Assembly: GCA_036655355.1 (NCBI GenBank)
Contig: JAVVQG010000001.1
Span: forward strand, 280,045 to 344,044
Direction of reading: 5' to 3'
From: Bacteroidales bacterium
Lineage (GTDB): Bacteria > Bacteroidota > Bacteroidia > Bacteroidales > JAUNSR01
Length of the DNA: 64,000 nucleotides
This document shows positions 1-64,000 of the stretch, piece by piece; position 1 is the first letter of the stretch, and every line of letters begins with the position of its first letter. The notes beneath the pieces were generated by a model. It was not told the origin of the DNA, ran no database searches, and saw only the letters and a list, made by a program, of their open reading frames with translations. Made by a program: the position numbers and the translations under genes.

Positions 1-1032
1 TACCTTTATTTCTGGGATTTGCTCGAAAAGTCGAATCTCTTCCTCGAAAATATCATCCGTACCTCATCTAGCGACATCAACGACCGCGAAGTGGTTCATT
101 ATTTCAGCTCTCCTGTTGATGACGGAGGTGTATGGAATCTGTTTTATAATGTAGCCGGGAAATACGGTTTCGTACCCAAAGAGGTGATGCCTGAAACGGC
201 CCATTCGGAGAATACCGGGCAGTTGCGCTCTTTGTTGAACGAACGGTTACGCAAAGGGGGCTATGACCTGCGCGAACAGGCGGCAAAAGGAAAAGATGAG
301 CAAGAACTGCGCAAGCAAAAACAAACTGTATTGGGCGATGTTTATAAATTGCTGACCTCCACCTTAGGGGAACCACCTGTAGAATTCACATGGCGATACA
401 AAGACAAATCCGGAACGATCCATTCGCTCCATACCTCTCCTCAGGAATTCTATAAGGAAAATACACCGGCCAATTATTCGCCGGAAGAGTACATCATGAT
501 CATGAACGATCCTACGCGTCCCTATTATCAGGTGTATGACATCGCCAACTACAGAAATACGGTAGAGGGGATGAACTGGCGCTATCTGAATCTGCCCAAC
601 GAAGAGATCAAGAAAAGTGCCGTAGCTTCCATAAAGAATAACGAGGCGATGTATGCATCTTGCGACGTAGGCAAACAGTTCAACCGTGAATCCGGAATCC
701 TCGATCCGAAAATGTATGATTATGAATCGCTTTTGGGAATCGATCTGGAGATGGATAAAAAGGCTCGGATTCTGACCAGACAAAGTGGGTCCGCCCATGC
801 GATGTCTATCGTAGCGGTCGATACGGATGAACAGGAGAAACCCTTGAAATGGGAGTTTGAGAACAGTTGGGGAAGCAAAAGCGGGAACAACGGTTATCTC
901 ACTTTTACCGATGCTTGGTTTGATGAATATTTATTCCGAATCGTAATCCGCAAAGAATACTTGAGTAAAAAAGCAGTTAAGGCACTCGATAGCAAACCGG
1001 TAAGTCTACCGGCATGGGATTATATGTTCTGA
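1..1032 (+). CDS. pepC: aminopeptidase C / bleomycin-hydrolase-type C1 cysteine peptidase, 5' end outside window
   Basis: The frame is open from nt 1, so the listed 19 TTG start is an artefact. The sequence matches the C-terminal half of PepC-like C1 peptidases, with the catalytic His context SGSAHAMSIVAVD and the Asn context FENSWGSKSGNNGY. The catalytic Cys would lie upstream of the window. Confidence 0.85.
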   Translation, partial: YLYFWDLLEKSNLFLENIIRTSSSDINDREVVHYFSSPVDDGGVWNLFYNVAGKYGFVPKEVMPETAHSENTGQLRSLLNERLRKGGYDLREQAAKGKDEQELRKQKQTVLGDVYKLLTSTLGEPPVEFTWRYKDKSGTIHSLHTSPQEFYKENTPANYSPEEYIMIMNDPTRPYYQVYDIANYRNTVEGMNWRYLNLPNEEIKKSAVASIKNNEAMYASCDVGKQFNRESGILDPKMYDYESLLGIDLEMDKKARILTRQSGSAHAMSIVAVDTDEQEKPLKWEFENSWGSKSGNNGYLTFTDAWFDEYLFRIVIRKEYLSKKAVKALDSKPVSLPAWDYMF

Positions 1033-1055
1033 AAATACGATCATAATTTAATAGA

Positions 1056-2603
1056 ATGGCTACCCTGACGGCATTTATCAAGAAACGAGATTTGAAAGTT
1101 TATTTCTCCAGCATCCTAATAGGGATATTCGTGGGGCTTTTCAGCATTCTTTTCCGATACGTCATTGATCAATTGGGGGCGCTGCGAACCGGATATTTTG
1201 AATCTTCGCTCGCTTGGTATCTCAAATTTCCGCTTTATATCGCCTGCATCTATTTCGTTTTGCTCCTCATCAATTACATGATCATCAAATACCCGATTGT
1301 GGGAGGGAACGGGGCGGAACAGACACGGGGAATGTTAAACGGACATTTACACAGAAAAGAAGCCCCCAAGCACCTGTTGGAGAAATTCATCGGTTCGGTC
1401 TTCTCCCTCGGTTCAGGGATGTCTCTCGGACACGAAGGTCCTTCGATTCAGTTCGGAGGGTATATCGGTATGATTATCTCGCGATTTCTGAAAATAACAC
1501 CCGGAAGAGAGGAGTATATGCTTTCAGCCGGAGCTTCGGCGGGTGTGGCTGCTGCACTGAATGCTCCATTGGCAGGACCGATCTATATCATCGAATCACT
1601 GCAACAGATTAATAACATCCGGATGTCTATCTGCTCGTTGCTTGCAGGATTGGTAGGGGGACTGATCGCTTATGTATTTATGCCGGACAACCCCTATCGG
1701 TTTTTTGTGCTCAAAGGACCGGAGTTAAATGAATTTGTGGTTCCTGGAATCCTCATCGTAATGGGCATTTACATGATGATTTTAGGAACGTTGTTCACCA
1801 AATTAGTTGAATTCTTCAGAAAACGCTATTTTGCCGGAGTATACAGTGCGCGTATCCAACTCCTGGCACTGACCGTAATGATGGCGCTGATCGGCTACTA
1901 CATCCCGTTGCTTTTGGGATCGGGACAACCTTTTATGATTGCTCAGGGAGTTTCGGGAACGCTAGAAACGAGTAGAGCTGCATTGATTTTATTGATTAGC
2001 TTTCTTTTTACGGCTTTCTCTCAAGGAACTACCTTTCCCGGGGGTGCTTTTCTTCCATTATTAACGGTAGGAGGATTGAGCGGGCGTCTGTTCGGACTCA
2101 TCCTGCTCTCGCTGAATGTGGTGACGGTTGAACAACTGCCCTATTTTATGTTTCTGGGGATGAGTGCGATGTTCGTTATCGTTATGCGTACGCCACTCAC
2201 CGGATTCTTGCTAGTGCTTGAGATGACAGGGCACTTTGAGGTTCTCCTCCCCTCTCTGGCCGTAGGGATCGTTGGATATTTTTTAATTTCAACGGTAAAG
2301 ATGAAATCGCTTCCCGCGAGTCTCTACAATACATTGTTAAAACGGATCGAGTCCACTTCGGTAAAAACGTTGACCATTGCTTTCGAGGCGATGCCGAACT
2401 CCTATTTTATAGGAAAAGACGCGGCGGATTTAAACCTTCCTTCAGGAACACGGTTGCTTTATGTAAAACGGGAACACCGGGAAGTAACCCTAATGAACGG
2501 CGAAAAGATAGAAGCGGGTGACCAGCTTTATTTCGCTATTCAAAAAGAGGAAGTGGAAAAAGTTTACCTCGCCCTCCTTAGTTTATCTTCCGATCAACTG
2601 TGA
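1056..2603 (+). CDS. ClC-family voltage-gated chloride channel / H+-Cl- antiporter with a C-terminal TrkA-C-like domain
   Basis: Polytopic membrane ORF carrying the ClC selectivity motifs GSGMSLGHEGP and GGAFLP. It has a soluble C-terminal tail of about 90 aa (LNLPSGTRLLYVKRE...GDQLYF) of RCK_C type. Confidence 0.85.
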   Translation: MATLTAFIKKRDLKVYFSSILIGIFVGLFSILFRYVIDQLGALRTGYFESSLAWYLKFPLYIACIYFVLLLINYMIIKYPIVGGNGAEQTRGMLNGHLHRKEAPKHLLEKFIGSVFSLGSGMSLGHEGPSIQFGGYIGMIISRFLKITPGREEYMLSAGASAGVAAALNAPLAGPIYIIESLQQINNIRMSICSLLAGLVGGLIAYVFMPDNPYRFFVLKGPELNEFVVPGILIVMGIYMMILGTLFTKLVEFFRKRYFAGVYSARIQLLALTVMMALIGYYIPLLLGSGQPFMIAQGVSGTLETSRAALILLISFLFTAFSQGTTFPGGAFLPLLTVGGLSGRLFGLILLSLNVVTVEQLPYFMFLGMSAMFVIVMRTPLTGFLLVLEMTGHFEVLLPSLAVGIVGYFLISTVKMKSLPASLYNTLLKRIESTSVKTLTIAFEAMPNSYFIGKDAADLNLPSGTRLLYVKREHREVTLMNGEKIEAGDQLYFAIQKEEVEKVYLALLSLSSDQL

Positions 2604-2612
2604 TAAATCAAA

Positions 2613-2660
2613 AACACCTCATCCTCCAGGGTTCTATCCTGTGGGGTGAGGTGTTTCTTA
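2613..2660. terminator. bidirectional intrinsic terminator-like hairpin
   Basis: Arms AACACCTCA (2613-2621) and TGAGGTGTT (2647-2655) lie between the convergent genes ending at 2603 and 2676. An A-run lies before the hairpin and T-rich sequence after it. Confidence 0.55.
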
Positions 2661-2675
2661 TTTAAATAGAATGCT

Positions 2676-3113
2676 TTACGCTTTTTTAGAAGAAGTGAAT
2701 CGCAGTTCGATCACGAATGCCACAATCAGACCGATTCCACCGAACAAAAGGGTCGATGCCCCGTAGAGACCGGAGATTATTGAACCCGGAGTATTGCCTG
2801 AAGCATAAACACTGCCGAGATCGTTGGCATAATTCATATAGATAAAAAAAGCTACCAACAGTCCTATTCCCATTCCTGCCAACAAAGACCCAATTTTCAA
2901 AGCAGTGAATTTATTGCTACTTTTTTCGAAAATAGGCATGTTACCCGGCACTGTTAACATAGAGGCTAAATCGTATTCCGGGATTCTTTCTGAGAAATGC
3001 AACTTCTCAATAAGTAATAACCGTTCTTTCCGGCGTACGAATAATTCAAATAAGCGGTAAATACAAAGAGCTATAATACCCACAATAACAGGTGCAATAA
3101 TAAAATTCATCAT
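2676..3113 (-). CDS. small three-TM membrane protein, function unknown
   Basis: 145-aa ORF with an N-terminal TM helix, an RRKERLLLIEKL motif and two Gly-rich C-terminal TM helices. It is divergent from the sigma-factor remnant. Confidence 0.6.
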   Translation of the reverse strand: MMNFIIAPVIVGIIALCIYRLFELFVRRKERLLLIEKLHFSERIPEYDLASMLTVPGNMPIFEKSSNKFTALKIGSLLAGMGIGLLVAFFIYMNYANDLGSVYASGNTPGSIISGLYGASTLLFGGIGLIVAFVIELRFTSSKKA

Positions 3114-3252
3114 AAGGCAGTCGTTTTTAAAGGTTCAACTTTTAAGTTCTGTCTATTTGACGCATCGGATTCTGATTGGTTACAAATTTTCGAATAAAAA
3201 ATATTCTATTTTCTTTGTAACCGTTGTATGTTACCTGCGTCTATATAAAAGA

Positions 3253-3641
3253 ATGAAAAACCTGAATGACACATATTATATTAAACGGATTCGTGAAGGA
3301 GATACCGATTGCTTCGGCTGTCTTCTGGACCGATACAGCCGTCAGGTATTTGCGCTTATCGTTCGTGTGACCAACAACAAAGAAGAGAGGTTCGAATCCA
3401 ATGCGCTTGGATTATAACGGCCACTTTTTCGTTGTTGGGATTGGCTTATTACGCGCTAAAATCTATAGATTTCACATTTCAACTGCCCGATTTCTCACTT
3501 GAAATACCGGCTTTTTCATTGCACATCCCCCAACCACATATTCCTACAATATTCATTTGCATCGGTTTTTGCGCTCTTCTGCTGTTGGGTTTGGATTATC
3601 TGATGCGCAGACTCTATTTCAAGCATAAACGAAATAATTAA
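3253..3641 (+). pseudogene. remnant of an ECF-type sigma-70 factor joined out of frame to the tail of a membrane-protein gene
   Basis: MKNLNDTYYIKRIREGDTDCFGCLLDRYSRQVFALIVRVTNNKEE is a typical ECF sigma region-2 N-terminus. It breaks off after 45 aa, at about nt 3388, and stops at 3417. A second frame (to 3641) encodes only a TM-rich C-terminal tail (ITATFSLLGLAYY...LLLLGLDYLMRRLYFKHKRNN). Confidence 0.5.
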
Positions 3642-3693
3642 ACTTCGCGATGTAAAAAGAAGACGCTCGTTTTTCAGCTTGGCCTTTGGATGC

Positions 3694-3701
3694 TAAATTT
3701 G
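3694..3701 (+). promoter_or_regulatory. Bacteroidota -7 promoter box (TAnnTTTG)
   Basis: TAAATTTG lies 62 nt upstream of the ATG at 3764. Confidence 0.4.
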
Positions 3702-3763
3702 ATGAAAATACTATTATCTTAGCACCTTTGAAAAACAAACCCATACCAATACCATCGTCCTTG

Positions 3764-5383
3764 ATGAAACTGAAACATTATGCATTCCTTGGCGCGCTGC
3801 TTGGCGCCAATACCACATTGATTGCCCAGATTGAGCTTCCAACCATGGGCTGGAGTTCGTGGAATACTTACAGAATAAACATTAGCGATAAACTCATTAT
3901 GGAGCAAGCGGATGCGATGAAAGCATCCGGTTTGGGAGATGCGGGGTACCGTTACATCAACATCGACGACGGTTATTTCGGCGGTCGCGATGCAAACGGC
4001 AATCTGATTACGCATCCCGTACGCTTTCCGAAAGGATTACAAGAGGTCGTCAACCACATTCACGATCTTGGATTCAAAGCAGGTATCTATTCTGATGCGG
4101 GCTGCAATACCTGTGGGCATTTTTGGGATAAAGACACCATTGCACAGGGAGTGGGACTCTATGGACACGATGATCAAGATGCAAACTACTTCTTTAAAGA
4201 TCTTGGGTTCGATTTTATCAAGATTGATTTCTGCGGAGGAGATGCGAAACAAAATTTCGGCAATTTGGCCCTGGATGAGAAAACCCGCTATACGGAAATT
4301 CGTGAAGCAATCAATCGCGTCGGTCGAGAGGATGTTCGCATCAACGTATGTCGTTGGGCTTTCCCGGGAACATGGGTCCAGAGTATCGGCTCTTCCTGGC
4401 GAATGTCTCCCGATATCAATCCGAGTTGGGGTAGCGTGAAAAGTATCATCGCCCGGAATCTTTATTTATCGGCCTATGCCACAGAAGGCCATTACAATGA
4501 TATGGATATGCTTGAAGTGGGTCGCGGAATGGGAGAAACAGTTGATCAGACTCACTTCGGAATGTGGTGTATCATGAGTTCTCCGCTTCTGATCGGATGC
4601 GATATGACAACGATTTCAGAACAGACGTTGAACTTGCTTAAGAACAAAGAACTGATTTCTCTGAATCAGGACCCTCTTGGAATTCAAGCCAACGTAGTGG
4701 CTAAATCGGGAGAAGTATATCTATTGGCTAAGGATCTTGAAACAATCGGTGGAAAGAAACGCGCCTTTGCGATTTACAATTCAGGCGATAAACCCGCTGT
4801 ATTTACAGTTGACCTTGCAAATCAGATTAACCTTAGCGGAAAGGTGAAGTTACGCGATGTTGCAAAACAACAGGATGCGGGGATAATTACCGACGGCCGA
4901 CTAACGGTGGAAGTTCCGGCTCGTGGTTCGGCATTCTATATCGCAGAAGGAAAAAAACGAATCGAACAAAATCGATACGAAGCGGAGGATGCCTGGTTGG
5001 AAGGATACAGCGCCATTGATGTGAAGAATGAGGAGACGGTGGCAGACCGTGCTCGCGTAACTACAAACAAAAACTACTCCGGCGAAAAAGCGGTTTCATT
5101 TCTGGGAAAACCGGGTAACTGGATGGAATGGCGTCGCATTTATAGTAAAAAGGGGGGCGATTACCTCTTGACACTTCACTATGTGGGGGGAGATGCATCT
5201 TCTGCCGATTTGAGCGTAAACGACAAAACGGTTTCACTTAGCAACCTCAAGAAAGGCGAAGAGAATAAATTACAGCAGGTTACGGTTCCGGTAAAACTAA
5301 AGAAAGGTTTAAATACGATCCGAATCGGGAATGAAATCGGATTCACACCGGTAATCGACTGCATCGATCTGAAGAAAAAATAA
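3764..5383 (+). CDS. exported GH27 alpha-galactosidase with a C-terminal CBM6/35-like module
   Basis: Signal peptide MKLKHYAFLGALLGANTTLIAQ. GH27 motifs GWSSWNTY, YINIDDGYF and DFIKIDFCGG are present. The C-terminal ~130 aa (RYEAEDAWLEG...NTIRIGN...IDCIDL) resemble a CBM6/35 fold. The start was moved from the listed TTG at 3686 to the ATG at 3764. Confidence 0.85.
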   Translation: MKLKHYAFLGALLGANTTLIAQIELPTMGWSSWNTYRINISDKLIMEQADAMKASGLGDAGYRYINIDDGYFGGRDANGNLITHPVRFPKGLQEVVNHIHDLGFKAGIYSDAGCNTCGHFWDKDTIAQGVGLYGHDDQDANYFFKDLGFDFIKIDFCGGDAKQNFGNLALDEKTRYTEIREAINRVGREDVRINVCRWAFPGTWVQSIGSSWRMSPDINPSWGSVKSIIARNLYLSAYATEGHYNDMDMLEVGRGMGETVDQTHFGMWCIMSSPLLIGCDMTTISEQTLNLLKNKELISLNQDPLGIQANVVAKSGEVYLLAKDLETIGGKKRAFAIYNSGDKPAVFTVDLANQINLSGKVKLRDVAKQQDAGIITDGRLTVEVPARGSAFYIAEGKKRIEQNRYEAEDAWLEGYSAIDVKNEETVADRARVTTNKNYSGEKAVSFLGKPGNWMEWRRIYSKKGGDYLLTLHYVGGDASSADLSVNDKTVSLSNLKKGEENKLQQVTVPVKLKKGLNTIRIGNEIGFTPVIDCIDLKKK

Positions 5384-5407
5384 TTTTCGTGTCTTTAAAC
5401 AAGTAAA

Positions 5408-5444
5408 ATGGCCGAAGCGTATGAATGATGCTTCGGCCATTTTT
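5408..5444. terminator. bidirectional intrinsic terminator
   Basis: Perfect 11-bp stem ATGGCCGAAGC (5408-5418) / GCTTCGGCCAT (5430-5440), flanked by AAAA and TTTT. It lies between the convergent genes ending at 5383 and 5472. Confidence 0.75.
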
Positions 5445-5471
5445 GTTATATCGTGAAAAATAAGAAGGTTA

Positions 5472-7493
5472 TCACTTCGCATTAAAACGCAGGGTAACTC
5501 CCCCTTTCACCCAGATTCCGGGTTGTGGAATGTTCCCCAAATCAACATACTTGCGGTTTAAGAGGTTGTTCGCTTCTGCATAAATAGTGTAAAGGGGACG
5601 TACCCACTGTATTTTTAGGTCAACAATGCCATAAGATGGATAAGGTACCTCTCCCACCGGTTGCAGTTGTTCATAACGTGTATAACTACCCATTCGCTGT
5701 TGCCAACGGTATGCCCAGGTAGCTGATAAATCGCGCCAGATGGTATGCGTGAGTTGGGCGGTAAATTTATGCCGAAGGTACTCTAATGCATAGTTGGATT
5801 TATAAACATCGCCTGTTTCTTTTTGCTGATGAATGTAGGCGTAACCCAGATCCAGACGTTTCAGAAACAGCTCCGGCGTGAACAAAGATGAAAAATCGAT
5901 TACGGCAGACACCTCCACCCCCATATTGTTGAGAGACGTATGGTTGACGGTCTTCCATTTCTCATCCTCCGATGAGGTTTTTATCCAATCGATCATATCG
6001 GTTCCACGTTGGTAAAAAACGCTCAGTGAGGTTATAGCAAAATAATTGGTGTAACGGCTTCCGATCTCGAATGCTTCATTCTTTTCAGGTTTCAGATCCG
6101 GATTCCCTTCATTGGTAGCACTCTTATAATACAGATCGGTAAAAGTCGGCATCCGCAAAGAGCGATTCCAACTTGCATAAAGTTTCAAATTGTCGGAAAT
6201 TCTGTAACCGGCATCAATTCCCGGATAGAAGCGCATCCCTTGATTCAATGCGGTATTATAAGCTCCCAACACGCCGACGGAAAGTGTAAAACGATCCAAA
6301 AGTAGGTTATGTTCGGCATAAACACTCAAATCGGTGCGTTCATCGCCGTATAAATAATGTCCTGAAGGTCGTGCTCTCTCTTTTCCCAATACACTACTCA
6401 AAACCTCTTCGTGACGCACTTCCACTCCGATCGCCGTCTTTCCTGCAACACTGCTGTAAGAGGCATTGAGATTCATCCCCGACACATCGGTACGATGATA
6501 GTTCGCTCCGGCATACCAGGACGGGAAATCTGAACGGAACAATTCGAACCGGTCATAGGTGCGATGAGCATACAGTTGAGAGGAGGTTTGAATCACTCCG
6601 GGCGTAGCAATGCGGAACGAGCCGAAATAACGACGCACATGTTCGTATTGATTTGCATATTTGGGTGAGTAGAAGGTATTTGCACCAAACCCTTTATCGG
6701 AAATGCCGAATTGTAAATCAGCATTCATTTTCCGGCCTTGATAATTTCCTTGGTAAAACCCGCGGCTTCCGGAGAAATCGCTGTTGGAAACAGCACCGTC
6801 AGATCTGAAATAAGCGCCGGAGATGTGATTGGTGAAAGCTCCTGTCTGAAGCGATGCGCCGAGTTCTCCCTTAATCAGCCCGTATTGCCCTCCCTGTAAA
6901 TCCGCTGAGACGGTATTGGCCTGCTCCTTTCGGGTAACAATATTGATGGCTCCGGTAAAAGCGGAAGTTCCAAAGACACGCGCTGCCGGTCCGCTAAGGA
7001 TCTCGATTCGCTCGATATCGCTCATATTAACCGGAATGTCTGCCGAAAGATGTCCCGTCTGCGGATTATTGACATTCACCCCATTCAACATCAGGGTAAT
7101 CTGATCGAAAGTACCTCCCCGCAAAGAGATATCGGTTTGAATTCCAAATTCTCCCCGTTGGCGTACGTCTACTCCAGCGACGTACTTTAATAGTTCGTTT
7201 ATACTCTGTACGGGAGCGGCCGCAATCTCTTTGCGACTTACCACCTGTACGATACGAGGTGTTTGTTGTTGAGTCAGAGGAACGCGTCCCGCAGTCACCT
7301 CTATTTCTTCGAGTTCATAAACCGGTTCAGTAAATGCCGTTTGTTGTTGTGCGTGCAACGTCCCTGCCGAGAAGGAGTGCAGAACCACAACCGACAGAGA
7401 GGCGATGGTTATCTCTTTCTGAAGACTGCGAAAGATCGCATACGGTTTATTCGAGAAACGACTCCAACGATAATTCGTTACGGATGAATTCAT
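5472..7493 (-). CDS. TonB-dependent outer-membrane receptor (not SusC-type; BtuB/siderophore-like size)
   Basis: 673-aa ORF with a signal peptide, plug-domain motifs (IEVTAGR, DVRQRGEFG, ISLRGG, ERIEILSGPA) and a long Tyr/Gly/Asn-rich barrel region. Confidence 0.85.
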   Translation of the reverse strand: MNSSVTNYRWSRFSNKPYAIFRSLQKEITIASLSVVVLHSFSAGTLHAQQQTAFTEPVYELEEIEVTAGRVPLTQQQTPRIVQVVSRKEIAAAPVQSINELLKYVAGVDVRQRGEFGIQTDISLRGGTFDQITLMLNGVNVNNPQTGHLSADIPVNMSDIERIEILSGPAARVFGTSAFTGAINIVTRKEQANTVSADLQGGQYGLIKGELGASLQTGAFTNHISGAYFRSDGAVSNSDFSGSRGFYQGNYQGRKMNADLQFGISDKGFGANTFYSPKYANQYEHVRRYFGSFRIATPGVIQTSSQLYAHRTYDRFELFRSDFPSWYAGANYHRTDVSGMNLNASYSSVAGKTAIGVEVRHEEVLSSVLGKERARPSGHYLYGDERTDLSVYAEHNLLLDRFTLSVGVLGAYNTALNQGMRFYPGIDAGYRISDNLKLYASWNRSLRMPTFTDLYYKSATNEGNPDLKPEKNEAFEIGSRYTNYFAITSLSVFYQRGTDMIDWIKTSSEDEKWKTVNHTSLNNMGVEVSAVIDFSSLFTPELFLKRLDLGYAYIHQQKETGDVYKSNYALEYLRHKFTAQLTHTIWRDLSATWAYRWQQRMGSYTRYEQLQPVGEVPYPSYGIVDLKIQWVRPLYTIYAEANNLLNRKYVDLGNIPQPGIWVKGGVTLRFNAK

Positions 7494-7520
7494 TTATAGT
7501 TCGTTCAGTTTTTTAACGCT

Positions 7521-7587
7521 AAGGTCAAAGGCACCATCTATTTACCTTTTGTTGGTATCTCATCTTATGTTGAGCTACGACGATTTC
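7521..7587 (-). promoter_or_regulatory. recurrent leader cassette, copy A (upstream of the TonB-dependent receptor)
   Basis: The gene-sense core TAGATGGTGCCTTTGACCTT ends 27 nt before the ATG. It aligns over about 68 nt with copy G on the opposite strand. Confidence 0.6.
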
Positions 7588-7747
7588 ATTGACCCCTAAT
7601 TGGGGCAAAAGTAAAAATAGATTTGAAATAGTTACTTCTTTTATAAAGGATAATAAATATATTTGTTTCTTTCAGAACTCAACCTTGAAACACATTGTAC
7701 AACTCTAACCTTTAACTACCGAACTAAACCATAATAATTTATACAAA

Positions 7748-7816
7748 GAAAATCGCCATAACTCACCATTAGTTGAAATACCCAACTGAGGGTAATTAGA
7801 TGGCGCATTTGACCTT
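7748..7816 (+). promoter_or_regulatory. recurrent leader cassette, copy G (upstream of the GH63-like gene)
   Basis: The core TAGATGGCGCATTTGACCTT (7797-7816) lies 37 nt before the ATG at 7854. It forms an inverted repeat with copy A. Confidence 0.6.
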
Positions 7817-7853
7817 AATGTAAAAAATAGATGATACTCAAATAAAATCGAAT

Positions 7854-9338
7854 ATGAACCGTATTTTTATTCTCCTTGCACTATTATTTTTGCAGCGTAC
7901 TACATTTGCACAAAAAACCGAATTCAACTTAAAAAGTTTACCACAACCTTATGCTACGGATTATCCACACTATGAAGAACTCTATCAAAAAGCATGGGAA
8001 CTGGCATGGAGTCACATAACAGTAAAAGAGGGGATGACACAATCGCCTTTCATTGATGAAGCATTCTGCGATTACAACGATTGGATCTGGGATACACAAT
8101 TTATGCTTTTGTATTGGCGTTATGCCGCACACCTTGGTGATTGGATCCTGACGAATAATAACTTCTACAAACCCATACACGATGGAGTTTCAAGTTCTGG
8201 AGCGATTCATATTCCAGACAATCCCCCCTTGTTTGCTTGGAGCGAATATCTTTACAATAAGATCAGCGGAGATAAGGAACATCTAGAACAACTACTATTC
8301 AAGGATCGATATTTGCAAAAACATTATTACTGGTTCGACACGATTCAGCCAAGAAGTGTAATCTGTTCAAGTGCTCCAACTTGCCTTAAGAAAGTTGAGA
8401 AGGGATATCTTTGGGAAGGAGGACGAAGCGGAATGGATAATACACCGCGAGGGAGAACTTACGCTCCCGTGAAAGAAGAACGTCCTAACAATCCGAATAT
8501 GCTTTGGGTAGATGCCATTGCACAACAAGCGCTGTCGGCGGATTGCATTGCTCAACTCTTACAGGAAAGTGGAAAAAAGGAGGAGGCGAAATTTTGGCAG
8601 CACAAAAGAGATTCGATTGGGAAACTGATTAATCAATATTATTGGGATGCAGAAGATGGTTTCTATTATGATATCGACAGAAGAGACAACAAATTCTTAA
8701 AGGTAGCCACCCCCGCATCTTATTGGGTGATGCTTGCAGGAGTTGCTCCGAAAAAAAACGGAGAACGCATGGCAGAGAAGGCCGAATCAAAAGAGTGGTT
8801 CGGTGCAGATGCGCCTTTCACGACTCTGATCGAATCGGATCCTAATTTCGGAACTGACGGAAACTATTGGCGTGGAGCGATGTGGTTGCCAACCTCTTAT
8901 ATGAGTATCAAAGCACTTGAACGATACGGTTATCTTCGGCTTGCACATGAAGCGGCAATCCGTGTAATCGACAGGCAATATCACACTTACAAGGATTATT
9001 CGCCTAATACGATTTGGGAGTGTTACAGCCCATCGGAATATAAACCGTCTTATCGTCACGACTACAAAGAATATGTCCGTCCAGATTTCTGCGGATGGTC
9101 AGCATTAGGTCCGATTTCACTCTTTATCGAGAATGTCTTGGGATTCTATGATATCGATGCGAATAGTCGTACGATTCGTTGGAATCGGGAACTTCAGAAG
9201 CCACACGGGATACGGAATCTCCATTTCGGGGATATCGTAACAGACATCGAATGGGACGGCAAACAGGTAATTTCAAAAACCAATAAACCGTACACGCTGA
9301 TTATGAATGGTAAAAAAATTAAAATAAAACCCGAATAA
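7854..9338 (+). CDS. exported (alpha/alpha)6-barrel glycoside hydrolase, GH63 / MGH1 / trehalase-like
   Basis: Signal peptide MNRIFILLALLFLQRTTFA. Motifs WEGGRSGMDNTPRG, NYWRGAMWLPTSY and WECYSP are typical of GH63/GH37-like barrels. Confidence 0.6.
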   Translation: MNRIFILLALLFLQRTTFAQKTEFNLKSLPQPYATDYPHYEELYQKAWELAWSHITVKEGMTQSPFIDEAFCDYNDWIWDTQFMLLYWRYAAHLGDWILTNNNFYKPIHDGVSSSGAIHIPDNPPLFAWSEYLYNKISGDKEHLEQLLFKDRYLQKHYYWFDTIQPRSVICSSAPTCLKKVEKGYLWEGGRSGMDNTPRGRTYAPVKEERPNNPNMLWVDAIAQQALSADCIAQLLQESGKKEEAKFWQHKRDSIGKLINQYYWDAEDGFYYDIDRRDNKFLKVATPASYWVMLAGVAPKKNGERMAEKAESKEWFGADAPFTTLIESDPNFGTDGNYWRGAMWLPTSYMSIKALERYGYLRLAHEAAIRVIDRQYHTYKDYSPNTIWECYSPSEYKPSYRHDYKEYVRPDFCGWSALGPISLFIENVLGFYDIDANSRTIRWNRELQKPHGIRNLHFGDIVTDIEWDGKQVISKTNKPYTLIMNGKKIKIKPE

Positions 9339-9346
9339 CAATCAAA

Positions 9347-10120
9347 ATGAATGTAATCTATTTCTCCCCTACCCGCACTTCGGCAAAGATCGCCGAAAGC
9401 ATTGCCTACGGAATGGGCGCACAAAGTGTGGATGAATTAAATATCCAGGATCTCACTTACCCGGATTCGGCATCGGTTAAAAATTATGCGCGACAAGAGG
9501 GTGCTGTCATTATTGCTGCGCCCGTATATGCGGGTCGGATAGCACAAACGGCTGTTGAACGGTTATCCTTGATCAAAGGAGAAGGAAACCCCGCTGTCGT
9601 AGTTGCCGTTTACGGAAACCGCGACTATGAAGATGCGTTGGTTGAATTACAGGACCTGGCAGAGTCGTGCGGTTTCCGTACAATCGCAGGAGCGGCTTTT
9701 GTAGGGGAGCATTCATACAGCCGTCCCGGAATGCCCACCGCGGGGGGGCGTCCTGACCCTTCGGATCTTGAGATCGCTTTCGGATTCGGAAAAGCCGTAA
9801 AGGAAAAACTAGAGCAAGAGAAGAGCGAAACAGAGTTGATTCTTCCCGGCAATCGTCCTTATGTATATAAAGGACCTTTTACCCCCGCTACTCCCATTAC
9901 TGCGGATGAATTATGTACACAATGCGGAACATGCATCGATTACTGTCCGATGGATGCCATCACGCTTCAAGATGAGATTGTTAGCGATATCGAACTGTGT
10001 ATAAAATGTTGTGCCTGTGTTAAAATATGCCCCAATGAAGCGCGTATTTTCAACACGCCTTACACGGAACTTCTTCATAAAAACTTCTCACGCAGAAGAG
10101 AACCGGAACTCTATCTTTAA
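9347..10120 (+). CDS. flavodoxin-like domain fused to a 2x[4Fe-4S] ferredoxin domain
   Basis: The N-terminal fold is flavodoxin-like (VIYFSPTRTSAKIAE..., IIAAPVYAG). The C-terminus has two Cys clusters, CTQCGTCIDYCP and CIKCCACVKICP. It starts 8 nt after the preceding gene. Confidence 0.7.
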   Translation: MNVIYFSPTRTSAKIAESIAYGMGAQSVDELNIQDLTYPDSASVKNYARQEGAVIIAAPVYAGRIAQTAVERLSLIKGEGNPAVVVAVYGNRDYEDALVELQDLAESCGFRTIAGAAFVGEHSYSRPGMPTAGGRPDPSDLEIAFGFGKAVKEKLEQEKSETELILPGNRPYVYKGPFTPATPITADELCTQCGTCIDYCPMDAITLQDEIVSDIELCIKCCACVKICPNEARIFNTPYTELLHKNFSRRREPELYL

Positions 10121-10175
10121 CGATGTTCTTCTCACGCCAGGCCGGTCAAGATATTTAAGAAAGAAGCAAAAAAAC

Positions 10176-10224
10176 ACCCCCGAAGAACCAATCGATTGGA
10201 AAGGACTCTTCGGGGGTATTTTTA
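10176..10224. terminator. bidirectional intrinsic terminator-like hairpin
   Basis: 11-bp arms ACCCCCGAAGA (10176-10186) and TCTTCGGGGGT (10207-10217), with an A-run before and ATTTTTA after. It lies between convergent genes. Confidence 0.6.
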
Positions 10225-10249
10225 TCTGAGCATCTTAAACTTGCCAGAA

Positions 10250-11377
10250 TTATTTCAAAAGTTCTTTTAGAAGTTCATAAAACTCAGGGGATTCTCCTAC
10301 AATTATTTTTACGATATTTCCCTGCGGGTCAATTACAACTTTGGTAGGGAAAGCACTTACCGCATATTTATTCTGCACGGTCACATCTTTTCCTGCATAC
10401 AGGTTGATCCACGGCAGTTCGTATTTACGGATTCCTGCCTCCCAATCTGCTTTCTCATCTCTGCAGTCAATTCCTACAATCTCCAGCTTACCTTTGTATT
10501 TCTCATAGGTCTCCTTCATATCCGGAATTCCTCTTAAGCACCAACCGCACCACATGCCCCAGAAATCGAGTACCACATATTTACCCTTCAAAGAAGCGAG
10601 TGAAACCATCTCTCCTTTTTCGTTCGGCAATGAAAAATCGGGAGCCGGAGATCCCGGATTGAGCATTTTAATCGCTTCTCGTCGTTCATTCTCATTATTA
10701 TATCGTTGAAGTGTCTCCTGAATCATTGTTTTAAACGGCCCTTTTTCCAACTCTTTATTCAAAACGTCTTTCGTAGCGTCTACTACATCATATCCTGAGG
10801 TTGCAAAGTAGTATGCCGATAATTCCGTATTCGGATGCGCTTTGATATACGCGATGATAAGATTATCTTTCTCTTTATAAACCGCTTCACTGTTTGATCT
10901 GAATACTGCCATCAGTGAATCGTTCATTCTACCGCTCTGCACTTCTTTCTGATAATAGGAAGTTAGTTCCTTTTGTTTCTGCTGAAGAGGATCCAATTCG
11001 GTAAAAGCATTTTTCTCTTTATAAAACTCAGATCCGGTGACCTGCAGATTCTCTACAGTGCCTGTCACTTTCAGTTTATTACCGGGTAGCAGCACTATAC
11101 TTTCCTGTGCACCGCTCATTCTTAATGCTTGATTTCCGGTTGGCTTGGCGAAAATAGACACGAATGAAACTGCGGAGTCGGGCAAAGTAATACTGAAAGA
11201 ACCATTCTTTAAAGGAATCGTATCTAACGTATTCTTAGTAGCACCCATAAAATATTGCGATACAAGAATCGTATCGCTCTCTACTCCTTGAAGCGTTCCT
11301 TCAATATTTCCTTGCGGAGACTGACATGAAATAACCGAAAGAAATAAACCTAATGCGCCATAGAAATTTAATTTCAT
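10250..11377 (-). CDS. TlpA/ResA-family periplasmic thiol:disulfide oxidoreductase (lipoprotein)
   Basis: Lipobox LSVISC, an N-terminal beta-rich domain and a C-terminal thioredoxin fold with the active site WGMWCGWCLRG. Confidence 0.85.
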   Translation of the reverse strand: MKLNFYGALGLFLSVISCQSPQGNIEGTLQGVESDTILVSQYFMGATKNTLDTIPLKNGSFSITLPDSAVSFVSIFAKPTGNQALRMSGAQESIVLLPGNKLKVTGTVENLQVTGSEFYKEKNAFTELDPLQQKQKELTSYYQKEVQSGRMNDSLMAVFRSNSEAVYKEKDNLIIAYIKAHPNTELSAYYFATSGYDVVDATKDVLNKELEKGPFKTMIQETLQRYNNENERREAIKMLNPGSPAPDFSLPNEKGEMVSLASLKGKYVVLDFWGMWCGWCLRGIPDMKETYEKYKGKLEIVGIDCRDEKADWEAGIRKYELPWINLYAGKDVTVQNKYAVSAFPTKVVIDPQGNIVKIIVGESPEFYELLKELLK

Positions 11378-11433
11378 AATTTTAATGTATTAGTAATTGA
11401 ATTCGGGGAATGTATAAAACAAAAGATCAGAGA

Positions 11434-13920
11434 CTATATTTGACGTTGCATCCGTGAAAGTGCAGCGTTATTTTCGTCAACAAAAGACGTGACTTCTTCA
11501 TCGTGTTTTTCCTTTTTCCGAAAGGCTGCCGCAATCAGGATAAGAATCGCTCCGTAAATAGCATAAATCAGATTCAGTATAGCCGGGGTATCGGTTTTCC
11601 CATAAGAATGGAGACCTGAAAGATAATAGTTTACCCCGAAATAGGTCATCAATACAGAAGCAAAAGCAAGCAAAGTCATCGTGTTAAATGCAAAATCACT
11701 TTTCAGTCCGCGTATACGGTGACTATGGGTTACAAAAGCATATACCAACATTGTAACTAAAGCCCACACCTCTTTGGGGTCCCAGCCCCAATAGCGTCCC
11801 CACGATTCATTGGCCCAAATTGCTCCCAGAAACGTACCTGCACTAAGCAGACATAATCCGATAATCAGCGACAATTCATTCATCAACCGCAACTCTTTCA
11901 GCTTATGACGAAAGCGGTTGCTTCGGGATGAGAGTGATGCACTCATGGAGAAGAGACTCAATAGGAAGCTCATACCGAAAAATCCGTAACTGGCCATGAT
12001 GACCGCTACATGAAACATCAGCCAAGGCGATTTCAGTACCGGAACCAACGGGGTGATTTCGGGATCCATGAAATTAAAATTACTCACCAACAATATAAAT
12101 CCGGCTAATAATCCGGCTAAACCAAAAGTCAACGGTGAACGACGCATGAAGAACAATCCTGCAAAAACCGCGCTCCAGCCCACATATACCATCGATTCAT
12201 ATGCATTTGACCAGGGTGCCTGCCCCGAAATATACCAACGCAGAGCGATTCCTGCCGTTTGTGTAATAAACACCAACAATACGGCAAAACAGCTCCCCTT
12301 AATCAAAAATGAGAAGATGGAATGGGGTGTCATTAACCCCAAAAGGGAGAATAATAACAGAAAAGTTGAAAAGGCAAGATAGAATATAGCCGAACGTCCA
12401 AAGATATTCATCCGGTTATAAAGGAGTTCCGCTTTAATCTTCCCTTCGTCGATTAATCCGGGGGTACTTTTCGCTTTCTGATAAGTTGAAAGCATTCCTA
12501 CAATCTCATCGGCCTGCTTCCATTCGCCTTGTTGGATTCCACGATCAAGTTCACTCAGATACCATGGAAATATCTTGCTTACAAACATTGAATCTTTCCC
12601 GCCGAATGACGAAAGATCCTCGCCTGGAGAGAACCAGCGACCCGTACGTTCCTTTTCCAAAGGAAATAAAGCTAGATAATCCCCTTGTTGAAGAGCATAG
12701 ACAATATTCAATCGTTCATCGAGTTTAAGCAGATCCTTATCCAGTTTCGACCGTTCTTTATTCGATTTTTTATAAACCTGTTCTACAATTCGCTGTAGTT
12801 TATAATCTCCGTTCTGATCAAACAGTGCATAATAAGGAATATGCGTTCCGGATGTTCCGAGCAACTCATGAATCGCTGCATTATCCTGTGCGATGAGAGC
12901 GATTTGATTCCAATAATCAGGATAGAGGATCAACCCGAGCATCACCTGCTCTGCACGATAACCTTCAAAACTGTTTTCCCGGTAGATTTTACGAAGCAAT
13001 TTAGAGGCATAGGTGTTTACGGGTTCTGTTCGTCCGGAATTACATTGTACAATCAATTCTCCAAATTTATCCGCATGTTCCACCGAAGGAATAAATCGAT
13101 CGATTTCATTTTGTAAATGGGTTTGATCATATCTCTCTTGAGCAGAAAGAAGCGAGCCGGAAAAGAGAGGGGAAAGTCCCCAACACAGCATCACCACCGT
13201 TGTTATTTTCTTCAACTCGGCACGAAGGTATCCGAATCTGGATCCCTTCGAAAGCAGAATCCATAAAATACCCGCAAACATGAGAAAATATCCTAGATAT
13301 GAAACAGCAGCCCCAACGGGATCGTAATTCACAATCAGCACGGTTCCTTGTTCATCGGGGTCATATGAGGATTGGTAAAGCCGGAATCCTTGTTCATGGA
13401 TTACTTTATTCATCGAGAGTATTTCACGTCGCGATTCCCCTTTCGAAGAGATGAGCAAATCACTTTCATACGAAGAGGGACTTTGGGAACCCGGATAACG
13501 ATGAATGGCAAAATTATTTAGCTTCACACTGAAAGGCACCTGATGAATTTCATTCCGATTGTCAGACAGGTAAATCATATCGGCATGTTCTCCCTCACGG
13601 ATATGCATGATACCCTCATAACTCCAACAGTGTGTAATCCAAGCTCCTGCGAGAATGAAGAGAAATGCGACATGAAAAAGCAACATGCCCATTTTGCGTA
13701 TTCGTATGTATTTTCTTTTTATAAGCACCCCGCATAGATTAACTACCGCTAAAAATAACAGAATGAAAATAAGAGGATTGTTGTAGAAATACTGACGTGC
13801 AATTGCTACTCCATATTGATGTTCAACAAAAGTAGCGGCACCATAAAGAAAAGCAAGTAAGAATAAGAGAAGGTTTGTCACATTACCCGAATAGAGTAAT
13901 GTCTTTAAGAGATGCAGCAT
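11434..13920 (-). CDS. ccsBA: System II cytochrome c synthase, fused ResB/CcsB-CcsA
   Basis: 828-aa polytopic protein. The N-terminal part is ResB-like. The C-terminal CcsA part carries the Trp-rich heme-handling motif WGRYWGWDPKEVWAL and flanking His residues. Confidence 0.85.
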   Translation of the reverse strand: MLHLLKTLLYSGNVTNLLLFLLAFLYGAATFVEHQYGVAIARQYFYNNPLIFILLFLAVVNLCGVLIKRKYIRIRKMGMLLFHVAFLFILAGAWITHCWSYEGIMHIREGEHADMIYLSDNRNEIHQVPFSVKLNNFAIHRYPGSQSPSSYESDLLISSKGESRREILSMNKVIHEQGFRLYQSSYDPDEQGTVLIVNYDPVGAAVSYLGYFLMFAGILWILLSKGSRFGYLRAELKKITTVVMLCWGLSPLFSGSLLSAQERYDQTHLQNEIDRFIPSVEHADKFGELIVQCNSGRTEPVNTYASKLLRKIYRENSFEGYRAEQVMLGLILYPDYWNQIALIAQDNAAIHELLGTSGTHIPYYALFDQNGDYKLQRIVEQVYKKSNKERSKLDKDLLKLDERLNIVYALQQGDYLALFPLEKERTGRWFSPGEDLSSFGGKDSMFVSKIFPWYLSELDRGIQQGEWKQADEIVGMLSTYQKAKSTPGLIDEGKIKAELLYNRMNIFGRSAIFYLAFSTFLLLFSLLGLMTPHSIFSFLIKGSCFAVLLVFITQTAGIALRWYISGQAPWSNAYESMVYVGWSAVFAGLFFMRRSPLTFGLAGLLAGFILLVSNFNFMDPEITPLVPVLKSPWLMFHVAVIMASYGFFGMSFLLSLFSMSASLSSRSNRFRHKLKELRLMNELSLIIGLCLLSAGTFLGAIWANESWGRYWGWDPKEVWALVTMLVYAFVTHSHRIRGLKSDFAFNTMTLLAFASVLMTYFGVNYYLSGLHSYGKTDTPAILNLIYAIYGAILILIAAAFRKKEKHDEEVTSFVDENNAALSRMQRQI

Positions 13921-13965
13921 AATGTTATCGGTTCATGGTAAAAAACAAACGAAGATAAAATAAAT

Positions 13966-15348
13966 TTACTTCTTTTTAAGATCAGTGGCGCTCTTTATTT
14001 GATTATTCATTAAACGTTTATGATACCCATTGGTAATCCCAGACCAACTCCCTTCTTTCCAAAGGGGAGGTACACAATGTGTTTTTTCCCATTCGGATAG
14101 TTGATTCATCAATAAGAGTGCCTGCTTGGGTTCTTTTTCAATAATATTTCGTTCTTCATCAATTTGATCAGCGAGGTTATACATTACTGAATCTACCCCC
14201 CGGGTGATGATTAATTTATAATCACCGGATCGAATCGCTCTCGAATCGAGCTTTCTCCAAAAAAGACTCTTGTGTGGATTTCCTTTTTCCTCACCAATCA
14301 AATAGGGGATCAAAGAGACTCCATCGATGGGCTTATTCAGTTCTTTCTTATTAATATTAACAGCGTCTATAACAGTTGCAAATATGTCTAACGAAGAGGT
14401 TAAGCCTTTAAAGGGTTCTTTGCTTTTAAACTTATTTCCCCATGTTATAAAAAAAGGAATCCGATGACCTCCTTCAAATTTATTACCTTTAAATCCTTTC
14501 AACGGATAATTAGATGAATTATTTGTTGTTGATCCACCATTATCACTTAAGAAAAATATCAACGTGTTTTCATACTTTCCCGTTCGCTTCAACTCTTTTA
14601 CCACTTCTCCTACTCCTCGATCCAAAGCGTAGAGCATTGCGGCATAGACCTGACGAGGCGAATCCGAAAACAGCGATAAATCTTTATCTGCAGCCTGATT
14701 AGGTGAATGGGGCGCCGTATAAGAAAGATACATCATAAATGGACGATCCCCATCAGACACCACTTGTTTGGCTCGTTCAGACAACTCATCCGTAAAATAC
14801 CCTTCAAAAGAGAGTGGATGCCCGTTATATTGGTATTGTGAAAGTTTACCATCCGCATCCGAACGAGAGGCATTATAATAATACGACCGTGATCCTCCGA
14901 TCAAACCATAAAAAGTATCAAATCCCTTCTTGTTGGGATGTTGGAAGGGCAAAGCGCCTAGGTGCCATTTCCCAATACAAGCGGTACGATAATCGTGCCG
15001 TTTCAGCAATGCGGGAAGAATCTCTTCATCGATTGGTAAACCGTCTCCTTTAGCTGAGGTATTACATTCGTAACCGAACCGTTGTCCATATCGTCCTGTC
15101 ATCAACATCGCTCTCGAAGGACTACTCACGGTTGCAGCAACATGAGCATCCGTAAACACTTTCCCGTCTGCAGCCAATTCATCCAAACAGGGCGTTTTAA
15201 TGTCATCTGAGCCCATAAATCCAAAATCCGCATAACCTGCATCATCTGCCAAAATAATCAAAATATTAGGTGGCTCTTGGTTTGATGATTGTGCATTCAT
15301 CCCGGTTAAAGGGAGTGAGCAAGTGAATAATATATTCAGTTTTTTCAT
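13966..15348 (-). CDS. exported S1-family sulfatase, Ser-type formylglycine motif
   Basis: Signal peptide; metal-site motif ILADDAGYADFG; FGly motif S-S-P-S-R (VSSPSRAMLMTGR); GKWHLG; DNGG. Confidence 0.85.
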   Translation of the reverse strand: MKKLNILFTCSLPLTGMNAQSSNQEPPNILIILADDAGYADFGFMGSDDIKTPCLDELAADGKVFTDAHVAATVSSPSRAMLMTGRYGQRFGYECNTSAKGDGLPIDEEILPALLKRHDYRTACIGKWHLGALPFQHPNKKGFDTFYGLIGGSRSYYYNASRSDADGKLSQYQYNGHPLSFEGYFTDELSERAKQVVSDGDRPFMMYLSYTAPHSPNQAADKDLSLFSDSPRQVYAAMLYALDRGVGEVVKELKRTGKYENTLIFFLSDNGGSTTNNSSNYPLKGFKGNKFEGGHRIPFFITWGNKFKSKEPFKGLTSSLDIFATVIDAVNINKKELNKPIDGVSLIPYLIGEEKGNPHKSLFWRKLDSRAIRSGDYKLIITRGVDSVMYNLADQIDEERNIIEKEPKQALLLMNQLSEWEKTHCVPPLWKEGSWSGITNGYHKRLMNNQIKSATDLKKK

Positions 15349-15374
15349 ATTCTCATCAGTTAGCTAGAAGAAAG

Positions 15375-15404
15375 GACACCATACCTTAAAAAAGATATGG
15401 TGTC
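15375..15404 (-). terminator. hairpin downstream of the 1327-aa gene
   Basis: 9-bp arms GACACCATA / TATGGTGTC with a T-rich tail on the minus strand. It sits in the 69-nt gap before the sulfatase gene. Confidence 0.45.
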
Positions 15405-15417
15405 ACTCTTTTGGTTA

Positions 15418-18400
15418 TTACTCTTCAATAATAATACGGAAGCCTACATTGTGAACTTTCTGATAAGGATAATATCCTTTACGAACCACAGCGGAAGCTT
15501 CTTTCGGATGATCCTTCCAAGAACCACCGCGAACCACTTTCCGATCTGCCGATCCTTGTTTCTTCTCATTATAAGGATACGGAGCGAAATCAGAACGAGT
15601 CCATTCCGCAACATTTCCATGCATATCATACAATCCGAACGGATTGGCCTGATAAGATCCTGGAGTTGCCATAATCATATTTCCATCGTCGATGCTCTCC
15701 ATTTTCGGATGATAACTATAATATTTGAACCACGGGTTCTTTTCCCCCATCGGCTGCGGATTCACACCCGACACGGCCATCTTGTTCATCTGCTTGTCAG
15801 ACATGTTTTCGAATTTACTGAAATCAGTATTGATATTGCCATACCAGAAATCCTCATCACTTCCTGCACGACAAGCCCATTCCCATTGAACCTCAGTCGG
15901 TAGTGTTATTTTCAGTCCGGTATGTGCACTTGCTTTCTGACAGAAATCCATCGCATCATTCATACTTACACGAATCACAGGTTGTTCCGGTTTATAGGCG
16001 ATGTAACCTTCGGTCACGTGGTCTTTCCATTGCTGGTCTACAAAACGGCTGTTGTGTTCTGGGAAATAAGCATTAAATTGTTCGTTCGTAATCTCTTTTT
16101 CAGACATCCAGAATGATTTTTTCACTTCTGCCTTATGAGCTGGTGCATAATTGCGGTTATCCTGATTTTTACCCATAACGAATTTACCTGCAGGCACCTT
16201 CACAAAGGTCAGTTTCTTACCTGGAGCCACTTCGATCTCTTTGCGTTCAGGCTGTTCTTCATTCACCACAAACGGGAAGTTCTTCAGCTTCACTTCTTTG
16301 AAACGAGTGGGCGTAAATGACGTTTTTACAGGCTCCGCCTTCGGCTGGCTTTCAAGATGTGCAGCATAGTCTTTCAACTCCTGTTTCCAATCGGCATATA
16401 CTCCGTTGGCGTATTTCTTGTTCAGATTAATACGACGACTGATCTGGTCTCGATCACAATTATTCAACTCGATCGCTTCAAATGTTCCTTTATCCGGTGC
16501 ATTAAAGTCAATCCAATTATACAATTTACGCCACTCGGCATCGGTTAACGCCACCCCGTAATGGCCATCTTTCAACATGCGCACCAACGGACTCACCGAA
16601 GCATGATATTCGTACGGATAAAGAACCTTCATTCCCGCTTCCGGTCCTTGGCGATGAATATACGGATGAAGATCCAGATAACTCAATCCGAATCCGCGTT
16701 CATCTTTTCTTCCCCCGGTATAGTTACGCGATAACTTCGAGCCGTCGTGACAAGAGATACAGTTGCGATCCAGAATCGGTTGGATTTCCAGATCGAAAGT
16801 AAAGGAGCGAACACCGCCTTCTGCCGTTTTCAAAGTCTGAGGTCCTTTCTTGGAAGCCATTACTCGTTTTGGCATCGGGATCTGATTCTGATCCTCATGA
16901 CATCCTACACAAGAAACCGTTTCGCCGGGCTGTCCTGTCAGCCAGCTACGCATCCATTGGATGGCGCGACCTTCAGAATCGAGCGGCTGAAGTGAAATCG
17001 GCGTATTCGCCGGGATCTTGAACATCACAGAACCGTCTTCTTCCACCGGAACTGTTCCCAGCAGTCGTTTTATGTCCCATCCGCTCTGGATACCCTGTGC
17101 TACGTGATCGGACGCGGTACGCAGATAAGCATATTCGTAAGCGAAAACACGCAACTCTTTCACCGTTCCTCTCGGCACATCCGGCAAACCTTCCCCTTCA
17201 TAGATATCCTGAATGAAAACGGTAGCTTCTTTCGAATTGGTATTAATCTTTTCAGGAATAACAGGTGGAAGCGGACGTTTAACTGCCGGGATACCATAGA
17301 TATACCCCTCACCTTCGGACTCTTTAATAAGCGTCAGGTTATCAAACGTATCCACCAGGTAAAGTCCCCAAAGACTATTCGGTGATAATTTGGCCGTAAC
17401 GATATAATAATCCTTATTCAAGGGCTGCGGTTTAAGGAACTGCGGCCACACACCGTCGACCATTTCGTCTTTTACGATCGGAACGATAGGACGTTTACTG
17501 AATGGAAGTTCCTGCAACATACCTTTCTCCTCCTTACGGCTTTTGGCCGGATCAAAAAGAATCAGACGTCCGGAACGCTGCGTTCCGTGGTGTCCGGAAA
17601 TGATACCGATGAATTGAGTCGGATGATCCGGCAAAGGCTGTACATCATAGATCGATGTAGGGAAAACAGAACCGCTGCCATACAAAGAACGCTGTTCCGT
17701 TCCATCCGGATTCATATGCATCACAATACGCGAAAAATAGTGGGTAAGATCGGTATATTCCCAACGCACATACATAATACGTCCGTTATTCATCACCACC
17801 GGTCCCCAGTTCGCGTCCTGATCAAACGTCAGACGACGCATCGAATTATCTTTCGGATCTAAAATACAGAAGTTCCCCACCTGATCGCTTCCACTTACGC
17901 ACGGAACCCCTTGTCCACCCACATTGGATGCCGCGATAATCTTTCCGTTAGGCAAATAAGTAGCGTCAAAATAATCGATATCCTCAGGTGTTCCCTGTGT
18001 AATCTGTTTAAAGCCGCTACCGTCTGTATTCACCTCATAAACCTGCCAATGGTGATCACCCTCCTGAGGCATTGAAAATAACAACCTATCAGCGTCCCAA
18101 TGCAGTTTCAAATCTGGAACAGATGCTGAATTAGTAGGTTTGAAAATCAAACGAGAAGTGATGTCGCCGCGAAGGTTAGAAAGCTCTTCGATTGAAGCAT
18201 TAAAACCTTGTTGGGATGCCGACGTCTGATTCGACCAGTTATTAGGGGGAGTTCCCAAGGCAGGCGGATTAGAATGGCGTGCATTCAGTCCCATCTGATA
18301 ACGTCCCACGATCAGTTTATCCATGTCCAGCAAAGGATTATCAAGCAAAATCTCCTTTTTCAGTTTCAATGCCGTAACGGCATTTTCGATTGTCTGCCGA

Positions 18401-25270: not shown

Positions 25271-27051
25271 AATGAGTTTACATATTCGGTTAATTCATCT
25301 AGCTCTTTCTCTGAAATCTTCGAATCGACTCCATGTTTGTGTATTTTGAATACATCCTTCAGCGTAGCTGCTCGTCCGTCGAACAGATAAGGTGCCGTTC
25401 GCCAAACCTCTACAAGCGTAGGGGTATCCCACCCTTTTTCAAATTCAACGTCATCGCCGATTCGGTGCATCTGCATGTCGGTATAGTACGGTCCGGAGTG
25501 ACAACTTGCGCAATTCAGCTTATCAAAGACCTTTCTTCCCTTTTTCGCCTTCTCACTCAGTTCTCCGTTCACGAGCCATGGACTTGGTACGGGACGCAAT
25601 GCACGCAGGTAGTCATCCACGCAGGTAGCCATATCTTCCGGGCACTCTGCGAACTGAATGTGCGTAAATCCTTTTCGCACCGCTGTTTCCGCTTTGTCAC
25701 GGATTCCGGAAATCATAGCCGGAGGCGTCACATGTGAATAAAGCATGCTTTTACAGTTCTTTGAATTACCCAATCCGTCATTCAGCAGATCCCAATTCAT
25801 ACCGTCCGTTCGGGCATCGCCAGGATGGCAACCGTTACAGGACTGCCAGTTCTGAAAACAATACGCAGCATCGTTGAAATACTTCTCGCCCTTCATCTCA
25901 CGCGATTCTTGACGGTTTTCCACGAGTGCAAAACTCGAAAGGGATTTATCTCCAAGGGAGAGCAGGTTCATATCGTCAGAAAAATAGGACGGCACGATGG
26001 CGGTATTCTCTTTTATGATGAATTGACGGGGACCATTTCCTTTCAAGGTGATCCGATCCCGCAGACCGTAAAGAAAACGCAGGTCGTAGGCCAACGCCTC
26101 TTTCTCTGCATGCGCCTCAAAGCGACGGATGAACTCCGGATAATCCACCAGACTCACCTCATGTGTTCCCGAATGTGTAATCACAACTTTCTCCGGCGTA
26201 CATGCGATGCCCCAGATTCCCGCGGCTCCTCTTTCAGGCTCATCAAGCAATACCGTACCCTGATGCATCATACGCTCCACATCGATGATACTCATGGCGC
26301 TGGTGTTCATCCACCCTTGCTGCAACTGATTCGTCGGCACTTGAAAGCGGCCCAGGTTATGCGTAACGAATACGTACTTTCCATCGGGACTAAGGCAAAT
26401 CCCCCGAAGCGCATTACTTCCGTTATAAAGTTGTATATCTTTTATCTTTTTGAAACTCTTCAGATCGATTACCGAAACACAAGCCGCTACCGTATCCACA
26501 TCCGCTCGCTGTGCCGGCAGGAAATTTGTCACAAACAAGTATTTCCCACTTTTATCGATCACAGCCCCCTTGGGCTCGCGCAATACATCAACTTCTCGCG
26601 ACACCTTCATTCGCTGTAAATCAACCTCCTGCACATTGTTGGAAAATTGATTCAAAACATACAATTTCTGATCCTTCCCGTTGTAAACGGGCGTGTTGGT
26701 GCCGCTTTTGGTGGCAATTCGGCTTTTGATATTCCCTTGCTTATCCAATACAAGCAATTCGCCGCTCTTTTCAAAAAGGGTCACATAAATATCCTCCTGA
26801 CCATACGCTACGCCGGTAGGAACCTGATCGAAGTTCACTTCAAACTGTATCTCTGAGAAATCGGGGGTATAAACGGTCGCTCGCTTCGTAAGCTTCTCCG
26901 TAACTACGATATTACCATCGGGCAAAGCGGTGAGATCCGTTATAGAAAGAGGTGTCTCGCTTCTTTTTGCTTTCACGCCGGCCAGGGTACCGGAAGCCAG
27001 AGAACAAAAAAACAAGACCCCTATCGTGCGGTAAAAAATAGAGTTTCTCAT
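25267..27051 (-). CDS. exported beta-propeller (YVTN-type) fused to a di-heme cytochrome c peroxidase/MauG-like domain
   Basis: Signal peptide present. Propeller repeats include LYVLNQFSNNV, YLFVTNFL and YVFVTHNLG. CNGCH lies at nt 25825-25839 and CASCH at nt 25498-25512. The segment WDTPTLVEVWRTAPYLFDGRAATL is CCP-like. Confidence 0.75.
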   Translation of the reverse strand: MRNSIFYRTIGVLFFCSLASGTLAGVKAKRSETPLSITDLTALPDGNIVVTEKLTKRATVYTPDFSEIQFEVNFDQVPTGVAYGQEDIYVTLFEKSGELLVLDKQGNIKSRIATKSGTNTPVYNGKDQKLYVLNQFSNNVQEVDLQRMKVSREVDVLREPKGAVIDKSGKYLFVTNFLPAQRADVDTVAACVSVIDLKSFKKIKDIQLYNGSNALRGICLSPDGKYVFVTHNLGRFQVPTNQLQQGWMNTSAMSIIDVERMMHQGTVLLDEPERGAAGIWGIACTPEKVVITHSGTHEVSLVDYPEFIRRFEAHAEKEALAYDLRFLYGLRDRITLKGNGPRQFIIKENTAIVPSYFSDDMNLLSLGDKSLSSFALVENRQESREMKGEKYFNDAAYCFQNWQSCNGCHPGDARTDGMNWDLLNDGLGNSKNCKSMLYSHVTPPAMISGIRDKAETAVRKGFTHIQFAECPEDMATCVDDYLRALRPVPSPWLVNGELSEKAKKGRKVFDKLNCASCHSGPYYTDMQMHRIGDDVEFEKGWDTPTLVEVWRTAPYLFDGRAATLKDVFKIHKHGVDSKISEKELDELTEYVNSL

Positions 27052-27078
27052 TTGTATTATAATCTAATTTTTAACATC

Positions 27079-27135
27079 AAGGTCAGATGCGTCATCCTCA
27101 TTTCGTCAGGTCGGATATCTCCTCTTCCGCTAAGG
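27079..27135 (-). promoter_or_regulatory. recurrent leader cassette, copy C (head of the 17 kb cluster)
   Basis: Gene-sense AGGATGACGCATCTGACCTT lies 27 nt before the ATG at 27051. The upstream part, GAGATATCC...GGAT, is alignable with copies A and G. Confidence 0.55.
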
Positions 27136-27160
27136 GATGGCTTTTATATAAGGTTAATGT

Positions 27161-27195
27161 TTTTCGTATTTGAAATTACTTTTCATATACGAAAA
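27161..27195. promoter_or_regulatory. 35-bp near-perfect palindrome, candidate operator
   Basis: TTTTCGTATTTGAAA-ttact-TTTCATATACGAAAA has 15-bp arms with one mismatch. It lies in the divergent region between the IclR gene and the cluster. Confidence 0.5.
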
Positions 27196-27209
27196 CAAAT
27201 ATATGTATA

Positions 27210-27217
27210 TATCTTTG
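27210..27217 (+). promoter_or_regulatory. Bacteroidota -7 promoter box (TAnnTTTG)
   Basis: TATCTTTG lies about 100 nt upstream of the IclR-family gene. Confidence 0.35.
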
Positions 27218-27316
27218 TAAAATAAATCATCCGAATTATAATTTTAGATATTATTATCATATTTTTATCGGTTGTGTACGTAAACCCAAAGCAGGTATAT
27301 TCAATAAAAACAAATT

Positions 27317-28132
27317 ATGATGAAAGAAGCGCAAACTGAAGAACTTCAGGAAATAAGTCACGAGGTTGAGAATACCTACAATGTACCGAATCTGGAAAAA
27401 GGACTTCTCGTACTGGAATTGCTTTCTGAGTCGGGAAACGGGCTCACCTTACAGGAGGTGCGCAACTCTCTGAAAATCTCCCTGACCACCGCCTACCGTA
27501 TTTTAAACACGTTGGTGCGCATGGAATACCTCATGTATCAGGAAAGCACAAAAAAATACATACTCTCTAGAAAAATGCTCACAATCGGATTCCGCTCCAT
27601 CCATGAACACAACGTGATGGACCTGATACTTCCACGCATGAGAGAACTTCGGGATGAGATCAAGGAATCGGTTTTCTTCGGCGTATTAGGACAAGACAGC
27701 ATTACGGTGCTTGAAAAAAGCGTCGGAACGTATGCGTTCTGCTTTTATCTGAATTCGGGACATAAAGTGGCCTTACACTGTTCTGCTCCCGGAAAGGCGA
27801 TGCTTGCGGCTTTACCGGCCGACATACGTGATCAGTACCTCTCCAGGATCAAATTTGAGATCCATAACGAAAACACCATTTCCAATCGCGAGCAACTTGA
27901 GAAAGAGTTGGAGGTCACATTACAGAGAGGCTATGGATTGGATTTGGAAGAAGAGATGAGCGGAGTGATCTGCATTGGCGCCGCTATTCTTGATTTTGCG
28001 GGATTGCCTTGCGGATGTTTGTGGACTTCGGCACCGAAAGACCGCATGAAACAACGCAACATCGAAAAGATCGGGAAGCAATTAGGAAAGATTACCCGTG
28101 AAATATCGATGGAGTTGGGATATCAGAAATAG
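27317..28132 (+). CDS. IclR-family transcriptional regulator
   Basis: N-terminal winged HTH (LTLQEVRNSLKISLTTAYRILNTLV) followed by an IclR effector domain (GYGLDLEEEMSGVICIGAAI). Confidence 0.8.
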   Translation: MMKEAQTEELQEISHEVENTYNVPNLEKGLLVLELLSESGNGLTLQEVRNSLKISLTTAYRILNTLVRMEYLMYQESTKKYILSRKMLTIGFRSIHEHNVMDLILPRMRELRDEIKESVFFGVLGQDSITVLEKSVGTYAFCFYLNSGHKVALHCSAPGKAMLAALPADIRDQYLSRIKFEIHNENTISNREQLEKELEVTLQRGYGLDLEEEMSGVICIGAAILDFAGLPCGCLWTSAPKDRMKQRNIEKIGKQLGKITREISMELGYQK

Positions 28133-28159
28133 TCGTTCCATTCATTTAGAAACAAAAAA

Positions 28160-28209
28160 AGGGGATATTTTCGAGAGCGATTGAATTCGCTTCGAAAATA
28201 TCCCCTTTT
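28160..28209. terminator. bidirectional intrinsic terminator
   Basis: 14-bp arms GGGGATATTTTCGA / TCGAAAATATCCCC, flanked by an A-run and a T-run. It lies between convergent genes. Confidence 0.75.
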
Positions 28210-28232
28210 TAGGAAATTCTCATCGGAATAAA

Positions 28233-31949
<3,717 letters not shown>

Positions 31950-32101
31950 TTAGCGGAATTGCAAATATACTTGAAAATATGCGAGAAACATATTTTTTGA
32001 CAAACACGCGTGCGCCGTCATAGCCCCTGAAACAAGAAAAGAGCCTGCAATCCATTGATTACAGACTCCTTCACTTGTATATAGCTTATTCATTTAACGC
32101 G

Positions 32102-32121
32102 AATGTCAAATGCACCATCGA
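32102..32121 (-). promoter_or_regulatory. recurrent leader cassette, copy D (orphan)
   Basis: Gene-sense TCGATGGTGCATTTGACATT lies 27 nt before a GTG at 32074. That GTG opens only an 18-codon ORF (32018-32074). Confidence 0.5.
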
Positions 32122-32125
32122 TCGA

Positions 32126-33775
32126 TTACAGAGCTGCCTGCGTTTCGCCGGTATACCCTTCATCCAAATCCTCGTATTGCTCCTGCAATTCCAACAATTT
32201 CTTTTTCATATGGGCTGCGATTTCCTGAGAAGCCGGATCGTTGTAAAGATTTTTCATCTCCTGCGGATCCTGTGCCATATCATAAAGTTCCCACTCATCG
32301 ATATCGTTGTAGAAATGGATCAGTTTATAACGATCCGTTCTTACGCCCACCTGTCTTTTCACTGCATGTTCCGAAGGATATTCATAGAAATGATAATATA
32401 CCGCATCGCGCCAGTCCGCCGGTTTCTCTCCGTTTGTCGATTCAAGCACCGGACGCAAAGACACACCCTGGATATCTTCCGGAATCGGCACACCCGCATA
32501 ATCAAGGAATGTTGGTGCGAAGTCCACATTCATCGCCAAAGCTGAAGTTTGTGTTCCCGCTTTGATTTTTGCCGGATAGCGAACCAAAAGAGGCGTGCTG
32601 TAAGATTCTTCATACATGAATCGCTTGTCGAACCAACCGTGTTCGCCAAGATAGAATCCCTGATCGGAAGTGTAGATAATAATGGTATTATCCAGTTCTC
32701 CGGTCTCCTCGAGGTGATCCAACAACCTACCCACGTTTTCATCCATCGCAACAACAGTTGCACAATAGTCGCGCATGTACTGCTGATATTTCCAACGAAC
32801 AAGCTCTTCATGAGACATCTCGTTATTTTCATACTCTTTGTGACGACCTTCCAATGATTTATTCCAGATTGCCTTCTCCTCTTCGCTCATGCGGTTATAG
32901 GCACTCTGATAAGATTTCGCATCCCATTGACGTGCTTTCCAAGGACCTACGTTTTCTTCATTCGCTTTGGCATAGATCAACTGCGGATCATCGGTAGCCA
33001 ACTGATCGCCGGTTACGAGCTTCAAATCCCAACCTTCACGGAAGTGGCGGTCTAACTCCATTTCCTGTTCGCGGGCAGCTCTGCCTCGTGTTTCATAATC
33101 GTCAAACAGGTTTGCCGGTTCCGGGAACACCTTATCGTTGAACATACCCATGTGGCGTGGTGCAGGCAACCAGTTACGGTGCGGTGCCTTGTGGTAATAC
33201 ATCAGGGCGAAAGGTTTTTCTTTATCGGCACGCGAATCGAGCCAGTTGATGGTTTTATCCGTAATCACATCGGTCACATACCCTTCGGACGGTGTTTTCT
33301 CACCATCGACGATAAATGTAGAGTTGAAATAATCACCCTGACCGATCAGGATTTCGTAATGGTCGAATCCCTGAGGAAGCGAAGACAAATGCCACTTTCC
33401 GATTACGGCTGTTTCATAACCCGCATTCTGCAACAGTTTCGGATAGGTCTGCTGGTCGCCGTTAAATACTTTACCATTGTCGGTAAAACCATTTTTATGA
33501 CTGAACTTACCGGTAATGATACAGGCACGTGAAGGGCCCGAGATCGAGTTCGCCACATAGCAATTATTGAATAACATCCCCTCTTTCGCCAAGCGGTCAA
33601 GGTTCGGGGTATCCACCAGCTTACTGCCATAGCAGCTCATCGCCTGTCTGGTGTGGTCATCAGCCATCATGATGATGATGTTTGGCTTTTTCTCCTCTTT
33701 CTTCTCTGTAGCGCACCCCGTCAATGAAGATACTCCGGCGACAGATAAACACAATAGATTGAATTTTCTATTCAT
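32126..33775 (-). CDS. exported S1-family sulfatase, Ser-type formylglycine motif
   Basis: Lipoprotein-like signal LTGC; MMADDH; FGly motif S-G-P-S-R (SISGPSRACIITGKF); GKWHL; SDQG. Confidence 0.85.
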   Translation of the reverse strand: MNRKFNLLCLSVAGVSSLTGCATEKKEEKKPNIIIMMADDHTRQAMSCYGSKLVDTPNLDRLAKEGMLFNNCYVANSISGPSRACIITGKFSHKNGFTDNGKVFNGDQQTYPKLLQNAGYETAVIGKWHLSSLPQGFDHYEILIGQGDYFNSTFIVDGEKTPSEGYVTDVITDKTINWLDSRADKEKPFALMYYHKAPHRNWLPAPRHMGMFNDKVFPEPANLFDDYETRGRAAREQEMELDRHFREGWDLKLVTGDQLATDDPQLIYAKANEENVGPWKARQWDAKSYQSAYNRMSEEEKAIWNKSLEGRHKEYENNEMSHEELVRWKYQQYMRDYCATVVAMDENVGRLLDHLEETGELDNTIIIYTSDQGFYLGEHGWFDKRFMYEESYSTPLLVRYPAKIKAGTQTSALAMNVDFAPTFLDYAGVPIPEDIQGVSLRPVLESTNGEKPADWRDAVYYHFYEYPSEHAVKRQVGVRTDRYKLIHFYNDIDEWELYDMAQDPQEMKNLYNDPASQEIAAHMKKKLLELQEQYEDLDEGYTGETQAAL

Positions 33776-33935
33776 CTGAATAATGTAGGTTAAACATGAG
33801 AAAACCTTCCGGATTCACCGTCAGAGACGATTTCCCCGGAAGATTCTCTCTTATCATGGATTAATAATAGGTGTTTTATAAAAAATATCTAAAGGATAGT
33901 CCTCGAAGGATTTAAAAATATTTTTAATAATGACT

Positions 33936-33943
33936 CAAAAGTA
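33936..33943 (-). promoter_or_regulatory. Bacteroidota -7 promoter box (TAnnTTTG)
   Basis: TACTTTTG on the minus strand lies about 160 nt upstream of the sulfatase ATG. The implied leader contains the hairpin CTTCCGG...CCGGAAG (about 33806-33850). Confidence 0.35.
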
Positions 33944-33981
33944 TATAATATAAACCAATATGCCAACTTTGATCCACTCGC

Positions 33982-35010
33982 TTATTTGATTCGGAATTTC
34001 ACCCATACGCCTTTGTGATCCGTGGGCCATACTCCCGCCGGAAGCAGAAACGGATCTTTCGATACTTCTGCTACGCGCTGACTGCGCACGATTGAGGAAG
34101 CGGGACCATAGACTTTCGCATCAATCGCTTTCATTCCTTTTCCACGGTAATAGATAAAATCGATTCGGTCTCTTTCATCCGCCTTGGGAGCCCAGGTCAG
34201 TTTTTTCACTTCCGCCAGTTCATTATCGGAAGGATATGTAAATCCGGGATGCGTCACCGGATTAGGCCAAACCACGCGATAAGCATCTTTGTAACCGGCA
34301 GCGCTCAATGCTGTGGAAACAGTCCAGGGAATCACCATGCCGTTGTGATCATAGCGATTCCGCATTTTCTTATTCCAGTCCAAATGAGACGGCTCATTGA
34401 AATCACCTCCGATGATCACACAATTACCTTCAGCAAGATCACGCTTCGCCTCGGTTATGAAGGCTAAGATGGCATCATCGCGCAACGAAGCGGTATTTAC
34501 GTCAAGCACCTCCTTTACCGTCTGCGGTTTGGGAATCTCCTTCCAACTTGAACCGTCGTATCCGCGTACATTGTAGTAGGCGCAATTCAAGTAATCAAGG
34601 TGCCCGGTATATACCGAAATTTTTCGTTCATTAACCTGTGCGGTCAGTTTGTAGATACTACCATGATCATCCTTTTCAGGATATACGGTCATTGAGTCGA
34701 GTATGGGATAGCGACTCAGCAATCCCGAATCGTAAGAGTAAAAACTATAATATTCCTCCCCTTTGGCACGCAGAGAAGCCACCAAACGCTCATTGAAGCG
34801 GGTCTGCTTGTAATTGCGTACTTCACTGAACGTTACGAAATCGGGTTTTAATCGCACAATTTCATCCACGATAGCGTCATATCCGCCGGGAATCGTCGTT
34901 CCCTCCTGCCAGATATTCCACTGAAGAACAGTAATTTCAAAAGGTTTATTTGCCAGGATATACGGGAAACAGAGAAAGATAAAAAGCAAAGATGCAAGTG
35001 TTTTTTTCAT
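33982..35010 (-). CDS. exported endonuclease/exonuclease/phosphatase (EEP) family protein
   Basis: Signal peptide present. EEP motifs are LQWNIW, TFSEV, GGDFNEPSHLDW and DRIDFIY. Confidence 0.7.
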   Translation of the reverse strand: MKKTLASLLFIFLCFPYILANKPFEITVLQWNIWQEGTTIPGGYDAIVDEIVRLKPDFVTFSEVRNYKQTRFNERLVASLRAKGEEYYSFYSYDSGLLSRYPILDSMTVYPEKDDHGSIYKLTAQVNERKISVYTGHLDYLNCAYYNVRGYDGSSWKEIPKPQTVKEVLDVNTASLRDDAILAFITEAKRDLAEGNCVIIGGDFNEPSHLDWNKKMRNRYDHNGMVIPWTVSTALSAAGYKDAYRVVWPNPVTHPGFTYPSDNELAEVKKLTWAPKADERDRIDFIYYRGKGMKAIDAKVYGPASSIVRSQRVAEVSKDPFLLPAGVWPTDHKGVWVKFRIK

Positions 35011-35063
35011 GTATGTATCGATTTAGATTCAGCGGCCTGCAAGTTATTACAAATTATCTGATT

Positions 35064-36692
35064 TCACAATCGCAACACAGCAGGAGACACTTGTCTGATT
35101 CGGGCAGTGATCCAAAGAATGGCGCCAATCATGAGAGCGATTCCGATGAAGGAACCGTAAGGCAACATGGTGATTAGGAACTGCAAGGTGCACAAAACGC
35201 CGATAATAAGGATATTGATAAGCCCTTTCACGGTGTATTCTCCTTTTAAACCCTGTGGCGTATAAATGGAGAAAGGAAAAGCGAAGTTCGTATACCTGAA
35301 ATACACCAAGCCGTAAAACAAAAGAAGTAGCAGACAGAACAACACGGATGGTAAAAACGACACCCCTTTCCAATAAAGAGAGGGTATTGTCAGCACGATG
35401 ACAAATGGAATGAAATATTTCAAAAAAACCGCCTTAAAGCAACCAAGTAAATATTTACCCGGCGTAATGAGCGGCCGCGAAATGTAGATCTCAGATATGT
35501 GCTCCTTGTCTGTAATAGTCAAGGCATCGTAAGCTAAAAGGACTGCCCACCCTGCAAAATAAAGAGGAGCAAGCAAGAAAAACACTCTGATATCCTCACC
35601 CTTAGCACCCGGATTATTCCTGAATAATTCATTGTATAACATGAAAACGTCCATCATTACCACGTACAGAAACATCGGTAAAATGGTTTGCTTGAATTTC
35701 AGATTCGTCGCCGTAAGTTTCCATGTTAATATAAAGCCTCCTCTTTCCTGTCCCTTACGTGTAAAAAGGCGTGCAAGCACCAACATCACGGCACTATCCT
35801 TGCGCAGGATATGCGTTCCGACATGCGTTATTCCGGAGGTTCTTTGCATCAAATCGCCCGAAGTGACGCGCACGTTTAATAACAACAAGACGCCGGTGGC
35901 AACCAAACCGGTCAAAATCAGAAAGAGAAGCTGCGAACTGCTTTCAATCATCACCATCGGTATCGCCGAGAACCAAACAGACGGAATAAGCCACAGCCAC
36001 CACGAAGCACCCTCCGCCAGACTGAAGGACTCAAATACCGTGTCTCGCCCAATAACCTGATAACTCATCATCACGGCAACCATCAGTACGATCTGAATGT
36101 ATGCGGCAATCTTTTCGAACTTCGCCGGAGCAACCAATCTGATGATCAGCAAATAAAACAGGTTGGCTAAGAACAGCGAAAAGCACCCCAAGAAAAACAT
36201 GCCGACAAGAAACATCAATGCCGTTCCGATAGTGGACACAACGGCAATCATGATCATCGGCAAAACGCACATACTCAGCACAAGGACGGCGATGTAGCCG
36301 ATCATCGACGTTAATCGCGATGCCATCAACGTGACACTGCTGACCGGAAATCGTTCGATCAGTTCATTCTCGGTTTTATTAAAATACAAATAGGGGTATT
36401 CGGTCATGTAGGTCATGATGGTAAGAATCATGATCAAAGAGGCATAAATCAGAATCGCGACCGAAAGTTGATTGTTAATCAACAAGATCAGGAACATCAA
36501 GGGGGTCAGCAAAGAGGAAAAAAGCAGTTGCTTTTTGAACGACTTGCGGCCACCCGATTTGTTATTCTCGGCGATGCGATCTCCTACGGTGATCTTCGTT
36601 GACACCAATAAAATTAACTGCTCCATGTTTACACCGAGTGACCGGTAGAGCGGCGTTAGCAACCGGATGATTTTTTCTATGTATTTGTTCAT
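35064..36692 (-). CDS. polytopic membrane protein, probable permease partner of the upstream ABC ATPase
   Basis: 542-aa ORF with more than 10 hydrophobic helices. It lies 42 nt downstream of the ATPase gene on the same strand. Confidence 0.55.
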   Translation of the reverse strand: MNKYIEKIIRLLTPLYRSLGVNMEQLILLVSTKITVGDRIAENNKSGGRKSFKKQLLFSSLLTPLMFLILLINNQLSVAILIYASLIMILTIMTYMTEYPYLYFNKTENELIERFPVSSVTLMASRLTSMIGYIAVLVLSMCVLPMIMIAVVSTIGTALMFLVGMFFLGCFSLFLANLFYLLIIRLVAPAKFEKIAAYIQIVLMVAVMMSYQVIGRDTVFESFSLAEGASWWLWLIPSVWFSAIPMVMIESSSQLLFLILTGLVATGVLLLLNVRVTSGDLMQRTSGITHVGTHILRKDSAVMLVLARLFTRKGQERGGFILTWKLTATNLKFKQTILPMFLYVVMMDVFMLYNELFRNNPGAKGEDIRVFFLLAPLYFAGWAVLLAYDALTITDKEHISEIYISRPLITPGKYLLGCFKAVFLKYFIPFVIVLTIPSLYWKGVSFLPSVLFCLLLLLFYGLVYFRYTNFAFPFSIYTPQGLKGEYTVKGLINILIIGVLCTLQFLITMLPYGSFIGIALMIGAILWITARIRQVSPAVLRL

Positions 36693-36734
36693 CGTAATTC
36701 GTATGAGAGAATAAATATTCGAGGAGGGTTAAAA

Positions 36735-37517
36735 TCACTCGGCAATTGCTGCCGAGACAGGTTCTGCACCTATTTTCTCGTGACGGGTCATTTTGGAGAA
36801 AAGTTCTTCCAACGTCTTCACGTCCGCTCCTTTTCTTAACTCCTCGAATGTGCCGTTGGCCACGATGTGTCCCTGATCCAACAAGATGATACGGGTAGCC
36901 ACCTTCTCCACCACATCCATTAGGTGCGAGCAATAAAAGATGGTCTTCCCCTGCCCTACCAGTTTAACAATCAACTCTTTCATCAAAATCACAGCGTTGG
37001 CATCCAAACCGTTGAGCGGCTCATCCATGAATATGATTTCAGGATCATTCAACAATCCCGAAATGATGTGGATCTTTTGTTTCATCCCCTTCGAAAAACT
37101 ATCCATGGCATGATTCTTAACCCCTTCCATATCAAAAAGCGTAAGGTATTCATTGATCTTTGACTCAGCCACAGCACTTTCAATCTCATATAAAGAAGCG
37201 ATGAAAGAGAGGTATTCCCACGGAGAAAGCTGCTCATACATCACAGCGGTTTCCGGAATATACCCCACTCGGCGTTTAATTTCCAAGGCATTCCCCTCCA
37301 AAGGAATTCCCATGACTGATATCTCTCCGCGATAATCAGGCAAAATCCCACACATAATTTTCACGGTTGTACTTTTCCCGGCTCCATTTCCTCCGAGATA
37401 ACCGATTACTTCGCCCGGATATACTTCGAAATCGATTCCCTTCAACACTTTTTTCTCCTGATTATTATTCTGAAAACTCTTTGTGAGGGCCTTGACTTTT
37501 AATATGGGTTCTCTCAT
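36735..37517 (-). CDS. ABC transporter ATP-binding protein
   Basis: Walker A GGNGAGKST, signature FSKGMKQK, Walker B IIFMDEP and an H-loop CSH. Confidence 0.85.
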   Translation of the reverse strand: MREPILKVKALTKSFQNNNQEKKVLKGIDFEVYPGEVIGYLGGNGAGKSTTVKIMCGILPDYRGEISVMGIPLEGNALEIKRRVGYIPETAVMYEQLSPWEYLSFIASLYEIESAVAESKINEYLTLFDMEGVKNHAMDSFSKGMKQKIHIISGLLNDPEIIFMDEPLNGLDANAVILMKELIVKLVGQGKTIFYCSHLMDVVEKVATRIILLDQGHIVANGTFEELRKGADVKTLEELFSKMTRHEKIGAEPVSAAIAE

Positions 37518-37543
37518 TTGTATATTGTTTATTTTTTAATTTT

Positions 37544-37563
37544 AAGGACATATTCGTTCTCAA
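37544..37563 (-). promoter_or_regulatory. diverged copy E of the recurrent leader cassette
   Basis: The first 17 nt upstream of the start codon are identical to copy B (CATTTGTATATTGTTTA on the plus strand). The core, AAGGACATATTCGTTCTC, matches about 12 of 18 positions at the same 26-nt offset. Confidence 0.35.
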
Positions 37564-37795
37564 CCGAGCCTATTGTCATCGCAGGATTCAAATATACTTA
37601 TTTTACATTTATAAGTTAATTTTTACACTGAATAATCATCCAATCTGCTACCAAACGCACACGGTAGCAGTTATTTAATAAAATATTTAAATACATTTCG
37701 TAACAAATCTCTCTGAAATAGCGTATCTTTAATCCATATAAAAATCGCTCTGCCTGAATAAAAAATGCGGAGACCTTCAATTTAATGACAGCAGG

Positions 37796-38662
37796 ATGGA
37801 ACTTGATTCTAAAACCAAAGAGAAATTTTTAAGATTCCAAAAGAACGAAATTACCGAATGCAACGTCTACACCCGGTTGGCTTCGGTAGAAAAAGACCCT
37901 TCGAACAGAGACTTGCTGAATCAGATTGCTGCCGATGAGGGGCGTCATTACCAAATTTTCAAGAGTCATACCGGAGTAGATGTCGCTCCAGACAACCGAC
38001 GCATCCGGTTTTACTACCTGCTATCGCGAACTTTCGGTACCACGTTTGCACTAAAATTGATGGAATCGGGCGAAGATCGTGCAAAAAGCAACTACCTTCC
38101 CTATCAACACCTTCAGGATATTGAGAAGGTTGCACGCGATGAGGAACAGCATGAGAAAGATTTGATCGGAATGATCAATGAAGAGCGATTGGGTTATATG
38201 GGTTCTGTCGTTTTAGGACTGAATGATGCATTGGTGGAATTCACAGGAGCTTTGGCCGGATTTACCCTGGCCCTAAGCGATTCTAAACTGATTGCATTAA
38301 CCGGAAGCATCACCGGTATAGCTGCGGCGCTCTCGATGGCATCTTCCGAATACCTCTCCACCAAATCGGATCCGTCAAAAGAGAAACATCCCGTTAAAGC
38401 CGCTCTCTATACGGGTATCGCTTACCTCATCACCGTTTGTGCACTGGTTGCGCCGTTTATCATTTTTTCAAATGTATTAATCGCCCTGGGTGTGATGTTG
38501 GCAATGGCTTTATTGATTATCGCGGTATTCAACTTCTATTATGCCGTTGCACGAGGGGAAAGTTTCAAAAAACGATTCGCCGAAATGAGTATTTTGAGTT
38601 TTTCAGTGGCTGCAGTCAGCTTTCTGATTGGTTTTGGATTAAAAAAGATTACCGGATTATAG
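37796..38662 (+). CDS. VIT1/CCC1-family iron/manganese transporter with an N-terminal ferritin/rubrerythrin-like domain
   Basis: EGRHY and EEQHE di-iron-type helices at the N-terminus. A C-terminal VIT1 membrane domain follows (GSVVLGLNDALVEFTGALAG). Confidence 0.8.
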   Translation: MELDSKTKEKFLRFQKNEITECNVYTRLASVEKDPSNRDLLNQIAADEGRHYQIFKSHTGVDVAPDNRRIRFYYLLSRTFGTTFALKLMESGEDRAKSNYLPYQHLQDIEKVARDEEQHEKDLIGMINEERLGYMGSVVLGLNDALVEFTGALAGFTLALSDSKLIALTGSITGIAAALSMASSEYLSTKSDPSKEKHPVKAALYTGIAYLITVCALVAPFIIFSNVLIALGVMLAMALLIIAVFNFYYAVARGESFKKRFAEMSILSFSVAAVSFLIGFGLKKITGL

Positions 38663-38746
38663 CACCAAACCTCCATTCTGACCCACCAATATCCCTCCAC
38701 ACTACTGTATAAGGATCGCGGGATCCTGCAAAACAGTAATTTCACG

Positions 38747-38826
38747 GCCGGGAAACAAGCCTTCGTCACCCGATAAATAAGCTTTCGTCCGCCGGGAAAT
38801 AAGCCTTCGTCCGCCGGGAAATCCCC
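38747..38826. repeat. 22-bp tandem direct repeat, about 3.6 units
   Basis: Units are CCGGGAAACAAGCCTTCGTCAC, CCGATAAATAAGCTTTCGTCCG, CCGGGAAATAAGCCTTCGTCCG and a partial CCGGGAAATCCCCG. Confidence 0.85.
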
Positions 38827-38957
38827 GTTTTACCCTATCCCGACAGAATCGGGTCGTATCCCGATCCGTTTTTGAGGTTCAAAAAGAACCAATCGCTGTA
38901 GAAAGTGTTTTATTTTAAATAGAACACAAGGTATCCTTGTACTAATTTCGAACCGAA

Positions 38958-39161
38958 ATGCAAATAGGATTATTAATTTGGGCGATCATCCTCTTGATAT
39001 TATTTGGATCATTTGAAATAATTGGAATCCTTATCATCGCATTGGTAACAATGTTGTTTACACTGGGTTATGAAGAAACAAAAAAGAAATTCCTGGTTAC
39101 TCTTATAGGTAGTATCGTAATGATATTATATCTACTAATTATAGTTGCAATCGAAAAATAA
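38958..39161 (+). CDS. small hydrophobic protein (2-3 TM), hypothetical
   Basis: 67-aa ORF that is AT-rich and is followed 18 nt later by a strong terminator. No family was recognised. Confidence 0.4.
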   Translation: MQIGLLIWAIILLILFGSFEIIGILIIALVTMLFTLGYEETKKKFLVTLIGSIVMILYLLIIVAIEK

Positions 39162-39179
39162 GAGATTTTCGATTACAAC

Positions 39180-39216
39180 AAAAAAAACGTCCAATATCAA
39201 ACTATTGGACGTTTTT
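39180..39216. terminator. bidirectional intrinsic terminator
   Basis: Arms ACGTCCAATA (39187-39196) and TATTGGACGT (39203-39212), flanked by A7 and T5. Confidence 0.8.
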
Positions 39217-39233
39217 AAGTTAAAATACGGCTC

Positions 39234-41360
39234 TTAATCAATCAACTCTTTGATTTTCTCACCCCAAATTTCATAGCCTTTGTCTGAAAGGTGTATGTAA
39301 TCCGAGCTATAAGTGCCGGGGGTTATCGTTCCCTCAGCATCGGTAAACCAAGAGGTAGGGTTTATATATTCTATTCCCTTAAAATTGTGTTTTGCAAGTA
39401 TTGAGTGTATCGTATCGCATTTTATGCGAATAGCATTGTTTTTTTCTTTCCCCGAAGGAAGTAAACCCATCAGTATGATTCGTTTATCCGGGAATTGGGT
39501 TCGAGCTTCATCGGCTACCGCGATTAAACCGGCTGCAACATCTTCAGGCTTATCGTTTTCAGCAATCAGGTTATTTATTCCGATGGAAATAATCACATTC
39601 TCCGGATCACAGGCCGTGTAATTGCCATAACGGAGACGCCACAACAGATTTTGAACGCGATCCCCGGAGATACCCGCACTTTCCCACTGCGCTTCGCCCA
39701 ATAAGCGATCCATGATCTGTTTTCCGGGTTTATAGGTGACTAAATTCCGTTGACCACCCCAACCCTGCGTAATCGAATTACCTAACAATAAGACTTTCAA
39801 CTTTCTATCTTTCAATGTCGCAGTGATATCCTCCGCTACGGAATGCCACTCGTGACCCTCTTTCCAACCCGCTCCGGAACGATATTCATTGCCGGGCGAC
39901 GCTGTCAGACAGAGGTTACGGTGCATTCCCGTAGCTGAAAGGATAAATTGAGAGATTGGTTTAGGGTTGTTTAATGAATGGGGATGATGTCCGATTTCGG
40001 GTTTATGGATAACCGTTATCGGTTGATCTAATTCTTTCATTCGAGATTCGAAAACAGACGTATTTTCATCTAAAGGAACGATGTCGTCTTTATCGCCCAC
40101 CACATGAAGAATGGGGATTTTCCTTTTTGCGATGCGTTTCGCACAATCAATTGGATTCTTATCCCAACTTAGGGCCTCTTGCTCATTTTTAAAACCGTAA
40201 GCTTTGAGAAGGTTCTCGGTATCACGGGAGGATCCGGCGGATTTTCCTTTTCCCATCGGCCAGCTTTTAAAATCCATAACCGGAGCATCGGCATAGATAC
40301 ACGCCACTTTCTCAGGATTTTGAGCAGCCCAGTTATACACGATTAGTCCTCCACGACTCATCCCCTCAAGTACGACTTTTTTATGAAAACCGGCCTTTCT
40401 CATCTTTTTATAGATGCTATTCCATCTCCCGATCGCTTCTTGCGATCCATACAAGTCAGCTACATCACAATACACCAGATGAAAACCATTTTCTAATAAT
40501 TCGATATCGGTTTGAGGTTCATGTCCCCAAAAGCGGGCACGGATCAGCCATGGCTTTCCTGCCGCTTCTGATTTAGGTTGGACGATAAAACAAGTAGTTC
40601 CTTTATCAATGAATTCATAACCTTGGTATCCGTGAAAATTAAATTCAGACACATTGCTATTTCCAAGTATTGATTTTAGGCTTGTTGATTGTTTGGCGGT
40701 TAGGAGCTCCGGGGCGGTTAGGTATTTGAAGATTTTTTCTGCGATAACTCCTGCGCCGATTGAAGAGGGATGCAATTTATCCGGCATAAGATGCTGTTGC
40801 CATTGATCTCCATATACGTTGAACAGATTGATTATTTCCAACTCGTTATCGTATGCGATTTTCTCAACCCACGGACGTAGCGTATTGGCAATAAGGAGGG
40901 ATTTGATTTCAGCCTCATCCGGTAGAAAACAACGAACGGGAGTCAGCAGAATGATGCGTGGATTGGACGACAAAGCTTTGAATTCGGCTATCATTTTCTG
41001 ATAATCGCCAATGAATTCATCTTTGTATTTCCAGTTTTGTGGTTTGGTATCGTTCGTACCCAGTTTGATTAAAACAACATCCGGCTGAAAGTTGAGAGCT
41101 TCTTGCCAGGCCGTTGTCTTTCTATAAGGACGGTCACCGTTTGATAGCAAAGTGCTACCACTTACCCCGAAATTGCGTACTTCATATTTTTCCCCCAAGA
41201 AAGCCTGCAATTGAGCGGGATAGCTATTTTTTTGAATATTAGCGATACCGGCTCCATAGGTTATACTGTTTCCGACACAAGCTATGCGTATGGTTTTCTC
41301 AGCATACGTATAGCTTGTGACTTGCAGGAGTAAAAGGAATTGGAATAGTAATTTTTTCAT
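39234..41360 (-). CDS. exported three-module carbohydrate esterase: SGNH, alpha/beta-hydrolase, SGNH
   Basis: Signal peptide present. Module 1 has IACVGNSITYG. The middle module has a GMSRGG nucleophile elbow and HVVGDKDD. Module 3 has LLLGNSITQGWGG and DYIHLS. Confidence 0.75.
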   Translation of the reverse strand: MKKLLFQFLLLLQVTSYTYAEKTIRIACVGNSITYGAGIANIQKNSYPAQLQAFLGEKYEVRNFGVSGSTLLSNGDRPYRKTTAWQEALNFQPDVVLIKLGTNDTKPQNWKYKDEFIGDYQKMIAEFKALSSNPRIILLTPVRCFLPDEAEIKSLLIANTLRPWVEKIAYDNELEIINLFNVYGDQWQQHLMPDKLHPSSIGAGVIAEKIFKYLTAPELLTAKQSTSLKSILGNSNVSEFNFHGYQGYEFIDKGTTCFIVQPKSEAAGKPWLIRARFWGHEPQTDIELLENGFHLVYCDVADLYGSQEAIGRWNSIYKKMRKAGFHKKVVLEGMSRGGLIVYNWAAQNPEKVACIYADAPVMDFKSWPMGKGKSAGSSRDTENLLKAYGFKNEQEALSWDKNPIDCAKRIAKRKIPILHVVGDKDDIVPLDENTSVFESRMKELDQPITVIHKPEIGHHPHSLNNPKPISQFILSATGMHRNLCLTASPGNEYRSGAGWKEGHEWHSVAEDITATLKDRKLKVLLLGNSITQGWGGQRNLVTYKPGKQIMDRLLGEAQWESAGISGDRVQNLLWRLRYGNYTACDPENVIISIGINNLIAENDKPEDVAAGLIAVADEARTQFPDKRIILMGLLPSGKEKNNAIRIKCDTIHSILAKHNFKGIEYINPTSWFTDAEGTITPGTYSSDYIHLSDKGYEIWGEKIKELID

Positions 41361-41464
41361 TTTTCTTTAAAATAAGATATCTGTGAATGATGCCACAAAT
41401 ATGTTCTATTCTAAAGAAAAACAATTCCGCTATTGTCCTATTTTACTCCGCTATCATCCCAATA

Positions 41465-44400
41465 TCAACTATTTACCGAATTCTGCTTTCTATACTGGGT
41501 TGGAGTTACGCCTTTAACCTGTTTAAAAAGCGTACTGAAATATTTCGGGTATTCAAAACCCACCGTTGTAGAAATCTCCGTAATTGTAAGATCTGAGGTT
41601 ACAAGCATTTCAGCACCCTTTTCAATTCGTAGGCGATTGATATAATCGTTAACGCCCAAATTGGTGAGTGCTTTTAATTTTGCATAAAGAGGAGTTCTGC
41701 TGATGTGCATCTGCTCAGTCAGAAATTTGATATCAAGCGTATTCGTTGACATATTGTCAAAAATAAGTTGATTCAGCTTGGACAGAAACTCTTCATCTTT
41801 GTTGGTTACCGAAACCGACGTACGGTCTGTCAAACGCACGAATGCATCTCGATATTTTTGTTTTAAAAGCTCGCGATTAGATAACAGCGTATGCATCGTT
41901 ACTTCCAGAAAATCCAGATCAAACGGTTTAGGTATAAACGCATCCGCCCCTAACCTGAATCCGTTAATATTACTCTGCACGTCTCCCCTTGCCGTAAGTA
42001 AAAGTACGGGGATATGCGATGTAACCGGATCGGTCTTTAATCGATGACATAATTCATAGCCGTCCATGGCTGGCATCATGATGTCACTGATTACAATATC
42101 CGGCATCTTTTTTCTAATTAATTCTAACGCTTCCGCACCATTCGAAGCGATAGAAACCTCTTTGTAGTTCTTCGACAAAACTTCAAAAAGGAACAAGCGT
42201 AAATCTTCATTATCTTCTGCGATCAGAACGGTTCGGTCATTTGTAGAAACCATTGATTCCTCTTTGTACCCTTCTGAAAACAAGTTGTCGGAGGTAAATA
42301 AAGCGTATTCTTCCGAGATTCGTTCATCTTTCGGCACATTGATCGCATTCACATCAAGCGTCATGTTGATGATCGCTTTCATCCGATTGGCTGACTTGTG
42401 TATGCCGACAAGGTGTTTTTTGAGATATTCCATATCCTCATTCAGAGGCGAATCGCCGTCGAATTTCTCAATCATCCTTTTTAAGGGCGTATAAATTAAC
42501 GTAAGCGGTGTACGAAGTTCATGACTGACATTAATCAGGAAATTGATTTTCTCTTGATTCGCCATTTGTAAAACTTCATTCATTTCTCGCTTTTGCAATT
42601 GCTCTTTTCTTCGCAGTATAAACAGTACAATTGCTATAACAAGCGTAGCGATTAACACGAAAAGCGTTATTTTAGTATGGGTTCGGAGGTACCAAGGGGG
42701 TAAAATATGCATCTCGACGATCTTTTCCGGTGAACTCCAATCGCCATTCACGGTAAAGCAAGAAAGATAGATCGTATAATTCCCGGGAGAAAGCATATTC
42801 AGCGTCAAGGTAGAATTATAGGACTCGATATCCCTGTTATTTTCGCCGGGCAACATCTCTTTCACAACCGTATAACGATATAACTTCTTCCGAAAAACAT
42901 CTTTATCAATAGCGGAAACCTTTATTTTCAATACGTTATAGTCCCAAGGCAAAGAGATCGATGCAAAACCGTTCTCTTTATATTCTTTCGAGTTCAAAAC
43001 CGTAATGCCATCCACCTCGATGTCGTTCAACCTCAGTTCCGTTTCTTTCTCATGCATGGTCTGTATAGACTTATCTATCTGGATCAGTCCCTCTACACCG
43101 GCCAGATAGAGAGCGGGCAAATCTTTTGACCAGATATAGGCATCCGTAACTTCATTATGAGAAAACCCGTCCGCCTCTTCCCAAATCTGGAATCTTTCGT
43201 TGTGTTTGTTGTAAGAAAAAAGCATATTACGGGCCCCAATCCACAAAATGGAATCAGCAACCGGAACAATTGCAGTAACACGATCGAAAAGATTGGTCGT
43301 CAGCTTAGCGTACCTCTTTCGACTCGGATCAAAAAAGCGCAATCCCTGATCTGTTCCGACCCAAAAGAGGCCGTCATTGTCTTTATTCACTGTTTGAATG
43401 ATCTCGCCATCTTCGATTTTATAAAAGGAGGATATGGTGTTTGTCGCGAAATTTAACCGCATAATCTGTTTTTCGCCCCAAAGGAAGCATCCCTCGCGAT
43501 CCACATGAATTACCTTCAGGGATAGTAAGGGATCGGTTACGCCCTCTATTTTCAAATAGAGGCGCGCTTTCGTCTGAATATCATAAATGAAAGGGGTATT
43601 CGTTATTGCCAGTAGCCGATTTGAACCTAGTTGGTACAGCCGGTTCGGTGTTTCGGAGATGTCAAAAGGTGAGACACTCCCGTTGGTTTTATTGAATTTA
43701 AATAACCCTTTCCCATAAAACAGAACCAGCAATTCCCGAGGGGAGTACTCTGCAATGGATATAACCTTCTCATTGTCAGTGGAAGCAAAGTGTTTAAACT
43801 TCTTTGTTCGGGGATTAAAACAATTGAGACCGCCCCCCTCGGTCCCGATCCAGATATTCCCTTCCGAACCAAGATAAAGTGAACTTATCGTTTTATTACT
43901 TACCCCGTAATTACTCCCAAAAGGCACATTCTTATAGGTTTGGATAGATACTTCCTTAATTTCGAACAATCCGACTTTAATGCTTCCGGCCCAGATATTT
44001 CCCTCCACATCTTTATAAAGAGAACCGATGGAGTTGGTCGGGATTGAGTTCTCATCGCCGGATACATGTTGGATATTGGTTATCGAGCGTGGATTTTCGA
44101 GATTCAATATACTGACACCTCCACCATCGGTTGCCAACCAAATGTTCCCATCTTTTTCGACCATATCCAAAATGATGTTGTAGGCGAGGTCAGAATTCTC
44201 GGAGGTCAAATGATGCTTCTGATCGCCATTCTTGTCAAAAATATAGAGTCCGTCATTAAATACAGACACATACATATTTTTTGCTTCATCCAAGTAAAAC
44301 GCCAGAATATTTCGGAGCGGTAAGGAGAATGGTAATTTCGAAATTGCACCGGTAGTAGCGTGATAAAGCCTGATCTGCGCATTGGCATATACCAAGATGT

Positions 44401-44968
44401 AGCTATCCGAATCCCATTTGCTTATGTGAACCACCTTTGAGGAAGCAAGTTCTGAATCGTCAATCGGAAGGTGTTGAAAAGAGGAATCGTTATAGTTGTA
44501 TCGATATAAAGCATTCGTGCCACCGAATAACACTCCGTCGGGGATCAGAGAAGTAGCATACACTTTGATGTTGTTTCCGGAAACAGGGGAAGTAAAACGA
44601 TCTGTCGCTTGGTCATATTTAACAAGTCCCCCCATTGTTGAAACCCAGATGGTATTTTGAGCATCCTGTGTGAGAAATAAGATGTAATTTCCGGAGAGCG
44701 AAAAAGGATCGTTCGCTTTATGGAAATAGTTTTTCATTTCATACCCGTCATAACGGTTCAAACCAAATCCGGTTCCGATCCACAGCTCTCCGTTCTCCGT
44801 TAAAAGCGTAGAGGTGACCGTAGTATGGGATAATTGTTTCTCAACATTAAACTTCCGATAATAATAATCATTACCCGCATAAAGGTGCGGAACCAAACAA
44901 GAGGAAACAAACACAAAAAGCATTTTCAATACAAATTGAAAACGTTTAGAGGAGAATTTAGTAAGCAT
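41465..44968 (-). CDS. hybrid two-component system regulator (propeller/Y_Y_Y sensor, TM, HisKA, REC, AraC HTH) lacking the HATPase_c domain
   Basis: Periplasmic two-propeller repeats (IWVGT, LWIAT and similar), a TM helix, the H-box NVSHELRTPL, a REC domain (VLIAEDNEDL...ISDIMMPAMDG) and an AraC HTH at the C-terminus. Only about 97 aa separate the H-box His from the REC domain. Confidence 0.8.
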   Translation of the reverse strand: MLTKFSSKRFQFVLKMLFVFVSSCLVPHLYAGNDYYYRKFNVEKQLSHTTVTSTLLTENGELWIGTGFGLNRYDGYEMKNYFHKANDPFSLSGNYILFLTQDAQNTIWVSTMGGLVKYDQATDRFTSPVSGNNIKVYATSLIPDGVLFGGTNALYRYNYNDSSFQHLPIDDSELASSKVVHISKWDSDSYILVYANAQIRLYHATTGAISKLPFSLPLRNILAFYLDEAKNMYVSVFNDGLYIFDKNGDQKHHLTSENSDLAYNIILDMVEKDGNIWLATDGGGVSILNLENPRSITNIQHVSGDENSIPTNSIGSLYKDVEGNIWAGSIKVGLFEIKEVSIQTYKNVPFGSNYGVSNKTISSLYLGSEGNIWIGTEGGGLNCFNPRTKKFKHFASTDNEKVISIAEYSPRELLVLFYGKGLFKFNKTNGSVSPFDISETPNRLYQLGSNRLLAITNTPFIYDIQTKARLYLKIEGVTDPLLSLKVIHVDREGCFLWGEKQIMRLNFATNTISSFYKIEDGEIIQTVNKDNDGLFWVGTDQGLRFFDPSRKRYAKLTTNLFDRVTAIVPVADSILWIGARNMLFSYNKHNERFQIWEEADGFSHNEVTDAYIWSKDLPALYLAGVEGLIQIDKSIQTMHEKETELRLNDIEVDGITVLNSKEYKENGFASISLPWDYNVLKIKVSAIDKDVFRKKLYRYTVVKEMLPGENNRDIESYNSTLTLNMLSPGNYTIYLSCFTVNGDWSSPEKIVEMHILPPWYLRTHTKITLFVLIATLVIAIVLFILRRKEQLQKREMNEVLQMANQEKINFLINVSHELRTPLTLIYTPLKRMIEKFDGDSPLNEDMEYLKKHLVGIHKSANRMKAIINMTLDVNAINVPKDERISEEYALFTSDNLFSEGYKEESMVSTNDRTVLIAEDNEDLRLFLFEVLSKNYKEVSIASNGAEALELIRKKMPDIVISDIMMPAMDGYELCHRLKTDPVTSHIPVLLLTARGDVQSNINGFRLGADAFIPKPFDLDFLEVTMHTLLSNRELLKQKYRDAFVRLTDRTSVSVTNKDEEFLSKLNQLIFDNMSTNTLDIKFLTEQMHISRTPLYAKLKALTNLGVNDYINRLRIEKGAEMLVTSDLTITEISTTVGFEYPKYFSTLFKQVKGVTPTQYRKQNSVNS

Positions 44969-45338
44969 ATGCTATGAATTCGACGGTATTAAATTTGTCT
45001 GCGAATGTAGCATTTTTAATGATTCTGAAATCGCTCTTAACCCTTAAATCATTTTCAGATCCACCGGATAATGAATTTAATACTCTTTGATAAATTGGAA
45101 TTTATTTAATCTTACCTATGGTCTCATGAAAAGATGGCACTGCTTTCTTACTATTTCGTTTTCTAAATCAAGTTTTCGTATTTTTTCTTTTAAATCATTG
45201 TCAATATAATGTTAGTAACATTATATTTCTTCTCGGTATATTAGGACAACTTCTTATTTGTCGAGTAGGCTATTAACTTATCCTTCCAACTGGAATCATT
45301 TACAGAATGAGGGAAAGGGGTGCTTCAGCGTACTTAGG

Positions 45339-45584
45339 TTAGTATTCCTGCTCTCTCATAAACTCGTCCGCCACATATAAATTGCCATATAGGTATAATC
45401 CTGTACCCTTATCATGTAAATCCGCACAGGTTTTACTAGCATAAAATAATTCCAAGGCTCTCTCTGGATCGATATTTAGCCGTTTTGCTAATTCTGCAGA
45501 GATCTGTCCGATACGATTACTTATTATCATTTCCTGGATTTCCGGGGATTCGACCGGGTCATTCTGCTGATTCTGTTCCATCAT
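45339..45584 (-). CDS. small helical protein, DUF3791-like third gene of the triad
   Basis: 81-aa ORF with the HTH-like segment IGQISAELAKRLNIDPERALELFYASKT. It overlaps the upstream gene by 26 nt. Confidence 0.55.
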   Translation of the reverse strand: MMEQNQQNDPVESPEIQEMIISNRIGQISAELAKRLNIDPERALELFYASKTCADLHDKGTGLYLYGNLYVADEFMREQEY

Positions 45585-46050
45585 AAATAAGATATTTATC
45601 AGTCAACGTTTGGTTTAATAAACAGATCTGGTTATTGGGCCGATGCATGGAAAGACGTTTTAGTGCAATGTCGGCACTCATCAACCCCGACATATATAGA
45701 TTGATGGTATCAATCACACGATCATTAGCGATGCCACCTTCAATATAATCATAATCAGCTGATGGATTCTGCCCTTTCCGGCTACCAACTATAAACTCAA
45801 GCCAATCAGCATCGTATGCATTGAATATTTTACATCTCCCCTCTTTAAATAGGGCTTCTTTCTCAAGGATATAACAGTTGATAACGGGAATTCCCTTTCT
45901 TTTTTGTGCGGTAAGGCTTGCCCATTTTATAGCCTGGTCTTTTATGTCTGTAACATAGAAGCCTGGTCCGAAGTCAAGATTGTTGCGACCAAAAGCGCAG
46001 ATTGGATTTTCTACTGTTTCAGTGGCTCCATGATATACCTTGATTTTCAT
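45559..46050 (-). CDS. DUF3990-like protein with ADP-ribosyltransferase-like motifs
   Basis: MKIKVYHGA...DFGPGFYVTD...DYIEGGIANDRV. The start was set at the ATG that forms an ATGA overlap with the upstream stop. Confidence 0.6.
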   Translation of the reverse strand: MKIKVYHGATETVENPICAFGRNNLDFGPGFYVTDIKDQAIKWASLTAQKRKGIPVINCYILEKEALFKEGRCKIFNAYDADWLEFIVGSRKGQNPSADYDYIEGGIANDRVIDTINLYMSGLMSADIALKRLSMHRPNNQICLLNQTLTDKYLIYDGTESAE

Positions 46051-46286
46051 AGCTTCCCCTCCCAAGTTGTCAGACATTCTATCATGTTGTTTGTGACATT
46101 TTCTCGGCTTTCAATATGAAGCATCTCATAATTTGGCCATATATAATTACGAATCATTCCTACATGTTTCATTCGCTCAAATATTTCCTGATAAGGTTTA
46201 CCCAATGCACGGGCTGTCCCTTCGATGCAAGAAGCGACAAAGGCCAATTTAATTTCTGTTTGAGATAACTCTATCAATTGTTCCAT
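46047..46286 (-). CDS. DUF3791-like small helical protein
   Basis: 79-aa ORF. The segments FVASCIEGTARALGKPYQEIFERM and NYIWPNYEMLHIESRENV match my recollection of DUF3791. Confidence 0.55.
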   Translation of the reverse strand: MEQLIELSQTEIKLAFVASCIEGTARALGKPYQEIFERMKHVGMIRNYIWPNYEMLHIESRENVTNNMIECLTTWEGKL

Positions 46287-46957
46287 AATATTTGATTATT
46301 TAGTAAGCTTTAGGTTGATGATGTAAATGCAAGATGCTTATTGAGTTTGCGATCTCTATTCTTTTAAAATCTCAGATAAAATGGATTGACCCGTTTTAAT
46401 GAAGACATAGACTAATCCATGCTAAACATTTGATTAATATCCAATTAAAAGGATTTAAACTCAAATATACACAATCATTCCGATATTGTCAACTTTGATA
46501 TTGACAATATTCTTTCTTCTGGTTTATGCCTGGCATCTAAGAAAAATAAGACACGGCAGCATAAAAATGATCCGATTTATTGCTCTTATAAATGATATGC
46601 GTAGTAGTTATGTTGTTATTTTTCAATGTTATTCGAAGTGTGTCTCCTTTAAGATAGCCATCTATATTCTTTTTAACAAGCTCTTGTTCCCTCTTATCTG
46701 TCACAGGTGATACCTCTTCAGAAGTAGAAGCGACGGACACCTTGTAGTAATTAGCGTGATTAACAATGGAAAAGGACTCTTTGAATACTTTTGCAAGAGA
46801 ATCAATCGAAATGTTTTTTTGTAACTATCTCTTTTTTAGCCGAATCACTTTGATGCATAATTTGAGAAATCCCCATCGCTACAAAGCGTTTAATTGCTTT
46901 CTATAAATAAGCAGGTTGCTTTCAGAGGTTTCAGCTATTCAATAATTCGAACGAGAA

Positions 46958-46999
46958 GGGAAGAAAACAGAACCGGATGGGAAGAAAAGAAAACGGGAT
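46958..46999. repeat. 21-bp tandem direct repeat, 2 units
   Basis: Units GGGAAGAAAACAGAACCGGAT and GGGAAGAAAAGAAAACGGGAT. Confidence 0.8.
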
Positions 47000-47024
47000 G
47001 CCTAGAAAAAGATGTCGAGACCGC

Positions 47025-47101
47025 GGTTACACGCTAGTTCAAGCACGGTTACACGAAAGTTTAAGCGGGGTTACACGAAAGTTCAACCGCGGGTTCACAC
47101 G
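47025..47101. repeat. 22-bp tandem direct repeat, about 3.5 units
   Basis: Units are GGTTACACGCTAGTTCAAGCAC, GGTTACACGAAAGTTTAAGCGG, GGTTACACGAAAGTTCAACCGCG and a partial GGTTCACACG. Confidence 0.85.
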
Positions 47102-47110
47102 TTTTTCATC

Positions 47111-47136
47111 GGAAGAAAGCATCTTTTCTTCCTTTT
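47111..47136 (+). terminator. terminator-like hairpin directly after the repeat array
   Basis: GGAAGAAA-gcatct-TTTCTTCC followed by TTTT. It is oriented for plus-strand transcription. Confidence 0.45.
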
Positions 47137-47288
47137 ATATCAGATTTTTATGTTTTCTAAAAATTCAGCGAGTAGTTTATCTATCGAAACTTAAATCTTT
47201 TTTACTTTTATTTTATACAATATTGTTAATTTTACAAAAGTAGCTACTTTTAAATCCGACATCAAGTAAAAGTAAAAAAATTCTAACC

Positions 47289-48524
47289 ATGAAGATGAAC
47301 CGTTCTTTTATAAACCTGATTATTTTATCATTCCTAATACTCATAAGTAGTTGTGCAAAAAACAATCAAAAGTCTCAATCAATCGAGGATGAATCACTCT
47401 ATACGATAAGTGCAGAAAACAATAGTTCAAAAACTACAAAATACGATAGTTTTATCAATAACCTGAAGTTTCTAAAATTAGAAACAAATACGGATTGTTT
47501 GATAGGCGAAGAGATTAAGAATGTGAAAATTGAAAAGGATCGAATCTTCATATTGGATAATAATACGAACTTATTTGTATTTGATTTGAATGGGAATTTC
47601 TTACACAAAATAGGAAGAAGAGGAGATGGTCCGGGTGAAGTGCAATCTATCTCTAATTTTTGCCTTAATAAAGAATTGGAAGAGATTATTTTATTCGACA
47701 TAGCGAAGAATACGCTGTTGCTTTTTGATTATGATGGGAAATTTATCAGAAGTACAAAATTCAATGAACGTCTTGATATAACGAATTTTGAAGTTATCAA
47801 TAATAAAGAATTGCTTGTTGAGTTCCTAAATACAAAATATAATGATGTTCCGGATTCGAATAGAAGGTATAATTATGGCATTGTCAATATAGAAGATAAT
47901 TCAATCAAGAGTCGATTCATCCCCTTTCTGGTTAAGCTAAATATGCCAGTTTTAATGAATGGTTTAATGGAAACTTCTGATAAACAAGCACTAATGACGA
48001 CATTATTTTCAAACACATTGTATAAATATGATCGTAAGAGTGACAAAATGCAGAAGTATCTAGAGATAACTCCGAAGGATGACCTTAAGTTTATATCATC
48101 TTCTACTTTTGAGCAAGATCAATCGCAGGATTATTCAGAGGTTATGCAATATATCTATAAGAATAACTATACACATGGGATAAATAAAATACTCCTAACA
48201 TCGAAGTATATTTTTTTAAACGTCTGGACTGAACAGGGTAAAACGACACACATCGTTTTTGATATGGAAACACATCAAAGTTTTGAATTCAATTTTGACA
48301 AGAAATTGATAGCGGAACTTGATGAATACATTTTAAACATTCCACCATTTAAAAACAACAATACAGTAATAAAAGTACTTCAGAGTGAATACCTCATTGC
48401 TAATAAAACAAAATATGAACCTATAAAAGGTTTATACGACTCAATCAACGAATTAAATGGAGAAGAAAATCCGATACTTATATTCTATGATTTAAATCAT
48501 TTATTAGAATCTTCAGAAAGTTAG
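47289..48524 (+). CDS. 6-bladed beta-propeller lipoprotein (BF3164-like family)
   Basis: Lipobox ILISSCAK. Repeated motifs around IFILD, LFVFDLNGNFLHKIGRRGDGPGE and LLLFDYDGKFI are typical of Bacteroides BF3164-type propellers. The gene is AT-rich. Confidence 0.6.
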   Translation: MKMNRSFINLIILSFLILISSCAKNNQKSQSIEDESLYTISAENNSSKTTKYDSFINNLKFLKLETNTDCLIGEEIKNVKIEKDRIFILDNNTNLFVFDLNGNFLHKIGRRGDGPGEVQSISNFCLNKELEEIILFDIAKNTLLLFDYDGKFIRSTKFNERLDITNFEVINNKELLVEFLNTKYNDVPDSNRRYNYGIVNIEDNSIKSRFIPFLVKLNMPVLMNGLMETSDKQALMTTLFSNTLYKYDRKSDKMQKYLEITPKDDLKFISSSTFEQDQSQDYSEVMQYIYKNNYTHGINKILLTSKYIFLNVWTEQGKTTHIVFDMETHQSFEFNFDKKLIAELDEYILNIPPFKNNNTVIKVLQSEYLIANKTKYEPIKGLYDSINELNGEENPILIFYDLNHLLESSES

Positions 48525-48673
48525 AGTTAAGGTCTTATTTTCCTTACGATTGTTCCTCTAAGCTGTGGTATCGAATAAGTTCAAAGATAATTTTATGTAG
48601 AACAGAAAATTACACTCTAAGATCTGTATCAAAGAACATGACACGACCTTTTGTGTATTATTTGAATTTGAAT

Positions 48674-49108
48674 TTATATTCTGATTTTCCTTTTTGTAAT
48701 TATATAAACAACAGCAGAAATACCCCCTATGATAGAAAGGAAGCACAACCACGGGATGTTTGTTCCCAACACTTCCCCATCTTTAAAAAAGAAATCCATT
48801 AATGCCACGGGGAGTGCCAATAGGGATACTTTCGCAATAAGATAACTGTATTTTACAACCAGGTAAATTTTATATTCGTTCCATTGATCCTCTTTCCCTG
48901 CATGTATATATTCCTTTTTCAGTTTGTCATATTTAAAACAAATACGACAACAACTGCCTCCAAGGATCATACTCCATGCAGGTATAAAATATACTAATCC
49001 CTCTTCCTTATTTTCCCAAAAATAATTCCCTTTCACTGTAAAGAATAATAAAAACAGGAATATGCCAAAGGTTAAGGCACTTAGAATAAATATATAAAAA
49101 TATCTCAT
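48674..49108 (-). CDS. small four-TM membrane protein, hypothetical
   Basis: Hydrophobic ORF. The start was placed at the ATG (MRYFYIFILSAL) rather than the listed TTG at 49141. Confidence 0.45.
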   Translation of the reverse strand: MRYFYIFILSALTFGIFLFLLFFTVKGNYFWENKEEGLVYFIPAWSMILGGSCCRICFKYDKLKKEYIHAGKEDQWNEYKIYLVVKYSYLIAKVSLLALPVALMDFFFKDGEVLGTNIPWLCFLSIIGGISAVVYIITKRKIRI

Positions 49109-49644
49109 CGTAGTTCGTTGTTTTATAATTCCATGACTCAATTAATTATGTAAATAAAATGAGTTGTATCTAATTTAAGAAATTATTCGCTATTGGTCAA
49201 ATAGAACACTTTATACAACAGTTTCAGTTGTATTCTTCCCCATAAATTAGACAGACGTAAATTTAATATAAATGTTTAATTTTGATAGGACGACGAAACA
49301 ACAAAGAAGAGAAAACATACAGAAAGTGAAATAGTTAAATCTATTTAGAAGTAAGAAAGCGGAGGAACACTTATGAAATTACCTGAGATTATGGGACTTT
49401 AAGAGCAATCTGGTATAATTTGACATTGGAATATACCGGAATGAAAGAAAGCCTATTATTCGACTGCAACTTACCGGTTCAATGAATTTTGTAAATGAAT
49501 AATGTGCGCGAATTATCAGAATCCTTGGTAACGGATTATAATGAAATCAGTATGACATTAAAAATGCAACTTTGGCTGCCTAATTTAATACCGTCTGAAA
49601 AAGGGGAAGCGGACAATCCGGAGAATGTGTTAAGCTAAAAAACG

Positions 49645-49652
49645 TATCTTTG
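49645..49652 (+). promoter_or_regulatory. Bacteroidota -7 promoter box (TAnnTTTG)
   Basis: TATCTTTG lies only 4 nt before the listed ATG at 49657. This favours the internal ATG at 49717 as the true start. Confidence 0.4.
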
Positions 49653-49656
49653 TTTA

Positions 49657-50277
49657 ATGGTACAAGAAAGACCTCATTATGATCACTTTTCAAGTGACAC
49701 ACACTCAAACTCAGCTATGGAAGAAATTTATATACAAGATAAGATATTTGACAGAATCGATAAGTTGGAAAAAGGAGAATATGAGAATTGCACTTTCAAT
49801 AGTTGTGACTTTTCAGATCATGACTTTTCCGAATATAAATTTATAGATTGCATATTCAAGGGATGTAATTTAAGTTTGGTAAAACTAGATAAAACAGCAT
49901 TGAGAGGGGTAAAATTTAGCGAATGTAAAATATTGGGCGTTCATTTTGACACTTGCAATCAGTTTGCCCTTTCCTTTTCATTTGACGGATGCGTGCTTAA
50001 TTATTGTTCGTTTTACAGAACCAAAATCAGAAAGACTGTATTTCGCAATTCTCAATTACAAGAGGTCGATTTTGTAGAAACTGACTTGACATCGACTATA
50101 TTTGATAAGTGCAATCTGACACAAACAATCTTTGAGAACACAATACTTGAAAAGACAGACTTCCGCACTTCTTGTAATTATTCAATCGACCCAGAGATTA
50201 ATAAAATAAAGAAAGCGAAATTTTCTATACCGGGTGTTTTGGGCCTTTTAGATAAATACGATATAAGCATACAATAA
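49657..50277 (+). CDS. pentapeptide-repeat protein (Qnr/MfpA-like fold)
   Basis: Tandem A(D/N)LXX-type pentapeptides are present (NCTFNSCDFSDHDFSEYKFIDCIFKGCNLSLVKL...). The more likely start is 49717 (MEEIYIQDK). Confidence 0.7.
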   Translation: MVQERPHYDHFSSDTHSNSAMEEIYIQDKIFDRIDKLEKGEYENCTFNSCDFSDHDFSEYKFIDCIFKGCNLSLVKLDKTALRGVKFSECKILGVHFDTCNQFALSFSFDGCVLNYCSFYRTKIRKTVFRNSQLQEVDFVETDLTSTIFDKCNLTQTIFENTILEKTDFRTSCNYSIDPEINKIKKAKFSIPGVLGLLDKYDISIQ

Positions 50278-50610
50278 TGAGATCAAGGGGAGAAATAAAC
50301 CTTTGTAGCTTGGGGTAACATGGATCGTTTTAGGGCATACACGTCGACGTTAGTTCCCTATATACCTCTAATATTTGGACCAATATTTTCGTGGGGAGCA
50401 ACCATCGATGAAGTCGTTATTGGAATATCGTTGATGATAGGCACATTCAAACGTTAACCTATATGGCTAGTGATATATTGCTACTTATTTTAGAAATTTC
50501 AATAATGCTATTCTTAGCGATAAGAACCCTATTTGATTATTGCATATTTGCAGCAACTGCTTGTAGTTTATCATTATATGGTGTAAGGAGAATAGAAATG
50601 GGGGTGAAAC

Positions 50611-50650
50611 AAAAAAACTCCCATAACCTTTACGGTTACGGGAGTTTTTA
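50611..50650. terminator. bidirectional intrinsic terminator (serves the GGGtGRT operon)
   Basis: Arms ACTCCCATAACC (50617-50628) and GGTTACGGGAGT (50634-50645), with an A7 run before and T5 after. Confidence 0.75.
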
Positions 50651-50668
50651 TATGATTGAATCTAAAGA

Positions 50669-51667
50669 TTACTTAGAAGCACCTTCGATTTCTACAGCAA
50701 CTGCTACAGTAGCACCTACCATTGGGTTGTTACCCATTCCTAGGAATCCCATCATTTCTACGTGAGCAGGAACTGATGAAGAACCAGCGAACTGAGCGTC
50801 ACCGTGCATACGACCCATAGTGTCAGTCATACCGTAAGAAGCAGGACCAGCAGCCATGTTGTCTGGGTGAAGCGTACGACCTGTACCACCACCTGATGCT
50901 ACAGAGAAGTATCTACGACCATTCTCGATACACTCTTTTTTGTATGTACCAGCTACCGGGTGCTGGAAACGAGTTGGGTTCGTTGAGTTACCTGTGATTG
51001 ATACGTCAACACCTTCAGCGCGCATGATAGCAACACCTTCGCGAACGTCATCAGCACCGTAACATTTAACTTTCGCACGAAGACCTTCTGAGTAAGATTT
51101 CTCACGAACTACGTTCAATGCGCCAGAAGCGTAATCGAACTGAGTCTGTACGTATGTGAAACCGTTGATACGAGAGATGATCATAGCAGCATCCTTACCT
51201 AGACCGTTAAGGATTACGCGTAGAGGCTCTTTACGTACTTTGTTTGCCATTTCAGCGATTTTGATCGCACCTTCAGCAGCTGCGAAAGACTCGTGACCTG
51301 CCAAGAAAGCGAAACATTTAGTTTCTTCGCGAAGAAGCATCGCAGCTAGGTTACCGTGACCGATACCTACTTTACGATCGTCAGCTACAGAACCTGCGAT
51401 ACAGAAAGCCTGAAGACCTTCACCGATTGCCTCAGCAGCATCAGCAGCGTTTGTGCATCCTTTTTTGATAGCGATAGCAGCACCTACTACATAAGCCCAT
51501 TTCGCATTTTCGAAACAGATTGGCTGAGTTTCTTCACACGTTTTGTAAGGGTTGATACCTTTAGCGTCGCAGATTGCTTTTGCTTCGTCGATATCTTTGA
51601 TGCCGTAAGAGTTCAACACTTCGTTGATCTTCGCGATACGGCGATCGTAACTTTCAAATAAAGCCAT
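50669..51667 (-). CDS. GGGtGRT-family protein (conserved, function unknown)
   Basis: 332-aa ORF with the eponymous SGGGTGRTLHP motif at nt 50873-50893. Codon bias is strong. Confidence 0.8.
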   Translation of the reverse strand: MALFESYDRRIAKINEVLNSYGIKDIDEAKAICDAKGINPYKTCEETQPICFENAKWAYVVGAAIAIKKGCTNAADAAEAIGEGLQAFCIAGSVADDRKVGIGHGNLAAMLLREETKCFAFLAGHESFAAAEGAIKIAEMANKVRKEPLRVILNGLGKDAAMIISRINGFTYVQTQFDYASGALNVVREKSYSEGLRAKVKCYGADDVREGVAIMRAEGVDVSITGNSTNPTRFQHPVAGTYKKECIENGRRYFSVASGGGTGRTLHPDNMAAGPASYGMTDTMGRMHGDAQFAGSSSVPAHVEMMGFLGMGNNPMVGATVAVAVEIEGASK

Positions 51668-51720
51668 TGTATTATTTATTTTTTTGTTTCTACGATAGAG
51701 ATAAATAGCGACCTCAAAGA

Positions 51721-51915
51721 TTATTTCTTTATATTTCTGTTGATCAGAAACATCGCTATGATAAAATTAAAAACGATCATCGCTCCGCCCATACCGCACA
51801 ATACGGCCTTCATGGGCATCTCCTGATTCCAGAAATACCATGCAAAACCTCCCGATATTACTGCTGTAATGATGATCAGGATACGGAGGACAAGCAAGAT
51901 GCGTTTTTTATTCAT
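51721..51915 (-). CDS. small two-TM membrane protein between the NifU-like and GGGtGRT genes
   Basis: 64-aa ORF whose ATG overlaps the upstream stop region by 8 nt. It has two hydrophobic helices. Confidence 0.45.
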   Translation of the reverse strand: MNKKRILLVLRILIIITAVISGGFAWYFWNQEMPMKAVLCGMGGAMIVFNFIIAMFLINRNIKK

Positions 51916-52600
51916 GACGTGGGTTGATATATTTTACAGCGTCGTTGAAACGTCCGTAAGTACCTTTTGCTTTTTCTAGAGCTTCTGCAGCAGAAACACC
52001 TTTCGTTACAGATTCCATGAATTTACCAAGGTGGATGAATTCGTATCCGATAACTTCGTCGTCAGCGTCAAGAGCCATACGTGTACAGTATCCTTCAGCC
52101 ATTTCAAGGTAACGAGTACCTTTAACTTTAGTTCCGTACATTGTACCAACCTGTGAACGAAGACCTTTACCCAAATCCTCAAGACCAGCTCCGATTGGAA
52201 GACCACCTTCAGAGAAAGCAGACTGTGTACGTCCGTAAGCGATCTGTAGGAACAATTCGCGCATTGCTGTGTTGATAGCGTCACAAACAAGGTCAGTGTT
52301 CAATGCTTCCAAAAGCGTTTTTCCCGGAAGGATTTCAGATGCCATAGCAGCTGAGTGAGTCATACCAGAACAACCGATTGTTTCAACCAAAGCTTCTTCG
52401 ATGATACCGTCTTTAACGTTCAAAGTAAGCTTACATGCACCCTGCTGTGGAGCACACCAGCCGATACCGTGAGTCAAACCTGAAATGTCTGTGATCTGTT
52501 TAGATCTTACCCATTTTCCCTCTTCAGGAATTGGAGCGCATTCGTGGTTCGCGCCTTTTTTTACAACACACATGTGTTCTACTTCGTGTGAATAAATCAT
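51908..52600 (-). CDS. IscU/NifU N-terminal-domain-like iron-sulfur scaffold-type protein with a C-terminal extension
   Basis: Three-Cys pattern (GACKLTL, IGCSGMTHSAA, LVCDAI) in an IscU-like arrangement, plus about 100 extra C-terminal residues. Codon bias is strong. Confidence 0.65.
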   Translation of the reverse strand: MIYSHEVEHMCVVKKGANHECAPIPEEGKWVRSKQITDISGLTHGIGWCAPQQGACKLTLNVKDGIIEEALVETIGCSGMTHSAAMASEILPGKTLLEALNTDLVCDAINTAMRELFLQIAYGRTQSAFSEGGLPIGAGLEDLGKGLRSQVGTMYGTKVKGTRYLEMAEGYCTRMALDADDEVIGYEFIHLGKFMESVTKGVSAAEALEKAKGTYGRFNDAVKYINPRHE

Positions 52601-52663
52601 AATTCGCTGTTTTGATTATAAGTGATGAAAAATTCTTTGAATTCTTAAATTTTTTACGATGCG

Positions 52664-52671
52664 CAAAGTTA
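52664..52671 (-). promoter_or_regulatory. Bacteroidota -7 promoter box (TAnnTTTG)
   Basis: TAACTTTG on the minus strand lies 64 nt upstream of the ATG at 52600. Confidence 0.45.
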
Positions 52672-52922
52672 AAAGATTTATTGAATTGTCCCAAAGAAAT
52701 TACATTGCGAAAAAATGACGAACCGCTATTCGCCCTATTTAAAACCATCTACAGCTACTCTATTAAGCAATTATAACGTATCGGAGGCGCTCCCGGAGCC
52801 AACTTTCCAAGTTTTTAGGAAAAGGCTTATTTGAATTATAAAATAAAATATCCAACTTTGCACTCGCATTAGAATGTAACAATATTAAGAAAATTAAGTA
52901 TAAATCTAATTGTCTTTAATCA

Positions 52923-54569
52923 ATGAAAAAAAGTGCATTACAGATCGCACGTGCTGCTTATCAACCTAAATTGCCTAAAGCATTAAGAGGTGCAGTTAAA
53001 ATTTCTGAAGGTGCTGCTACTCAATCTGTAGCGAACCAGTCAGAAATCGCAGAACTATTCCCTAACACTTACGGTTTACCAGCTGTAACTTTCGTAGAAA
53101 GCACAGAAGCTTCTAAATCAGGTGTTATCAACGCCGGCGTTATCCTTTCCGGTGGTCAGGCTCCGGGTGGACACAACGTTATTGCCGGTCTATTCGACGG
53201 TTTGAAGACAATGAATTCTGAAAACAAACTTTACGGATTCCTTTTGGGTCCCGGTGGTTTGGTTGATCACGAATACATCGAACTTACTGCAGAAATCATC
53301 GACGAATACCGTAACACTGGTGGTTTCGACATCATCGGTTCTGGTCGTACGAAATTGGAAACTACTGAGCAGTTCGACAAAGGTCTTGAGATCCTTAAAA
53401 AATTGAACATCTCTGCTCTTGTTATCATCGGTGGTGATGACTCTAACACAAATGCATGCGTTTTGGCTGAGTACTACGCTCAGATCGGCGCAGGCGTACA
53501 GGTGGTAGGTTGTCCTAAAACAATCGACGGTGACTTGAAAAACGACGAAATCGAAACTTCTTTCGGTTTTGACACAGCTTGTAAAGTTTACTCTGAAGTT
53601 ATCGGTAACATCGAACGTGACTGTAACTCAGCTAAAAAATACTGGCACTTCATCAAATTGATGGGTCGTTCTGCGTCTCACATCGCTTTGGAATGTGCTT
53701 TGCAGACTCAGCCGAACATGTGTATCATCTCTGAAGAGGTTGAAGCTAAAAACATGACTCTTGACGAGGTTGTTAACCAGATCGCTGAAGTTGTGGCTAT
53801 GCGTGCTGCTAACGGTGACAACTACGGTACCGTATTGATCCCTGAAGGTTTGATCGAATTCATCCCTGCGATGAAAAACCTGATCTCTGAATTGAACGAC
53901 TTCCTTGCTCACAACGCAGGCGAATTCGCAATGATCAAGAAATCAGCTCAGCGCGAATACATCATCAAACATCTTTCTGAAGCAAACTCAGCTGTTTACG
54001 CATCTCTTCCAGAAGGCGTTGCTCGTCAGTTGACTTTGGATCGCGACCCACACGGTAACGTACAGGTGTCTTTGATCGAAACAGAAAAATTGTTGGGTGA
54101 AATGGTTGGTCGCCGTCTTGCAGATATGAAAGCAGAAGGTAAATACAACGGTAAATTTGCCGCTCAGTACCACTTCTTCGGATACGAAGGTCGTTGTGCT
54201 GCTCCTTCTAACTTCGACGCAGACTATTGCTACTCACTTGGATTCAACGCTGCGATGTTGATCGGTGCAGGCAAAACAGGTTACATGTCTTCTATCAAAA
54301 ACTTGACTGCTCCTGCAGAACAGTGGATCGCGGGGGGTATTCCTATCACGATGATGATGAACATGGAACGTCGTCACGGCGAAATGAAACCGGTTATCCA
54401 GAAAGCGCTTGTTAAACTTGATGGTGCTCCTTTCAAAGCTTTCGCAGCAATGCGCGACGAATGGGCTAAAACTACATCTTACATCTACGCAGGTCCTATC
54501 CAATACTTCGGCCCAACTGAAGTTTGTGACCAGCCAACTGTAACATTACAGCTTGAACAGGCGAAATAA
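52923..54569 (+). CDS. pfp: diphosphate--fructose-6-phosphate 1-phosphotransferase (PPi-PFK, long form)
   Basis: Motifs [19 protein letters not shown] and KLMGRSASH in a 548-aa protein. Codon usage looks like that of a highly expressed gene. Confidence 0.9.
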
Positions 54570-54594
54570 TTTCACCTGAACGCAATATTTTAAA

Positions 54595-54627
54595 AGAGGA
54601 TGCCGTTTTCGGCGTCCTCTTTTTTTA
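54595..54627 (+). terminator. intrinsic terminator of pfp
   Basis: Arms AGAGGATGCCG and CGGCGTCCTCT around a TTTT loop, followed by T7. Confidence 0.75.
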
Positions 54628-54633
54628 TATTTG
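54626..54633 (+). promoter_or_regulatory. Bacteroidota -7 promoter box (TAnnTTTG)
   Basis: TATATTTG lies 7 nt before the listed ATG at 54641. This favours the ATG at 54668. Confidence 0.4.
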
Positions 54634-54667
54634 CGTTTCAATGTTTTTTAACCCTATTTCATCACCT

Positions 54668-64000: not shown

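What the first reader, a model, noticed from the sequence alone, without database searches (positions are those of the whole stretch)
10250..28132. A 17 kb co-directional cluster next to an IclR regulator mixes heme-c redox proteins, cytochrome c maturation, a kinase/thiolase module and a sulfatase
Twelve minus-strand genes (27051 down to 10250) are packed with gaps of 0-94 nt, and several starts overlap the upstream stop. The only obvious internal hairpin is at 15375-15404. In order the genes are a propeller-CCP di-heme protein, a chorismatase-like enzyme, an exported cupin isomerase-like lipoprotein, a VOC protein, DhaK, DhaL, LsrF, a propeller lipoprotein, the 1327-aa NPCBM/propeller/cytochrome c/FGE-like protein, a Ser-type sulfatase, CcsBA and TlpA. 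An IclR-family gene is divergent from the head of the cluster, across a region that holds a 35-bp palindrome. I know of no characterised locus with this gene combination. It pairs exported c-type heme and FGE-like proteins with a cytoplasmic kinase-isomerase-thiolase branch that would yield DHAP. This suggests periplasmic oxidative processing of a (sulfated?) glycan-derived compound followed by cytoplasmic cleavage.
Basis: partly seen in the sequence, partly recalled or inferred. Interest (0 to 1): 0.75.

Follow-up and report, generated by a model that had tools for sequence, protein, structure and literature searches.

The report
Conserved heme-protein sugar-breakdown operon
Ten of these twelve genes form an uncharacterised operon shared by many gut Bacteroidales: it pairs two exported heme proteins related to the anammox enzyme hydrazine synthase with cytoplasmic enzymes that should split a small keto-sugar into DHAP and acetyl-CoA, and it is transcribed in the mouse gut.

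Summary
Twelve tightly packed minus-strand genes, the hairpin, the 35-nt palindrome and the divergent IclR gene all sit at the stated coordinates.

Ten of the twelve genes are a conserved unit. Of 42 related species loci with full flanks, 34 carry at least 8 of the 10. They occur in two gene orders that shuffle three blocks but keep them together. The sulfatase and TlpA are local additions.

The "propeller-CCP" protein is a fused hydrazine-synthase beta-gamma homologue. The 1327-aa protein is a hydrazine-synthase alpha homologue fused to a glycan-binding module and a non-catalytic FGE/PvdO-like domain. Natural single-chain fusions of the two exist. The catalytic hallmarks of hydrazine synthase are absent, so this is not anammox chemistry.

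The cytoplasmic block is a VOC isomerase, DhaK/DhaL and an LsrF 62% identical to E. coli LsrF. That implies a 1-deoxy-diketopentose being converted to DHAP plus acetyl-CoA.

In a Parabacteroides goldsteinii-type locus, mouse-gut metatranscriptome contigs cover the operon from the IclR gene to its last gene.

The substrate and the heme chemistry remain unknown. I found no description of this operon in the literature searched.

The parts
27317..28132 (+). IclR-family regulator, divergent from the operon head
   Evidence: HTH_IclR plus IclR_C. An IclR gene sits next to gene 1 in 32 of 80 related loci. It is divergent in the nearest relative L002 and co-directional as the first gene in order B. 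It is replaced by a hybrid two-component sensor in the B. intestinalis group.
27161..27195 (.). 35-nt palindrome, the likely operator shared by the two divergent promoters
   Evidence: one match against 0.02 expected by chance. On the minus strand a Bacteroides-type -7 box, TATATTTG (27203..27196), abuts it. A second box, TATCTTTG (27210-27217, + strand), faces the IclR gene. The same '-7 box then palindrome' layout, with symmetric base changes in both arms, is found upstream of gene 1 in L002, L003 and L059.
25267..27051 (-). Gene 1: exported beta-propeller plus di-heme CCP-like protein, a fused hydrazine-synthase beta-gamma homologue
   Evidence: Signal peptide and two CxxCH motifs. Best PDB matches are HZS gamma (1.1e-18) and HZS beta (1.2e-16) of 5C2V. 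NCBIfam hydrazine_BC 2.8e-27, far below its cutoff. Present in 60 of 80 loci.
24089..25270 (-). Gene 2: cytoplasmic FkbO/Hyg5-like (chorismatase family, RidA fold) protein
   Evidence: PF21168 plus PF01042. Hyg5 5AG3 2.3e-23 and FkbO 4BPS 3.5e-17, with the C-terminal LLVEIEG motif conserved. No signal peptide. Its start overlaps the gene 1 stop by 4 nt. Present in 53 of 80 loci.
23345..24058 (-). Gene 3: exported lipoprotein, cupin of the D-lyxose/D-mannose isomerase family
   Evidence: Lipobox LTSC. Profile match to 7NZO 6e-20 and 2Y0O 4e-14. Invariant H132, H134, E144 and H199. Present in 65 of 80 loci and part of the minimal R-1-3-9 version.
22985..23302 (-). Gene 4: 105-aa cytoplasmic VOC-fold protein of the glyoxalase I / methylmalonyl-CoA epimerase type, the candidate ketol isomerase
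   Evidence: AF2 pLDDT 95.9. Foldseek finds Ni-glyoxalase I and MCE with TMq about 0.7. Invariant H6, H58 and E99. About 440 relatives, all about 105 aa.
21883..22890 (-). Gene 5: DhaK subunit
   Evidence: Dak1 6e-94. 74% identical to the copies in P. goldsteinii and B. intestinalis.
21242..21904 (-). Gene 6: DhaL subunit
   Evidence: Dak2 5.8e-39. The ORF overlaps gene 5 by 22 nt. No DhaM was detected in the cluster.
20342..21214 (-). Gene 7: LsrF orthologue (3-hydroxy-5-phosphonooxypentane-2,4-dione thiolase)
   Evidence: NF006081 equivalog, 463 bits against a cutoff of 297. About 62% identical to E. coli LsrF over the full length, 1.3e-107, with the KTYY lysine segment conserved.
19413..20339 (-). 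Gene 8: exported lipoprotein, Mal s 1-like beta-propeller of unknown function
   Evidence: PF22701 5e-45. PDB 3NO2, an uncharacterised protein, 1.9e-59. Lipobox LALCSC. Present in 47 of 80 loci, always at the end of the 4-5-6-7 block.
15418..19401 (-). Gene 9: exported 1327-aa protein made of NPCBM, an HZS-alpha-like core (propeller, middle domain, two c-hemes) and an FGE/PvdO-like domain
   Evidence: Pfam NPCBM, HZS_alpha (2.4e-39) and FGE-sulfatase. Both CxxCH motifs align with those of HZS alpha. The model of a 65%-identical orthologue has HZS alpha 5C2V_A as its top PDB match, E 2e-21, over 788 columns. The FGE-like part is closest to PvdO and PorK and has no cysteine at the FGE catalytic site.
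15375..15404 (-). Terminator-like hairpin directly after gene 9
   Evidence: 13-bp stem followed by CTTTCTTCTA. It lies at the junction where the non-conserved sulfatase gene is inserted.
13966..15348 (-). Gene 10: exported Ser-type S1 sulfatase, a local insertion and not part of the conserved set
   Evidence: Sulfatase 2e-61. SSPSR motif. A homologue lies within 10 kb in only 3 of 80 loci. The B. intestinalis group has a DAHP-synthase-like gene in this slot instead.
11434..13920 (-). Gene 11: fused CcsBA (ResB plus CcsA) system II cytochrome c synthase, dedicated to the cluster
   Evidence: PF05140 plus PF01578. It follows gene 9 in both gene orders, in 53 of 80 loci.
10250..11377 (-). Gene 12: DUF4369 plus TlpA/ResA-like thiol-disulfide oxidoreductase lipoprotein. 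A plausible helper of CcsBA, but local to this genome
   Evidence: AhpC-TSA/Thioredoxin_8 and ResA subfamily. CGWC motif. Detected in 1 of 80 loci. Different genes follow CcsBA in L003 and L012.

Best explanation
This is a conserved, substrate-inducible catabolic operon of anaerobic Bacteroidales. It is built from three co-inherited blocks.

Block 1, periplasmic. A tetraheme enzyme is made of a hydrazine-synthase-alpha-like protein (gene 9) and a fused beta-gamma-like protein (gene 1). Gene 9 also carries a glycan-binding NPCBM module and a non-catalytic PvdO-like FGE-fold domain. A dedicated CcsBA (gene 11) attaches the hemes. This enzyme works with an exported cupin aldose-ketose isomerase (gene 3) and a propeller lipoprotein (gene 8). 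Together they act on a sugar unit that is presented by, or released from, a glycan. They convert it by a heme-dependent redox step plus isomerisation into a small neutral keto-compound. That compound needs no dedicated transporter.

Block 2, cytoplasmic. An FkbO-like enol-ether/imine hydrolase (gene 2) and a glyoxalase-I-type VOC isomerase (gene 4) bring the compound to a hydroxyacetone-type 1-deoxy-2,4-diketopentose. This is HPD, the unphosphorylated form of the LsrF substrate. DhaK/DhaL (genes 5 and 6) phosphorylate its hydroxyacetone end. LsrF (gene 7) then transfers the acetyl group to CoA, giving DHAP plus acetyl-CoA.

Control. An IclR repressor acts at a palindrome that abuts the -7 box of the operon promoter. 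In other lineages a periplasm-sensing hybrid two-component system takes this role.

The sulfatase and TlpA genes are additions specific to this genome.

Shown: gene identities, cellular location, conservation, the two gene orders, alpha/beta-gamma fusion proteins, and transcription in vivo in an orthologous locus.

Inferred: that the heme pair forms a complex, the direction and nature of the redox step, the identity of the substrate and intermediate, the roles of genes 2, 4 and 8, and the IclR-palindrome interaction.
For: Conservation:
- In 80 species loci anchored on gene 9, the counts are g1 60, g2 53, g3 65, g4 54, g5 55, g6 57, g7 58, g8 47 and CcsBA 53.
- Of 42 loci with at least 9 kb on both sides, 23 have 10/10, 10 have 9/10 and 1 has 8/10.
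- There are two orders, 1-2-3|4-5-6-7-8|9-C and R-1-2-3|9-C|4-5-6-7-8. The blocks were rearranged yet stayed together.
- Pairwise distances of g1, g2, g5, g9 and CcsBA correlate at r = 0.93-0.97 over 31 loci.

The heme pair:
- g1 matches HZS gamma and beta.
- g9 matches HZS alpha by Pfam (2.4e-39), by alignment of both heme motifs and by fold.
- Natural single-chain fusions exist. P0294 residues 2143-2724 align to g1 residues 36-591 at E 6e-91, downstream of an HZS_alpha plus FGE part. P0301 has the same domain series by Pfam.

The glycan link:
- Relatives of g9 keep the HZS_alpha plus FGE core but swap the N-terminal module among NPCBM, F5/8-type-C (galactose-binding), ConA-like lectin and a SASA sialate-O-acetylesterase domain.
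- Paralogues sit behind HTCS-SusC-SusD.
- An HTCS gene lies directly upstream in the B. intestinalis locus examined.

The cytoplasmic block:
- LsrF equivalog, about 62% identical to E. coli LsrF.
- DhaK and DhaL.
- VOC of the glyoxalase I / epimerase type.
- FkbO/Hyg5-like protein with the conserved C-terminal Glu motif.

Location: signal peptides or lipoboxes on g1, g3, g8 and g9 only; none on g2 and g4-g7.

Transcription:
- On the P. goldsteinii-type locus L041, contigs from four mouse-gut metatranscriptomes start at 5354-5503 (IclR start about 5436). They span gene junctions.
- In X52, contigs 5503-11321 and 12569-20629 stand at depth about 1100, against about 40 upstream.
- In X50, a single 12.9-kb contig is followed by one that ends at 20613, the gene 8 stop.

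Regulation: the '-7 box then palindrome' layout is conserved in the four nearest relatives.
Against: - No substrate, redox partner or terminal electron acceptor is encoded in the conserved set, and no transporter is conserved. The link between the periplasmic and cytoplasmic halves therefore rests on synteny alone.
- A minimal R-1-3-9 version exists without the cytoplasmic block within 10 kb (L040, L042, L048). A VOC-DhaK-DhaL-LsrF block is seen without genes 1-3 upstream in a Cytophagales contig, which is truncated downstream. The halves can therefore be separated.
- LsrF distances track the other genes less well (r about 0.55).
- The chorismatase-like gene, together with a DAHP-synthase-like insertion in one clade, also fits an aromatic or biosynthetic reading.
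- The transcription evidence comes from assembled contigs of an orthologous locus, not from this organism. Two runs (X42, X46) have flat depth that could be DNA carry-over.
- In one pure-culture RNA data set the B. intestinalis-type locus is only sparsely covered.
Confidence: 0.5

Rival explanations
1. AI-2 (DPD) scavenging or quorum quenching is the primary role. The operon takes up and destroys autoinducer-2 or its furanone derivatives through a route independent of LsrK and LsrG (VOC isomerase, DhaK/DhaL, LsrF). The periplasmic proteins capture or interconvert AI-2 forms rather than processing a glycan.
For: Gene 7 is an LsrF orthologue above the equivalog cutoff and about 62% identical to the E. 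coli enzyme. A kinase plus an isomerase-type enzyme lie next to it. No transporter is needed for small neutral furanones. The operon is expressed in the gut.
Against: This does not explain a tetraheme enzyme with a dedicated CcsBA, the glycan-binding or esterase modules on gene 9 relatives, or the HTCS/SusCD contexts. There is no LsrB/LsrACD or LsrR. The R-1-3-9 version lacks LsrF nearby.
Confidence: 0.12
2. It is a biosynthetic cluster. The cytoplasmic enzymes (chorismatase-like, DhnA/LsrF-type aldolase, VOC, kinase, and a DAHP synthase in some clades) make a small aromatic or quinonoid molecule. That molecule is exported and oxidatively matured in the periplasm by MauG-like di-heme and PvdO-like domains.
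For: FkbO/Hyg5 homology with conserved motifs. A DAHP-synthase I-beta-like gene is inserted in the B. intestinalis group, with weak resemblance to BagF/FevY, and gene 7 has a weak BagB/FevI hit. The best match of the FGE-like domain is PvdO, a periplasmic chromophore-maturing protein. There are MauG/MbnH-type hits for gene 1.
Against: Gene 7 scores 463 bits as LsrF against 81 bits as BagB/FevI. No exporter, ligase, NRPS/PKS or tailoring genes are conserved. The regulators are of catabolic type (IclR, HTCS). Glycan-binding modules sit on gene 9 relatives. An ATP-dependent Dha-type kinase has no obvious biosynthetic role. The DAHPS-like gene is confined to one clade (11 of 80 loci).
Confidence: 0.1
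3. It performs nitrogen-oxide chemistry. The HZS-like pair handles NO or hydroxylamine (detoxification, or N-N/N-O bond chemistry as in anammox), and the neighbouring sugar-type genes are only loosely related to it.
For: Homology to all three HZS subunits and to both heme motifs of alpha. Similar proteins in Bacteroidota MAGs have been read as HzsA (PMC11828985).
Against: - In my alignment the gamma-Cys165 position falls in a gap and gamma-His144 aligns with Ile447 (residues as listed in PMC12758564).
- No Tyr lies within 10 residues after the first CxxCH of gene 9.
- PMC12758564 reaches the same negative conclusion for other HZS homologues.
- No hydrazine dehydrogenase or HAO-type gene was seen among the window ORFs that were scanned.
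- Synteny with genes 2-8 is tight in two gene orders.
Confidence: 0.05
4. It is a chance or merely positional cluster. The sub-blocks are functionally independent operons that happen to be neighbours.
For: The blocks can occur apart (L040-type loci and L081). A terminator-like hairpin follows gene 9 in the window.
Against: 34 of 42 full-flank loci keep at least 8 of the 10 genes, across families from Bacteroidaceae to Rikenellaceae, Marinifilaceae and an Opitutales MAG, in two different orders. Transcript contigs cross the block junctions.
Confidence: 0.04

Closest known systems
Hydrazine synthase (HZS alpha-beta-gamma) of anammox bacteria, PDB 5C2V
   Same: Gene 9 has the alpha architecture (propeller, 'HZS_alpha' middle domain, two c-type heme motifs that align with alpha-I and alpha-II). 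Gene 1 is a seven-blade-type propeller fused to a CCP-like di-heme domain, as in the fused beta-gamma of Scalindua. The two genes are in one operon, and fused alpha plus beta-gamma polypeptides exist.
   Different: The catalytic hallmarks are absent: gamma-Cys165, gamma-His144 and alpha-Tyr591. Gene 9 carries extra NPCBM and FGE/PvdO-like domains. The host is an anaerobic, glycan-foraging Bacteroidales from gut metagenomes. No hydrazine dehydrogenase was seen. The pair is embedded among sugar-type catabolic genes.
HZS homologue clusters outside anammox bacteria (clades I-IV of PMC12758564; 'HzsA' of cold-seep MAGs, PMC11828985)
   Same: Co-located alpha-like and fused beta-gamma-like genes, secreted, with key HZS residues not conserved, and of unknown function. 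Bacteroidota are mentioned among the carriers.
   Different: Those clusters are described with FG-GAP/CRTAC1 and ABC binding-protein neighbours or extra c554 domains. In the passages I read, neither paper describes the FGE-fold fusion, the CcsBA, or the DhaK/DhaL-LsrF-VOC-FkbO-cupin partners, and neither covers gut Bacteroidales.
Lsr pathway for autoinducer-2 processing (LsrK, LsrG, LsrF) of Enterobacteria
   Same: A terminal LsrF thiolase orthologue, with kinase plus isomerase plus thiolase logic ending in DHAP and acetyl-CoA.
   Different: The kinase is two-subunit DhaK/DhaL, not the FGGY kinase LsrK. The isomerase candidate is a VOC protein, not LsrG. There is no LsrACDB importer and no LsrR. 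The implied order is isomerise first and then phosphorylate (inference).
PvdO and PorK/GldK: FGE-fold proteins without FGE activity
   Same: The C-terminal domain of gene 9 is closest to these and, like them, lacks the copper-binding cysteine pair.
   Different: Here the fold is fused to a di-heme HZS-alpha-like core. Its role (substrate binding, scaffold or oxidation) is unknown.
Isomerase-kinase-aldolase sugar routes that yield DHAP (fucose/rhamnose pathways, the DHAP shunt for 5-deoxyribose and methylthioribose) and Bacteroides polysaccharide utilisation loci
   Same: An aldose-ketose isomerase, a kinase and a class I aldolase-fold enzyme giving DHAP. Regulation by IclR or HTCS. Neighbouring glycoside hydrolases and sulfatases.
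   Different: The isomerase is exported. The kinase is of the DhaK type. The C-C cleaving enzyme is a CoA-dependent thiolase orthologue. There is no SusC/SusD pair in the conserved set. A heme-c enzyme is obligatorily linked.

Membership tests
Hydrazine synthase (HZS) | Alpha subunit fold: six-blade propeller, middle domain and C-terminal heme domain | tested here: met
   PF18582 2.4e-39. The model of orthologue P0046 gives 5C2V_A as top PDB match, E 2e-21, over 788 aligned columns of a 768-residue target. TM is only 0.36 because the heme region is low-confidence.
Hydrazine synthase (HZS) | Two c-heme motifs in alpha at the alpha-I and alpha-II positions | tested here: met
   C831xxCH and C881xxCH align with CSGCH and CAMCH of 5C2V_A. 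Both are invariant in the family.
Hydrazine synthase (HZS) | Alpha-Tyr591 as heme alpha-I ligand (with the His587/Cys303 zinc site) | tested here: not met
   The family consensus after the motif is CVGCHEDQNQIPIPKR, with no Tyr in the next 10 residues. The defining residues are taken from PMC12758564. Cys303 was not evaluated.
Hydrazine synthase (HZS) | Beta (propeller) and gamma (CCP-like di-heme) partner | tested here: met
   Gene 1 matches HZS gamma at 1.1e-18 and HZS beta at 1.2e-16, and has two CxxCH motifs.
Hydrazine synthase (HZS) | Gamma-Cys165 third covalent heme link, and gamma-His144 | tested here: not met
   In the phmmer alignment to 5C2V_C, the 'RVCGRD' segment containing Cys165 faces a gap in gene 1, and His144 aligns with Ile447. 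This is my residue count, using the offset fixed by Cys102/Cys105/His106 given.
Hydrazine synthase (HZS) | Anammox context (hydrazine dehydrogenase, HAO-type octaheme proteins, electron-supply module) | tested here: not met
   No such domain was found in the window ORFs I scanned or among the recurrent neighbours in 80 loci. The rest of the genome was not available.
Lsr autoinducer-2 processing pathway | LsrF thiolase | tested here: met
   NF006081 equivalog, 463 bits against a cutoff of 297. About 62% identity over 286 residues to 3GKF/4P2V. The lysine-bearing KTYY segment is conserved. That this Lys is the Schiff-base residue is from memory of Marques et al. 2014.
Lsr autoinducer-2 processing pathway | LsrK (FGGY kinase) and LsrG (ABM-fold isomerase) | tested here: not met
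   No FGGY or ABM domain is present in the cluster. DhaK/DhaL and a VOC-fold protein occupy these roles.
Lsr autoinducer-2 processing pathway | LsrACDB ABC importer and LsrR repressor | tested here: not met
   Absent from the window cluster and from the conserved neighbours.
Formylglycine-generating enzyme (FGE/SUMF1) | FGE (C-type-lectin-like) fold | tested here: met
   PF03781 1.3e-42. PDB hits to FGE, PvdO and PorK.
Formylglycine-generating enzyme (FGE/SUMF1) | Catalytic, copper-binding cysteine pair after the GGS motif | tested here: not met
   The segment 1229-1324 of gene 9 (…VVRGGSWKDHPKEASAVVRKGYYPYQKVHNVGFRI) contains no cysteine. The family consensus shows the same. The position of the pair in human FGE is from memory.
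FkbO/Hyg5 chorismatases | Family-level sequence match and conserved active-site motifs | tested here: inconclusive
   TIGR04444 gives 134 bits, below its cutoff of 325. PAATGIG and the C-terminal LLVEIEG motif are conserved against Hyg5. The N-terminal 130 residues are unmatched. The substrate is not testable here.
D-lyxose/D-mannose isomerase cupins | Cupin core with a His-x-His … Glu … His metal site | tested here: met
   Profile E 6e-20 to 7NZO. H132, H134, E144 and H199 are invariant in 10 orthologues. Assignment of these as the metal ligands is by analogy. Activity and substrate are not testable.
Dihydroxyacetone kinase (two-subunit DhaK/DhaL) | Dak1 and Dak2 domains on adjacent genes | tested here: met
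   Dak1 6e-94 and Dak2 5.8e-39. No DhaM/PTS partner is in the cluster, so an ATP-dependent mode is inferred.
System II cytochrome c biogenesis (CcsBA) | ResB-like domain fused to a CcsA heme-handling domain | tested here: met
   PF05140 1.8e-22 plus PF01578 7.8e-41 in one 828-aa protein. TIGR03144 gives 173.6 bits, just under its cutoff of 187.6.
Bacteroidota polysaccharide utilisation locus (PUL) | Adjacent SusC/SusD pair | tested here: not met
   None in the window cluster or in the conserved set. SusC/SusD pairs flank only the lone gene 9 paralogues (L006/L009/L011).
S1 sulfatase (gene 10, accessory) | Sulfatase domain with a C/S-x-P-x-R maturation motif | tested here: met
   PF00884 2e-61. 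SSPSR at residue 75, Ser-type.

The most novel reading that the evidence does not exclude
The HZS-alpha-like/FGE-fold protein and its beta-gamma-like partner are a new class of anaerobic, heme-c-dependent carbohydrate-active redox enzyme, an 'auxiliary activity' of gut Bacteroidales. It would turn a glycan-borne sugar into a 1-deoxy-diketopentose of the AI-2/DPD family. That product would then be burned through a previously unknown route independent of LsrK and LsrG (VOC isomerase, DhaK/DhaL, LsrF). This would connect host- or diet-glycan foraging with AI-2-type chemistry, and would give the large uncharacterised family of hydrazine-synthase relatives (about 1300 clusters at E <= 1e-30) its first function.
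Probability: 0.2. Interest if true: 0.9.

Novelty: new variant of a known kind. Interest (0 to 1): 0.78.

Why it matters
The relatives of hydrazine synthase outside anammox bacteria are a large family. There are 5399 cluster representatives at E <= 1e-3 and 1300 at E <= 1e-30. None of the matches I examined carries a known function.

Recent papers disagree on what such relatives mean. One reads them as hidden anammox potential (PMC11828985). Another rejects that reading (PMC12758564).

This operon places such a pair in cultivable gut species, including Bacteroides intestinalis, B. stercorirosoris, B. nordii, B. clarus, B. fluxus and Parabacteroides goldsteinii. It sits beside enzymes whose chemistry is largely predictable, and under a simple regulator. 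That makes the function directly testable by genetics and enzymology.

It would also explain why some gut Bacteroidales keep an extra cytochrome c maturation gene. It would define a new DhaK-dependent route to the LsrF substrate. And it may reveal redox chemistry on glycans that works without oxygen. The operon is clearly transcribed in the mouse gut.

Tried and rejected
- Exact-sequence look-up of the 1327-aa protein found nothing. The organism is known only from gut-metagenome contigs and has no RNA runs, so the operon structure of this very window could not be tested.
- RNA runs chosen for the B. intestinalis-type locus were uninformative. Organism A lacks the cluster and matched only a short repeat. 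Organism B gave one 37-kb contig, likely DNA or read-through. Organism C gave sparse low coverage.
- The exact palindrome core was not found in any related locus. A degenerate search then showed related palindromes only in the nearest clade.
It was redone with database homologues.
- Rfam and tRNA scans of the whole window found nothing, so there is no riboswitch clue to the ligand.
- Eight literature searches found no description of this operon. Most 'LsrF' hits appear to be unrelated uses of the letter string.
- Rejected: FGE-mediated sulfatase maturation, because there is no catalytic cysteine pair and the sulfatase is not conserved.
- Rejected: true hydrazine synthase, because key residues are missing.
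- Rejected: a PUL in the strict sense, because there is no SusC/D pair.
- Considered but left as speculation: specific substrates. These include 5-deoxyribose, methylthioribose, 1-deoxyxylulose, norfuraneol/DPD, quinate-type cyclitols and O-methyl or O-acetyl sugars.

Full report
**1. Observation**

The gaps between them are -4, 30, 42, 94, -22, 27, 2, 11, 69, 45 and 56 nt.

A hairpin with a 13-bp stem sits at 15375-15404, directly after the 1327-aa gene.

The IclR gene (27317-28132) is divergent. The intergenic region holds a 35-nt palindrome at 27161-27195. Its core occurs once in the window against 0.02 expected by chance.

**2. What the genes are**

| Gene | Identity |
|---|---|
| 1 | Exported propeller plus di-heme protein |
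| 2 | Cytoplasmic FkbO/Hyg5-like protein (Hyg5 2.3e-23) |
| 3 | Lipoprotein cupin of the D-lyxose/D-mannose isomerase family (profile 6e-20 to 7NZO; H132, H134, E144, H199 invariant) |
| 4 | 105-aa VOC protein (model pLDDT 95.9; nearest folds Ni-glyoxalase I and methylmalonyl-CoA epimerase) |
| 5, 6 | DhaK and DhaL |
| 7 | LsrF orthologue (equivalog 463 bits, cutoff 297; about 62% identical to E. coli LsrF) |
| 8 | Mal s 1-like propeller lipoprotein (PDB 3NO2, function unknown) |
| 9 | NPCBM, HZS_alpha middle domain and FGE-like domain, with two CxxCH motifs |
| 10 | Ser-type sulfatase (SSPSR) |
| 11 | Fused ResB-CcsA |
| 12 | DUF4369 plus ResA/TlpA-like lipoprotein (CGWC) |

Genes 1, 3, 8, 9, 10 and 12 carry export signals. 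Genes 2 and 4-7 do not.

**3.

- The best solved-structure matches of gene 1 are the gamma (1.1e-18) and beta (1.2e-16) subunits of Kuenenia hydrazine synthase.
- Gene 9 carries the alpha-subunit middle domain (Pfam 2.4e-39).
- Both of its heme motifs align with those of the alpha subunit.
- A model of a 65%-identical orthologue (P0046) has the alpha subunit as its top PDB match, E 2e-21, aligned over essentially the whole subunit. PvdO is next, for the C-terminal domain.

The features that make HZS a hydrazine synthase are not there. Taking the key residues from PMC12758564:

- gamma-Cys165 faces a gap, and gamma-His144 aligns with Ile447 (my count);
- no tyrosine follows the first heme motif of gene 9.

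The locus therefore has the HZS architecture but not its chemistry. PMC12758564 reached the same conclusion for other homologues.

The FGE-like domain has no cysteine at the catalytic position. It groups with PvdO and PorK/GldK.

**4. Conservation**

The gene 9 family is common in gut Bacteroidales. A scan of one genome per species found at least 576 coding stretches, and I analysed the best 80 loci.

BLAST of the window proteins against all ORFs of these loci gave these counts:

| Gene | Loci with a match (of 80) |
|---|---|
| g1 | 60 |
| g2 | 53 |
| g3 | 65 |
| g4 | 54 |
| g5 | 55 |
| g6 | 57 |
| g7 | 58 |
| g8 | 47 |
| CcsBA | 53 |
| IclR | 32 |
| Sulfatase | 3 |
| TlpA | 1 |

Many loci are cut short by contig ends. 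Among the 42 with at least 9 kb on both sides:

- 23 have all ten core genes, 10 have nine and 1 has eight;
- 4 carry only 3-4 of the core genes (three of them the minimal R-1-3-9 version);
- 4 have only a gene 9 paralogue.

Two gene orders occur:

- **Order A**, 1-2-3-4-5-6-7-8-9-C. Found in the window, the B. intestinalis group, B. nordii and Rikenella.
- **Order B**, R-1-2-3-9-C-4-5-6-7-8. Found in P. goldsteinii and other Parabacteroides, Tannerellaceae, B. fluxus, B. clarus, Massilibacteroides and an Opitutales MAG.

Three blocks were therefore permuted but kept together. This is the strongest argument for a functional link.

Pairwise distances of g1, g2, g5, g9 and CcsBA correlate at r = 0.93-0.97. 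No other gene family recurs in more than 13 loci, and no transporter is conserved.

The slot between gene 9 and CcsBA is variable. It holds a sulfatase in the window and a DAHP-synthase-like gene in the B. intestinalis group.

**5. Genes 1 and 9 work together**

A search of 1.84 billion cluster representatives with the HZS-alpha-like core found 5399 relatives at E <= 1e-3 and 1300 at E <= 1e-30.

Nine of the ten long relatives sampled keep HZS_alpha plus FGE-like and vary only at the N-terminus. The tenth (P0375) has HZS_alpha without an FGE domain. The N-terminal modules seen are NPCBM, F5/8-type-C (NedA galactose-binding), ConA-like lectin and a SASA sialate-O-acetylesterase.

Two giant proteins, P0294 and P0301, appear to fuse the alpha-like part to a beta-gamma-like part. 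P0294 residues 2143-2724 align with gene 1 residues 36-591 at 33% identity, E 6e-91. P0301 shows the same domain series by Pfam. This is a Rosetta-stone fusion.

The variable modules are glycan-binding or glycan-esterase domains. Lone paralogues of gene 9 sit behind an HTCS-SusC-SusD unit. In the B. intestinalis locus examined, an HTCS gene rather than IclR lies directly upstream of gene 1. Together these point to a carbohydrate substrate.

**6. Transcription and regulation**

No RNA data exist for the window's organism. I therefore used the P. goldsteinii-type locus L041, where IclR starts near 5436 and gene 8 ends at 20614.

| Run | Finding |
|---|---|
| X52 | Contigs 5503-11321 and 12569-20629 at depth about 1100; about 40 upstream and 460 downstream |
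| X50 | Almost no upstream coverage; one 12.9-kb contig 5782-18800; a following contig ends at 20613 |
| X51, X55 | Coverage starts at 5354 and 5451, with 2-7x upstream against 18-100x inside |

Contigs cross the block junctions. The caveats are that contig depth is crude, that X42 and X46 look flat, and that this is an orthologue rather than the window itself.

In the window, a Bacteroides-type -7 box (TAnnTTTG, consensus from memory) lies at 27203..27196 on the minus strand and abuts the palindrome. A second box, at 27210-27217 on the + strand, faces the IclR gene. No such box lies in the five longest internal gaps.

The same '-7 box then palindrome' arrangement recurs in the three nearest relatives. 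The base changes are mirrored in both arms: TTTTCGTAT…ATACGAAAA in the window against TTTTCATAT…ATATGAAAA in relatives. This fits an operator at the transcription start.

**7. Mechanism**

What is shown is listed above. The following is inferred.

- The LsrF orthologue fixes the end of the pathway: an acetyl transfer from a phosphorylated 3-hydroxy-2,4-pentanedione to CoA, giving DHAP and acetyl-CoA. This is established LsrF chemistry, from memory of Marques et al. 2014.
- DhaK-type kinases phosphorylate the hydroxymethyl group next to a carbonyl (from memory). That matches the hydroxyacetone end of unphosphorylated HPD and not of DPD. I therefore propose 'isomerise, then phosphorylate'.
- The glyoxalase-I-type VOC would do the ketol shift.
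- The chorismatase-like enzyme would hydrolyse an enol ether or imine precursor, for example a 3(2H)-furanone ring.
- Upstream, the exported cupin isomerase and the tetraheme HZS-like enzyme would generate this small neutral compound from a sugar unit recognised through the N-terminal glycan module.

Which sugar, which redox step and which electron partner are unknown. I put 0.5 on this overall scheme. I put much less on any specific substrate.

**8. Rivals**

| Rival | Confidence |
|---|---|
| AI-2 scavenging as the main role | 0.12 |
| A biosynthetic cluster for an aromatic or quinonoid compound | 0.10 |
| Nitrogen-oxide chemistry | 0.05 |
| Unrelated neighbouring operons | 0.04 |

The evidence for and against each is given in the Rival explanations section.

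**9. Comparison and novelty**

Each family is known. HZS-like pairs outside anammox bacteria were noted in 2025. None of the eight literature searches found this operon, the FGE-fold fusion, or the link to DhaK/DhaL-LsrF.

I class it as a new variant of a known kind: a substrate-inducible catabolic operon with an unprecedented enzyme set. It is of high interest because it is widespread, expressed in vivo and experimentally tractable.

**10. Limits**

- The 80 loci are the best-scoring ones, so more distant versions are under-sampled.
- Gene detection used BLAST at E <= 1e-8 and at least 40% coverage, which can miss divergent thioredoxin-fold genes.
- Residue-level statements for HZS rest on pairwise HMMER alignments.
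- The structural model of the gene 9 orthologue is of moderate quality (pLDDT 64.5).

Noticed in passing
L006, L009, L011 (Parabacteroides leei, P. faecis, MAG); e.g. L009:1000-15521: Lone paralogues of the 1327-aa protein sit in a PUL-like unit: HTCS, SusC, SusD, the paralogue, then a 509-aa exported protein with no Pfam hit and no heme motif. From its sequence pattern it looks like a beta-helix (my impression only). There is no beta-gamma partner nearby. A NrfA cytochrome c552 gene lies 2.6 kb downstream in L009.
   Followed up: partly
P0294 (3230 aa) and P0301 (2831 aa), from the representative search: Giant proteins that appear to fuse the HZS-alpha-like/FGE-like part to a beta-gamma-like part. 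They also carry PKD domains, PATR (autotransporter-type) repeats and InlB-like repeats, which suggests surface-displayed versions of the enzyme.
   Followed up: partly
L005:14119-14883 and the equivalent position in 11 loci of the B. intestinalis group: A divergent DAHP-synthase type I-beta-like gene (186 bits, below the NCBIfam cutoffs; weak likeness to BagF/FevY) occupies the slot between gene 9 and CcsBA where the window has the sulfatase.
   Followed up: partly
L040, L042, L048 (B. bouchesdurhonensis, Prevotella MAG, B. faecalis): A minimal version of the locus: IclR, gene 1, gene 3 and gene 9 only, with no FkbO-like gene, CcsBA or cytoplasmic block within 10 kb. In L040 it is convergent with an anti-sigma/SusC/SusD/DUF4843/PKD/thioredoxin unit.
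   Followed up: partly
L041:20730-23745 and 5-6 Parabacteroides loci: A sodium:solute symporter and a GH130 beta-mannoside phosphorylase follow gene 8 in the same direction. Some metatranscriptome contigs run on from the operon into them. In the B. intestinalis locus L012, a GH88 gene and a large co-directional ORF follow CcsBA instead.
   Followed up: partly
Gene 3 orthologues of order-B loci (e.g. L026:9112-9882, L078:609-1475): The lipoprotein cupin carries a 30-60-residue linker, rich in Cys, Asn, Glu and Gly, after the lipobox (e.g. CCAAAGKGQCTEQCGSDCKNECNN). This linker is absent from the window's copy. It may be metal-binding.
   Followed up: no
L012:13985-14082: A roughly 100-nt intergenic element after gene 9 matches many different contigs of an unrelated organism's RNA-seq assembly. 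It is a multi-copy repeat, perhaps a REP- or MITE-like element.
   Followed up: no
L067 (Opitutales MAG, Verrucomicrobiota): Nine of the ten core genes, in order B (gene 8 was not detected), in a MAG labelled Opitutales, at identities similar to Bacteroidales copies (g9 52%). This is either horizontal transfer or a binning error.
   Followed up: no
window 46000-50000: A low-GC stretch (0.31-0.33 against about 0.45 elsewhere). In and around it lie a DUF3990 gene, a DUF5128/DUF4934 six-blade propeller gene, a pentapeptide-repeat gene and ORFs with no hit. It may be an acquired island.
   Followed up: partly
window 3686-9338, 28233-33775 and 54641-59678: The cluster lies among glycan-foraging genes: a melibiase-type (alpha-galactosidase A family) enzyme, a GH63/MGH1-like enzyme, a GH2 with a ricin-B lectin domain, a second sulfatase (SGSH-type, SGPSR), a GH84 with CBM32, and a GH92. 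An HTCS gene lies at 41465-44968.
   Followed up: partly
window 9347-10120: A flavodoxin-like plus 2x[4Fe-4S] ferredoxin fusion gene converges on the end of the cluster. It was not detected in any of the 80 related loci.
   Followed up: no

What the first reader, a model, noticed from the sequence alone, without database searches (positions are those of the whole stretch)
45339..46286. Overlapping three-gene module DUF3791 / DUF3990 / DUF3791-like with ADP-ribosyltransferase-like motifs: a candidate toxin-antitoxin or NAD-dependent effector system
Three minus-strand ORFs of 79, 163 and 81 aa are translationally coupled. There is an ATGA overlap at 46047-46050 and a 26-nt overlap at 45559-45584. 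The middle protein shows, in order, VYHG, DFGPGFYVTD and DYIEGG. The spacing and context resemble the H-Y-E triad of PARP/diphtheria-toxin-type ADP-ribosyltransferases (HG[ST] ... G.Y[FV] ... E). Both flanking proteins are small and helical with HTH-like segments (GTARALGKPYQEIF and ISAELAKRLNIDPERALELF). This is the pattern expected for antitoxins or DNA-binding adaptors. As far as I know these families have no experimentally defined function. The module sits in an AT-rich island and is bracketed by palindromes at 45203-45227 and 46483-46510.
Basis: partly seen in the sequence, partly recalled or inferred. Interest (0 to 1): 0.65.

Follow-up and report, generated by a model that had tools for sequence, protein, structure and literature searches.

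The report
ART-like toxin cassette, two partners (PDC-M13)
Three tightly coupled small genes encode an enzyme with the fold of NAD-using ADP-ribosylating toxins and two related small helical partner proteins; the set is real and intact, but it is an ordinary member of a widespread family already listed as an untested anti-phage candidate (PDC-M13).

Summary
Three minus-strand genes (79, 163 and 81 aa) overlap as described, by ATGA and by 26 nt.

They match all three components of PADLOC phage-defence candidate PDC-M13: DUF3791, DUF3990 and a divergent DUF3791. The order A-B-C is kept in about 70 of 76 loci from other species. All three genes are under strong purifying selection and diverge together.

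The middle protein models confidently (pLDDT 96). Its only structural neighbours are ADP-ribosyltransferase (ART)-fold proteins: ParT, MbcT, PARP3 and phage ART-PolyVal. Pfam already places DUF3990 in the ART clan.

H7 and Y32 are conserved (93% and 96%), but E104 is not (33%). The conserved acid is D101 (99%), just before strand 102-105.

The partners are not detectably helix-turn-helix proteins. DUF3791 models as a five-helix fold with no PDB match. The bracketing palindromes are not conserved.

New here: the trio recurs in permuted and fused forms (B-C fusions; a C-A fusion on pBF9343; B-C-A inside a type I restriction-modification operon), which argues for a three-part complex. A same-genus genome has cleanly lost B and kept A and C.

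The most likely function is a toxin held in check by two partners, acting in addiction or abortive infection. No experiment exists. It is a new member of a known, catalogued kind.

The parts
46047..46286 (-). Gene A: 79-aa DUF3791 protein ('A-type' partner). Its stop codon lies inside the ATGA overlap with gene B.
   Evidence: ORF. Pfam DUF3791 1e-13. PADLOC PDC-M13A 2e-13. AF2 model pLDDT 95.6 with five helices and no PDB neighbour at E<3. Invariant in relatives: F16, E22, A25, Y53, H57.
45559..46050 (-). Gene B: 163-aa DUF3990 protein, an ART-fold putative NAD-using toxin or effector. Candidate site residues: H7 (46030-46032), Y32 (45955-45957), D101 (45748-45750). An alternative upstream start at 46077 would give 172 aa.
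   Evidence: Pfam DUF3990 3.6e-41 and ART-PolyVal 0.019. PDC-M13B 1.9e-45. AF2 pLDDT 96.1. Foldseek: ParT, MbcT, PARP3 and Arr in PDB; ART-PolyVal-like proteins in BFVD at E 6e-5. Residue conservation. The ATGA start is the commonest arrangement in relatives.
45339..45584 (-). Gene C: 81-aa divergent DUF3791 protein ('C-type' partner). It overlaps the end of gene B by 26 nt.
   Evidence: ORF. PDC-M13C 4.6e-9. No Pfam hit for this copy, but 11 of 28 orthologues hit DUF3791, best 2.4e-6. The Hallella orthologue scores 26.2 bits against a cut-off of 25. Profile-profile alignment to A is weak but in register, E 0.0065.
46047..46050 (-). ATGA stop/start overlap between A and B (translational coupling).
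   Evidence: Sequence. A 4-nt overlap is the commonest A/B arrangement, in 32 loci.
45559..45584 (-). 26-nt overlap of the B stop region with the C start.
   Evidence: Sequence. Overlaps of 20, 23 or 26 nt are kept in 47 related loci. More distant relatives have gaps of 1-6 nt.

Best explanation
This is an intact chromosomal copy of the three-gene cassette catalogued as PADLOC phage-defence candidate PDC-M13.

Gene B (DUF3990) encodes a small ADP-ribosyltransferase-fold enzyme. Its likely NAD+ site is built from H7 on strand 1, Y32 on strand 2, and D101 at the start of strand 102-105.

Genes A and C encode two anciently diverged paralogues of DUF3791, a small five-helix protein. The three are made together from one coupled operon.

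Inferred mechanism:
- A, B and C form a ternary complex in which the A-type and C-type partners keep B inactive.
- When the complex is disturbed, B uses NAD+. The trigger could be phage infection or loss of the element. B then either ADP-ribosylates an essential target or destroys NAD+, and growth stops (abortive infection or addiction).

Shown here: the genes, their coupling, family membership, the ART-like fold, the pattern of conserved residues, co-inheritance, fusions and mobility.

Inferred only: the complex, toxicity, NAD+ use, the target and the trigger.
For: - Membership: all three proteins hit the PDC-M13 A, B and C models and the Pfam families DUF3791 and DUF3990.
- Fold: the AF2 model has pLDDT 96.1. 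The PDB neighbours with any signal are all ART-fold proteins: ParT (E 0.03, probability 0.72, TM 0.44-0.49), MbcT, PARP3, Arr and pertussis-like A subunits. In BFVD, ART-PolyVal-like phage proteins match at E 6e-5, probability 1.0. DUF3990 is listed in the Pfam ART clan (PMC7955679).
- Site: among 81 homologues, one per 50%-identity cluster, H7 is kept in 93%, Y32 in 96% and D101 in 99%. They fall on strand 1, on strand 2 and just before strand 102-105.
- Unit of inheritance: A-B-C order is kept in about 70 of 76 loci. The divergences of the three genes correlate (r = 0.81), and dN is far below a saturated dS. Neighbouring genes are unrelated from locus to locus: 143 Pfam families among 147 neighbours.
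- Complex: natural B-C fusions exist (P0135, P0133, P0188, P0245). A C-A fusion sits next to DUF3990 on pBF9343. The order B, C-type, A-type occurs between hsdM and hsdS on a Moraxella plasmid.
- Toxin-like behaviour: DUF3990 sits at the C-terminal toxin position of T6SS Rhs effectors (PMC4524185, PMC10763514). A same-genus genome has a clean deletion of about 455 bp that removes B and keeps A and C intact. B is broken in 7 of 76 loci, A in about 2, and C in none (it is absent from one locus).
- Mobility: homologues occur on 83 plasmids, one beside a zeta-toxin family gene.
Against: - No experiment on any member was found in the literature.
- The PDB fold matches are weak (no hit at E <= 0.001).
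- Model coordinates are not exposed, so I could not check that H7, Y32 and D101 cluster in space.
- The partners have no recognisable antitoxin, DNA-binding, macrodomain or hydrolase features.
- A partner that can be fused covalently to B is not a classical labile antitoxin.
- Neighbours are mostly housekeeping genes, with only a few defence genes. Enrichment in defence islands is therefore not shown here.
- The excess of broken B genes rests on small numbers. B is twice as long as A or C, and many of the loci are MAGs.
Confidence: 0.55

Rival explanations
1. B is a pure NAD+-degrading enzyme, a glycohydrolase or phosphorylase like the RES-domain toxins and MbcT, rather than a transferase. Growth arrest would come from NAD+ depletion. 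A and C would still be inhibitors.
For: The best PDB neighbours are the RES-type toxins ParT and MbcT. B is small (163 aa) and has no obvious target-recognition domain.
Against: No Pfam RES hit, and no Xre-type partner. The conserved residues follow an H-Y-acid pattern rather than R-E-S. ParT itself is a transferase. Closer structural matches are to ART-PolyVal.
Confidence: 0.2
2. The cassette is an offensive or counter-defence tool of mobile elements. B would modify a host defence or host factor for the benefit of a plasmid, conjugative element or phage, as proposed for ART-PolyVal domains. A and C would be specificity or delivery adaptors rather than inhibitors.
For: The closest named structural relatives are phage ART-PolyVal-like proteins, with weak HMM matches to ART-PolyVal. 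Homologues occur on 83 plasmids, 28 of them conjugative, and in 4 uncultured phage contigs.
Against: Most copies, including this one, are chromosomal and sit between housekeeping genes. Copies are embedded inside a type I RM operon, which is the context that made it a defence candidate. Loss of B with retention of A and C fits a toxin better than an adaptor model.
Confidence: 0.12
3. B is a non-toxic housekeeping or repair enzyme of the ART superfamily, for example Tpt1/KptA-like removal of RNA 2'-phosphate, or reversible regulatory ADP-ribosylation. A and C would be its substrates or regulators.
For: The H-Y-type ART clade includes non-toxic enzymes such as Tpt1 and Arr (established knowledge; Arr appears among the weak hits). 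In one Hallella/Prevotella clade an ADP-ribosylglycohydrolase gene lies next to the cassette.
Against: The distribution is patchy and mobile: one copy in this genome, absent from the DNA search in most relatives, and plasmid-borne elsewhere. The domain is used as an Rhs toxin tip (PMC4524185). B is lost repeatedly. The glycohydrolase neighbour is seen in one closely related group only.
Confidence: 0.08

Closest known systems
PADLOC phage defence candidate PDC-M13 (Payne, Hughes, Fineran, Jackson, bioRxiv 10.1101/2024.01.29.577857), with its two-gene relative PDC-M10
   Same: All three proteins hit the PDC-M13 A, B and C models (2e-13, 1.9e-45, 4.6e-9). Gene content and coupling are the same. 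B also hits PDC-M10A (1.9e-27) and A hits PDC-M10B.
   Different: Nothing material; this is a member. PDC systems are untested candidates picked by embedding in RM, BREX or DISARM loci. This copy is not embedded in a defence system.
ParST and MbcTA (RES-domain ART-superfamily toxin-antitoxin systems; PDB 6d0i, 6fkg)
   Same: The toxin is a small ART-superfamily enzyme of about 160-180 aa, and these are the best PDB fold matches. A small partner is encoded in the same coupled operon. Both kinds of system are borne on mobile elements and plasmids.
   Different: No RES Pfam match. The conserved pattern is H-Y-D, not R-E-S. There are two DUF3791 partners of unknown fold instead of one Xre-type or MbcA antitoxin. 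TM-scores are only 0.44-0.49.
ART-PolyVal domains of phage and conjugative-element polyvalent proteins (Pfam PF18760)
   Same: The best named structural match in the viral library (E 6e-5, probability 1.0). Weak sequence matches cover the H and Y strands: 0.019 here and 4e-5 in a homologue.
   Different: ART-PolyVal is a domain inside giant multi-domain proteins. Here the enzyme stands alone with two dedicated small partners. The HMM scores are below the Pfam threshold.
DarTG (ART toxin DarT with macrodomain antitoxin DarG)
   Same: An ART-fold toxin of the H-Y-E type in a TA or defence operon.
   Different: No DarT Pfam hit and no macrodomain partner. Neutralisation, if any, would be by binding rather than by enzymatic reversal.
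Rhs C-terminal toxin domains carrying DUF3990 (Serratia Rhs5-CT, Enterobacter RhsA; PMC4524185, PMC10763514)
   Same: The same Pfam domain, sitting at a toxin position.
   Different: There it is the tip of a secreted T6SS effector with its own immunity gene. Here it is a free cytoplasmic protein with DUF3791 partners. The toxicity of those tips was not tested either.

Membership tests
PADLOC PDC-M13 | Three adjacent genes matching the PDC-M13 A, B and C profile HMMs | tested here: met
   A 2e-13, B 1.9e-45, C 4.6e-9. The genes are adjacent and overlapping.
PADLOC PDC-M13 | Anti-phage activity | not testable with these tools
   PDC systems are untested candidates by definition. No experiment was found.
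Pfam DUF3990 / DUF3791 | Score above the Pfam gathering threshold | tested here: met
   B scores 140.8 bits against a cut-off of 32.2, and A scores 51.5 against 25. C itself has no hit, but 11 of 28 orthologues do.
ADP-ribosyltransferase superfamily (Pfam clan ADP-ribosyl) | ART fold (split beta-sheet core) | tested here: met
   A high-confidence model. All PDB neighbours with any signal are ART-fold proteins, though weakly (best E 0.03). In the viral library, ART-PolyVal-like proteins match at E 6e-5. Clan assignment is stated in PMC7955679.
ADP-ribosyltransferase superfamily, H-Y-E type | Conserved His on strand 1, Tyr on strand 2 and catalytic Glu (or Asp/Gln) at the start of strand 5, clustered around NAD+ | tested here: inconclusive
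H7 is kept in 93% and Y32 in 96%, on the expected strands. D101 (99%) sits just before strand 102-105. Spatial clustering could not be measured, because no coordinates are exposed.
ADP-ribosyltransferase superfamily | NAD+ binding and ADP-ribosyl transfer or NAD+ hydrolysis | not testable with these tools
   This needs biochemistry.
Type II toxin-antitoxin system | Coupled operon of a toxin and a small partner, borne on mobile elements and plasmids | tested here: met
   The overlaps. Homologues on 83 plasmids. A copy next to a zeta-toxin family gene on pBF9343. Heterogeneous chromosomal contexts.
Type II toxin-antitoxin system | Toxin arrests growth and the partner neutralises it by binding | not testable with these tools
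   Indirect evidence only: the B deletion with A and C retained, and the fusions.
Type II toxin-antitoxin system | Antitoxin with a DNA-binding domain (HTH, RHH, AbrB) that autoregulates at a conserved operator | tested here: not met
   No DNA-binding Pfam hit. No significant fold match for the DUF3791 model. The upstream palindrome is not conserved.
RES-Xre / MbcTA | RES domain (R-E-S motif) with an Xre or MbcA antitoxin | tested here: not met
   No RES or Xre Pfam hit. There is structural resemblance only.
DarTG | DarT domain plus a macrodomain antitoxin | tested here: not met
   No DarT or Macro hits. The partners are small all-alpha proteins.

The most novel reading that the evidence does not exclude
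The A-type and C-type DUF3791 proteins have a fold with no solved relative. They could form a heterodimeric sensor-inhibitor that holds an H-Y-D ADP-ribosyltransferase inactive and releases it on a phage cue. That would be a tripartite ART defence system with a new sensing module, and possibly a new target class such as a nucleic acid or a translation factor. It would act in one of the most abundant untested defence candidates of gut and rumen Bacteroidales.
Probability: 0.3. Interest if true: 0.65.

Novelty: new member of a known kind. Interest (0 to 1): 0.3.

Why it matters
PDC-M13 is among the most frequent defence candidates in rumen and gut Bacteroidales, with 3,324 loci in one rumen survey (PMC13356809), yet nobody has tested it.

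This work gives a sharper hypothesis to test:
- an H7/Y32/D101 site rather than H/Y/E104;
- a requirement for one A-type and one C-type partner, supported by fusions in three architectures;
- natural loss of B with retention of A and C.

It also points to a tractable relative, the two-gene version on plasmid pBF9343 of Bacteroides fragilis NCTC 9343. If toxicity and phage defence are shown, the family would add a new ART-based system and a new small-protein fold to bacterial immunity. As a genome feature in this window, however, it is an ordinary, already catalogued cassette.

Tried and rejected
- Sequence search of B, alone and as a profile, against PDB chains gave only chance hits: Rpn10 and PDE5.
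- NCBIfam and PHROGs gave nothing useful.
- HTH or DNA-binding partners: rejected for lack of any Pfam or fold support.
- Palindromes as operators or cassette ends: rejected, because upstream DNA is unrelated among loci. Homology starts near the A start codon.
- E104 as the catalytic residue: rejected on conservation.
- Defence-island context: the neighbours of 52 non-redundant loci are overwhelmingly unrelated housekeeping genes, with only a few methyltransferase, PDC-S01 or HEC-02 hits.
- A linked ADP-ribose-removing enzyme: found in only one closely related Hallella/Prevotella group, so it is not a general partner.
- Empty-site comparison within the genus: the region left of the GGGtGRT gene differs in every relative and holds transposase genes in G001, so no clean insertion boundary could be drawn.
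- Rfam scan of the flanks: no hit.
- Spatial clustering of H, Y and D: not possible, because model coordinates are not exposed.

Full report
**Observation.**
- The window carries three minus-strand ORFs: A at 46047-46286 (79 aa), B at 45559-46050 (163 aa from the ATG inside ATGA), and C at 45339-45584 (81 aa). An upstream ATG at 46077 would make B 172 aa.
- The two palindromes exist.
- The 'AT-rich island' is only partly right. The genes are 38-41% GC. The low-GC stretch lies in the intergenic flanks and, above all, to the right at 47200-50600.

**Identity.**
- A is Pfam DUF3791 (1e-13). B is DUF3990 (3.6e-41), with a sub-threshold match to ART-PolyVal (0.019).
- C has no Pfam hit itself. However, 11 of 28 orthologues hit DUF3791, and a Hallella orthologue passes the threshold.
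- The A and C profiles align weakly but in register (E 0.0065).
- All three proteins hit the A, B and C models of PADLOC candidate PDC-M13 (2e-13, 1.9e-45, 4.6e-9).
- PDC systems are 145 untested candidates chosen because copies are embedded in RM, BREX or DISARM loci (bioRxiv 10.1101/2024.01.29.577857).
- PDC-M13 was among the most abundant systems in a rumen survey, with 3,324 loci (PMC13356809).

**Conservation as a unit.**
- B has more than 1,200 close relatives, and 2,225 50%-identity clusters match at E <= 0.001.
- In 76 loci from other species, mostly Bacteroidales MAGs and isolates, the order A-B-C is kept in about 70. In the Hallella/Prevotella group, where tblastn missed A, a divergent DUF3791 gene sits at the same place with an ATGA overlap.
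- The 4-nt A/B overlap is the commonest arrangement. B/C overlaps of 20-26 nt mark the near clade, and gaps of 1-6 nt mark the far clade.
- Divergences of A, B and C from the window copy correlate (r = 0.81). dN is 0.01-0.24 while dS is saturated, so all three genes are under strong purifying selection.
- DNA homology between loci begins near the A start codon. The upstream regions, including the 46483-46510 palindrome, are unrelated.
- The neighbours of 52 non-redundant loci fall into 143 Pfam families among 147 proteins, mostly housekeeping, with few defence hits.
- The genome holds a single copy.

**Fold and site of B.**
- The AF2 model is confident: pLDDT 96.1, pTM 0.89.
- In PDB, no hit reaches E <= 0.001. 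Every neighbour with any signal is an ART-fold protein: ParT (E 0.03, probability 0.72, TM 0.44-0.49), MbcT, PARP3, Arr and pertussis-like A subunits.
- In the viral library, an unnamed protein matches at E 9e-11 (TM 0.71), and ART-PolyVal-like phage proteins match at E 6e-5.
- Pfam already lists DUF3990 in its ART clan (PMC7955679).
- Among 81 full-length homologues, one per 50% cluster, conservation is: H7 93%, Y32 96%, D26 96%, W83 100%, R91 99%, D101 99%, G105 100%, D110 95% and Q141 93%. E104 is E in 33% and I in 37%.
- H7 lies on strand 2-9 and Y32 on strand 31-34. D101 lies immediately before strand 102-105.
- These are the canonical positions of the H-Y-E triad (established knowledge of ART folds). 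I therefore read the site as H7-Y32-D101. This is an inference, because model coordinates are not exposed.
- The window copy has A9 where 85% of the family has S (YHGS).

**The partners.**
- The DUF3791 model (A) is confident (pLDDT 95.6) and all-alpha: helices 9-28, 32-41, 44-49, 53-56 and 61-78.
- It has no PDB neighbour better than E 3.5.
- Nothing supports an HTH. Invariant polar residues (E22, Y53, H57, and near-invariant R38, S60, R61) suggest a specific interaction surface.

**Evidence for a three-part complex (new here).**
- Natural B-C fusions exist as full-length proteins: P0135, P0133, P0188 and P0245, with C-profile E-values from 1e-19 to 1e-28.
- On B. fragilis NCTC 9343 plasmid pBF9343, a 149-aa protein is a fusion of a C-type unit (27-73) and an A-type unit (84-148). 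It is coupled by a 4-nt overlap to DUF3990 and lies next to a zeta-toxin family gene.
- On Moraxella osloensis plasmid pNP7-2, the order is hsdM, B, C-type, A-type, hsdS, all overlapping by 4 nt.
- So one ART plus one C-type plus one A-type unit recurs in three architectures.

**Toxin-like behaviour.**
- DUF3990 sits at the C-terminal toxin position of T6SS Rhs effectors (PMC4524185, PMC10763514, PMC12165300).
- A same-genus genome (G001) carries A and C intact but has lost B through a clean deletion of about 455 bp, at a different chromosomal site.
- B is frameshifted or truncated in 7 of 76 loci, A in about 2, and C in none (it is absent from one locus).
- Several metagenomic representatives are A(N-terminus)+B(C-terminal half) chimeras that lack H7 and Y32.
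- The numbers are small and many of the loci are MAGs.

**Mobility.**
- Homologues occur on 83 plasmids, 28 conjugative and 9 mobilizable, and on 4 uncultured phage contigs.
- In the window, the cassette is followed at 45084-45196 by a decayed copy of a short leucine-zipper ORF. In G001 that ORF lies beside an rve-integrase gene.
- The region left of the GGGtGRT gene differs in each genus relative.

**Literature.** Only four held papers mention DUF3990, one mentions DUF3791 and one mentions PDC-M13. None reports an experiment on these proteins.

**Earlier notes of this scan.** They describe the same cassette in more than 50 genomes, with the same conclusion. I treated them as leads and re-derived each point here.

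**Limits.**
- Spatial clustering of the site residues, toxicity, NAD+ use, the target and anti-phage activity are all untested.

**Verdict.**
The ART-like toxin module is right. The catalytic E, the HTH and the palindromes are not supported.
- This is an ordinary member of a catalogued but experimentally untouched family.

Noticed in passing
window 46961-47131 (core 46992-47114): A dispersed repeat of about 110-170 nt with eight further copies in this genome (75-91% identity, on contigs C14, C13, C2, C8, C17, C18, C10 and C3). It contains internal GGTTACACGAAAGTTYAA-like units and folds into a long hairpin (z = -2.9). A terminator-like hairpin follows at 47111-47132. There is no Rfam match.
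   Followed up: partly
window 45084-45196 (-): A decayed copy, with a stop and a frameshift, of a short leucine-zipper ORF. In the same-genus genome G001 this ORF lies beside an rve-integrase (transposase) gene next to the GGGtGRT gene. Similar DNA also occurs in G000:C4 and G008. It looks like an insertion-sequence remnant directly downstream of gene C, next to the 45203-45227 palindrome.
   Followed up: partly
L092 (G001:C30) 3107-3621: A same-genus relative has genes A and C intact, but gene B is removed by a clean deletion of about 455 bp that leaves only its last ~28 nt. This copy is at a different chromosomal site, beside a truncated Fic-family ORF.
   Followed up: yes
L067 2822-3613 (also L063, L066, L068, L072): An ADP-ribosylglycohydrolase gene (PF03747, 2.6e-34) lies divergently next to the A-B-C cassette in a closely related Hallella/Prevotella group. 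This is a single lineage, so it is only a hint of a link to ADP-ribose.
   Followed up: partly
P0135, P0133, P0188, P0245; P0142, P0132, P0137, P0143: Two kinds of metagenomic variants appear among the representatives. The first four are full-length B-C fusion proteins. The last four are short chimeras that join the N-terminus of A to the C-terminal part of B. Three of them (P0142, P0132, P0143) break near B residue 73 and lack the H and Y strands; P0137 breaks near residue 23.
   Followed up: partly
L101 (pBF9343, NC_006873.1) 2555-4615: The B. fragilis NCTC 9343 plasmid carries the two-gene version: a 149-aa fusion of C-type and A-type DUF3791 units, plus DUF3990. It lies immediately next to a small ORF and a zeta-toxin family gene. 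This is a tractable laboratory system.
   Followed up: partly
L102 (Moraxella osloensis pNP7-2) 3454-7070: DUF3990, a C-type partner and an A-type partner are embedded between hsdM and hsdS of a type I RM operon, each overlapping the next by 4 nt. The gene order is permuted (B first).
   Followed up: partly
L048 4933-5349; L060 8049-8282; L006 847-981: Extra copies occur near some cassettes: a second, 30%-identical DUF3990 ORF right after gene C in L048, and additional A-like genes or fragments a few kb away in L060 and L006.
   Followed up: no
window 41465-44968 (-): The neighbouring hybrid two-component regulator (1167 aa) has HisKA at 807-873 and the receiver domain from 914. No HATPase_c match falls between them, and only about 40 residues separate them. 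The kinase ATP-binding domain appears to be missing.
   Followed up: no
P0006: One source names a DUF3990 protein 'elongation factor P hydroxylase'. This looks like a mis-annotation.
   Followed up: no
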